Shown here: positions 1 through 64,000 of the stretch, one piece after another | Layout of the letters: each line of letters begins with the position of its first letter | Numbering within the stretch: the stretch's first letter is position 1 | The notes under the pieces: model-generated | What the model saw: only the letters and a program-made list of their open reading frames with translations | The model's database searches: none | What the model was told of the DNA's origin: nothing | Made by a program: the position numbers and the translations under genes | Assembly: GCF_036588685.1 (NCBI RefSeq) | Contig: NC_086384.1 | Location: 992,001-1,056,000, forward strand | Reading direction: 5' to 3' | Length of the DNA: 64,000 nt | Origin: Mytilus trossulus | Lineage: Eukaryota

Positions 1-66
1 TACTTTCAAGTGGCTTCATAAATTTACGTTTAAAATGTCATTAAAACAAAACCCAAACTCGAATGA

Positions 67-720
67 AAATCATTTCACTATTGAAATCGTTGAAAGCTGT
101 TGACAACATTTAGGCTCATTATTAAAGTGGATATACAACGTACCTGTTATGCAAGGAAATATACTATCGAAAGATATGGTTAATTGAAGTACGTTTGCAG
201 CTTCTTCAAATGACAAGGTAAAATACCTCCAAATCATAGCAAGTCACATCCAGTTGAATACGAGAAAGAGTAAAAAAAAAATATAAACTTGAATTTTGGC
301 AGTTGTATGAAATTAAGGCAACAGTAGTATACCGCTGTTCGAAATTCATAAATCGATTGATAACAACAAATCCGAGTTACAAACTTAAACTGAGGGAAAC
401 ACATCAGATATTAGAGGAGAACAACGACACAACAGAAACCCAACACAAAATGTCAAACCCAAAATCTAACAAATGAAGAATCTAAATCATTTCACTAGTT
501 GAAATTTTGAAAGATGTTGACGACGTTTGAAATCATTTTCAAAGTGAATAAACATTATTTTCCGTCATGCGGGAAATAAACTGTAGAAATCCATGGTTAT
601 GTAAGGTAAATTTAAATTTGCAGCTTCTTCTTATAGCATGGAGTAATACTAACAAAATATATAACGTCACGTCCGGTTGCTGACACAATTGTCGAAAAAT
701 ATTCCTTGAATTTGACTGGT
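67..720. repeat. Diverged local duplication (about 67-310 vs about 484-725) separated by an interspersed-repeat fragment
   Basis: aaatcatttcacta...gaaag(c/a)tgttgac, tttgcagcttctt and cttgaattt occur twice, about 417 nt apart. Confidence 0.6.
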
Positions 721-2166
721 GTAGGAAATTAATTCCTTATTTAATTGCAGTTAAAAATGTCTAGTTATAAACATATATCTTTGGTGTTTTTTTTTATGTT
801 TTGTATATAGAATATTTTGGAAATTTGGGGTTACATTATTACTGAAGCTTGAACACCAGAAAGAAAAGGTCAAATACGATTGATAATTGTTGGTGATGGT
901 TAATTTCTTATATGCAATGTTATGTTATGTTACATTACGCATTTAGTACTAGACAAGTGTCCTTACCCATTCAAGTGTTTCTTTTAATTGAAACAAAGAA
1001 TTATGTAAAAAAAAATTTAAGCGAAAAAGGCTTTTAGGGTAAAATCTATAGTAGCAATATACCAGAAACACATTTTGGTCGTACTCATAGTTAGGTTTTT
1101 CCTTGTATAATTGTATGATCATTCAGATGGTTACTAGATCATGCATGAAGGAAAAATATAAGAATATAAAAAAAGAAGATGATGTATGATGTCAATGAGA
1201 TAACACTTTAAAGAACAAATGACACAGAAATCAATAACTATAGATTTGGGCTTCAATGTTGAGCAAAACCCATGCCACATAAAAAGGCCCCGAAATTACA
1301 AATGTAAAAGGATGCAAGAAAGAAAACCAATTGCCTTGTTAATGCACAAAAAATAAACTTAAAACAAATATGCAAAACAGCAACAAACAACAACATCTGA
1401 ATTAAAGGCTCCTGAATTGGGATAGTCACATATAAAAACAAAATGTGGTGGGTTTAACGCTGCTAGAGGGATGATCCAAACCCTTCCTCTAACCTGGGAC
1501 ATTGGTGTCACAGTACCATATTTTCAACTACAAATCAGTAAAAAAGAATAAATCATTAGATGGATACAAATAGAAATACACATACTTTAGTAACTAAAAC
1601 AAAGTGTGACCAGGTACTTGTACATGCCAACAACAAAACAACACTAAGTAAAGATCTGAGAAACGGATTTTTCATAACGGTCAACCAACTCGTGATGGCG
1701 TCTTTAAAAGTTAAGAATTGGTGATTTCAACAACACCATCTGGAACTCTCAATGGAAAGGTCACAATTGGGAAGCTGAATTTTATGAAGTGTAAAGACCA
1801 GTCCTAAAGATAACTACAAATTACTGCCATTTAGTTGAGTGCATTTTTTTTTTACGAATTATACTATTTACCCGATTTGTTATCTCATCAGCAACACGAC
1901 GGGTTCCACATGTGGAGCAGTATCTGCTTCCCCTTCCGGAGCACCAGATATCACCCCTAGTTTTTGGTTGGGTTCGTGTTGCTTATTCTTTAGTTTCCGA
2001 TGTTGTGTCATGGCGTTGTCAGCTTATTTTCCATTTATGAGTTTGAATCTCCATCTGGCATCTTTCATTTCTCTTTTATATGACTACAAAATACAGTTTT
2101 CTATAATTTCTTCAATAACAAAAACATACGAATCAAATGTATCGAAGGGATTTCATTCTGAACAGA

Positions 2167-2353
2167 NNNNNNNNNNNNNNNNNNNNNNNNNNNNNNNNNN
2201 NNNNNNNNNNNNNNNNNNNNNNNNNNNNNNNNNNNNNNNNNNNNNNNNNNNNNNNNNNNNNNNNNNNNNNNNNNNNNNNNNNNNNNNNNNNNNNNNNNNN
2301 NNNNNNNNNNNNNNNNNNNNNNNNNNNNNNNNNNNNNNNNNNNNNNNNNNNNN
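2167..2353. other. Assembly gap (187 N)
   Basis: Run of N. Confidence 1.
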
Positions 2354-5300
2354 AATTGTAATTTTTAACAAATGAAATGCTTCAGTACCCCGTTCACAAC
2401 TTTTTTAGTTTTTTTTTATAATGAAAACAAAAAGTTAATCATCAAACGCTCAATACCTCTAATTGCCGTTTGTTTTATTTGTAAAAAAAAAAAAAATCCG
2501 CCACATTAAGCGTCTAACAATATTTGTTTAATGACAAGAAAGTTTTGATGCATTTGTTTGAACTAATCCACCAAGTGTAATGACCTTCTGTTACACTCAC
2601 TATACAGACATACAATGTGCATGGACAGTACGTGATTTTGTTACTTGTAGCATAGAAGATATTTGTATCTTCACTAACTTCTGACTACGCTATATTTTAG
2701 GGACATTATAACATATAACGAGGGTTAATATTTTATTTGTTGTTTTACGATGACATATTTATAACCAGATTGACACATATGTCTGTGTTCCATAAATATT
2801 TTGTAAGTGTTGATGTAATGTTTTAATTGATTACGATTACTTTTGCGAAATATATATCTTTAAGGTTGGAAATTTGATCCATTGTTGTAAAAGGATTATG
2901 AAATATACGGTTTCCCAAAAAAAAGGAAATGATTTTTTTTGGCCTGTTAGAATTATTCATATATAATCAGTGTAGTTTTATGGGATTCAAGTTCTTTTTA
3001 GAGCTATTCATTTTGAGTTTCTACGATAATTGTTAACCTCCTGCTGTTAAAAAATGAGAAAATATTAGAGATTATTAAGTAGATTTGACGACCTCAATAT
3101 CAAATCTTTGATCAACAAAATGGAAATCCCTTTAACTTCTTTATTTTATTCTAAGTTTTATCGACGAAACATGCAAAGAAGAAATTATTATGTGTATTTT
3201 TTGTTTTATGTACGATATATATTTTCATATAAAAAGTGTTTAAATGTTGCATTATATTTATAGAAAAAGAAGATGTGGTATGATTGCCAATGACACTATT
3301 CTCAACAAGACACCTAACTGACACAGAAATTACCAGCTAAAGGTCACCGTCCGGTCCTTAACAATGAGACATGCAAATAAAACATATTCAGATTTAAAAA
3401 GGCTCCGTTGGTTTCCCCGTTTGAATGGTTTTACACTAGTAATTTTGGGGCCCTTTATAGCTTGTTGTTCGGTGTGAGCCAAGGCTCCGTGTTGAAGGCC
3501 GTACTTTAACCTATAATGGTTTACTTTTTAAATTTTTATTTGGATGGAGAGTTGTCTCATTGGCACTCACACCACATCTTCCTATATCTATTCGAAGTGA
3601 CAATGAAAAACAATTCAAACGAGAAAACTAACGGCCTAATTTACGAAAAAAAATGAACAAAAAACAAAAATGTAACACATAAAAAAACACAAAACCTGAA
3701 CAACAAGGCTCCTGACAGGCACATACATAGAGAATGTGTCGGGGTTAAGCATGTTAGTGGGATCACAATTCTTCCCATAATCTGCGAAAGTGGTGTAACA
3801 GTACAAAAAAAGAATGAACTTTAAAATTCAGTTGAAAAAGGCAGATGGATAAAAAAGAAACATATACTTCTAATACAAGTAGACGTGGCCGGTTACATGT
3901 TCGTCCTAACAACAAAAAGATCCTAAGTACAGATCTGAAAGTATTCGCAATTACTGACAGCTACTTCAAAGCCACTAACAACTAATACAAAACATCATGC
4001 ATCTTAGAATTTATTATCAATCAGAACACGTTAAACATCAAGTGAATTTAGTGTAAAGACGTCATAAACAGTCAGAATCAAAACAGGACCTTGTGCAATA
4101 CCAGGATACAGGTATAGAAATATTGTAGATCCATGAATGTGTATATGTATGTAACAATGATATTTATAAATAAGAATATGTGGTATGAGTGCCAATGAGA
4201 CAACTATCAATCCAAATAACAATTTATAAAAGTAAACCATCATAGGTCAATTAACGACCTTCAACACGGAGCATTATCTGACATCAAACACAAGCTATAA
4301 AGGGCCCAAAACTAACTAGACAGTATAAAATATATTCAAACGGGAAAACCAACGGTCTAACCTTTATAAAAAAAAACAGAAACAAGAAACACGTATAAAT
4401 TACATAAACAAACGACAACTACTGTACATCAGATTCCTGACTTAGGAAATGTGCAAGCATTTGCAGCGGGATTAAACATTTAAATGGTACCAATCCCTCT
4501 CCCTTTTTCAGAGGCAATAGTATAACGTCACAACACAGAAAACCACACGATAAAATATCAATAGGAAAGCTAAACTCAATAAAAAAAAAACGTATATTAA
4601 AACACTATGAACGAACAAATTTGATCTGCGACGCCGGAATGTAAATACATAGTTAATAAAGTTTTTAGGGGTATATGTTTAAGGTCAAAAGTAAATAAAC
4701 AAGATTTAAGAAGAAATTGAATAATTTTAATGTTCATAAAACAATGAATTTAGTTTGCTTTTGATTTACTGATAACAAAATCAATTTTAATACCAATAAA
4801 CAAAATATTAAGTGATTTAATTACAGTCACTGTGTTGAATTGGTAACCTTTTAGGATAAGTTTTTTAAAAAGAACCAACAATTTTTCAAATTTAAATTTC
4901 TGGGCACGGTAAACAATATTTCAGTAAAAATGAGTATATTTTTTCAGTTTGAAGTAACTAAGTTGGCTTAATAATTATCAGCAATACATGGATTATGTTC
5001 GTTATAATTGAAATCGTTACAACAGACACGGGCATAGCGAACGAGCTGTGAACTATAAACACCATAAGGTGGTGCCAAAGGAACATCACCATCCAAAAAT
5101 GGAAAATTAACAACCCTTTTTGTCGTAAATTTTAGTGTGAATATTGCGGTAAAACAATAAAATATCTTAATCTACATGTAGGAAGGACAGTTTTTTCCTT
5201 TTAATTTTTTTATCTAAAGTTAGTTCATTTATGTTAATTTACGCAGTATATTAAGATTTTTTTTTAATTATTTAACGAAAGAAATATTATTCAAATATCG

Positions 5301-5942
5301 GAAGATGTCAGTTTAAGCGATAGTGTATCATAAGTCGTGTCCGATTCTTGTGACTTTAAGAGCTTGTCTCACAGAAAATCATGCAAAAGTGTCGAGGAGT
5401 GAATTTTGCGGAATCTCTTTAAATTTTGTACACACAATACTTAGGCAATCCCAATATCACTTGCAAAATTTTTTGCTTAAATTTTAACTGATAGACGATT
5501 TTTGTGGCGCCATCTTTTTCATCATTTTTTTACGGGAAAATTGCCAAATTTAAGTTTTTTTTATGAATTCAATTCAAACAAATAATCAGTTCTAGTCATG
5601 ATAAATATCTCTTTTGACCAATGCATGTGATAAAGCATTATTAAGGAAATAAAAAAAATGTAACTTATAAATATATAATTGATTTTTTATAGTAGGGCCT
5701 CTATATTTATTAAATGGGTGTTTAAGGAATTAGCTATTTTACCAAATTAAGGACCTTAAAAGTAATATATAAATATAGATACGGTTATGTATGATGACAC
5801 ACTTAAAATATATGATCTAAATCCTTATCTTTATAATGTATAAAATCGTCCGAAAACTCATCTCAATCTTTTTTTGTGGTTTCTTTCATTTTTTTTTTGT
5901 ATATAAAATAAATTAATATTTTGAAAATTGATCGTATAAATG

Positions 5943-6069
5943 ACATCAAAGCAATTATGATGCATGATAACAAATGGCTTGACTATGTGGTATGTAATCG
6001 TCTTTTTTCAGTATAAAAGTAGGAACATTTACAGAGTCAGCACAGGTTATATCTAACTCCTATACTAAG
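5943..6069 (+). promoter_or_regulatory. Promoter and non-coding exon 1 of Gly/Tyr-rich gene A
   Basis: TATAAAA 6012-6018; Inr-like TCAGCAC near 6037; donor AAG|GTACGT at 6070; alignable with the paralog promoter at 14619-14774. Confidence 0.8.
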
Positions 6070-6880
6070 GTACGTTTTCTAAAATCTTACTAGAATTGTC
6101 TGCTTTTAATTTTCAATATCGTGTTTGAATTTTATGTTTATTCTTTGAGATATCAAGACACTAAGAATCCATCAAACACTGTTATAAGGAGAACACTATT
6201 TTTTTTTCGAAAGTTCATTTTTAAATGAAAACTATCTAAGATAGTCAGTCACCAAGGATCACGTGCAAAGTCCCGCAATTTATTGATGTAGATTGGTTTA
6301 TTTTTTCGAACCTTTCTGTGTTTCAAACTTTCACTTGTTTGTGTTTTTTCTACATTTAGAGATGGATTTTTGGGAGCTTGAGAGAGAATAAATATTCAAG
6401 AGAATATTTTCTATTTAAATAAATGTTTTATGATTTCATTCGAAAAGCTCATATCCACTTATGATATATTAATGTATATTTTGCTCTGTTAAAGTTTATT
6501 TTATAAATAACCCGAGTTTTCTATTTTGGTTTATTTATCTTCGATAAATTTTCTTCATATATAAAATTAACAATTATCGTAAACACAGTTGTTGTTTTTT
6601 TCAATCAAAAAATATAGAATTTACAAAAAAAGAACTTTCCTTTAAATTTTCAATCGTTTTGGCTATTTAATGTTTTAAATTTGCATATGTCTGACGTAAA
6701 GAAACATTTGTTTTATTCACGTATTGGTTTCTCAAGCAACTCAGTGGGCTTGTCCTAGTATTCAGTACACGTATATTGATAGGAAATAAGGTTATCTGTT
6801 GTATCAGTGTATATTCTTTGCAACAATAACTTATGATATATTATAATGTTTTCCTTGCAGTACAGACGATCCATATCAAA

Positions 6881-7732
6881 ATGGTTTTCACTCTCGCCGT
6901 CGTATTGCTGACTGTCTTCAGTTCTGCCTACTGCTCTGGTAAAGACTCATATGGATATGGTAGCGGGTATGGCTCTGGGTATGGATCCGGAGTTGGATCC
7001 GCAGTCCTTCTAGGAGGTGGCGGTAGTGGATATGGTGGTTACGGACTCGGATCCGGGATCGGATCTGTAGCTGTTCTAGGAGGTTTATCCGGCGCTGGAT
7101 ATGGACCAGTAGGTAAAGGCGGATACGGACCAGCACCAGTTGTTGTCAGTGGTGGATACGGCTCTGGGTATGGCTCTGGGTATGGATCCGGGGTTGGATC
7201 TGCAGTTCTTCTAGGAGGTGGCGGTAGTGGATATGGTGGTTATGGACTCGGATCCGGTGTTGGATCTTTAGCTGTTCTAGGAGGTTTATCCGGCGCTGGA
7301 TATGGACCAGTAGGTAAAGGCGGATACGGACCAGCACCAGTTGTTGTCAGTGGTGGATACGGCTCTGGATATGGCTCTGGGTATGGATCCGGAGTTGGAT
7401 CTGCAGTCCTTCTAGGAGGTGGCGGTAGTGGATATGATGGTTACGGAATTGGATCCGGTGTTGGATCTTTAGCTGTTCTAGGAGGTTTATCCGGCGCTGG
7501 ATATGGACCAGTAGGTAAAGGCGGATACGGACCAGCACCAGTTGTTGTCAGTGGTGGATACGGTTCAGGATATGGATCTGGATATGGATCCGGAGTTGGA
7601 TCTGCAGTCCTTCTAGGAGGTGGCGGAAGCGGATATGGACCAGTTTCAGTCGGAGCAGGATACGGACCAGTCTCCGTAGTTTCCGCTGGTGTCGGAGGCG
7701 GTTATGGTTACGGAAAAGGATCACAATATTAG
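6881..7732 (+). CDS. Secreted Gly/Tyr/Ser/Val-rich repetitive structural protein A (283 aa; shell, periostracum or byssus matrix-type)
   Basis: Acceptor ttccttgcag| at 6860; ATG 6881 in an aaaATGG context; signal peptide MVFTLAVVLLTVFSSAYCS; about 3.4 tandem 67-aa (201-nt) units GYGSGYGSGYGSGVGSAVLLGGGGSG...GPAPVVVSG; ends GKGSQY*. Confidence 0.9.
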   Translation: MVFTLAVVLLTVFSSAYCSGKDSYGYGSGYGSGYGSGVGSAVLLGGGGSGYGGYGLGSGIGSVAVLGGLSGAGYGPVGKGGYGPAPVVVSGGYGSGYGSGYGSGVGSAVLLGGGGSGYGGYGLGSGVGSLAVLGGLSGAGYGPVGKGGYGPAPVVVSGGYGSGYGSGYGSGVGSAVLLGGGGSGYDGYGIGSGVGSLAVLGGLSGAGYGPVGKGGYGPAPVVVSGGYGSGYGSGYGSGVGSAVLLGGGGSGYGPVSVGAGYGPVSVVSAGVGGGYGYGKGSQY

Positions 7733-8223
7733 GTATTTTTCCGTATGAAAACACAATATATGTCCGTTCCGTCATGTTTTTTAAGGCGAAACAATGTTAT
7801 AATAGACTGTATCTACAATGTATAACGTGAAAGGTCAAACTAAAGCTGTGAAAGTATTTTAAAGCCAATGCAAAATAAGCATATCAAAGTGAACATTGGA
7901 ACAAACCTTTCTTTATGAATGTAAAAGGAACATTGATCTTAATTAAACTATAAAAAAATACTAGTAATATAATTTGCTTTAAAAAAAACAACAGGTGCGA
8001 CGATTTGAAACGATTTGTACATTGTCATCAGAAAAAAACATATTTATAGTATTGGAATATAGATTGTTACGCTATTTCTGACTGAATGAGGACTTTTGCC
8101 AATTTATTTTATGGGTAACGTTCACCATTGAAAGTTACCTTGCGCAATAGCAGTTAAGGTTTCAAGTGCTGTAGAGAATCAAAGCCATTACATATTTCTA
8201 TTCATTATGTTTTATATTTGCAG

Positions 8224-8369
8224 AATAAGTGATTACTTACAAGATCCCCGAAGATGATGACTCCATAGTACTTTCAATGTCAAGAACAGTCCGTTGTCCG
8301 TGTAAGCTCATCCCTTACATCGGTCGAGGATGTTACTACAGAATTATGTAGATAAAATTCATTAATAAA
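8224..8369 (+). other. Non-coding 3' exon of gene A with poly(A) signal
   Basis: Donor TAG|GTATTT at 7733; acceptor tatttgcag| at 8223; exon homologous to those at 17819 and 38175; AATAAA 8364-8369. Confidence 0.75.
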
Positions 8370-11300
8370 GATTTGCCTCCGATACAATTACAGATTGAAA
8401 CTTTGTTATATTAAAAAATGGACCCTAGTCGCATTGTTAAAGTTATGCACTCTCTGTTTGGGTTCACCGTTACTGGACATACGTTTAACAAATGACGACG
8501 AATATCTTCAAATTATCGTAACTACAATCCCATTCTCTTCTCCTGGAATATGACATATCACTAAATGTTTTTTTATCACTTGTTGTCGATTAGCAACACG
8601 AGTGGTGCTACTTTTTAGCAGGATCTTGAAAGCACTTGCAAGCACCTTTGATATTCAAAACCCCTCTCCAGATAGATTTTTCATTTTTTTGTTGAGTTAG
8701 AGGTAGTCAATATTTGTGCATGTTACTTGTAGAATGTTATTTGTCTTTCTATTTTTTATATGTCGTTATCAGTTTGTTTCCAATTTGAGAGTACAAATAT
8801 ATTTTCTTCAGCAATTCATTTACTACTAATCTTATTTATCAAGAATAAATGGAAATGTTAGGTAACAGCAGCAGAAAACAAAAGAATTTCGAAGGTACCA
8901 TACTACACTCTACTACAAACAATCAGATTTGAACACTATAATATGGAGCTCCCAAAACCATTAAATATAGATTTAAAAAAGAAAGATATTGGAGAAGGAA
9001 AGGAGAAATAAAGTTGGTGTCAGACCCACTTTCTTTTGAATGAAAGCAAAAACATTAAACAAAAATTACATTTCAAACTAAAATAGTACAAAGTGGAAAA
9101 AATAGATTGATATTTTGTTAAAGAGGTAAATTTCATTTCCTTTATGGAAACGGCTTATTTAAAAAATGATAGATGGAGGTTCCCTCCTAGGACTGATATA
9201 TTTGCCGACATATTCATTGTAATAAAAGTCATAAATCCATTGACAAAAAACTAAATCAGGGTAACAAACTTAAACCGAGGGAAACGCATTAAATACAAGA
9301 GGAGAACAACGACACCACACTAAAATGTAATACACACAGAAACGGACCAGCATCAGACAAAATCCTACGAGAATAACAAATATAACATCAAAAACAAATA
9401 CATGAATTTGGGATAGACAAGTACCGTGACACGTATTATCGCAATTTTGAATTTACACTAAAAAATAAAAGAAAACAAACGACGCAACGTTAAAATGTAA
9501 CACACACACAGACACGAACAAAAATATAACAGTGGCCATATTCCTGACTTGCTACAGGACGTTTTAAATGAAAAAATGGTGGGTTGAACCTGGTTTTGTG
9601 GCATGCCAAACCTAATGGCAATGTTAAATATAACATTGAAATGACAACAAAAAAGTACAGGACTACAATACAAATAAATACTTATTAGACAAAGAAACAT
9701 ATAATTAATATTCTGATTGACTGACAGTGTTTGTCATCGACAAAAAAGCGTTTCACTGATGCTCGAAATAAAGTTAAAAAGGCCAAAAAAATAAATAGCA
9801 ATTAATTAATAAACTCATGATAGATACCCGGATTCAAATTTTACGAGCGTTTCGTCTACAAAAGACTCATCAGTGTTGAAGTTGAAGAACATACGGACCA
9901 CAAATTCCTAAAAGTTTTAAAAAGCGACTAATTTGCTTTGAACTAGCTTTCAATTTTTTATTTTAGTTTCATGTGTATAATTTGGAGTTTAGTATGACAT
10001 CGATTAACAATTTACTAGTATACATATTTTTAGGGGCCAGCTGAAGGACACCTACGGGTGTGGGAATTCTCGCTATATTGAAGACCAATTGGTGGCCTTC
10101 GGATGTTGTCTGCTCTATGGTCGGGTTGTTGTCACTTTGACACATTCACCATTTTCTTTCTCAGATTTATTTTTATTCAGTAACTTACATCTTAAAATTG
10201 ATAAGATCTTAAATCGACACTATGTGTCTTTTAACAAGGAAGATAAGTCTTAAAAACGGTTATTTTGATGTTTTAACATCATTCAAAAAGTCTTAACAAT
10301 AAATTACTCAAAAAGCCAATAACCTGCCCAAAAAGCAGATAACATCCGAAGGCTACCAATGGATCAATAACACAGCTAGAAAATCCCTCAGCTTCAGCTG
10401 GCCTCTAACTTAAAATAGTTAAATAGCACTAGTTAGTGATAATGGATGTCATACTAAACTACGAAATATGTAAATGAACTAAAATTAAAAATCATAGAAG
10501 ACTATTATCAAACAAAGGCCAGAGTCTCCTGATATAGGACAGGCGCAAACATGCAACTAGGTTAAACATGTTTTGTGAGACCTCAACCCACTCCCTATAT
10601 CTCTAGCCAATGTAGAAAAACCAAATACACAGCAATACGCACAGTACATCTCAGTTTGAAAAATATAAACAAAATGGCAGTAATAACTAATAACCAAAGG
10701 AATACTAGCAGTTACTGACATGCCAGTTCCAGACTTAAATTAAACTGATTGAAAGATTATGTCTTTATCATATGAGTATCAGGCACAATCCCGCCCGTTA
10801 GAGTTATAGTATCAAACCATGATAAAATATATTAGAACATAACCCGTATCTTGCCAACATTAGTTTTAGAATAGATATGATTATTTACGATTCAAAGACT
10901 CTAGAAGCGAATAAATATTAAAGCCAACATATGCCATCTTTAAATGACCTGACAACAGTATCGTAACTATATCCCTTCTCATCAAGTCTGTTTAAAGATT
11001 GTGTTAGAAGAAAATGCGCTTTGAAAAGAATGGATTGAAATAACTGAATATAAAAGGTGTAACGAGATTATCAAATACTAATTAAGAATTTTCAGAAGTA
11101 AAGTCCAGTGCAATTAAGTACAATTAAATACTATCGGAAATTTGTCGAGTCGAACGGTAAATTTTTGTATGTTTTTTATATGCTTTGTCTAAATGCCCTT
11201 TTGGGTTCTTTGTAACATATCTATTTGTTTCTATGCATTTGTTGTGGTTAAGATAATAAAAAAGGTTTACTGCTTTACCTATTTTGAAGTTTTTACCTAT

Positions 11301-11570
11301 TTTGTCTGTCTGTTTTGTTCACACATCGTGTCAAACAACAATTTTTATGCGGCTGTCGTACGAATCAGCAATTAAGCTGGCATAAAAACTAAAGTTAATC
11401 CACCGTTTCCTACATAAAAAAAATACCTGAACCAATTCAGGAATATGACAGTTGTTATCTATTTGTTGATGTGTTTGAGCTTTTGATTTTGCCATTTGAT
11501 AAGAACCTTTCCGTTTTGAATTTTCCTTGGAGTTCTATGTATTTATTTTTTTGAACATTTTTGGAATCGA

Positions 11571-11614
11571 GCGTCACTGATATGTCTTTTGTAGACGAAA
11601 CGCGCGTCTGGCGT
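11571..11614 (+). ncRNA. Minimal type I hammerhead ribozyme with mutated core
   Basis: Same fold as the 11944 copy, but CTGATAT replaces CTGATGA. Confidence 0.75.
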
Positions 11615-11943
11615 ATATATAAAATTTAGTCCTGGTATCTATGATGAGTTTATTTACAAACCACTGGGTCGATGCCACTACTGGTGGAGATTTATTTCCC
11701 TGATGAAACCACAAGCCCAGTAGTCAACCCTTTTTGTGCTGACATGAATTATCATTTATATTGTAATATTTATAAAATTAATAAACTGTTCACAAAATTT
11801 GGTTTTTTAAATACTAAGGCTTTTCTACCTCAGGCATAGAATACCTTAGCTGTATTTGACAACACTTTTAGATATTTTGGATCTCAATGCTCTTCAACTT
11901 CGTACTTTATATTATATGGCATTTTTAAGTTTTTTGGATTCGA

Positions 11944-11987
11944 GCGTCACTGATGAGTCTTTTGTAGACGAAACGCGCGTCTGGCGT
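11944..11987 (+). ncRNA. Minimal type I hammerhead ribozyme, intact; predicted cleavage after C11981
   Basis: Stem I gcgtca/tggcgt; CTGATGA; stem II gtct-tttgt-agac; GAAA; 1-bp stem III C-GCGC-G with a palindromic loop; GTC cleavage triplet. Confidence 0.88.
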
Positions 11988-12917
11988 ATATAGAAAATTT
12001 AGTTCTGGTATATATGATGAGTTTATAGATATTGATTCTACTTATATTTATAGATTTTGCAGATGTATTGAATTTTTGACATTATAATTGATGATTGTAA
12101 TTGGTATTGTTATAATAAATAATTGCCTGTTATTCAAATTAAAATGGGTCAAAGTATCTGTTGTGATTTTTGTTTTATTGGTGTTTTAGTACTGAAAATC
12201 TTTTTGCATAGTGTTTTATAAGATTTGTTAGTGTTCATTTCAAAACAATGTTTTTTTAAGAATTTGGAATAAAATATTGTTCGAATTGAAACTGATAAAA
12301 TAAATATTTCTTACCTCAACTTGAATAGTATAGCTGCTCGTTATCTGTTTTGGTTTCAATATAAATTTTGGTTGGTGTAGTCTAACGTTTGATTTTTTTC
12401 GGTTTAAAAGTCAGCCATACCTTTGAATGGACCCTCATATCTAATAAATAAATGCTTTAATATATTGTGTGGTTCGTGAGGTACTATGGAGAATTGTGTC
12501 TTGTCCACAACTTTGTATTGAAGCAAATAAGTTTTTATCTGTACTAAAATTTGTTTTGTTTAAACGCCCATTATCTTCAAGGAACGAATAGGTATTAGAA
12601 CTTTCGCTTACTTATTTGTGTTTTTAATCAAGTTTGGCCTTATTGTAACATATTAAATCAGAGTTGATGTAAACAAGAAATATGTCGTCAAGCAAGAAGT
12701 CCAGCATTTTAAAAATGTCAGTTTCAGAGAATATTTTTTCTGAATCAGTGTGATTTTAAACAAAGCAGAATGTATTCCTCCCTAAAACAAGGTACTTGCA
12801 TTCTCTTTGGCCATTTTTTTTACGAAAAAAATGCAATACAAATGTTTTTAATTTGGTTGATAGTTTGAAATGGGGCATGCTTGTGAAAAGTGTAAAAAGG
12901 TCATCTTCATTTTTTTA

Positions 12918-13115
12918 CATAAATAAGGCCGTTAGTTTTCTCGTTTGAATTGTTTTACATTGTCTTATCGGGGCCTTTTATAGCTGACTATGCGGTATGG
13001 GCTTTGTTCATTGTTGAAGGCCTTTCGGTGACTTATAGTTGTTAATGCTTGCGTCATTTTGGTCTTTTGTTGATAGTTGTCTCATTGGCAATCATACCAC
13101 ATGTTCTTTTTTATA
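12918..13115 (-). repeat. Abundant interspersed repeat family (aagaagatgtggtatgattgccaatgagacaac...), representative copy
   Basis: Related copies near 1173, 3267, 3404-3590 (-), 4172, 34390, 41313, 52163 and 59746. Confidence 0.75.
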
Positions 13116-13904
13116 TTTAGAATTGTTTAGAATGCACACCTTCTAAATGTCTAATTTCACAACAACTAAGAAACCGGGCATTAGTTTCTGATCAACTTGA
13201 TGTTAATGATTTAGAAAAAGGTTCCATGGAGCAATATGCTGTTGTTTGTAAGTACATTTATATATTCTAAGTTTCTAGTAATATGTGATACAGTGATGGA
13301 TAATCCAGTTTAAAAGGACAGAGTCATTAACGATTACAACAGAACAAAAACACATCTACAATTTAATGTAACGAATGTATTAAATTAAAGTGTTGAATGT
13401 AATGAATTTTTTTTACGTATCACAGCGAACATCAGAGATACATTTTGACCTCCGCTAAAGTGTTGAATTCAATGATACAAAGATGGGTTTATGATATGTC
13501 ACAACGATAATCAAAAAGATATCTTAGTATACACTAGACCGCAAATTGATGAGATGCGATGAGCCTGGGATACTTCTCTGACCAGATAGACATTTTGTCG
13601 TACCCTTAAACGTGAACCCTAACAGCGAAAATTTCAAATACCTTCTTTGTGTACTGAGAGGAAAAACTTTTGCTTCTTGAAGATCCTCGTAAGAGGTAAA
13701 AAAAAAAAAAGACACTCAATATATTCAACATGATATGTTTTTAAAAAAATACCCATCAGTAACGCTGAAATCATATAGTTAGTTGAACATATTGTCAAGT
13801 TATTACGAAACATTGAGAATCTATTACAGCTAATATTAACTTATTATTGCATAGAAAATCCTTTAAACTCCATTCAAACTTTAGTAAACAGTATAACAAT
13901 GATT

Positions 13905-14593
13905 GTGACCATATTATTATTTATTTGGTCTGCCAAATTCAGCAGTTTTGACTTTTCTACCAATAAAGTTAACGTCAGTACAATTATTTATGTCGTTTCT
14001 TGTATAATGATAAATTTCACACATCTGTTAATCATTCTAATAAGTGCATTTTGAATTTCCCCTTGTGTTTCTGTTTATCATACATCATCGTTTCTTTAGT
14101 TCTTCTTAATGAATCCAAATCATTTAGTTTTAGCAAAATCAGCTAATATTTCGTTCCTTGCATAAAAATTCCTCAGTATTGTAAAAAAATCAAACTTGAG
14201 TAAAAAGTTTATTTATGACTGTGACCAGATTATTATTTATTTTTTCTGCCAAATTCAGCAGTTTCGACTTTTCTACCTATACATTTAATATCAGTACAAT
14301 TATTAATGGTGTTTCTTGTGAAATGATAAATTTCGCACGTCTGTTAATCATTTTAATAAGTTAATTTTGAATTTCCTCTTGTTTTTTTTTATAAATATTT
14401 ATTTTCATAACATAATGAATTACCGTACACCTAATACAGCTAGGAGCAGCCTACATTTAATATAACTGAAAAATATAAAAATGCCTTGACAGCAAAAACC
14501 TTTAACACAAAAAATATACATTATCTAATTTCATGCAAATATAAATGATGAAATTATTATACATCATCGTTTCTTTAGTTCTTCTTAATGAAA
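13905..14593. repeat. Short local duplications upstream of gene B
   Basis: About 13905-14065 repeats at about 14220-14380; tacatcatcgtttctttagttcttcttaatgaa occurs at about 14081 and 14560. Confidence 0.75.
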
Positions 14594-14618
14594 TGTAGAG
14601 AAATTGATCATTTGAGGA

Positions 14619-14774
14619 ACATCAAAGGTCAAAGGTGATGCAATCATGATGCATTATTATGAATGAATTGACTTTGTGGTTAGTAATCAGTCTTTTATTC
14701 AATTGAAATGTTCAGTATAAAAGAAAGAGTTTTTGACGGTATCAGCACAGTTCATATCCAGCTTCAATAGTAAG
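14619..14774 (+). promoter_or_regulatory. Promoter and non-coding exon 1 of Gly/Tyr-rich gene B
   Basis: TATAAAA 14716-14722; TCAGCACAG near 14742; donor AAG|GTAAGA at 14775; motifs shared with the gene A promoter. Confidence 0.8.
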
Positions 14775-15973
14775 GTAAGATTTTCTGATTTCTTTAAAAA
14801 AAAAAAGGTTTTTTATTTTTTTGATTTAATAAATTTAAGATAGTTTTAAATGAAGGCGACTTTTTGTATTCCTTTAAGGGGTTGCTAGTTCTATTTAATA
14901 TAATATACTTGGTGTTAGCCAAGGCTCCGTATTGTATGCCTTACTTTTTAAAAATAGTTTATAAATTAGACAATTTATAAATGTAAACCATTATAGGTCA
15001 ATAGTATAAGTTTTGTTTTTAACAGCAGAGTAAAGAAATTGTAGTTTTCTATTATCAATTTACTTAGTCAATAATTTAACTGATTTGAGAACGTTTGAAT
15101 GCTACCTTTAAATTTTACCATTAAGAGATGTGTTCATTCAAATATGCATTTATAGACAAAGTATGTCAATATTGAAAATATAAATAAGGATCCACCAAGA
15201 ATAATATTTTTTTCGACCAATCTGGTTCACAAAACATGTATGTTTTCGTGCTTTTTGTTAAACCAAACATAAAAAAATTATCTGATGCTTTACATATTTT
15301 CTGAAAGGATCTAAACATGAAACGATCATGCTTTACATATTACATCTCAAAAAATCTTAAGAACTTTTGTCGAAAGGAAGATCAACAGGAAAAGCATTTA
15401 ATGCGTCAATTTAGGAAACGCAGTGTTAATGGCACGTTGTTTGTGTATCTGTTGTTTTTGCAGGCGTTGAAGACCTTTTCAAAATCACACAGTGTATCAA
15501 CTATAACAGTCACATTGATTTTTATAATTGTCGGATTTAGAAATTGAAATATCGTTTCAAAAATTATCTATCATTGAAGACCGTGTGTTAATTTCCTCAT
15601 TACTTTTCTTTATGAAATGTTGTCAAAAGAAATTAACAAAAATACCAAAAAATAAATTTGAAAAGTCCGTAATTAAAACATAGTCTGTAATCAAATTAAA
15701 AAAAAAAAAAAAATTTGAACCGTTATTAATGTATGATGTATATCAAGATGCATCGATTTTTCTTAAACAAGGAATTTCTCCATAATGATACAATCTGTTT
15801 TGCTAATTCATGTTGAAAGTTTCAAAATGGTTTAGTATCCGGCAAAACTTTTATGTACTATGAGTGAAGTTCCTGTAACAAAAAAAGAAAATTATGCAAT
15901 ACTTTCTGTACAACTAAAAACATTTATAACGAATTACTTTGTTTTCTTTGCAGTACAGACGATCCATATCAAA

Positions 15974-16930
15974 ATGGTTTTCACTTTAGCCGTCGTTTTG
16001 CTAACTGTCTTCAGTTCTGCCTACTGCTCTGGCAAAGACTCATATGGATATGGTAGCGGGTATGGCTCTGGATATGGATCCGGAGTTGGATCCGCAGTCC
16101 TTCTAGGAGGTGGCGGTAGTGGATATGGTGATTACGGACTCGGATCCGGTATCGGATCTGTAGCTGTTCTAGGAGGTTTATCCGGCGCTGGATACGGACC
16201 AGTAGGAAAAGGCGGATACGGACCAGCACCAGTTGTTGTCAGTGGTGGATACGGCTCTGGGTATGGCTCTGGGTATGGATCCGGAGTTGGATCTGCAGTC
16301 CTTCTAGGAGGTGGCGGCAGCGGATATGGTGGTTACGGACTCGGATCCGGTGTCGGATCTGTAGCTGTTCTCGGAGGTGTTTCCGGTTCCGGATATGGAC
16401 CAGTAGGCAAAGGCGGATATGGACCAGCACCAGTTGTTGTCAGTGGTGGATACGGTTCAGGATATGGCTCTGGATATGGATCCGGAGTTGAATCCGCAGT
16501 CCTTCTAGGAGGTGGCGGAAGCGGATATGGACCAGTTTCCGGAGGTAAAGGTGGATACGGACCAGCACCAGTTGTTGTCAGTGGTGGATACGGATCTGGA
16601 TATGGATCTGGATATGGATCCGGAGTTGGATCTGCAGTCCTTTTAGGAGGTGGTGGTAGCGGATATGGACCAGTTTCCAGAGGTTATGGCTCAGGAATCG
16701 CTTTGGGTTCAGTTATTGTCGGAAGCGGATCTGGTGCTGGATATGGATATGGACCAGTCAAAGGAGGTAACGGATACGGTCCAGGACCAGTTGTTGTAAG
16801 CGGTGGATACGGAGCTGGATACGGAGCTGGATACGGACCAGTCTCAGTCGGAGCAGGTTACGGACCAGTCTCAGTTGCAGCTGTCGGTGTCGGAGGTGGT
16901 TATGGCTACGGAAAAGGATCCCAATACTAA
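15974..16930 (+). CDS. Secreted Gly/Tyr-rich repetitive structural protein B (318 aa), paralog of A
   Basis: Acceptor ttctttgcag| at 15953; ATG 15974; signal peptide identical to A; two 67-aa units, then shortened (about 46-aa) units and a unique segment; ends GKGSQY*. Confidence 0.9.
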   Translation: MVFTLAVVLLTVFSSAYCSGKDSYGYGSGYGSGYGSGVGSAVLLGGGGSGYGDYGLGSGIGSVAVLGGLSGAGYGPVGKGGYGPAPVVVSGGYGSGYGSGYGSGVGSAVLLGGGGSGYGGYGLGSGVGSVAVLGGVSGSGYGPVGKGGYGPAPVVVSGGYGSGYGSGYGSGVESAVLLGGGGSGYGPVSGGKGGYGPAPVVVSGGYGSGYGSGYGSGVGSAVLLGGGGSGYGPVSRGYGSGIALGSVIVGSGSGAGYGYGPVKGGNGYGPGPVVVSGGYGAGYGAGYGPVSVGAGYGPVSVAAVGVGGGYGYGKGSQY

Positions 16931-17818
16931 GGTATGCATTCTTATCAAAACACAATACAAAAAACGAAGTATGAATGATAAGACTTTTCTACAATATGGT
17001 AAGTGATCAACATGTCGATATAGATTTGTTGTGTCCGTTTTCTTAAGGATTTACAAAGTTATAAATATTAACTTATTTGACAGTCTTAAAAAAAATCAAA
17101 ATTACTGAACTACGAGGCAAATTAAAAATACGGGTTCAGCTGTCATTTCCGTTTCGTCCATGTCGATCGAACAAACCCAAAAAGCACAAAAAATGTATAT
17201 CAAATTTACCAACTGAGTGCATTGCCTACAGCTATGTTTGCATTATATTTATTGATGTTAAACCAGCCCATTTAGGATTGAAATATGTTTAGTCCTGTTA
17301 AAAAATGGCTAATTTAAGATACACTGTAATGAAGAATCGCACGTTTGACGTCAGAATGTAAACGTCACACAGGAAGAGATTTAAAATAATTATGTCGTTC
17401 AAAGTATGCTAAAAATTATAATCGAGCAGTTTCATAATGGCGGGATGTTTAAAGTACAGAGCTACGTCATATGTATAAAAAAAAAAAAAAAAAAAAAAAC
17501 ACACTGACAAAGCACACTAGCAAAAATTTAAGATTGATTTTCCTCGCAGTATTTTTGTGGTTTTACATTGAACACGACAATTGAAACAAATACAAAAGGA
17601 CATTATTTCTGATTAGTTGGCATTAGTACGGAAATATTTTTACAGTTCACATGTCGTTGAGCGGTCTAATTTTCCTAACTCGAGTTTTCCTAGCTATTTA
17701 AAATGTTAAATTTAGAAAAGTTTACAAGTTTTAATTGATAGAATGGACACGTAATGATCATTCAAACATACATAGACAAATGATAGACATTACTTATTTT
17801 GTTTTTTTATATTTTCAG

Positions 17819-17959
17819 GTGAAGTGATTATGAAGAAAGTCCCTAATGATAATGAATCCATACCATTATGACAGCAGTTCTTGGTTTCTGTAACATTCCC
17901 TCATACACCAAGAGCTGTATCACGTTATCATTATTGTATAGATGAAGTTCATTAATAAA
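17819..17959 (+). other. Non-coding 3' exon of gene B with poly(A) signal
   Basis: Donor TAAG|GTATGC at 16932; acceptor tattttcag| at 17818; AATAAA 17954-17959. Confidence 0.75.
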
Positions 17960-19112
17960 TGTAACCCGCAACAATTAATTATGCGTTACCATTTTTATAC
18001 TCCATATTTATCGTATGTAGTATCAATAAAAAGTATAAAGACAAAAATACCTAGCCCAGAGGAAAAAGACGAAATCAAAAACTAAAACACAGCAAACAAA
18101 AGAATAACAACTGTCATATCCCTGACTTAATAAATGCATTTTCGTATGTAGAAAACGGTGGATTACACATGGTTTTATAGCACGCTAAACCACTCACTTG
18201 TATTTCAATCGAATAAATTTATATTATATGAACAACGATACTTGAACAAAACAAACAGACATAATAGGTAAAACGTATCAAGAAATGTCATGATATGTAT
18301 GCCTATGTTATAAATTTTATAAGAACATTTTAGATTTATTTCTACCAAGTTCAGTAATATTTTCGAAAATCCTGAATATTTTGACTGGTTGTTAATTTCC
18401 ATAAGCTATAAAGTCTACTTAACTGAAATAATCCCTGGTTTTTGGTGGTGTTCGTGTTGCTTATTTTTTTAGTTTCTTTGTTGTGTCATGTGTTGTATTG
18501 TTTGTCTTTTTCCTTTTAGCCATGTCAGTTTATTTTAGATTTATGACTTTGACTGTCCCTCTAGTATCTGTCGTCCCTCTTTTAATGATCTCGGATGTGC
18601 ACAACCTTTGAATTATAAGCATCGAATTTTTAATCACTTTTTTTGAAATACCAAAATAAAAAATAGCCTTGATAAATCTATTTATAATTGAAATTATCAA
18701 AAGTCCTGAACTGACTGCCAGAGTTAATCAATTTAAAAGACCATTCATAAATTATTTTGACGCTTTTTAATAAAAAATTAAAATAAAAAAATACAACAGA
18801 TACCACATGGTTATTTTACATCACAGTAGTAGATGAAAACTACAATATTATAACAATCGACTTAAACACTAATATCGGTAAACACAACACTACATGGAAA
18901 ACCTAGAATTAAGTTAAACCTACCTTTACCTTTACAAGAGAAGCAAACAATACTAGAATGACATTTAAACTCATAAATCGAAAATGAAATGCCACAGACC
19001 GTTAAAAATGAACATATCAATAGTACACAAAACATATGAAACAAACTATTTGAGCCAGCATTGTAACAGGCCTTATAAAGTAAAGCACTTGTTGTATTGT
19101 TCTGTAGATTAC

Positions 19113-20701
19113 TTTTTAGCTCACCTGGCCCGAAGGGCCAAGTGAGCTTTTCCCATCACTTTGCGTCCGGCGTCCGTCGTCCGTCGTCCGTCGTCCGTCG
19201 TCGTTGTTAACTTTTACAAAAATCTTCTCCTCTGAAACTACTGGGCCAAATCAAACCAAACTTGGCCACAATCATCATTGGGGTATCTAGTTCAAAAAAT
19301 GTGTGGCGTGACCCGGTCAACCAACCAAGATGGCCGCCAGGGCTAAAAATAGAACATAGGGGTAAAATGCAGTTTTTGGCTTATAACTCAAAAACCAAAG
19401 CATTTAGAGCAAATCTGACATTGGGTAAATATGTTTATCAGGTCAAGATCTATCTGCCCTGAAATTTTCAGATGAATCGGTCAATCGGTTGTTTGGTTGC
19501 TGCCCCTGAATTGGTAATTTTAAGGAAATTTTGCTGTTTTTGGTTTTTATCTTGAATATTATTATAGATAGAGATAAACTGTAAACAGCAATAATGTTCA
19601 ACAAAGTAAGATCTATAAATAATTCAACATGACCAAAGTGGTCAGTTGACCAGTTTAGGAGTTATTGCCCTTTATAGTAAATTTTTAACCATTTTTCGTA
19701 AATTAAAGTAATCTTTTACAAAAATCTTCTCCTCTGAAACTACTGGGCCAAGCTAATCCAAACTTGGCCACAATCATCTTTGGGGTATCTAGTTTTAAAA
19801 ATGTGTGGCGTGACCTGGTCAACCAACCAAGATGGCCGCCACGGCTAAAAATAGAACATAGGGGTAAAATGCAGTTTTTGGCTTATAACTCAAAAACCAA
19901 AACCTTTTGAGGAAATTTGACAGAGATAAAAATGTTTATCAGGTCAAGATCTATCTGCCCTGAAATTTTCAGATGAATCAGTCAATTGGTTGTTGGGTTG
20001 CTGCTCCTGAATTGGTAATTTTAAGGAAATTTTGCTGTTTTTGGTTTTTATCTTGAATATTATTATAGATAGAGATAAACTGTAAACAGCAATAATGTTC
20101 AACAAAGTATTATCTACAAATAAGTCAACATGACCGAAATGGTCAGTTGACCCGTTTAGGAGTTATTGCCCTTTATAGTCAATTTTTAACCATTTTTTCG
20201 TAAATCTTAGTTATCTTTACAAAAATCTTCTCCTCTGAAACTACTGGGCCAAATTAATCCAAACTTGGCAACAATCATCTTTGGGGTATCTAGTTTTAAA
20301 AATGTGTGGCGTGACCAGGTCAACCAACCAAGATGGCCACAAAGGCTAAAAATAGAACATAGGGGTAAAATGCAGTTTTTGGCTTATAACTCAAAACCAA
20401 AGCATTTAGAGCAATCTGACTTGGGGTGAATTTGTTTATCAGATCAATATCTATCTGCCCTGTAATTGGAAGATGAATTTGACAACCTGTTGTTGGGTTG
20501 CTGCCCGTGAATCGGTAATTTTAAGGAAATTTTGCTGTTTTTGGTTATCATCTTGAATATTATTATTATAGATAAAGATAAAGATTTAAAAACACATCAC
20601 CATCAACAAAACACAATTTTGTCATGAATTCATCTGCTTCCTTTATTTAATATTCACATATAACAAGGTGAGCGACACAGGCTCTTTAGAGCCTCTAGTT
20701 T
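19113..20701. mobile_element. Helentron-associated non-autonomous element (HINE/DINE-1-like) with internal ~502-bp tandem repeats
   Basis: gctcacct (about 19119) and aggtgagc (about 20666) subterminal inverted repeats; ggcccgaagggcc hairpin; (cgtccgt)n microsatellite; about 2.7 copies of a 502-bp unit (19212, 19714, 20216); terminal hairpin aggctctttagagcct followed by ctagttt; T-rich target. Confidence 0.85.
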
Positions 20702-23700
20702 ACAGTACTTATTGCATACAAAAAATTTCAAATACGATTAAAATATCCCACACTTTTTTTGTAGTTCCTGTGACCTTTTAAAGTATCTTACATGGCTTTG
20801 ATGTCCTTACATCACTTAGGCGTAAAATCACAAAAATATTGAACTCCGAGGAAAATCTAAAACGGAAAGTCCATATTCAAATGGCAACATCAAAAGCTCA
20901 AACACATCGCACGAATAGACAACAACTTTCAATAAAATAACTTGGTACATGCTATTTCTTTAGTGAAAAATGGTGGATCAAACCTAGTTTTAAACTAGTA
21001 GTTAGCTAAACCTCTCACTTCTATGCACTCCTATACAGTTCCATAATAATGTCAACGATGTGTGATAAAAAAAAAGATAATAGGTAAAAATGACAAAAAT
21101 ACGGTTTCACTATGACAACAAAGACAAATATATTAACAAACATTTAACATGAAACAGATTATTTAGATTTGTCAGGAAATTAAAATAGAAGATTTACATG
21201 CAACGGTCTTTTATATCTATATAGAGTAAGGATTTTTCTGATTGTTGAAAGCTGTAATATTACCTTTACCCTCTAACATCAACTTCATTTGTACTTTGAT
21301 GATTAGTTGTCATATACGTTGTCCTGCTACTTCTCCTTATTTTCATATCAAAGTGCCTAACACATTTACCACTGGAAGCATAAATCTTTATAAAGCAATT
21401 TTGCACATATGTGTTTTGAATGAAACAGCGTTGTGTGTTGAGTTGTTTCTGATAATATATTTAAAAGAAAAATAAGGTATAGTTTTAACTAGTTATATCA
21501 ATTGTTCAAAGCTATCTGGCAATTCGCCGTTTCAGAGTTAAATGCATTCTGGGTAATATTTTCAAAGGCGTAAACCAAAACATTGTGATTGGTTTAAAAC
21601 GTTCTAAACAATAGAAATGCATCCAATAACGTGACGTCATTCTGGTGTACGAACAATAAGATTACCCATAATCCTATAGATTTGGAAAAGAAGAGTTGAG
21701 TTTTGCATGTTCCGCCGAGTGACAGCATTTTTTTTCTCTCCATATTTTATGAACTATCCCTATTTGAATTTGCCTTGGCTCTTCGATGATTTTCTAGCTT
21801 TTTTGCTGAAAGGTTGAAATTTTCTGCACTTTATTTTTCAGAGATCATTCTCTATTCATTTATCAACTATTTATCTATCACAATTTGGAACAATCAAGTG
21901 CAGTTTTAATGGACAAATACTAGCTCTTATAATTTCATCTTTCTTTAGATATAATAGGGGTCTTTTTTTAACCACGAATTGTATGGTTTTCATCCCGGAT
22001 AAGAGCATTTCGTTATCTTGAGGAGTGGCCAATTTTATATACAAGGTGATAGGACGTGGCGCTGGAATATGTCACCTTTTTAGGCTTAAAAATATAACAA
22101 TTGGGAAAGGTTACAGTTGTACCTAATGAAAAGGGTGGATAAAAGAACCTCAGCGGTACCCTATCAATTAAGTATTGACGTTCTCCCGATCCAAGTAAGA
22201 AATACATTTCTCCACTTATTGCAATGTTTTTCGGATTAGATGATAAGAAACTACGATTTGTTTAGAATAGAATTATTAAAAAAAGATTATTATTCTCATC
22301 CGTATATATCATTACATTTTATTCGTGTGATTAAGAAATTATTCAATCCGAATCAAGAAATCGTTGAGGCTTTGAAGAAATCATTATGACAATTTCTTCA
22401 AAGACGACATTAAACCTGAATGCCCTTTCATAACTATTACATTGTTTTTCTGTTCAATTTGCTAACTTTTTTATAACTTTATCATATTTCCGTTGAAGCA
22501 TTAGTTAGGTTAACATGTTTTTCATTTGTGTGTTAGCAGATGTAGTTAAATGTACAATATGATTTACTGAACAAATTTTACAGTTAAAATAGAAAAGAAA
22601 AAAAAAGTAACAAATATATATACTGAACTCAGTTCAAGACGTAAAGTCTTTAATTAAATGACAAAATCAAAAAGCTATGAGTTTGACTGTCCCTTTGGTA
22701 TCTTTCGTCCCTCTTTTAAACACATCAAACCTAAAGATCACTACTGTCATATTTCTTACTTGGTACAGGCATTTCTCTTATGTAGAATATGGTGGATTAA
22801 ACCTGGTTTTATAGCTTGTCAAACCTCTCACTTGTATGACAGTCACAACGATGCGTGAACCCCCCCCCCCCCCCCCCAAAAAAAACCCCAGTAGATTGAT
22901 ACAGTCGATATCTGATTAAAAGATAAAATGTGTGACCCCGCCATATTATGTGTATGTCTATGCCGGTAGGTGCCTGTAATTTAGCTATTTTCTTTGATTG
23001 CTGTTTGTCATGTATGATTGTATGTTTATTGATCTTTTCGAGGTTTACGTGTTTAAATTATTTATAGTTTGTCTCTTTTGGATTGTTTATAGCTCACAAT
23101 ACGTAATACAGAATGGCGAACGGTGACCTATAGTAGTTTAATTTCACTTCGTTTTGGTCTCTTCTCGATATATGTCTCATTAGCTATCATACCACATTCG
23201 TACCTTTTTTTGTTTTGTGGTTCATTTTTGGCGGCTTTGCAATTCCACATATTAAGAGAGTCAGTTTACCAAATGTGTTAACAACTATGTATTGAAGAGT
23301 CGTATAGCAATGACACGTGCATTGTATTTGTAAAATATCATCAAAGATAAAAAAAAAACAAAAAAAAAACATTGATATGGCAGACGTTTCAGTAACAACA
23401 CATCTCATACCACTTGATATTATATGGTTAAACGTCCTCATCCACAGTCTATCAAACTAATACCCTAATGTCTTCATATTTCTAAATGCCTGTACCAAGT
23501 CATGAATATGACAGTTGTTTGACAGTTCGTTTGATGTGTTTGAGTCTTTGATTCTGCCTTTTGACTTTTCTTTTTGAATTTCATTATCATAATTAATTTG
23601 TATACTTAGTCTCGCAAAAGAAATAAATATTTAACGGCATGGTGATAATAAAGGATTATAATGAAATTTTAAGAAAGTAGCAAATGAGGCAGAAAAGTAA

Positions 23701-23982
23701 AATGTTATTAGTTCTAAAAAGTCGTTCACTTCGAATGTTGTCTTTGAAGAACAAGTTTGAAGTAATTCTCGATTCTGATTGATTAATTTCTTGATAAAAC
23801 GCATAATCCGTTTATCAAAAATTGAAAACAACACGTTTAATAATTTAAAGCGTCCGACGCGCTTTTGTTTTTTATTTATCTTCACCAATACCGCATAAAG
23901 CCAAAAAATTTAAATTCGAGGGATGTATAAGTACTGAAAGAGTTGAAGATAGTTATCAAAGGTACCAGGATTATAATTTAGT

Positions 23983-24026
23983 ACGTCAGACGCGTGTTTT
24001 GTCTACACAATACTCATCAGTGACGC
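23983..24026 (-). ncRNA. Degenerate hammerhead ribozyme of a retrozyme-family copy
   Basis: Reverse complement gcgtca-CTGATGA-gtattgtgtagac-AAAA-cacgcgtc-tgacgt; GAAA mutated. Confidence 0.6.
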
Positions 24027-24885
24027 TCATGTCAAAATATTTATAAAGCCAAAGAAATAGAAAATGAAGAGCATTGTGGATCCAAAATTCCAAAAAGATG
24101 TGCCCAATACAGCAAAAGTCATCTATGCCTGGAATAAAAAAATCCTTAGTTTTACGAAGAATTCAAAGTTTTGTAAACAAGAAAAGAGCTATATGAAAAA
24201 CATACCATCTAAAACAATAGCCAAATTCATCAAAGGTCACCTTTTTCTTTATGGATTAACATATTTTAAATATTCTATTTTATTTAATAGTTATTTCTTC
24301 ATGTCTTTTTCGGGAAACATTTCAATAAGTTTAGAAATGTATTATTATTATGATCTCATTCAGGAAGAAACAAAAATAATGACAGAACAAAAACTCAAGC
24401 ATAATAGGTAACTATCGATGATGACAAAAGGTGACCACGTATGTAATCTTACTAATGAAAGAGAGATGAAATCATTGAAGCTAGTATTTGTCCACTGAAA
24501 ATGAACTTGACTATACAGTTTTCCAATCTCTGCAAAATTATAAAAGATAAATAGTTGACAGATGAATAGAAAAATTGGCCTGAAAATTTGAGTTCCAAAA
24601 AATGTACTAAGAACAATAGAAATACTACCACCTAATGCACATGCAATGAATGACATTACTAATGCATAGCTAGCGCATAGAATTAGGAGGCATATCTCTG
24701 TGTATGATCAAGTCAGTCTCATATCTTAAATCTTAAAAGTAGTAAAATTATTAAACCAATCAAAATAATACTACTAAAATATCAAAGTCATGGTTTCAGA
24801 TTTTATAAACTTCATCGAATGCTAATTCTCACGCTAAACGAACTTGCTAATTATAATATCTCTCGGCATTCTTAGCTAACGTTAA

Positions 24886-25380
24886 ATAAAGGCAACAGGG
24901 GTATACCGCTGTTCAAAACTGATAAATCCATGGACAAAAAAAATCGGGGTAACAAACTAAACTGAGGGAAACACATAAATTATAGGAGGAGACCACATTA
25001 ACATGTAACAAACACAGAAACGGACTAAGCATTAGACAAAATCCTATGAAAATAACAAACATAACATCAAAACAAATACATGAATTGGGATAGATAAATA
25101 CCGTGACACGTCTTATAGTAATGTGAATTCACACTCAAAAATAAGAGAAAACAAACAACACAACGGAAACACAACTTTAAAATGTAACACGCACAGAACA
25201 GAACTATAATATAACAATTGCCTTATTCCTGACTTGGAACAGGATATTTTTTAAAGGAAAAATGGTGGGTTGAACCTGGTTTTGTGGCATGCCAAACCTT
25301 CCTTTTTAATGGCCATATGAAATATAACATTAAAATGACGACACAACATTACAGGACTACATTGTAAATAAATAGGAGAA
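24886..25380 (+). repeat. Interspersed repeat family (aaataaaggcaacag...tataccgctgttc), representative copy
   Basis: Related copies near 314, 9229-9700, 42040-42411 (-) and 49660-49760 (-). Confidence 0.75.
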
Positions 25381-25700
25381 CACATTTGACTATTTGAATA
25401 ATATTACTAAACATCCAAATTAGTCAGGCTTCTGATGTTAATATTGCATTTAAAATCACTTACTTAAATTTATGATTCCCAAGCCTTACAAACATGTAAT
25501 TTATCTGGCTCTTGCCATTTTAACATTAAATTACTTTTAAAGTCCCTATATAAATGTTTATATATAAAGTAACGACTTGTTGTATATACACTGGTTATTT
25601 TGGTGGAGGATACAGTTCATTCATATTTTACAAACAATTTATTGTGTTTTAATATACAGATACTGTTATAATTTATCGGTCTCATCAGATTGCTCCTCAA

Positions 25701-25837
25701 NNNNNNNNNNNNNNNNNNNNNNNNNNNNNNNNNNNNNNNNNNNNNNNNNNNNNNNNNNNNNNNNNNNNNNNNNNNNNNNNNNNNNNNNNNNNNNNNNNNN
25801 NNNNNNNNNNNNNNNNNNNNNNNNNNNNNNNNNNNNN
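25701..25837. other. Assembly gap (137 N)
   Basis: Run of N. Confidence 1.
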
Positions 25838-25948
25838 GAAAAAAATATTTTAAAAATTACGAGATCCAAGTCAAATTCAAGAAAAGGAAGTCGATGACAA
25901 TTGACATAGATAATACGGAAAACAAATTGACAGATTGCTTGGTACAGG

Positions 25949-26023
25949 TGATATAGTAATATCATAGGTGAGCCCTTGCTCGATATGACCAAATTTATAT
26001 AAGTATTGGGTGAAAATTGGGTT
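25949..26023 (-). repeat. Split direct repeat B2 (element 3' end)
   Basis: Identical to 26338-26412. Confidence 0.95.
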
Positions 26024-26062
26024 TGAACTTAGCCATATCGAGATACATGTACTTCCGTGGTG

Positions 26063-26094
<32 letters not shown>

Positions 26095-26136
26095 GACGGC
26101 ACACGTTCATTCCATCTATACGGTACCACCATTTTA

Positions 26137-26274
26137 CACAGAACATGTGCAAATCCACCTTTGTATCGACATCATGCACAGAGTGTGTGCAAGTCCACCT
26201 TTGTATTGACAGCATGCACAGAGCATGTGCAAGTCCACCTTTGTATCGACATCATGCAGAGCATGTGCAAGTCC
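26137..26274. repeat. 40-bp tandem repeat (about 3.4 copies) in the A2-B2 spacer
   Basis: tgtgcaa(g/a)tccacctttgtat(c/t)gaca(t/g)catgca repeated; nearby T29 tract at 26063-26091. Confidence 0.9.
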
Positions 26275-26284
26275 CGCTTAGCTC

Positions 26285-26412
26285 TGATAGCAGCGGCCAA
26301 ACTGAATGTATTGGTCAAATCTCGCGGGACTCACTTATGATATAGTAATATCATAGGTGAGCCCTTGCTCGATATGACCAAATTTATATAAGTATTGGGT
26401 GAAAATTGGGTT
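26285..26412 (-). repeat. Internal B1-A2 junction (copy of the circle junction)
   Basis: 26285-26342 equals 34164-34221; 26338-26412 equals 25949-26023; 5-bp TGATA overlap. Confidence 0.95.
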
Positions 26413-27513
26413 ACACAGCAGACCTCAATACTATAAGCTAGTATAACGACAACACACTTATAATTCCCAATTCTAACCTTTACATTCCCAATACTCACCC
26501 AAAACTTAAAAAATTGTCTTGTATAAATGAAGAAGTCAAAATTCTTATACAAATGGGAGTCCATGACAAAACTTGAAATATCGCCAACTAAGCAAACATC
26601 AAAAAGTTAAGAAATTTCAAATGAATACATCCCATGCAGAAAACTGATAAAAGCAGATTATGCCAACTGTTAACTCTTCCGTATACTTCTTGTGTTGTTT
26701 CCGAGACTTTCACGTGCATGCTCCATATCATAAATTTTAACAAACGTATGCAACCTATGACTTAAATTAAAGTGTTAATATTTTCAGTTGAACCGATCTT
26801 AAGTTTGACAGAGCGAACTATCTGTTATGTAGTAGTTTTTGCATACTTCGAGAACGATCAAGTGGTGCATGAGCTCTAGATGATTTATATGTATTACATC
26901 GGGTGACTAAGACAGGTTTTGTGTCTTTGCCCTTTATCCCTTATTTCCCATAATCAGGGAAATCCTCTTGAATATTCAATACATCCAATACATGTATGAA
27001 ATAAAAAGAATGTGTAGAGAATGACATGTGTAATATGTTGTCCATATAAAATCAGATGTTGTTTAATTACTAATGAGACAACTAACCAGCCAAGATCAAA
27101 TGTTGTTGGTGTAAGCAATTCGCATACCTTAATAGAACAGAAACCACAAGTCTCCCTCTAAATTTAACAAACTTATTTTCAAAAACAAATTTCGTTAAAC
27201 AGATTATGAAAAGTAATATTTATTAAAGAAAAGTGTATTCAATACAGTGCGTCTTCACAAAATTTAATTCTAGCATACATGTACAAAATAGTAATACATA
27301 ATATCCCTCGAAAAATAGAGGCAAATCCAATTTCAAAAATTCTCTATTTTTACATACCTTCATACTTAATACATAATATCCCTCAAAATACAAGCTAGTC
27401 ATAGTCATAGTCAATATACATAAATAGTAGTAGTACATTATTCCCTCAAAATACAAAAAATAATTAAACAAGCATCATAAGTAACAAACTTTTACTCTAA
27501 ACACTTCAAACTG

Positions 27514-28830
27514 TCACTGAAAAGCATTGGAAAGTTTATTGACCTCACAATACGACTCGAATATAGATCTACAGATATTAGATTCAGAAACCCCTGTATT
27601 AGCCATGATGGAACTGACTGACCCTCTTCCTACCATACTTGACAATCTACTATATCTTTGGTAAGAGGACGAAGAAGACCAACCTATATGCTGCATGATG
27701 TCACTTGTAGATCCCCCTGACAAAGCTAAAGTAATAGCACAAGCTCCCCGAATTCCATGAGGGGTCTCACCGTCGTAAATATCGAGTTTCTTTAAATATT
27801 TCCTCAAGCGATCATACATAGCATTCGAAGATACAGGATTGTCAGTAACATCTTTTCGATTTCTACTCAACGTACGGAATAAATAACCAAAACGTAAATC
27901 AACTCCAAGTGCCCTGGCACCTTCAACGTACCTTTCCAGTGCTTTGACTGGACAAATTAAAGTATCATCAAATCTTAAGATGGAAAATTCATTCACTTTC
28001 CCTTTTCCAAGTGTTTTGCCTACTGTGTGTGAAAATAGAAAACCGTCACCATTTGGTAATAATTTAACCTCTTGTGAAATACACAAGCCCAAGTCATTCG
28101 CTCTGTCTCCTGAAAAGTATTGAACTTTGAAAAATGCTTGATCTCTAAGGAATATGAATCTTTCAGAGGATTTCATAACAGGATCCAACAACAACTCATC
28201 AATATGAACACTAATTGATCGGAGTTTGTCTAAAAATAGAGGTTTTGCCTGCTTTTGTACAACATGGGATTTTGACTGCTCAAACTGAATAGCATGCAAA
28301 TATTTGTCTACCTCTGGACTACACACAGGATTACCAATTTTAGTTATTTCATTCCACTCAGAACCCCGACCATTAGATTCAAATATAGCTTTTAATTGTC
28401 CTAGCATAGACTGAACAGTTCCTGCTGCTAACCTTAACGGACACTGACATGAATGAATACCCAACTTACCAAGAAATTCACAGGTTAAGTCATGTACTTG
28501 CGTTTTCCCCCTTGAATCCTTCATGACCATAAATCGCCTTACTTCTAAAGGGGAAGCGGTTTTTAAACACTTAACAGGTTCACCTTCAAATAAAAACTTC
28601 TCAAACTCTTTTTCCAGCGAAAGTTTTTTCTTATTATAACTAGTGCTTCCAATTAAACTGTCTAAATATCTCAAACGCCTTTCCACTGAACAATTATTCG
28701 TGATACTTTCCGAACTTTCAATCAAAATGGGTTTTTGTCCACATGACTGGCAAAATTGATACCCAACATCATTTGCATAACCACACACTAAACACTTTTC
28801 TGCTGGCAGCCAAACTCGTGGTACACCATT
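27514..28830 (-). CDS. Tyrosine recombinase with N-terminal CxxC...CxxC zinc ribbon; main exon starts at a phase-0 acceptor
   Basis: Catalytic R (FSGDRANDL), HxxR (HGIR), HIGW and Y (YQRY) are all present; no in-frame ATG before the Zn ribbon; acceptor ttttacctttttgtag|AAT at 28831/28830. Confidence 0.9.
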   Translation of the reverse strand, partial: NGVPRVWLPAEKCLVCGYANDVGYQFCQSCGQKPILIESSESITNNCSVERRLRYLDSLIGSTSYNKKKLSLEKEFEKFLFEGEPVKCLKTASPLEVRRFMVMKDSRGKTQVHDLTCEFLGKLGIHSCQCPLRLAAGTVQSMLGQLKAIFESNGRGSEWNEITKIGNPVCSPEVDKYLHAIQFEQSKSHVVQKQAKPLFLDKLRSISVHIDELLLDPVMKSSERFIFLRDQAFFKVQYFSGDRANDLGLCISQEVKLLPNGDGFLFSHTVGKTLGKGKVNEFSILRFDDTLICPVKALERYVEGARALGVDLRFGYLFRTLSRNRKDVTDNPVSSNAMYDRLRKYLKKLDIYDGETPHGIRGACAITLALSGGSTSDIMQHIGWSSSSSYQRYSRLSSMVGRGSVSSIMANTGVSESNICRSIFESYCEVNKLSNAFQ

Positions 28831-28846
28831 CTACAAAAAGGTAAAA

Positions 28847-31054
28847 CTAAAAATGAAGTCGTGCGACAATTAAACGCCATGGTAAACCCTTAGTGTCCAA
28901 CTTAAACCCTTTAGTAGATGGGTACAACAGGGCTTTGTGTTCATTTCGTTCAGCTAACACATTCCATACTGACACATGTTCCCAGAAAAAAGGCCACCAC
29001 ACTGGTCTTGGAAACAACTCAGGAACCACAAATGTACAACTCTTAACCCCAATCTGAGCACAAAACTTCAAAACGGCAAAAATTAAACAAAAAGGGGGGA
29101 ACACATAAGGATTTTTTTCCAAATTCAAGTCCTGAGAAAAAACATTAACACCATCTGAAAGAACTGTGGGGAATGGTGTAAAATGTTTTAACGGATAACC
29201 ATAAGTATCATTCATAGTATTAGAGTCTAATGCCATCAAATCTGAAGTGTGGGGACCAAACCTCTCTTCAACAAATTTCCACTTCATAGGAGATAACATA
29301 GCATCTGATAATCTCAACTTTCTGGACTCCCTGTCAGCAGGGTTTCTACTAGAACTAGCATATACAAGACGTAGGTCCATGTTAACTGTTTTTGAAAGAG
29401 TGAATATCTTTCGCAAAACTCCATTCAACGAGGGGTCTCTACCTCCTTGATTACTCCAAGCATTAACTACCGCAAGATTATCACAAAACGTGTCCACCCG
29501 AGAGTCGATAATTCTCTCTTTAACAGAACAGAGGGAGTGTAGTAGTGCATTTGCCTCCTTAACGTGGATAGGAGAGCTATCATTCTTATTCCAAAAGTCA
29601 CCAAACTCTACCGTAACCTCTTTGCAAATCATAAAGGCACCCCACTTAAAAAGCGACGAGTCAGTTGCTAAAATCAATTGTAAATGGGTTTCTAATCTCC
29701 AAGAGGCAGTTCCCTTCCAATTATCCAAAAAACGCCAATATTCCAACTCCTCTTTTAACTCTTTGTAAATGTTAATTTTCTTACTATTTTTAGAAGCAAG
29801 GCTTATGGCCCTATTGATTTCCCTTGAAAACAACCTGGCAGAGGGGACAGCAAGAAAAAATGAAATACATTTTCCTGCGAAACGTTGAAGAGTTTTAATG
29901 CCTACGTCATTACCATCAAGGATAGATTCCCTTAAAATTCTAAATGATTCTTTTTTCTGCTCCGGCAAGATGAAGGCCAGTTTTGCTGAGTCACAAAACA
30001 TTCCCAAGAATTTCAAACACCTGGTTGGTATAAAGCAACACTTTTCCAAGTTTAAAAAATATCCCAATCTAACAAGAACCTGACACAGAATGTACAGACT
30101 TTTTACCAATTCGGCATGACCGGATTTCTTCTTCAAATTTGTATTTTTAAACTCGCAAACTAACCTCTCATCTATGTACAATAAAGAAGGTACACCAAGG
30201 GAGCGACAATAGCTGATTGGAACTAGACCAGTAGTGTGATAAATAAAAGCACTAGCTTTGAAGCCGAAAGGAAGAGAGTTAAAAACCATGTACCAGCCTG
30301 CAAACTGGATTCGAAAATACTGTCTAGAATTGGGATTTAAAAGTATATGATCGTAACCAGACTTATCATCAAGAGATGCCATGAAAGAATCCTTTTCTAT
30401 TAATCTAGGAACCTCTTTCAGAGTATCTAACGAAAACGGGAAATCCTTAATCCATAAATTCAAGTATCTTTCATCATGGCACATGCGTGGTTTTGATGGC
30501 TCAATAGTGATAGGTAAAACAAGTAACGGCGGATCACATTCCCCAACTCTACCAATTACAGTTAATGATCCATTGGCTATTCTTTCTAATAAAGTGTCAC
30601 ACAAAAATTTCTCAAATCCTTTGCAACTAGCAGAATTTTGAAAATAAGCAGGTTGGGGAAGACTTGAATCGTAACAACGACCCCTAAAATTTCCCTTAAA
30701 ATGTTTAAACATGGGCCTAATATCTACCCCCTGTTTAATCCAGTCCAAAATTTCACTAGGACAACCTATTTTCTCCCATTGTTCTGAACAATACATTAAA
30801 TTTCCTGCTTTGAAAAAATTAGGATCTAAAAAAGACAGATCCTCAAAATCATAGTCGCTTCCATTTACAACCTCTTCAGCACTTGGTAAGCAATCAGAGG
30901 GTTGGGTGATCTCTCCTTTATAATTTACTAAAAGTATGTCACTTTGCTTTCTTAATTTAACGCTAAATGGATCGAAACCCGATTTTAACTCCCAATCTGG
31001 AATTTCTGGCTCAAACTTTTCTTTCTTAGCCAAAGGTTCATGATCCCTGATATT
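28847..31054 (-). CDS. Pol: reverse transcriptase, RNase H and DNA adenine methyltransferase-like domain
   Basis: RT motifs LDDKSGYDH, LPFG, YIDE (YxDD variant), KFLG; RNase H ATDSS, HVKE, FCDN, NPAD; MT-like DLMA...YVFPP; starts at phase-0 acceptor tttttgttaatttcag|AAT (31055/31054). Confidence 0.92.
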   Translation of the reverse strand, partial: NIRDHEPLAKKEKFEPEIPDWELKSGFDPFSVKLRKQSDILLVNYKGEITQPSDCLPSAEEVVNGSDYDFEDLSFLDPNFFKAGNLMYCSEQWEKIGCPSEILDWIKQGVDIRPMFKHFKGNFRGRCYDSSLPQPAYFQNSASCKGFEKFLCDTLLERIANGSLTVIGRVGECDPPLLVLPITIEPSKPRMCHDERYLNLWIKDFPFSLDTLKEVPRLIEKDSFMASLDDKSGYDHILLNPNSRQYFRIQFAGWYMVFNSLPFGFKASAFIYHTTGLVPISYCRSLGVPSLLYIDERLVCEFKNTNLKKKSGHAELVKSLYILCQVLVRLGYFLNLEKCCFIPTRCLKFLGMFCDSAKLAFILPEQKKESFRILRESILDGNDVGIKTLQRFAGKCISFFLAVPSARLFSREINRAISLASKNSKKINIYKELKEELEYWRFLDNWKGTASWRLETHLQLILATDSSLFKWGAFMICKEVTVEFGDFWNKNDSSPIHVKEANALLHSLCSVKERIIDSRVDTFCDNLAVVNAWSNQGGRDPSLNGVLRKIFTLSKTVNMDLRLVYASSSRNPADRESRKLRLSDAMLSPMKWKFVEERFGPHTSDLMALDSNTMNDTYGYPLKHFTPFPTVLSDGVNVFSQDLNLEKNPYVFPPFCLIFAVLKFCAQIGVKSCTFVVPELFPRPVWWPFFWEHVSVWNVLAERNEHKALLYPSTKGFKLDTKGLPWRLIVARLHF

Positions 31055-31230
31055 CTGAAATTAACAAAAATTTCAACTCTGAAAAATTGCTTGAGATTTA
31101 TAAAAATAAAATAAAGGAGAGAGACACTCAACCCTTGCCCGCGTGAAAAATTTTTCACTGGAGATCGAAGCTCCTGGGAAAGGGAAAGGCATCTAAAAGA
31201 TTAAAATTAAAAAATATACAAAATACATAA

Positions 31231-33069
31231 TTAATTGTCTTTTTTCATCTTTGGACAATTTGCAATAAAATGTCCCGACTCCTTGCAAAAATAACATACA
31301 CCGTTTGACACTCTCCTGCCTCTACCTCCTTGCATTCTTGGAGGCCTAAAACCACCTGAATTATAGTTTGGCCCTGGATAAAAATTAGGATACGGGAAAC
31401 CAAAACCTGGATTCTGATATCCATATCCAGGAAAAGGAAAAGCAGGAGCTGAAGTAGGTGGAGCATCTAATATATCCTGCCTCTCCTTTGACCCTGATGG
31501 TTCCTCGTATTTTTTAGATTTTGCCCAGTCTGAAATTAAGGAGGAAATCTTCTTGTCCTCCTGGGAACCAAATAACTTTAAGACGAGCCCACAAAAATCA
31601 ACATTATCTTCGTATTTTTTACACATTGAAAAAGATTTTGAAAATAAAGAACAGTCCTTATGATTCGCTTTGTTAGCTGCATCAACCAACATTTCGATGG
31701 CCGCAAGTAATACTCCCGGTGTTGTAAGTTTTGGTCTTGCTGCCAAAGTTCTAACGTAAGATAGTGCTTCATCTACCTGTAAAACCTTTGAATTTTTCTT
31801 CAACTCATCCAGGTCTTGTCTCATTGCTTGCAGCTGCTGGTTTGTTGTGGATGGGTCTCCCTGAGCCGCTTTGCCATCACTTCCTACAACAAACAAAACG
31901 AAAAATAACTAAACTTCCTTGCAACAGTTTTTTAATATATATCAAAAGAAAAATCAAGAATATCAAAACATTCTAGCAATACAAATACAGGACAAGGTCT
32001 TGCTCTAAATAACATTCGTAAACTGTAAATGTAGGAAACCATGAAAGTAGCGCCACAACATTAAAACAAAATTAAGCGTTAAACGAAATAACTAAAATAA
32101 CATTAAATTATCAAGTCTAGTTTTCTGTAAAAAATTAAGTTTACTTAGCAAAGAAATCCAGGTTTCTTGAAAATGCAACAAAACAAGACTAGATCTGTTG
32201 TTGTGAATAATATATGTTGCCGTGAATAATATCTCACTTAAATAAACAAACGCCTACATAAACATCAAGTTACAAATAAGAAGAGATTATCTTCGATAAG
32301 CATTTCAAAAGGGCTAAATTAGAACATACGGACAATGCAAGCAAACTAATCCAAAAAACATTCATACCTTTCGCCGCTGGTGTATCTGTACTCGGATTAC
32401 TAGTACCTAACCTCTGACCTCTACCACCAACAGAATTCGCTAACAATATGCTTTCATGCACTAAGAGACGCACATTCTCAATGTTATCATCTTTCCCACA
32501 CAGCAGAATTAATACATCTTTAACGGATTCACCTGGAATTAAAAAAGGCACTAATCAATCAAACGGAACAGATACAATTTCAAGTATAATGTGTAAAAAA
32601 TCACGAACCGTGGAAAGCGAAAAACTCTGAGGTAACTTGCCAAGTTACCGTCAATAAAATCATAAGTTCTGATGACACTAAATAACAAGAATTAACATAA
32701 AAACCAAAAGGCTAAAAATATCGCACCAGACGCAGATCTACATTTCTAAAAAAAAAATGTTTGTTCAAAAGAGCATTATCGGTCAAATGAAGCTAATTAA
32801 ATTATCAAAAACAAAAATTAAAGCCATAATTACTTTGAATACAAGGTTCTCTAAAAGTCTTAAGAAAACGTTATAATAAATTATAAATTACCCGTAAGCT
32901 TCTCAAACTGAGCAATTAATTCGACTTTTGTCAAACTCTCTAATGGTTCATCTTTTTTCAGTCTTGACAGCTCTAAAACCGCTTCTGCATCTGCGTTTTT
33001 TACCCTCAAAATGATCGGGATTAAACTTTTTCCCGCAAGGGAGCAATTTGGCTTCAATACCTGAGCCAT
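31231..33069 (-). CDS. Gag with C-terminal CCHC zinc knuckle; spliced join(33069-32892, 32532-32368, 31883-31231), 331 aa
   Basis: CYFCKESGHFIANC knuckle; two phase-1 GT-AG introns join three separate ORF-track fragments in frame (EKLT-G-ESVK and AAK-G-SDGK). Confidence 0.82.
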
Positions 33070-33094
33070 AGCTGAAATTAAAAAGAATAAATTG

Positions 33095-34087
33095 AGTAAC
33101 CCCATTACAAATCGTGCAATGCGGACTGTCTTCGTCATAATTCTCAATACGCGTTGCAACCAATGCAGACGCAAACTCCATTTTAGTACACTAAATATAA
33201 AAACAGAATTAAACCACAACTACTTTACTGTTATCAACAAAATACATTGCAAGCATTTACTACATTTAACTAGATTTAAAAAACTTGCATAGTAACCCCA
33301 TTAGAAATCCGCCATTAAAAATCGTGCAATGCTGACTGTCTTCGTCATAAATTAAAGATAAAAACATCTTTTTCTAAATGAACTCATGAACATTCAATAA
33401 AATAAATGTGCTCTAAAACTCGTAGAATGAAGTAAACCAAAAACATTCTTCCCGACATACCGGACAGTTCTCAATACGCGTTGCAACCAATGCAGGCGCA
33501 AACTCCATTTTAGTACATTAAATATTAAAACAGCATTAAACCACAACTACTTTACTGTTATCAACAAAATACATTGCAAGCATTTACTACATTTAACTAG
33601 ATTTAAAAAACTTGCATAGTAACCCCATTAGAAATCCGCCATTAAAAATCGTGCAATGCTGACTGTCTTCGTCATAAATTAAAGATACAAATATCTTTTC
33701 TAAAGGAACTCATGAACATTAAATAAAATGTGCTTTTAAACTCCTAAAATGAATTAAACCAAAAACATTCTCCTTCAAAGTTATTATTTCTAGTACCTCG
33801 AAAATAACGCAAAATTCGGAGCTTTCTTCTCCCTAGATATATTTAACAAAAATCTCTTACAATATCTTCATTTAACGCTGCAACCTATGCAAACGCAACT
33901 TAAAGCTTTAAATCATACAACACTTCCCGACATACAGGACAGTTCTCAAAACGCGTTGCAACCATTGCAGACGCAAACTCCATTTTTGTACATTAATTAT
34001 AAAAACAGCATTAAACCACAACTACTAGCTGTTATCAACAAAATACATTGAAAGCATTAACTACATTTAACTAGATTTAAAAAACTT
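33095..34087. repeat. ~327-bp tandem repeats inside the predicted 5'-UTR intron of the retrotransposon
   Basis: ttctcaa(t/a)acgcgttgcaacca... at 33141, 33468 and 33943. Confidence 0.85.
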
Positions 34088-34163
34088 ACTTCCACAGTAA
34101 GAAACTTCTTTACACTACAACCATGCTCTACTCAAGAGCTGTTAAAGTCCGTGCTGTCACGCT

Positions 34164-34221
34164 TGATAGCAGCGGCCAAACTGAATGTATTGGTCAAATC
34201 TCGCGGGACTCACTTATGATA
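34164..34221 (-). repeat. Split direct repeat A1 (element 5' end; probable promoter)
   Basis: Identical to 26285-26342; on the - strand it carries TCCCGCGAGA, CCAAT and an Inr-like TCAGTT. Confidence 0.9.
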
Positions 34222-35318
34222 CAATAAACTCAAATGAGACTTTTTGTTTGGTTCAAATTTTATATCAGAAACAACTTAACACACAATTATGTTTTCTCAG
34301 ATCAACCCAATTGTTAAAACATATGTGCAAAATTGATTATTATAGATTCATGCTATCAGGTGTAACTATAAAACACATTAATATGAAATAAGGATATGTG
34401 GCATGATTGCGTATTAGACAACTATTCACCAAATTTTTAATGTAGTGATTAAAGCAATTAAAATTAATCGAAATATCTGCAACAATTATAAAATTGTATA
34501 CTGTATAGCCGGATATGTAAACTTATTCTTCCAGTTTACTGACAAATTTCTGACAAATCTAAAAAAATGTCTTGACTTTCTTTATTAATTTTCTTCAAAA
34601 TGTATTACCTTCACCTAAGTGAGCTGAGGACATCAAAGACATACCATATATTTAATAAAGATCACATTAACTACAAAACGAATGAGGGATATTGTAATCT
34701 TATTGGAAATATTTGGTGTGCAAGAATTACCGTATCAGAAGGTACTATATAATATTTTACCAGAACAAGACAAATAATACTGTAAGTGATCAGGACTGTT
34801 CCAAGACTTGAACAAATAGTTTGTAAAGGTAGGTTTATAAACAACCACTAAACATTTAAATGTCTTTTGTTTTTGGGAAATATCGTTTTTTTTAATTGTT
34901 TTCATTCTTGTCCTCCTTAAATTATTTGCATTGAGTTTTAGTAGGTAAATTACGGATAAGCTGTACAGATACTGTTGTTTTCTATTTACGTCATCTCGAT
35001 CTATTCACAGACGCGTTTTTATTTATGCGCATGTCTGTGAAAGGTCTAACGAGACTTTATTTTGTGAAATATATCAATGAATTTATATGTAAATATCAAT
35101 TTATATAGAAACTATTCAAATCATGAAAAATGTAAACTAAGCTGTTGTATTAAGAATTCGTTATCTGTACATATTATTCTTATCGTTATCATTCGTCCAT
35201 TTAGTTTTAACAATACCTATAGTAAACTAAACCATAGCTAGTATTTGTATACTAAAACGTAAACTAGATCCACATTTCTACCGCTTTTTATCAATTAAAA
35301 AAAATATAAGGTTTTTAA

Positions 35319-35887
35319 TGTAGATCATTAGTATAGACTTTTTGAGACAGAATTTCCTTATAATTTGCTAAAATAAAGATTTTACGATGTTTTTTTTTCA
35401 AAAATATAATAAAAAGTATGGGTCACCGTGCTTTTTTTCATGGTATGAGTCGTTGAAAATTGCCTGAATGTGGTTAGATTGTTCATGAAAATACACATTT
35501 GTAAGCATAAAAAACATTCTATTAGATAGAATTTTGAAATAAATTGTGAGAAGATATGTTTAATAAAATGTTTTTAGAAAATAAAAAGATAAAATGGTGT
35601 CACCGACTTTGTTTTCTTGCTATAAGAAAAAAACAATTCCCTATTAGTCCAGTATAAAAAAAAAATACTAGAAGAGTTATCTCCCCTTAAATGACTCATT
35701 TGAAAAAATGATTCTAAACCATAAATGAATCACATTTGTTTTTAAATATTATGAATAATCAAGTTTTCTTCATATGAATAGACAGTCTAACATTTAAATG
35801 GTAAATCTGTCTCCAAATTTGCAGATTTGGGCAAATAACTAGACCGATTTTTTGCGATCTAAGATGGCGGTAAACCATGCATCTACC
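35319..35887. mobile_element. Probable old TTAA-targeting MITE (Kolobok/piggyBac-type)
   Basis: TTAA at 35315-35318 and 35888-35891 flanking imperfect TIRs (tgtagatcattagtata vs reverse-complement ggtagatgcatggttta). Confidence 0.4.
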
Positions 35888-36638
35888 TTAATATTATTAG
35901 ACACTGCTTAAAATTCGAAGATGCGGTTACCCTAAATATTTCACCTATCTAGATATAGAAAAATGTGGTATAAGTGCAAATAAGACAACCCTATCGGTCC
36001 GTTTAAATCTTTTGTAAACGCAAGATAAAAGTATGGTTAGGACAGCAATGATATTTTGCACAGCTTTGTGCAGCATATGCAGACTAGCTCCTTAAGTATA
36101 TATGGCTACACTATGACGTAGTACAGTTTTTGAGCATATTATGCAGATGTGCGTATCATTTTTTTATTTAGAATTAAGGTAATGTTGACATGAAACAAAA
36201 CAATATCATTTAGATTTCAATGGAACTATATTTTGGTATGACATACCACCCCACATTATTCCCATGTGTCAAATGATAAGTTTATAAACTGATTTTTCAC
36301 AGGATTTAACAACATATATGGTATACCATTATAAGTCTTCTATCTAACTACATATATAAAATACCATAACAATGGATGTCTGTTTAGCATATTATCTTAA
36401 AAATTACGAAAAGTAATAAATTGAGTTCAGAAAAAATATATTCTACTATTGTATAAATCGTTTTTTGTGGTATTATTTCTTCAAAATACTTATTTCAATT
36501 AGATATATACATTACATTTATACGCACCAGTACATTTTGTTTATTCTTCAAATGATTGACTTACAGTAGCTAAGAATACATTAAATTAATGTACCTTTTT
36601 ATTATTTCTTTTTTGCAGTTTGGAAATACCTCAATAAA

Positions 36639-38189
36639 ATGTATTTTCCTGTAGTTATTATTTTTCTGACTGCATGCATTTCTGGCACATGTTCATATGG
36701 ATACAGGAGTGGAGTGGCTTCTGGTATTCACCAACTTGGCCGACGTAGATATGAAGGATTTGGACTTAGACCTGGTGTAGGTTCTTTGTTTCTTCTACGA
36801 GGCAAACCCAGTGCTGGTTATGGATCAGTGTCTGTAAGTAATGGTGGATATAATAAAGGACCAGTTGCTGTTAGTGGTGGACAAGGCTCTGGATATGGTA
36901 ACGGAGTTGGTTCAACACTCCCTCTAGGTAATGGAAGTGCCAACGGGACAGTTTCTGGATCTGGACATGAAGCAAACAACAGATTCAGTGGGTACGGTAT
37001 TAATCCACTTGTTAGCGGTGTCTTCGCTGGTGGAAACGGTGGTGTAATTGCTGATGAAAACGGTGGTAGATTCGGTGGTGAAATCGCTGGTGGAAGCGGT
37101 GGTGGATTTAATACTGGAAATGGTGGTAGACAGTCTTTCACAATCGCTCGTGCTCGTGCAAACATTGGAATTAATACTGGAAACGGTGGTAGACTCCCTA
37201 CTGGATTCGCTGGTGGAAGCGGTGGTGGATTTAATACTGGAAATGGTGGTAGACAGTCTTCCACAATCGCTCGTGCTCGTGCAAACATTGGAATTAATAC
37301 TGGAAACGGTGGTAGACTCCCTACTGGATTCGGTGGTGGAAACGATGGTGGATTTAATACTGGAAACGGTGCTGTATTTTCTAGTGGATTCGGTGCTGGA
37401 TTCAGTACTGGAAACGTGGGTGGATTCCCTGGTGGAAACCTCAATGGATTTACTTCTGATAACAATAATGGATTCCCTAATTTTGCTGGGTACCCTACAG
37501 AACCACTTGTTAGCGGTGGATACAACGGATACGGTGGATTTGGTGGATTTGTAGGTGGATACAACGGATACGGTGGATATGGTGGATTTGGTGGTGTATA
37601 CAACGGATACGGTGGATATGATGGATTTGTAGGTGGATACAACGGATACGGTGGATATGATGGATTTGGTGGTGGATATGGTGGATTTGGTGGTGTATAC
37701 AACGGATACGATAGATATAGTAGATACTTAGCTAGATATGGGCCAGTCTTTGGAGCTAGATATCGACCGAACAAAGGATTGCGCAGGGACATAGGATCAG
37801 TTGTTATTAAAGTACGTACCCATACAAAATATAGAAAAAAATCAGACTTTCATATCTCATACATCTCAATGATTGAAGATAAATTGTTACGGTGTTCTGT
37901 CGTTAATAAGATGTTCGTTTGTTATATCCTGGTCTCAATTATAAAAAAAAATGTCAAAAGGGTAGAAATAAAGAAAGTAGTCTCTAATGACACTACGTTT
38001 AATTTCACAGTTGACGATCGCAGACATTAGTTATAACGTTGGGCTATCTCAGTAGAGATTTCCAGAATATTTCCATCATTGCATTAGCATAGAAACAAAA
38101 CAACATCTGAAATGTTCATACGAATACACACACACATATGTCATATTTATATATTTGATGTTTTGTATTTACAGGTGAAAGGATTATAA
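36639..38189 (+). CDS. Secreted Gly/Asn/Tyr-rich structural protein C; join(36639-37811, 38175-38189), 395 aa
   Basis: Acceptor ttttgcag| at 36618; signal peptide MYFPVVIIFLTACISGTCS; 41-aa duplication with TIARARANIG; 13-aa GGYNGYGG(F/Y)xGF repeats; Arg-rich tail; phase-0 donor AAA|GTACGT at 37812 joins exon GTG AAA GGA TTA TAA; AATAAA at 38311. Confidence 0.82.
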
Positions 38190-40039
38190 ACAAAGTCCCT
38201 GAAGACAATGTATTCACAGCAATTTTGTTTATAGATTACAGTCTTCTTTGTAACATGTAATATCATTCTACGACTGTAATATTTAAGCATAACTATATAT
38301 TTAGTTTATAAATAAAGATTAGTCACTTCAGCAATCATAACTTAATGATCTTAGTTGTCTGAAGAAATTGCTCGGCCAATTTATGTTTTCAATTGACCTT
38401 TTATTATTATGGTGATTAAAAATGCATAAAAAAGATACAAGTACATATAAATAAATTCAAAAATAGAATCAGAATAGAAACCATAAACAAAAATTGAAAA
38501 TTATTCATAAAAAAAAAAAAATATAAACAAATTTTGAAAAAATATTAAAAGAAAATCAACATAAATGCTTCAATTTAAAAATTGAACTAGTAGATATATG
38601 TCTAAAAATTTAAAGAGTAAAGGAAATATAAATGAGAAAAAAAAATAAGAAAGTAAAAGAAATGTCTAAAAAAAAATGTGTTAAGGAAATAAAAATGCAA
38701 TACCAAGTTAGTATGATACATTAAAATATACTGACCGACTTTTGGCCGAAAGTTGAATTGATTACGACATTTTCAACGTTCAAATATCGTGGTATACCCT
38801 GGTTTCGCGTGATGGAATGAACTATTTGTGGATTCTTATAAATTCTATATAACTTTTGAACTATTTTAAATATCAGTCTATTTCTCAAATTAATTCTTAC
38901 ATACTTTCATTTTTTTAGCCTGTATGCTAGCAGTGCCTATGTGAAATTATTAAACGACAATAACGTACAAAATTTTCTAACGAAATCAATGAATGTGTTT
39001 GTAGATAGAAGATTTTTTGTCTTCTGTTAATTTGTTCCTTTTAAAATTGGAACACGATGATGACTGCTGAAGCCATACTTTGAATATTCTTTTTATAATA
39101 AAATTGAGAAAGGAAATGGGGAATAAAGAGACAACAACCCAACCATAGAAAAAAACAACAGCAGAAGTTCACCAACAGGTTTTCAATGTAGCGAGATATT
39201 CCCGCACCCGGAATCGTCCTTCAGCTGGCCCCTAAACAAATTTATACTAGTTCAGTGATAATGAACGCCATACTAATTTCCAAATTGTACACAAGAAACA
39301 AAAATTGAAATAATACAAAACAAACACAGGCCAGAGGCTCCTCACTTGGGACAGGTGCAAAAATGAAGCAGGGTTAAACATGTTTATGAGATCTCAACCC
39401 TCCCCCTATACCTCTAGCCAATGTCTGTTTAGTTCACGTGTCATTGTAAATATATCGGAATTTGATGAGACTGTCATCAAAATAAGAGGTTCAGTGCTTT
39501 AAAACAAGGTTTAATCCCCCATTTTCTGCATTTTAAAATGCATGTGCCAAGTCAGGAATATGACAGTTCTTGTCGATTCGTTTTTGATGTGTTTTGTCAT
39601 TTGATTTTGTAATGTGGTTTCGACTTTCCGATTTAATTTCATCTGAGTTCAGTATTTTTACTTTTTCCCCCTTACCAATGAACGTGTAACCATCAAAAGC
39701 AATAACTGCCTGTAAAAAGCACCAGAATGATAATCAGAGAGGTCAACCAATTCTGTTCGGCACGTTTTGGGGTTCTGTTTTTTACCTTCTGATTTTACCG
39801 TTGTTCCGCCCATATTTTGGCAATTATGCGGTTGAAGCTTTAAGGCTCTAAATGTTTTTTCTGCAGTTGATTTTTTGTCAGTTCAGTTAATGGGAAACAT
39901 TTATGGCATAAACCTGTGCAAAATGGCATTAAGCAATTTGATTAGCAGTTGACGTTGTGGCCGTAGGTCTGTCTCTCAACTGACTCATCATTTAAAAGTA
40001 GAAAGACAGAATTAGCAGTAAAAGTAAACTAATCATCAT

Positions 40040-40400
40040 TCTTCATCCGTAATCTAAAAATTAGTAAAAGAAAGAGCCTAACAAAAAACAGCTAGACCAA
40101 CACTAGAATACTGCTGCACAGTTTGGGATCCACACACCTCAGAAAATATATATAGATTAGAACAAAAACAAAGAAGAGCTGCACGATATACTTCCAACAG
40201 ATATCACAATACCAGCAGTGTATCTAAAATTCTATAAAATCTGAAATGGCAAACCTTACAAGAATGCAGACTAAAAACCAAACTTTCAAAGTTCCATAAA
40301 GTCATCTACAAAAAAAAATGTAACACCACCGCAAGATAAACTTCTAAACAAACAGTCTAAAACAAGATCTACGCATCAACCCGATACCTCAAACCAAACC
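40040..40400 (+). pseudogene. Non-LTR retrotransposon (CR1/L2-like LINE) RT C-terminal fragment
   Basis: From 40094 it reads RPTLEYCCTVWDPHTSENIYRLEQKQRRAARY...SVSKIL*NLKWQTLQE. Confidence 0.8.
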
Positions 40401-40816
40401 TGTACAGACAACTTTATGGATGCACTCACTCATAAGGTCCTCCTAAAAACATTATATCACCTAAACTAAATGTGCTCATCGTTTTTATCTTATGGTTATA
40501 GAAAAAATATATAAATAATGTAAAAATGAAAACTTTAAAACTTAAAACTACCTCATACAGGTATGCGCCGGAAAGCAATCTTCAAAAAATTGATTGAATG
40601 TATTCCGTAACTTAAGTAGAAGAAGAAGACTTTTAATTGGGTTAAAAGCCTACCTTGTTTAACATTTTAAACAATTTCTAGATACAATCGCAAAACATGG
40701 AATATTATTATTACTCATTTTAATTACATGATTTAATTTTGATTTGTATTATCAATCAGTCCGGTGTCCTTAGCTTGTTATCGTTTGTTGCTGTACATTA
40801 TTGTTCTTATTGTTAT

Positions 40817-41061
40817 TGGACGAATAACCTAAACGGATATGACGTCAATACCGGTATTTTTATTTATGGCATATTAAAAAGATGACGACTGGCAGTTACA
40901 CAAAAGGCAATTGACATAAGACTGTCAACTTTGATGTTGTTTTGACCTTGAAGAAAGGTGATCGAATCTACATTAGATGTAAGGGAGGTCATTATAGCCA
41001 TGACAGTCAAAGAATCTTCAGTGGTGGTAATGACTTTAGTACATTTTCTGGATATCTTATT
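40817..41061 (+). pseudogene. Truncated, internally deleted copy of the C1q-domain exon
   Basis: High nucleotide similarity to 48880-49198 with a ~70-nt deletion and an in-frame stop; downstream flank also matches about 49560-49635. Confidence 0.88.
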
Positions 41062-41439
41062 CGTTCATTTTTTTATCGTTTTGTTGGTTAGTTTTGAAAG
41101 GTATTCTGTGACTTTTAGATATAATTAAAACTTACCAAAGATTCCCGAACATAAATTTGCAGTCTACAGCATGTAGACAAGACGCTCGAACCAAAACAAA
41201 CTAACACATTACAAAATTACAAAGTGTGGTTTTAATGAAATGCTTTTCTGCACTTAAAACATTTATATTTTTTGTAATTCCAGTGTTTGTTTGTTTGTAA
41301 AATATAGAAAATAAGATTTGGTATGATTGTGAATGAGAAACATCTTCACACAAGACAAAATAACACAGAATTAAAAACTATAGGTCACCATACGGCCTTC
41401 AACAACGAACAAAGCCCATACCGCATAGTCAGCTATACA

Positions 41440-41730
41440 AAATTTGTTTGCTGGTGGATTTTTTGTCACAGTAAGAAAATCAATTATCGAAACCTCCCAT
41501 CACCTGCTTCATGTAATAAGTAAAAGCATGTCTTCTCATAACAGTTTTCGGTAAGTGGCTGCAAATTAAACCTTGTCCGTGTTTATCTTTCGGGTGATCT
41601 TTTATAAGCGATGCGTCTTGATACCTAACAGGACACATTGAAGTAAATTATTTGAGTGAAATCCTTTGTGTCTTAAAAGGAACTGCCCTATGAATTCACA
41701 TTCTATGCATTTATGGAGTTCTGTTTTTCA
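41440..41730 (-). pseudogene. Decayed C2H2 zinc-finger coding fragment
   Basis: Frameshifted reads HKCIECEFIGQFLLRHKGFH, RYQDASLIKDHPKDKH and SYCDKK. Confidence 0.4.
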
Positions 41731-43050
41731 TCAAACACGTTTTTCTCATTCCCCGAGTCTTTCATCGTCGATCCAACTACTCCTTCTTCTACAATAGCCT
41801 GTAAATTACCAGAAATATTTTCTAACACTTTCAGACATTGTATAATTCAAAACAACATTACCAATATAGCATCTTCTATAAAATAGAAAGCATTTAATTC
41901 TAAATTTACAAAAGAAAAACGTAGTAGTACATGTTTTACACGTACTTAAACTTTTGTTCTTCGTCACTGGCTAGTTTTGTGTGGACGAAACGCGCGTCTA
42001 GCGTGGCGTATAAAATTTTAAGCATGGTACCTTTTGTTAGCTATAATTCGTGTGTTTCTCTGTCCTATATGTTCTCCCATTTATTTGTATTGTACTCCTG
42101 TCTTGTAATGTTGTCTTTTTAATGTTATATCTAACATTGCCATAAAAGCGAGATGTTTGACATGCCACAAAACCATGTTCAAACCCATCATTTGTTTCTT
42201 AAAATATCCTGTACCAAGTCAGGAAAATTGTTATTGTTATATTATAAATCGTTTCTGTGTGTGTTACATTTTATTGTTGTGTTTCTGTTGTGTCGTAATT
42301 CTCCTCTTATATTTGATGCTGTTTCCTCAGTTTTAATTTGTTACCCAGATTTGTTTTGTTCTCAATCGATTTATGAATTTCAAACAGCGGTAAACTATTG
42401 TTGCCTTTATTTGCTATTATTTTGATATTGGGAATATTTCTAGACTGAATGTTTTGGTTTATTATTGCGACTCAACATAAGAAACAGTTTTCTCGATTAT
42501 CACTTCCCATAAACTGATTATTATATGGGGGTTTTTTTTTTTGTTTTTTTTATCATTTTTTCTTATTTATATTATCTTAAATTCGGCCTTGTATTTGGTT
42601 AAAAACCTACATGGTTGAAACAATTTGTAGATACAACTGCATAACATGAAATATCATTATCCCTCCTTCATTTTACATTATTTTATCACTTTACTCAATA
42701 TTATCTAAGACTTGAGTACTAGTTTATTAAAGAATGTTTTGTCTGATCTTTGAAATATACATTGAATTGTTAAAATATTTGAATAAGCTGCGACATAACC
42801 TTTTTGTGCTAAGGTGGCGTTATACAAATAATTATCAATCAATCATTATTATGTTATTGAGTTCAATTATCAATATAGCTAGTGTCCTGAACCTGTTATT
42901 CTGTGGTTATAGTTTGTTGCTATATATTATATTTTCATTGTTTTGTACTTAACCAAGTCGATATTTCAATCATTTTACATTAATTTTGTTTTCTTAACAG
43001 TGTAATATAAACGTTTAAACTCTTCGCAAAACTGACGGTTTTTTGTGTGT

Positions 43051-46000
43051 GGGGCTAATAACTGGCGGTAACAGTAGTTTATCGTCTCAATCTCTAGGGC
43101 AGAGTTAATAACTGACGGTAACAGTAGTTTATCGTCTCAATCTCTAGGGCAGAGTTAATAACTGACGGTAACAGTAGTTTATCGTCTCAATCTCTAGGGC
43201 AGGGCTAATAACTGACGGTAACAGTAGTTTATCGTCTCAATCTCTAGGGCAGGGCTAATAACTGACGGTAACAGTAGTTTATCGTCTCAATCTCTAGGGC
43301 AGGGCTAATAACTGACGGTAACAGTAGTTTATCGTCTCAATCTCTAGGGCAGGGCTAATAACTGACGGTAACAGTAGTTTATCGTCTCAATCTCTAGGGC
43401 AGAGTTAATAACTGACGGTAACAGTAGTTTATCGTCTCAATCTCTAGGGCAGAGTTAATAACTGACGGTAACAGTAGTTTATCGTCTCAATCTCTAGGGC
43501 AGGGCTAATAACTGACGGTAACAGTAGTTTATCGTCTCAATCTCTAGGGCAGGGCTAATAACTGACGGTAACAGTAGTTTATCGTCTCAATCTCTAGGGC
43601 AGGGCTAATAACTGACGGTAACAGTAGTTTATCGTCTCAATCTCTAGGGCAGAGTTAATAACTGACGGTAACAGTAGTTTATCGTCTCAATCTCTAGGGC
43701 AGAGTTAATAACTGACGGTAACAGTAGTTTATCGTCTCAATCTCTAGGGCAGGGCTAATAACTGACGGTAACAGTAGTTTATCGTCTCAATCTCTAGGGC
43801 AGAGTTAATAACTGACGGTAACAGTAGTTTATCGTCTCAATCTCTAGGGCAGAGTTAATAACTGACGGTAACAGTAGTTTATCGTCTCAATCTCTAGGGC
43901 AGAGTTAATAACTGACGGTAACAGTAGTTTATCGTCTCAATCTCTAGGGCAGAGTTAATAACTGACGGTAACAGTAGTTTATCGTCTCAATCTCTAGGGC
44001 AGAGTTAATAACTGACGGTAACAGTAGTTTATCGTCTCAATCTCTAGGGCAGAGTTAATAACTGACGGTAACAGTAGTTTATCGTCTCAATCTCTAGGGC
44101 AGAGTTAATAACTGACGGTAACAGTAGTTTATCGTCTCAATCTCTAGGGCAGAGTTAATAACTGACGGTAACAGTAGTTTATCGTCTCAATCTCTAGGGC
44201 AGAGCTAATAACTGACGGTAACAGTAGTTTATCGTCTCAATCTCTAGGGCAGAGTTAATAACTGACGGTAACAGTAGTTTATCGTCTCAATCTCTAGGGC
44301 AGAGTTAATAACTGACGGTAACAGTAGTTTATCGTCTCAATCTCTAGGGCAGAGTTAATAACTGACGGTAACAGTAGTTTATCGTCTCAATCTCTAGGGC
44401 AGAGCTAATAACTGACGGTAACAGTAGTTTATCGTCTCAATCTCTAGGGCAGAGTTAATAACTGACGGTAACAGTAGTTTATCGTCTCAATCTCTAGGGC
44501 AGAGTTAATAACTGACGGTAACAGTAGTTTATCGTCTCAATCTCTAGGGCAGAGTTAATAACTGACGGTAACAGTAGTTTATCGTCTCAATCTCTAGGGC
44601 AGAGTTAATAACTGACGGTAACAGTAGTTTATCGTCTCAATCTCTAGGGCAGAGTTAATAACTGACGGTAACAGTAGTTTATCGTCTCAATCTCTAGGGC
44701 AGAGTTAATAACTGACGGTAACAGTAGTTTATCGTCTCAATCTCTAGGGCAGGGCTAATAACTGACGGTAACAGTAGTTTATCGTCTCAATCTCTAGGGC
44801 AGAGTTAATAACTGACGGTAACAGTAGTTTATCGTCTCAATCTCTAGGGCAGGGCTAATAACTGACGGTAACAGTAGTTTATCGTCTCAATCTCTAGGGC
44901 AGAGTTAATAACTGACGGTAACAGTAGTTTATCGTCTCAATCTCTAGGGCAGAGTTAATAACTGACGGTAACAGTAGTTTATCGTCTCAATCTCTAGGGC
45001 AGAGTTAATAACTGACGGTAACAGTAGTTTATCGTCTCAATCTCTAGGGCAGGGCTAATAACTGACGGTAACAGTAGTTTATCGTCTCAATCTCTAGGGC
45101 AGAGTTAATAACTGACGGTAACAGTAGTTTATCGTCTCAATCTCTAGGGCAGGGCTAATAACTGACGGTAACAGTAGTTTATCGTCTCAATCTCTAGGGC
45201 AGAGTTAATAACTGACGGTAACAGTAGTTTATCGTCTCAATCTCTAGGGCAGAGTTAATAACTGACGGTAACAGTAGTTTATCGTCTCAATCTCTAGGGC
45301 AGAGTTAATAACTGACGGTAACAGTAGTTTATCGTCTCAATCTCTAGGGCAGAGCTAATAACTGACGGTAACAGTAGTTTATCGTCTCAATCTCTAGGGC
45401 AGAGTTAATAACTGACGGTAACAGTAGTTTATCGTCTCAATCTCTAGGGCAGAGTTAATAACTGACGGTAACAGTAGTTTATCGTCTCAATCTCTAGGGC
45501 AGAGTTAATAACTGACGGTAACAGTAGTTTATCGTCTCAATCTCTAGGGCAGAGTTAATAACTGACGGTAACAGTAGTTTATCGTCTCAATCTCTAGGGC
45601 AGAGCTAATAACTGACGGTAACAGTAGTTTATCGTCTCAATCTCTAGGGCAGAGCTAATAACTGACGGTAACAGTAGTTTATCGTCTCAATCTCTAGGGC
45701 AGAGTTAATAACTGACGGTAACAGTAGTTTATCGTCTCAATCTCTAGGGCAGAGCTAATAACTGACGGTAACAGTAGTTTATCGTCTCAATCTCTAGGGC
45801 AGAGTTAATAACTGACGGTAACAGTAGTTTATCGTCTCAATCTCTAGGGCAGAGTTAATAACTGACGGTAACAGTAGTTTATCGTCTCAATCTCTAGGGC
45901 AGAGCTAATAACTGACGGTAACAGTAGTTTATCGTCTCAATCTCTAGGGCAGAGTTAATAACTGACGGTAACAGTAGTTTATCGTCTCAATCTCTAGGGC

Positions 46001-47606
46001 AGAGTTAATAACTGACGGTAACAGTAGTTTATCGTCTCAATCTCTAGGGCAGAGTTAATAACTGACGGTAACAGTAGTTTATCGTCTCAATCTCTAGGGC
46101 AGAGTTAATAACTGACGGTAACAGTAGTTTATCGTCTCAATCTCTAGGGCAGAGTTAATAACTGACGGTAACAGTAGTTTATCGTCTCAATCTCTAGGGC
46201 AGAGTTAATAACTGACGGTAACAGTAGTTTATCGTCTCAATCTCTAGGGCAGAGTTAATAACTGACGGTAACAGTAGTTTATCGTCTCAATCTCTAGGGC
46301 AGAGTTAATAACTGACGGTAACAGTAGTTTATCGTCTCAATCTCTAGGGCAGAGCTAATAACTGACGGTAACAGTAGTTTATCGTCTCAATCTCTAGGGC
46401 AGAGTTAATAACTGACGGTAACAGTAGTTTATCGTCTCAATCTCTAGGGCAGAGTTAATAACTGACGGTAACAGTAGTTTATCGTCTCAATCTCTAGGGC
46501 AGAGTTAATAACTGACGGTAACAGTAGTTTATCGTCTCAATCTCTAGGGCAGAGTTAATAACTGACGGTAACAGTAGTTTATCGTCTCAATCTCTAGGGC
46601 AGAGCTAATAACTGACGGTAACAGTAGTTTATCGTCTCAATCTCTAGGGCAGAGTTAATAACTGACGGTAACAGTAGTTTATCGTCTCAATCTCTAGGGC
46701 AGAGTTAATAACTGACGGTAACAGTAGTTTATCGTCTCAATCTCTAGGGCAGAGTTAATAACTGACGGTAACAGTAGTTTATCGTCTCAATCTCTAGGGC
46801 AGAGTTAATAACTGACGGTAACAGTAGTTTATCGTCTCAATCTCTAGGGCAGAGCTAATAACTGACGGTAACAGTAGTTTATCGTCTCAATCTCTAGGGC
46901 AGAGTTAATAACTGACGGTAACAGTAGTTTATCGTCTCAATCTCTAGGGCAGAGTTAATAACTGACGGTAACAGTAGTTTATCGTCTCAATCTCTAGGGC
47001 AGAGTTAATAACTGACGGTAACAGTAGTTTATCGTCTCAATCTCTAGGGCAGAGCTAATAACTGACGGTAACAGTAGTTTATCGTCTCAATCTCTAGGGC
47101 AGAGTTAATAACTGACGGTAACAGTAGTTTATCGTCTCAATCTCTAGGGCAGAGTTAATAACTGACGGTAACAGTAGTTTATCGTCTCAATCTCTAGGGC
47201 AGAGCTAATAACTGACGGTAACAGTAGTTTATCGTCTCAATCTCTAGGGCAGAGTTAATAACTGACGGTAACAGTAGTTTATCGTCTCAATCTCTAGGGC
47301 AGAGTTAATAACTGACGGTAACAGTAGTTTATCGTCTCAATCTCTAGGGCAGAGCTAATAACTGACGGTAACAGTAGTTTATCGTCTCAATCTCTAGGGC
47401 AGAGTTAATAACTGACGGTAACAGTAGTTTATCGTCTCAATCTCTAGGGCAGAGTTAATAACTGACGGTAACAGTAGTTTATCGTCTCAATCTCTAGGGC
47501 AGAGTTAATAACTGACGGTAACAGTAGTTTATCGTCTCAATCTCTAGGGCAGGGCTAATAACTGACGGTAACAGTAGTTTATCGTCTCAATCTCTAGGGC
47601 AGAGTT
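43051..47606. repeat. 50-bp satellite, about 91 near-identical copies
   Basis: Unit ag(a/g)g(t/c)taataactgacggtaacagtagtttatcgtctcaatctctagggc. Confidence 0.98.
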
Positions 47607-47939
47607 GCATCATATCACATTTTCAGATCTTTAACTAAAAGGTTTTGGCTCGCATAGTTATATTTTCTGCAATTTATATTAAAACAAATCATTAAAAATT
47701 AATATGGCCTTTAGTTTTGAGCTTTACCTCGTGCGAGATTTTCCAGAAACATTTGCCATACGTTCTGTAACACGATTAAACAGCTGTTACATAGTGACAC
47801 GAAAATGTTAAACATATCAAGTTATCATTTAATAACAAACAGAAACTGTACTTGTGCATATGTGAATAAAAGAACTTTTCTACAATCACAGGTTAAAACC
47901 TCTTTGTTTTACGTTGCAATCCAGTTTTCAAGTGGAATA

Positions 47940-49204
47940 ATGTACATAATTCCACTCATATCATTTATTCTTTTGTCGTTACCAGGGCATATATGTGTCG
48001 TCAACAGCTCATTTAGCTCTGAACTTGGTAAGTTATCATCAAACCTATCTTATAATTTTTTTATTTTGTACAATCATGTAAAGTTTTTGGTAAACGCAAA
48101 ATCATTGCATGATATTCTACATTTAGCTACAATGTGAAATACATTTAGTACCAACAATCTAAGAAATTACTGTTTCTGATCTTGTGAACTTAATTAACAG
48201 AAATATCTAACGATGTAGAGCATAATCTTTAGTTTCTTTCAACAAACAGATATGAATATTCAAATATTTTAATCCGATGAAGTGAATTCAAAAATCTTTC
48301 GGACGCATACAACTAAACTAGCGTTTTTAACTACATTTTTACAAAGTTGTATTTCTATATTAACAGAGTCATTGTTTGATGACATTATTAGAATAATACA
48401 GAAGCTGAAAGGAACAGGTACTGATTTTTATTTTTGTTGGTATTTTTATGTCGTATATTATTTTCTTCATGCTTCGTTCATCTGTGTTGGTTCACATGCT
48501 TTTTTTCGTATTATATTTATAGTTTTTTTTGCTTGAAATAATTCTTATTTTTAAATTTTGAACTTCTTAAAATTGGTTAACTAATTTATACCCCCTCGAC
48601 ATTTAGATATCTGGTGCTTGAACAAATTATATAGAAGCTTACTATTTGGTTTGAATGATTATCATTTAGCGTATTGTTTCTTTATAGAAAAATGCTTTTA
48701 AATAAATTAAATATTTACTATAAATATGTCAATATCAATATAAAAAGCTCTATATTATTTTTTTAAGGGCATGTAGGACAAGGAGGAGATCTGATGCAAA
48801 AAGACATACCTGCATTCTCCGCTTATCTGGATTTTGTACAATATGTACCACCCAACGTTATTGTAAAATTCAATAAGGTTTGGACGAATAACCTGAACGG
48901 ATATGACGTCAATACTGGTATATTTACTGCTCCAATGCGAGGTCTTTATCACTTCTCTGCAGTTTTCATGTCAGAAATGGGGAAAACATTATATCTACAT
49001 TTATGGCATAATAAAAAAATGACGGCTGGCAGTTACACAAACGGCGATGGGCTTAAGACTGGTACCTTTGATGTTGTTTTGACCTTGAAGAAAGGTGATC
49101 GAATCTACATAAGGTGTAAGGGAGGTCATTATAGCCATGACAGTCAAAGAATCTTCAGTGATGGTGATAACTATAGTACATTTTCTGGATACCGTATCGC
49201 CTAA
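47940..49204 (+). CDS. Secreted globular C1q-domain-containing protein 1; join(47940-48027, 48367-48417, 48768-49204), 191 aa
   Basis: Signal peptide exon; two phase-1 introns; C1q motifs PAFSAYL, F..V.TN..NGYD..TGIFTAP..GLYHF, L.KGD.I.I, STFSGY; no collagen region. Confidence 0.9.
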
Positions 49205-52200
49205 TAAATGTATAAGTAAAAATAATTTTGTATTCTTTTTTTATTTTCAAATATTTTGGCATTAAACATAATTGAAGAGACATTTTCAAATGCGCATCTT
49301 GTGCAGAAAATTCGCTAATAGGTAGCGTTAATATAATAACGTCTCATAGGAAGATAGTTTTAAGCTGTTAACGTTCTAGAAAACTATCAGTTTCCGGGGT
49401 TATAGCCATCAATGAGTCGGTCATTCGTTTCTTGAAAACAATCCAGATAACGTGTTATTAAAAATTTCTACAAATTATTGTGAGTTCATAATATATAACT
49501 TTTATATCATAATGTTTGTATGTTGTCTTTTAAAGACTTGTTTGTTCGTTCATAGTTTTGGTTTTGTTGGTTATGTTTGTAAGGCTTTCTGATTCATCAA
49601 GACACCCGCATATAAATGTCCAGTCTATAGCATGTATGCATTACCCTCGTATCTCCTCTTACATTTAATGAGTTTCCCTCAGTTTTAGTCTGTTACCCCG
49701 ATTTTGTTCTTTCCATCGATTTACGAGTTTTGAAAAGCGGTTTACAACTTTTGCCTTTATATACCGCTCGATTCAAAGCAGTTTCAAAGCAAAATCTGAT
49801 CGCCAAATACGGCTACGGCGATTTATTTCTGGGGATTAGAAAAAAAACTTGGTAATAATATTACACGTATCACAGGCCCAGTAATAAGCAATAAAATTAT
49901 GATAACTGGGTTTGCGGTACACTCGTATGCTTAACGTTCACAAGCAGTACCATAGACCTTGTAAAAGTTTGAGATGTAATATGTGAGCAAGAACTGAAAT
50001 TTACTAAAAAGACAAAACAAGAAATTATGCCTTTTAGGATATCTGTCTGTCTTTCTCTAACAATATACAATAAGTCAAGTGTGTGAATCAATTCTAAATA
50101 TTGAGCACATTAAAGTCAATTTGCTTTTATTTTGAGTGGTTATCTAGACCTTTCATAGAATCATCAACGAGCTGACAATAAAATATTCACTGCTCAAATG
50201 TTGAGAAATACTTCTATATGATGTCAACAGATCAAAAAATCTAAATAATCTTACAAGAAACTTGTAGTAGAAATATTTATAAGCTTTAGATGCAGGAATA
50301 ACCAAACATATATCGTGAAGAGATTATAGACATTTTACAGCTTCTTTTACTATGACTTTGCTCGGTCATTCAAACAGCTTTCAACTTATGATTTTGAAGT
50401 TTTATCAGACACCTGATTGTTTTTAACACATTCTGACAAAGTGTTGAGTCAATCAACTTCTTCACGTTTAGCTTTAAAACTATTTTGATCTTAGCGTCAC
50501 TGATAAGTCTTATTTAGACGAAAAGCGTGTCTGTCTGGCGTATTGAATTATAATCCTGGTACCTTCAGTAACAAGAAGCCAATGCTCTGACGTAGTCCTC
50601 CATGGAATCTATAATAATTTGAAAGTTATGTTTCTAATAGATGTTTGGAGTTCTCTGACAATGAGACATCACCTTTCGGAGAAGATCATATATAATCATG
50701 TTCAGATCCCCAAAAATAACATGATAAGAGGGGCTGTAAATACCAGACGAAGACGAAATGCTAGGTAATAATAATTGTTTCAAATCAAGGTCATGCAAAA
50801 GAGGGGCAAAAAATACCAGAGGGACATTCAAACTCATAGATCGAAATTAAACTGACAACCCCATGGCTTAAAATAAAAATGACAAACAGACAAACATACA
50901 AACATAAAAATCATAGTACACCATACACAACATAAAAAATAAAAGACAAACCAACACGAAACAAACCACTCACGGGGGTGATATGCTTGCGTATAGTTAA
51001 TCATATTGGTCTTCATGATAAACCGACAGGCATTTTAATGCGGGAATGAATTTATCATAAAGATTGTCTTCAAAACTGATGTCCACATTCAACTTTTTTT
51101 TGAAAACAACAAATGAGCAAATCCGGTAAGACCCTTATTTGTCACCAAAATAGAGAAATTTTACAAAATTGTTAAAATGCAAACTTCTAGTTATCTATTG
51201 GAAAGACGAATGGTTCTGCTACATAAATATGTGCTGTTTTAAATTTTTTACAATTTTAGCATTTTAGTTTGATTTTTGACGGCTTTCGTCTTAAATAAAC
51301 TGGCCGCATTTGTGTTCATTCAAAATATTGAAATCTAAGTTGTATTTGATGATAATACATAACATATATAAAGGTTGAGGATGAACACGGATGCGACCAC
51401 TTTCATTTTTGACAAAAACGATCTGAAAATTGACATTTTTTTGCATATTTGATAGATTTTCCATAATTAAGCTTTATAGTGTTTATATAAATTACCATGT
51501 CTAACACAGCTACACTGAAATAGTATTGTTATTAGTTTACACAACACAATGCTTCAATACTGCATTCATGTACAATTTGAAGACCACGTGAACTCTCGAT
51601 CAGTTATTTTTTTATCTTTGGCTTAATCATAAAAATTATCATTCACTGTTAAAAATAATGTTGAACCTATAATGTGTGGAAAAGAAAACACCTTTCTACC
51701 TCATCATCTAAGACTTGTATAATAATTCAAAGGAGTAAATAAACCAAAACAATTTCTAAATTCTCTGAAAAGTCATGCTATCACTAACAATGATCATCAT
51801 CAATTTCACGGTTCAGTGAATCTTTAATAAAATATCAAATCAGTTTAGGTTAAGAAACGTACCGTATTCTTATATAAAATTGAGCTATGTATAATTGTTC
51901 TAATATATTTAATAAATATAACTAACTTAATAGACATACGTCATTAATTATTTTCCCCTAGATATTCAATAACTAATTTATGGATACTTAATTACTGTAG
52001 ATGGAGTAAATTGTTAACAGCAAAAGTGCAATAAAACTTTAATTTTAAAAAAAATGTATGGGTCTTTAATAGTTTTGCTCATTGTTTAAGGACGTAATAT
52101 TACCTCATCTTCCAGATCATGTCTTTAAATAGCTTTATGATGAGGATAATAATACAGATATACGATGTGGTAAAAATGTCAGTGTGACCACTCTCCGCCC

Positions 52201-55200
52201 AAGTCATAACTTGTATAAGTGAACCAATAAAGTTCATAGTCCGGTATTCAACACGAAGCCTTGATTCAAACCGACCAGAAAGCTATAGAGGTCCCCGTAA
52301 ATGACTAGTTTAAAACCATTCAAACAGGAAAACCAACGATCAAATGGATATGAGAAAACAAAAACACTATAGAAACACATTAACAAACGACCACCAATGA
52401 ACATCAGCTTTCTGACTTAGGACAGGTGCAAACAATTGCAACGGATTTATTTTGCTGATGTTTTCGAAAAAATGTTCAATATTGGTATCCAAAACTTGTG
52501 AACTCTATTCAAGGTAAATCATCGACATGTCACCGACTTAATGCGTTCAAATTCGTCTTTTCAAACCTTTTCCAAAGATCCTTCGTTAAAGTTATTTTCC
52601 TATGTCATAATAACTTAATAACATTGCCATTTACGCTTTAAAACCGAATTCATTAAAATGATAAACTGGGTCTACGTTAACAGCTGGTATTGATAGCAAT
52701 TGGACTGACCGTAATGGTTTGAATCATAGCCAGCTATACCAAATCAAAATATTACATAGTCATCGTATGAACTTGAAAATCAATAATATCAGAATATTAT
52801 GCACTTTTGCTTAGTCGTTTATTTGACTGAGTACTTTTCATCAGCTCCTCTAAAACTACTGCACCAATTTTTTCAAAACTTTCTAAATTTTATTTTTTTA
52901 ATTGCTGTAATAATCATTTGGGTATCTTGTTTAACAAATTATTCCAAATGACCCCGCTTGTCAACAGTAATTGACACCATGACAAAAATAAGACAATGGG
53001 GAATAAAGTTTTTTCTATTATCTTATAACCACTATAGAAGGAGAAATCTGACTGGTTCAACGCATCAACCTGATGTCTCTTTACAACTTTGATATGTTTT
53101 ATTGCTTTAAACTTTACATTTTTGGGGAGTTTTTTGACCTATCAAATTAAAATTATAATATATAGATAAAAACTTTAAATTTCAAAAGTCACAAGCAAGA
53201 TAGGATAATATATAAGTCTAATGAGGTAAATCGTCAGTCGACTCTTTTTCAAAAATAATGCGTCAATGAGGCCAATATCATAGTTTTGTACGTCATACAC
53301 AATTTTCGTCTACTCATCAATAAAGTTATATGACGAGTATAACTAATTTTGGCATTATTTCTTGTTATCTTAACAAAATCTCAGGAGAAAATGATACACA
53401 AAGACATAAATAAACACATTTTAAGTGTGTTGGTAAGTTTGTGTGATCAAAACTTATAGATAACATTTTGTATTCCCGACGTTAAAAATTACCTAAAAAC
53501 CCGTACAATTTTAGTACATACTTTAGGTAGTATACCATTATGAAATATCTCCTAAAAAAGATATGCCTGGAAATGAAAACTAGATTTTTACAAGATACTT
53601 GAAAACTCAAGTAAACACTATGGTTTCATTGAGGTACAGAAATACAGTCATGACTTGTATTTGATCTTCTAAGCTTGTCAAAGTGGGGCGTTAGTTTTGC
53701 TGTGCGAGAAATGTCCAACCATGTCCAGTCATAATTGAATATCCGATGCTTCTTGTTGGGAGAGTGAAACGGTCTCAGCAAACCTTCGGGTCAGTATTTG
53801 GCCTTATGAAAGACTAAATGTCTGTCCATGTTAAATATAATCTATATCATATCTTTTAATTGTAAGTCAATACTAAATTTGTTGTACCTATCTTCCATTC
53901 CAGTAGAAAACCGTTCTATACTATCTATTGTTAATAGATTAATCTTGAAGAATAAAGAAATACTTACCACTGAGTCTAAAACATATATCAATCAATAAAT
54001 TTTAAATAAAGTTCAAGAAATATTAAGTACCCTAGATTTTTTCTTATTTTAGTCTGAGTAATCACAATTTCCCTAAAATGTGCAATAGCTCAGAAAAATA
54101 GCTTCTTATTTCCCTAATTGAACAACGATATCATTACTGCGGACTTAAAAAAAACAAATTGAATTGAAATTTGTTTTACGTGTCCTCTTTTTTATAACTT
54201 TATTTCACGAGAAACATTACTCTCGAAAGCCTTTTTTATCAGGATCTTTACAAAAGAAGATTAAGTTTCTAATACAATACTAACTAAGTCTGAATATGAA
54301 TAGAATCATATATTTGAGACAGGGAAAAGAAATACACATTAAATTTATAAATGAGTTATCTGTCTTTGTACTTGTTATCTCTTTCTTTTATATTTTTCTC
54401 TATATTTGACTGCCTTTCTTTTGGTGACGATCTGATAAAGTAAATTATAAAATGAAGATGTATTATCTTACTACCACGTGACAAGTGCCATTTTGATGGC
54501 CGTAAAGCTACATACAGATCTGTAGTCACTTCAGTCTTTAGCTAGAGAATGGTATAGCCATCAAAGCCTATGATTGTTCTTACTAATTCCACTGTTTAGA
54601 GCAATTATATTTGATCAACAACTCAATGATAAACTTCGAACTTTATTTAAACTTTTTACTGATTGAAGCGTCACTGATGATGATTCTATAGACGAAACGC
54701 GTACCAAATTTATCAGGATGCGTTGATGTATATTGTAAACCAAATAATTTCCAATCTGTCTGACTTTGAGACTCATCAGTTACTTGGAGATAGACATTCA
54801 AGAACCACATGTCCTACAAACTATACTCAGAAATGTTTGTTTTACAAGCTGTTCCTAATGAACACGGAAAGGGTAAATGTATCATTTTACCATTAAGTAG
54901 GGCTCCGTGTAAAAATCATGCAGCCATCAATGATATGGTGATACATGGTCAGAACAAATGTATGATGTTGCATGCTTAAAATGAAATATTGATTGCTAGC
55001 AACTTATACCCAGGTTTTTTCTTCTAGAATGGTGTATTTGAAAAAATATTAGGCTTTGTATTTTATCTATAATCATAGTGATATCCTTTAGAAATGTGCC
55101 ATAATTCATCACCCAATAAACAACAAACCCATTTTATTACATAAAAGATTTTAGTTTTATAAAAACAATAATTGTAAACAGAATTTAAAAGATGCGTCAA

Positions 55201-57500
55201 AATTTTGTGCAAATCCTTTGTTTCTGAAAAATTCATTAAAAACGTTTTCAAATGTTCCCTCCAAAACTATCAAAATTATCTCCCTTTGTCATAGGGGGCG
55301 CTCTACTGTTGTTGTTGTTGGTATAGTAACAAGATGGATGTCCCCATGGATGAGTTGGGGAAGTGTTCCCTCCACAGTTATTTTGAGGGGGACTGTAGCC
55401 TTTCCAGCAAATTTCCAAATGAAATTTGTTTGAAACTTATTGTGAATTGTAATAAGAGCATTGTTGGACATTTGAGAGCATGTAACATGGGTGAAAAGTC
55501 GGTAAAATCAGAAGGGGAGTTGCTTTGTTTACGTGCTGGGATATGGAAATGGAGACCTGAAACTGACCATGGGATTTCAGTATGCCCTGCTCACAGATAC
55601 CAGTATGGAATTGGATGGAGACCAAAAGTAAGGTGTGGCTTTTTTAGACACCCGACAACCTCCAACAGCAAAGCACAACGTGGAATGCCTGCACCGATGT
55701 GTGAAGCTGTTCAATTAAGCTGGGGAACTTTATGTATCATTACATTTTTAATTTGAAAAATAAGCAGAATATTTTGTTCCAATGCATTGTTTTAGTAACT
55801 GACATTTTCTGTAAAAAAATTATTCATTTTTGTTTGCTAAGACAGTAACACAAGTTTTTTGTACTTTTAAAAGAAATATATTTGTAACCTTCCAAAATTC
55901 TGTAAGCCCCTGACTACACAAAGATAACTACTATTATTTTTTTGCCATATTTTCTATTAGCTTCTTGTTTTATTGTCTATTTATGTTTACACATATTATT
56001 TCAGAATTCACAGTACTCTCAGACCACAAACTCCCAGACTTCTAATTGGAGTGACTGTAGTGAGCTTGCACTGGAGAAAGTAAACATGGTAATGGAATCA
56101 ATCAATGTGAGCCCCTTACGTTCCACACTACAAAAAGAAATTACAGATTTAAAAGATTCAACAATCAGATATTACAAGCGGAAAGCACATGAATCTATTG
56201 ATTCATTGTTGGATTTTATGGCTCCAAAACAAGGACATTTACTTAAAGATGAAGTTTTAACTAAAAACAGGGACACATCTTTACCAACAGAGAGTGCTAT
56301 GATAGAAGATCTTTCAAAACTCTACATGGAAACAGTGGACAACTCCTTAAAAATGCAAATTCTATCTGTAATCACCAATAGACTTACCAAGGCAGAACTT
56401 CAAACAGCAATACCAGGTATAACCATTTATCGTATAGACCAGGCACGACTTCATTTCAATACCTCTACAAATTTGGGTCTTCAAGTCAAAAATAAAATAA
56501 AAGTACCACATCAAAGAATGGATGACAGCAAGCTTGAACATGCCATAAGTTGTTTTTTTGACACTTCATTTATGCAGCTAGTATCCTATGGTACAAGAGA
56601 TTTAAAAATGGATTCAGGGGAAAATATAACTATACCAGATGTAATCAGAACAACAAATCACTCCAAAATTATAGACCTGTACTTTTCATACTGCACAGAA
56701 TCAAATTTTGAACCACTATCTAAATCAACTTTATTTAAAATTCTAAATACTTGTGCTGCTACTAAACGCACCAATTTACACGGATTAGACAATATTGCAG
56801 ATGAGGGAATTGAAGGTTTTGAATCACTTAAAGAAATTACAAAACACATTTATGAAAGATCCATTCTATCAACTGAAGAACACGAACAGATACAAAAAAA
56901 TATCACATCAGCAAAACTTTACTTCAAAACCGATTATAAACTTCATCTGGAAAAAGACTGCCTGTGTGCTGACCATTGTCTTCAATGGCTTTTGAGTGAC
57001 CCTGAAAACTGTCAATTTCAAAGTCCCTGTGAGCACATTCATACATTAGTGTGTGATAGGTGTGAAATGTTACATGGCATAGAGGATGATGTGTTCAAAT
57101 GTATTGGTAAGATGGGAGATGATGACTTCAAAGAGGATACCACCAAAAACTTCCAGGATGCATTACAGAAAATCAACGACTGGAAAGCACATATTGCTAG
57201 AAATGTGAATCAAGACCTTTTTAGAACTCAAAAGCTAGATAATTTAAAGCGATTTGAGGGAGTTTTAGTGATGGACTGGGCAATGAAGTTTCTACCAATG
57301 AGATACAGAGAGAAACAAACAGATTGGTTTGGCCAAAGGGGAAAACATTGGCATGTCAGCGTCTGCATTTATAGATGAAAGTGGTGAAATTGGGGTAACT
57401 AATTTTAATGTAACAATGTAACACATAATTCAAACAACAAAACTAATGGCCTTATTTATATAAAAAATGTACGAAAAACAAATATGTAACTCATTAAGAA

Positions 57501-58376
57501 AAACTAGTAAGGGTTCCGCGGAACCCAGTGTCTCGCCTACTTTTGCTGTAAATCGCAGGCTCAACAAAAATGAGGGAAAAAATCAATAAAAATATTCCTC
57601 TTGATACTATCTTATGATTGTAAGAAGCTTCTGTCCAAGTTTGGTAAAAATCTAGAATAATTAATGAATCTAATAAATGTTTTGAAAACTTTAACTGCAG
57701 ACTGTATGTTAACTGTTAACTGGAAGAAGATCTAAGTCCATTTATAAGTAAAATACAGAAAAATGGAGTTATCTTTTTACAAAATTTACTTCTAGATACT
57801 ATCTTATGATCATAAATAAGCTTCTGTCCAAGTTTGGTACAAACCCAGGATAGTTTTAGAAAGTTATTAAAATTTTAAAAACTTTAACCACAGAGTGAAT
57901 GTAATGATTCCCTGCAGAAAAACTAAGTTCATTTAAACTTCAAATACAGAAAAAATGGATTTATTTTTTTACAAAATTTACTTCTGGATACTATCTTATG
58001 ATCATAAACAAGCTTCTATCCAGGTTTTGTACAAACCCAGGATAGTTTAAGAAAGTTATTAAAATTCTAAAAACTTTAACCACAGAGTGAATGTTATCTT
58101 TCCCCGCAGAAAAAACTAAGTCCATTAATAAGTAAAATACGGAAAAAATGGAATTTTATTTTTACAAAATTTACTTCTGGATACTATCTTATGATCATAA
58201 ACAAGCTTCTGTCCAAGTTTGGAAGAAATCCAGTATAGTTTAAGAAAGTTATTAAAATTTCAAAAACTTTAACCACAGAGTGAATATTTGTGGACGCCGC
58301 CGACGACGACGCCGACGACGGAATGTAGGATCGCTTAGTCTCGCTTTTTCGACTTAAGTCGAAGGCTCGACAAAAA
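57501..58376. mobile_element. Nested Helentron-associated non-autonomous element in a transposase intron
   Basis: aaactag plus palindrome gggttccgcggaaccc (57511-57526); about 3.7 copies of a 192-bp unit; (gac/gcc)n microsatellite; palindrome ttcgacttaagtcgaa (58348-58363); A-rich ends; orientation opposite to the 19.1-kb element. Confidence 0.82.
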
Positions 58377-59051
58377 TGTATTCTTTAAAAGAAAATACTG
58401 TAGGATTAAACGCCTTTAGGAATTTATTGCTGTATAAACTGGACCAATTCACTCACAAACTTATAAAAGTCCGATGTGAAGCTTGATTTTAAGGTTACAA
58501 ACACTGTAATTGTATGTTAACAAATATTGGATACCAATAAAATGTAACAATTATTTAAAGTCTTCAATAAAGTGTTTAAAGACAATGGACAATATAACAA
58601 CTCATTTGTTACAGTATTTTTAGGGACAAAAAAGTTTTGAATAGTAAGAAAGATAAATACATTATTATGATAATTTATTTCAGCATAGGACATTTACTCA
58701 TGTTCTTGAGAATGTTAAACAAGATTGGTTTGCAGTGGCATCACTGTTGGAACATGTGCTGCAAACAGTTAAAATCCAACTACCTCAGGTGACAGATATG
58801 TTTCTTCGTTCTGATAATGCGGGCTGTTACCATTGTGGACATTTGTGGATTGCTATTCCTCAAATTAGCAATAGAACAGGTAAGAGATATAATTTGATAT
58901 TTGACCTACTTATACAGAGCTTAACTGAATGTAAAGTGGAATTTTATTTTTATACTGCAATTATCATTTTAGTCCTACAAGTTCTATATGGAAAGAACAG
59001 TGCAACTTAGAAAGATCTATTAATATGATAAAAAAACAAAAAAAGTCAGGC

Positions 59052-59263
59052 TACTGTGGATTCCTTATTATTCGTTGAATACCAATTTTCGTGGATTGCG
59101 TGGGAACAGACGAACCACGAAACTAAATGTTCAACAAATACCAAATTTTCTATAGGCTTGTATGCAGATTTCCACAAAACCACGAAATTAAATATCCACG
59201 AACATATAAGTTTTCATCAATCCACGAAAATTGGTATCCACGAAAATAGATGAATCCACATTA
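59052..59263. mobile_element. Small MITE (Tc1/mariner-like, probable TA target) in a transposase intron
   Basis: Imperfect ~45-bp TIRs tgtggattc...ataccaattttcgtggatt and aatccacgaaaattggtat...gaatccaca. Confidence 0.75.
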
Positions 59264-61317
59264 TTATGTAAAGTTGCACTATATCACAGTACAAATTTAA
59301 AACAATATTCTGATATGCTGCAATCATATGTTTTATATAAAAAAACATTTGGCAGAGGACTTATTCAAAAGATCATAAAATTAAATGAACAAGAAAAAAA
59401 GACACAAAAATATTTAGGAATACAAACAGGAACTTCAACCAACCTACATGTAGTTCAAAGCTTTTAAAATAAAGAAAATACTTCAAAATATAAGCTATAT
59501 ATTTATAAGTAGACTCTCAAATCTTTGTTCATGTTTATTTTGTGATTTTTTGCAGGTATTCAAATAAAGCAATATTCATATTCAGAGGCTCAGGCCGGAA
59601 AGTCCTACTGTGACTTAAAAATTGCTCATATGAGAACCAAGATGAGATCCTTTGTGGCAACCGGAAATAATATTTTGAATGCAGACGACATGAAAACTGC
59701 AATTGATTATGGAAAAGGTACATTGTAAATTTATTCTTTAAACATAAGAAGATGTGGTATGATAACCATTGATTGAGACATATTTCTATCCAAGACTTAA
59801 ATTAGTAAATTTAAGCAATTATAGGTCACAGTGTAGCTTCAAAGTGAGGCCTTGATTCAATAGCAGAGTAAAACTATACAAAAAAAACAATTATAAAATA
59901 CAGCACAAGAGACAATCAATTAATTGACAGTTGACTTCTTTAAAAGATTAATAGGTGTACAGAATACAATTTTAATTTACCAGCTCTATAAACAAAATCA
60001 CCTTTAACTATGTGTTACATAAAGGTCAAAGGTCAAGACATAATCATTGCATCTGCTAAGTTTTATATAATAAGTTCAATTCCCTTTCTTACAGGTGTAG
60101 CTGGATGTCAAGTGGCCCATGTTATTGTTGAAACATCAAAACATATTCTCAAGACTCATACTTTAAAAAATATAACACATTACAACGATTTTCAGTACAC
60201 AGAATCTGGTGTTGTATTCAGAAAAGCTTATGGTATTGGGGATGGATTGTCAATGACTTATAGTGAGTTAACTGAATTATCAGGCCATTGTCAAAATGAA
60301 ACTGGATGTACTCTTGTAACAGATTTTGTTCTGCCATCAAAGGTCAAAGGAAAGATCAAGTTAACAAAAGCTGAAAGTAATGCTGTAGAAAATGAAATGA
60401 GTACTGAGACCACAACAATAAGACCAGTCAGTTCATCTGCTTTGCAGACACCACTCTCCTTTCATTGCCCAGAACCAGGTTGTATTAAGCATTATGCTTC
60501 TTACAGAACTCTAGAAAATCATGTTTTATTAGGTAAACATGATTTAAGATTAGAAAGAGAATCGGTATATGATATCATTCGCAAGCAATGGGCAGAACTC
60601 TGCAACAATGTTATTGTTACAAGGAAGAAAAATGTTGCCAGCCAATGTACAGATAATCCACAAGCTGTAGAAACCCTTCCTATGGGTTGGGCATTAAAAA
60701 GGGCCAGAAAGGTGAATAGATTTCCTACCAAGATTAAAAACTTCCTTATTAAGAAATTCAATGAAGGAGAGAAAAGTAAAAACAAATGCAGTCCAGATGA
60801 TGTCGCATTAGAAATGAAATCAATGAGGGATACTGAGGGCAGACGTGTATTTCAGTTAAACGAATGTTTAAATAGTACTCAAATTACATCTTTCTTCTCA
60901 CGATTGGTATCAGCTAATGCAAGTAACAACAAGAAAATAGTACCTGAAGATGATGACTTGGTAGCTGCTGCTGTTGCAATAAATCAATCTGAATTAATTG
61001 AATCAGTTAACTCTGCAAAAACAACAAATGACTGTTAAGAAATAGTGCATATATTCACTTAAAAGCTTGTTAATTTAGAAATGTTTGAAAAATACAAAAT
61101 TCAATTTTATCCATTTTTAAATGTAGTTATAAGTTTTATGATTTTAATTGTATAATTTTGATAGAATTTTATCTTTAATAATTTGAAAATTTAAAGATAG
61201 TCAGACTGAAACAGATAACCTACTTGCATTGTCAACTAATCATTTTGAATTATGTAAACTTTCAATAAAAATCATTTCCTCTCTGAAATAGTTCAAGAAC
61301 AATTTTAATTCTTGATA

Positions 61318-62580
61318 TTGGTTAAGATTTGGAAAAAGCAAAACATGGATTATCTCCCTTTCATTCCATGAGTTAACTGATTTTTAGTAAACTTGCACAG
61401 TTTTTTGTTCCCTTTTGAATGAATTAGGTAAAAACTGTAATTAGCATAAAAGTATTATAGTTTTACATGAAGAGGTTTGTTTTTTCTCCCTTTTATTTCA
61501 TGAATTTTACTCATTTGGTTATGAATTTTGTGCAAGACTTTGATGGTTTTTTTTCATTGATATTCAGTTTAAACTCGTGATTTCGGTCAAAATTTGAAAA
61601 AGTAACAAAGTGGATTACCACCCATTTATGTAATGGATTTAATGATTTGTTGTAAAATTGCAAACATTACGGTTTCTTTTTGAAAGATTTCCAGTTAAAA
61701 AAAACTTTAATCTGTATAAAAGTATTAGTTAACATGGAGAGTTTTGTTGGCATTTTAGTCCTTCGTTTTGGTCAAAATTGAAAAAAGCAACACAATGGAT
61801 TACCTCCCTTTTATTCAATGAATTTACTAATTTTTTAGTAAACTTGCACACATATTTGTTTCTTTTTGAATGATTTTCAATTAAAAAACTTTAATAAGCA
61901 TTAAAGTATTATAGTTTAGGATGAAGAGTTTTGTTAGAACTTTATAGTCCTTTATATTGGTCAAAATTGAAATAAGGCAACAAAATGGATTACCTCCCTT
62001 TTTTGTCATGCAATTACTGATTTTTAGTAAACTTGCACACATAATTGATTCTTTTTGAATGATTTTCAACTAAAAAACTTTAATAAGCATTAAAGTATTA
62101 TAGTTTAGCATCAAGAGTTTTGTTAGAACTTTTGTCCTTAATATTGGTCAAAATTGAAAAAAGCAACAAAATGGATTACCTCCCTTTTTTGTCATTAAAT
62201 TACTGATTTTTAGTAAACTTGCACACTTTTTTTTTCCTTTAGAAGATATTTATTTTAAAAAACTTAAATTTGCTAAAAAGTGATACAGTTTTACTTGAAG
62301 AGTTATGTTGAATTGTTATCATTACAAATGGTCAAAATAAGGAAAAACTGAAAAATGGATTACCTCCCTTTTGTAGCCATTCATTTATTTGAATTTTGTA
62401 AATTTGCACCATTTTTTTTTAATTTCTGGTTTAACTCCAATAAGTATTCTTTTATTTGTATATACATAATATGATGTTACTTGTTGGGTTTTGTGAAAAA
62501 ATTTAACTTCAAAATTGGTCAAAAACAAGAAAATTCCAATATAAAGAAAATGGTGTTGTACCCCTTTTTGGTACAGAGGT
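61318..62580. repeat. Subterminal ~185-190-bp tandem repeats within the DNA transposon
   Basis: ggtcaaaattgaaaaaagcaacaaaatggattacctccct-like motif recurs about 7 times. Confidence 0.8.
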
Positions 62581-63003
62581 AACAAAGAAAAACAATTTGA
62601 AATATCTCTTTATTTTTTGTTATTGTGTTTAGATAATATCTGAAAATAAATAATATATCACTGCAATTTGTCTGCTTTTTTATTTATTGTTTGTAAATGA
62701 ATGTTTAATATACTGTAATTTGTGTATATTTGTCTAAACCAGAACCAACAATCTGACAGTTGGTTGCCATGGCAACCAAAGTGTCCTAGCAACAAAAATG
62801 AATATTTTTACATCAATCTTGATTGAAGGCAAGATAACATACCAAATTTGGTGATAATCTGTTGACCCCATGTATTACTCATTGCATGATTTTTACACGG
62901 AGCCCTACTTAAATGACACTAGAAGCATGATACACCTTTAGACAGGTACATATGTATATAAGGAATCTTTTTCTAGTTATGTCTACAGTCGACAAGTGCA
63001 ATA

Positions 63004-64000
63004 ATGTTTATACTACAGCATCTACCAATAGTATGTCTTGTTTTAAGCGGACATTTATGTGTCGTTATTAGTTTGTGTAGTTCCAAGCTTGGTAAGTTCT
63101 ATGTGTCCTGGAAATCTTTTATAGTTTTTTGCTAAGGTAATAATGTGTCATGAGGAGCCAATGTCGCTGTCGTGAACAGCTCGTGTACCTTTTATATTGG
63201 TAATTTAAATGAGTCGTTTACAGCTCATGTACTATTAAGCTCGGTAGGTTATATGAGTCGTGATCAACTCATGTAGTGGAACATATGGTTGGACTGCATT
63301 AAAGGTTTAAAGTATTGCGTTTTTGGAATATGATAAGCTTTATATTTATAGTTGATTTAGGTCTATTATTTTCTTCTTGTTAGATTTTTTAAAAAGCAAG
63401 TGAAATTGGATTTTGTATCTATGAACTGCAAAAGATAAGATGAAGTAAATCAAAAGAAATTAATAATTTTAAGCTTGCATCATATAATGAAATTTACTTT
63501 TGAAAGCGAGATCAACGATTGACAGTTCTGATTTTTAAACCTTTGTATCTATTTTTGTAGAAAACTCATTGTTTGATGACCTTATTGGAAGGATGTTAAA
63601 GCTGAAAGGGACAGGTATAAATGATTTAGTTCATACATTTTGTTCTTGTTCTCCTCTCCTTGTCTTTTTCCATAGTGGTTCTGATATGTCATACTCATAT
63701 ATCAAAGACATATTCTGATTTTCATAATCTCTATTTCACGTATGTCTATAAAAATGTAATTGAATATTCAAAATGATGCTGATTGCTATTAACAAAGAAG
63801 TTGCATATCATTTGAAAAAATAAAAGATTGTTGGTACAGAGTAAAAAAGCAGAATTTATGTTTATTGGAAAAGGAAATCAGACGAATGTATTGTTATGAT
63901 AAGGCAACTTTGTACATAGAAATCAGTATTGTGTTGTTATCTTATTTCAGGGCATGTAGGACAAGGAAACGCATCGATACAAAAAGATACACCTGGCTTC
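63004..64000 (+). CDS. C1q-domain-containing protein 2, 3'-partial; join(63004-63091, 63561-63614, 63951->64000)
   Basis: Same intron phases and similar exon sizes as gene 1 (88/54 vs 88/51 nt); MFILQHLPIVCLVLSGHLCVVISLCSSKL-ENSLFDDLIGRMLKLKGT-GHVGQGNASIQKDTPGF; TATATAA 62955-62961. Confidence 0.88.

Follow-up and report, generated by a model that had tools for sequence, protein, structure and literature searches.

The DNA from position 34221 to 25949 on the minus strand is an 8.3-kb PAT-like, ALOG-type tyrosine recombinase (YR) retrotransposon of a Mytilus mussel, the pol frame of which is reached by splicing. Positions refer to the window, i.e., the whole stretch of 64,000 nucleotides that was analyzed, and all features lie on its minus strand. 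The explanation that joins the observations, and which we consider highly probable, is that three gag introns are spliced, that a donor at 31776 leads to Pol and likely to YR, and that the unspliced RNA is the template. One donor would then give three products: Gag of 331 aa if it is left unused, Gag-N-Pol by the joint 31777>31054, and Gag-N-YR by the joint 31777>28830.

Boundaries, domains, and class of the element

The element starts at 34221 with repeat A1 (34164..34221), whose 58 nt are identical to repeat A2 (26285..26342; pair D11). It ends at about 25949–25954 with repeat B2 (25949..26023), whose 75 nt are 100% identical to repeat B1 (26338..26412; pair D10). The terminal repeats occur in the order A1-B1-A2-B2—split direct repeats—and B1|A2 is the predicted circle junction. 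These repeats, which carry the element to 25949, were missed in the original prediction. The start at 34221 is common to 6/6 other copies compared, with differing upstream flanks, and the flanks diverge at the 3′ end in 4/6.

The pol exon (28847..31054) encodes 735 aa with RT, RNase H, and a methyltransferase-fold domain. RT is matched by RVT_1 (E 1.4e-08), and RNase H weakly by RVT_3 (E 0.12), its motifs being seen by eye. The last 157 aa have no sequence match in Pfam, PHROG, or PDB, but are modeled with a pLDDT of 88.8; all 50 fold matches listed are of the methyltransferase type, the best with a Z of 9.8 and an rmsd of 3.5 over 140 residues. This confident model predicts a methyltransferase fold after RT and RNase H, as expected of PAT-like elements. 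The YR exon (27514..28830) encodes 438 aa and features a zinc ribbon (residues 11–32), an ALOG domain (E 2.1e-21), and a tyrosine recombinase (Phage_integrase, E 7.4e-09); RVT_1 and Phage_integrase both lie above the Pfam cut-offs.

The combination of RT/RNase H with a tyrosine recombinase and the absence of a DDE integrase place the element in the order DIRS. The PAT-like assignment is based on the split direct repeats, the methyltransferase fold, the Gag zinc finger, and the internal repeats after YR; the zf-CCHC of Gag together with internal repeats B1/A2 (26412–26285) 3′ of YR corresponds to the Pat1-like echinoderm form. The zinc ribbon, ALOG, and YR catalytic domain are those of ALOG-type DIRS1-like elements. 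A Ngaro-like element, with split direct repeats and no methyltransferase, is ruled out by the methyltransferase fold. A strict DIRS1-like element would carry inverted terminal repeats and an internal complementary region; the terminal repeats here are direct only, with no terminal inverted pair among the repeats listed.

Splicing of gag and pol, and likely of YR

Splicing was judged from contigs of four public runs (X1, X2, X3, and X10), whose RNA status is only guessed; such contigs drop rare forms and cannot show starts or levels, and parts that they do not cover carry no evidence. The leader exon (34090..34221) is non-coding, with one 4-codon uORF, and closes at the predicted donor GAA|GTAAGT at 34089. 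A contig of X2 covers 34163–34090 and continues at 33071, thereby removing intron 1 (33072..34089), which has 1018 nt and contains internal duplications (D4, D6, D7) at a spacing of ~327 nt. Gag exon 1 (32892..33071) follows the acceptor at 33072, opens with the ATG at 33069, and contributes 59 codons and 1 nt; its peptide also opens the RefSeq models P0002 and P0243. Intron 2 (32533..32891) is spliced by the joint 32892>32532 in X3 and X10, and with a shift of one base in X2; intron 3 (31884..32367) is spliced by the joint 32368>31883 in X2, X3, and X10. Both are phase 1, and all three introns have GT-AG ends. Gag exon 2 (32368..32532) is carried by sequence, contigs, and RefSeq models alike. 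Gag exon 3 (31231..31883) holds a coiled coil, a helical domain, a CCHC knuckle (zf-CCHC, E 4.9e-05), and the stop; a helix is modeled at residues 125–162. The coding parts of 178, 165, and 653 nt add up in frame to 332 codons including the stop, i.e., a Gag of 331 aa. Its fold has no Foldseek match at E≤0.001, and the best VIA match (Z 8.8), to generic helical bundles, is uninformative. The leader donor, the gag start, and the two phase-1 introns fusing three gag fragments thus stand as originally predicted, with all three proposed joints on the gag side found.

It had also been predicted that Pol and YR open at phase-0 acceptors without a nearby Met. This was borne out: the acceptors lie at 31055 and 28831, and the first Met is at codon 87 of Pol and codon 101 of YR—the latter downstream of the zinc ribbon. 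The route to these frames starts at an alternative phase-0 donor, CAG|GTAGAT (31771..31779), whose intron begins at 31776 after Gag codon 150. This donor was overlooked in the original prediction. The joint 31777>31054 is seen in one X10 contig at a depth of 4.4 with a short side of 29 nt, and RefSeq XP_076090318.1 joins Gag 150 to Pol 1 at exactly this place; the product is Gag-N-Pol of 885 aa. The joint 31777>28830 occurs in the contigs of 0/4 runs. Its sole model is RefSeq XP_071177955.1, which joins Gag 150 to YR 1 exactly there and would likely yield Gag-N-YR of 588 aa. From these RefSeq joints it follows that Gag, Gag-N-Pol, and likely Gag-N-YR share a 150-aa N-terminus. In an alignment of the copies covering each site, the GT at 31776 is kept in 7/7, partly automatically because the donor sits on a conserved Val codon, and the YR acceptor in 7/7. 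Expression of gag, pol, and YR by alternative splicing is hence upheld for gag and pol and very likely for YR, with the donor at 31776 replacing the predicted route. The shared N-terminus, comprising a folded 98-aa domain and half of a long helix, likely acts as a tag by which both enzymes enter Gag particles, a role that may be likened to that of frameshifted Gag-Pol elsewhere.

Gene models of similar build occur in other animals: Gag-N plus Pol in scallop (887 aa), oyster (847 aa), and nemertean (879 aa), and Gag-N plus YR in oyster (584 aa). The frames of relatives were scored by a crude score of our own at loci that were not de-duplicated. An ATG before the conserved start is absent in 57/60 YR frames, a Met near the start is present in 21/63 pol frames, and the best acceptor-like AG is in phase 0 at 49/60 YR and 44/63 pol loci, one third being expected. 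Several distant families feature full-consensus phase-0 donors 7 codons further on, in agreement with the oyster model junction; more distant, coral-like loci have no strong donor at the position of 31776.

Predicted RNA fold and rival explanations

The spacer between gag and pol carries a predicted three-way junction (31136..31180), found at 15 loci of ~10 lineages, in which 91.8% of cells are paired and 5/14 pairs have changed on both sides. Of 435 windows of the element, the one that pairs best holds arm 1 of a long stem (31104..31135), on the intron side; this arm is predicted to pair with arm 2 within the pol coding sequence (30897..30930), enclosing the pol acceptor. The stem pairing beats all 100 shuffles in 15/15 motif loci, and 35/43 pol vs 2/50 YR sites have their acceptor spanned by a stem of −36 kcal/mol or lower. 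In most lineages arm 1 lies ~50–120 nt upstream and arm 2 ~50–140 nt downstream of the pol acceptor. A strict junction pattern is present at 16/35 pol sites vs 4/38 controls and misses this copy itself, and an Rfam search of the spacer motif returned nothing at the gathering score (best E 0.067, far below it). Near branch points do not distinguish pol (10/35) from YR acceptors (12/38); hence, nothing was gained by taking the hairpin loop as a distant branch point. The three-way junction and the 25–35 bp stem, which would loop out the pol acceptor, likely damp this acceptor. Damping is proposed to keep Pol scarce and to leave some transcripts available for the YR acceptor. Since the fold is possible only in RNA unspliced at pol or YR, it may also mark this RNA for packaging.

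A lesser, though real, possibility is that the fold is unrelated to splicing and serves as an epsilon-like signal for packaging or priming, or as a self-cleaving motif. Its existence only in RNA that keeps the gag–pol spacer would suit such a role, as would the DIRS primer, described as unknown in PMC7192593, and, weakly, a deep X1 contig with its start at 31170, at the first hairpin loop. However, from lineage to lineage the stem flanks the pol acceptor on both sides at much the same distance, and it is missing at the YR acceptor; the spacer motif matches no ribozyme family at the Rfam gathering score; and, as gag mRNA retains the spacer too, the fold could not distinguish it from genomic RNA. 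Packaging or priming is compatible with the splicing map and is an alternative solely for what the fold does.

Damping of the pol acceptor can be extended to a picture that is possible but doubtful: a widespread marine YR clade (molluscs, nemerteans, and coral-like hosts) with all proteins made from spliced RNAs only, the shared N-terminus being a particle address, and an as yet undescribed two-state RNA switch. As transcription proceeds, the switch would time the use of the pol acceptor, and it would mark unspliced RNA as the genome for packaging and priming. The strand that follows the three-way junction would pair either upstream or with the pol exon, the competing pairings being judged by eye. 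If true, this picture would offer a first point of entry to how elements of the order DIRS select and prime their RNA.

It is improbable that Pol comes mainly from a weak candidate donor at 31299 (31294..31302), which would fuse a near-complete Gag (309 aa, lacking the knuckle) to Pol and leave 31776 a minor role. This donor is intact in 5/5 close copies covering it and is used for pol by eight submitter models from Mytilus assemblies, but these models could have arisen by ab initio joining into a single long frame, and the RefSeq models take 31776 instead. In addition, it matches the consensus at just 5/9 positions, 134/372 GT sites being as good, and is absent from the run contigs.

The explanation built on 31776 includes an unspliced template. 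The search for intron-less copies suggested with the original prediction found adjacent exons at 0/119 own-genome loci, and copies at different sites keep their introns; therefore, the likely template of new copies is unspliced RNA. Very improbable is that introns persist because copies spread as DNA by YR excision and reintegration, Crypton-like, with no need to select unspliced RNA. The same absence of intron-less copies agrees with this reading, as does the usual loss of an engineered intron on DIRS-1 retrotransposition, but unspliced cDNA is reported in that DIRS-1 study too (PMC7192593, in the part consulted). Against it stand also the open RT-RNase H-MT frame, the identity of A1 with A2 and of B1 with B2, and the internal B|A junction, which fits template-switch copying. 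Moreover, excision alone raises copy number with difficulty. Proximal polyadenylation as the means of keeping spliced mRNAs from being copied was set aside: a possible mRNA 3′ end near 27248 (27247..27268), where X1 and X2 contigs end at 27249 and 27247, is a weak hint because most copies lack the ATTAAA at 27268.

Scarcely credible is the originally predicted route, in which the leader splices to a 60-nt mini-exon (31192–31133) that gives the ATG for Pol and YR. The sequence is as described: an acceptor and ATG at 31192 are followed by a 60-nt open stretch up to a GT at 31132. The acceptor at 31193 scores well in our crude score, outranking all other phase-0 AGs that lie upstream of pol in this copy; AG and ATG are kept in 7/8 other copies and the GT in 7/7; and one X1 contig starts at 31170 with a depth far above the gag contigs, although starts and levels are not readable from contigs. 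However, 0/3 of the required joints (34090>31192, 31133>31054, and 31133>28830) are seen in the contigs of the four runs—no proof of absence, because contigs drop rare forms. The donor GTTGAG, named as the weak point from the outset, has only 4/9 consensus matches, and 253/372 GT sites score as well. The frame is broken by indels in 3/7 other copies, and the peptide occurs in 0/263 fetched proteins. An 85% copy has lost AG and ATG while its RNA motif is still 76/83 nt identical, and the motif persists in distant families without a reading frame. The coding exon is rejected on account of missing joints, weak donor, broken frames, and absent peptide; the stretch is better explained as the predicted RNA structure of three-way junction and long stem. 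Instead of Pol of 755 aa and YR of 458 aa, the products are the fusions to Gag-N, the YR fusion being likely. As a link from gag to pol or from pol to YR, frameshifting or read-through is rejected because the frames do not overlap, lie 176 and 16 nt apart with in-frame stops, and have a spacer varying by 4–12 nt among copies.

Comparison with known systems

Because introns are lost on reverse transcription, retroelements as a rule do without them; an isolated intron has been reported in a fungal DIRS element. The mussel element points to a lineage with four or five functional introns in which no protein is made without splicing, yet the RNA that is copied is the unspliced one. In the literature searched, no spliced YR retrotransposon is described, but the Poulter–Butler review, Repbase, and supplements may mention introns. 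The searched papers on PAT-like elements (echinoderm-form Pat1, PMC4157794), in the text available, describe no introns or spliced expression, whereas the mussel element has three gag introns and pol and YR without a start of their own. The ALOG DIRS1-like retroposons of Iyer and Aravind (2012, PMC3537659) are alike in the YR protein, with an N-terminal zinc ribbon, ALOG, and catalytic domain, and in the methylase-like domain, and they occur in marine animals including molluscs. The consulted portion of that paper mentions neither "intron" nor "splic" and infers all metazoan copies to be inactive; in contrast, the mussel element has open frames, copies 94–99% alike, and spliced transcripts.

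Foamy viruses, according to the excerpts of PMC7828637, likewise make Pol from a spliced subgenomic RNA via a suboptimal splice site and use unspliced RNA as the genome, but their Pol is separate from Gag and their Gag is read from unspliced RNA. In the mussel element, Pol keeps the 150-aa Gag N-terminus, Gag itself depends on three splicing events, and a third isoform supplies the integrating enzyme. In Ty1/Copia elements such as Arabidopsis EVD (PMC5580714, available sections), alternative splicing and early termination set the amounts of structural protein and enzyme as well. The logic is reversed, since in Copia it is the spliced RNA that gives Gag and the unspliced RNA that gives Gag-Pol, whereas unspliced RNA of the mussel element encodes no element protein. 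Penelope-like elements also retain introns after retrotransposition but, as far as the consulted text of PMC8557442 goes, belong to an unrelated RT clade, with a single ORF, usually one intron, and no three-way isoform scheme.

The junction map and the conserved RNA fold with its paired changes make the translation of DIRS pol and YR, the choice of template, and priming testable. Repeat annotation that relies on ORFs would mistake such elements for dead ones, and bivalve gene sets hold these isoforms as "uncharacterized proteins."

Layout of the element and its splicing

The element lies on the minus strand and is, by its features, an echinoderm-form Pat1-like member of the ALOG class, having split repeats, a knuckle, and a methyltransferase fold. 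The element of the original prediction is real, and its span was drawn too short: the repeats, in the order A1...B1–A2...B2, carry the ends to 34221 and about 25950. A1 (34221–34164, minus strand) comprises 58 nt matching A2, and the direct repeats B1 and B2, on the same strand, match over 75 nt. Between A2 and B2, tandem units of 40 nt, four in number, and a long A tract occupy 26063–26292. All sites named beforehand were found in the sequence at their coordinates and phases. The three gag pieces sum to 331 codons plus stop; the earliest Met of the Pol frame is codon 87, and that of the YR frame is codon 101, downstream of a conserved zinc ribbon. Proteins from Mytilus species are 94 to 100% identical to those of the element, which identifies its host as a Mytilus mussel.

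Transcripts were checked in contigs of four of the 20 listed runs (X1, X2, X3, and X10, from four studies), whose RNA status was guessed. The three predicted gag joints occur with GT–AG ends: 34090>33071 in X2; 32892>32532 in X3 and X10, shifted by one base in X2; and 32368>31883 in X2, X3, and X10. An unpredicted joint with GT–AG ends, 31777>31054, connects gag to pol in one X10 contig of depth 4.4, with 29 nt on its shorter side. Gag is thus spliced, and one joint fuses its first 150 residues (Gag-N) to Pol. None of these four joints occurs in X1, and no joint into the YR start at 28830 was seen in the contigs of the four runs. X2 also contains a 4.2-kb contig that reads through gag, pol, and YR unspliced, as either gag mRNA or genomic RNA should. 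An expressed variant in X10 lacks the YR acceptor AG (28832), carries small insertions in pol, and is probably a defective copy. One deep X1 contig starts at 31170, within the loop of the first hairpin in the RNA motif described below (depth 58.7, compared with approximately 4 on the upstream side), and in two runs contigs stop at 27247–27249; contigs are uninformative on ends and levels.

The original prediction was partly supported: introns in gag stand, and the route to pol and YR is corrected. A 60-nt mini-exon (31192–31133) had been proposed to supply the ATG for both, and no joint into 31192 or from 31133 was seen in the contigs of X1, X2, X3, and X10. The 31777>31054 contig and RefSeq models point instead to a donor in gag exon 3, at 31776 (CAG/GTAGAT), in phase 0 after Gag codon 150. 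This donor matches seven of nine consensus positions, equal to the three confirmed donors, a score reached by 13 of 372 GT sites. Introns in RefSeq models generally follow RNA-seq evidence. In XP_076090318.1, Gag residue 150 is directly followed by Pol residue 1; in XP_071177955.1, the residue after Gag 150 is YR residue 1. Gag-N–Pol fusions are annotated in Argopecten (XP_069129670.1), Saccostrea (XP_062568476.1), and Lineus (XP_064641919.1), and a Gag-N–YR fusion with a differing YR start in Saccostrea (XP_062580551.1). Gag-N–YR is a candidate product supported by annotation and conservation. Eight submitter models instead reach pol from 31299, a weak donor, which counts against the use of donor 31776 for pol. 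The 331-aa gag models P0197 and P0199 fit the exon map, and were left out as independent support since they possibly stem from the same or a close assembly. Taken with the donor at 31776, the splicing map is probably correct. The RefSeq YR model of a sister family in Mytilus exits Gag approximately 22 codons further upstream, ahead of the coiled coil (P0004 versus P0229/P0258); hence, the donor position varies between families.

Introns in genomic copies and relatives

Near-full-length copies occur on five other contigs of the same genome at 94 to 99% identity and on one at 72 to 85% (the 85% copy), plus fragments—the counts being lower bounds. The 5' start base is identical in 6/6 compared copies, with unrelated upstream flanks, and the 3' end falls at the same motif in 4/6. 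All these copies keep the introns, and none of seven exon pairs tested is adjacent in any of 119 own-genome loci. Splice dinucleotides are conserved in nearly all copies covering them; among supported sites, the 85% copy departs from this at donor 32891. Intron 1 is triplicated in its 5' part (33121–34087), with decayed donor copies, and this part aligns poorly in loci L032 and L038.

Relatives comprise 93 loci (13 own-genome, 80 metagenome), of which 60 YR and 63 pol starts are scorable, the others being truncated or without match. By our own score, with near-identical loci counted, the AG that most resembles an acceptor falls in phase 0 at 49/60 YR and 44/63 pol starts, and an ATG lies in frame ahead of the conserved start at 3/60 and 21/63, respectively. 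Mollusc-like families feature a phase-0 donor at Gag 151 or seven codons downstream, with full consensus at the later position in three; more distant loci have no phase-0 donor in the Gag 151 region. Gag intron 2 is in phase 1 here, in phase 0 approximately six codons earlier in L076, and absent in L082, L074, L121, and L122; a single retroelement lineage can therefore gain, lose, or shift introns. In L074, L076, L089, and L072, the YR exon opens past the zinc ribbon, with a phase-0 acceptor near residue 40–48 of the present YR. A more distant YR family (L078 and L084) retains phase-0 acceptors ahead of pol and YR, which are separated by approximately 750 nt.

Pairing potential of the gag–pol spacer

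The mini-exon is rejected as a coding exon: RNA structure explains the stretch better, its AG and ATG are gone in the 85% copy, and three copies carry indels. Despite these losses, 76 of 83 nt are identical in the 85% copy, and the indels are located in a predicted loop. A profile built on six seeds detects the motif ahead of pol in 15 loci, which represent about ten lineages; the motif has no match in L078 and L084 or in Rfam. The predicted fold is a three-way junction whose hairpins measure 4–5 bp, with a loop of 6–7 nt, and 4 bp. Across 12 sequences, 91.8% of cells are paired, with both-side changes in 5 of 14 pairs; the covariation score is reached by 0 of 500 shuffles, the structure being derived from the same sequences and several rows being mis-registered.

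Directly after the junction, a 25–35 bp stem is predicted to pair with pol coding sequence and to enclose the pol acceptor. It outscores all 100 mononucleotide shuffles in 15/15 loci and is the best-pairing region of the element (435 windows). A stem reaching −36 kcal/mol accompanies 35/43 pol versus 2/50 YR acceptors. The strict junction pattern is found at 16/35 de-duplicated pol sites, coral-like loci included, versus 4/38 YR sites; it missed the present copy, and two of its matches are other folds. The pairing potential of the spacer is conserved. Read by eye, folding output for several families offers the strand that follows the junction two alternative partners, one lying upstream and the other being the pol arm, which suggests a two-state RNA switch.

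Proposed mechanism, known systems, and surroundings

A single promoter would lie within A1, Gag-N would serve as a particle address, the stem would damp the pol acceptor, and unspliced RNA would be the template. The Gag model features a folded domain (1–98) and a helix (125–162) split by the donor; structure searches gave no fold match. A proximal 3' end around 27248, lying upstream of those repeats that copying requires, is weakly hinted at and would account for the export and choice of unspliced RNA.

The element partly resembles foamy virus in its spliced pol, Copia in reverse, and Penelope in keeping introns—being a member of none. In DIRS-1, an engineered intron is removed upon retrotransposition, with unspliced cDNA seen as well (PMC7192593). 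The terms "intron" and "splic" are absent from the main texts of PMC3537659, PMC3266345, and PMC3783388, as is "intron" from those of PMC4157794 and PMC6681497; the passages of PMC10294476, PMC9341512, PMC9940879, PMC12477816, and PMC13465315 contain nothing on a spliced YR retrotransposon. No description of one was found in the literature searched, whose coverage of older reviews and Repbase is incomplete.

The region 43000–47000 (GC up to approximately 0.41, no ORF of at least 170 aa) is possibly a decayed repeat, and two long Cys/His-containing ORFs (55906–57378 and 59992–61038, plus strand) are possibly parts of a DNA transposon. The element is placed inside a cluster of three repetitive ORFs, rich in Gly/Tyr and hydrophobic at their N-termini (6830–7732, 15836–16930, and 36585–38030, plus strand), two of them near-paralogous, which we take to resemble secreted shell or byssus matrix proteins.
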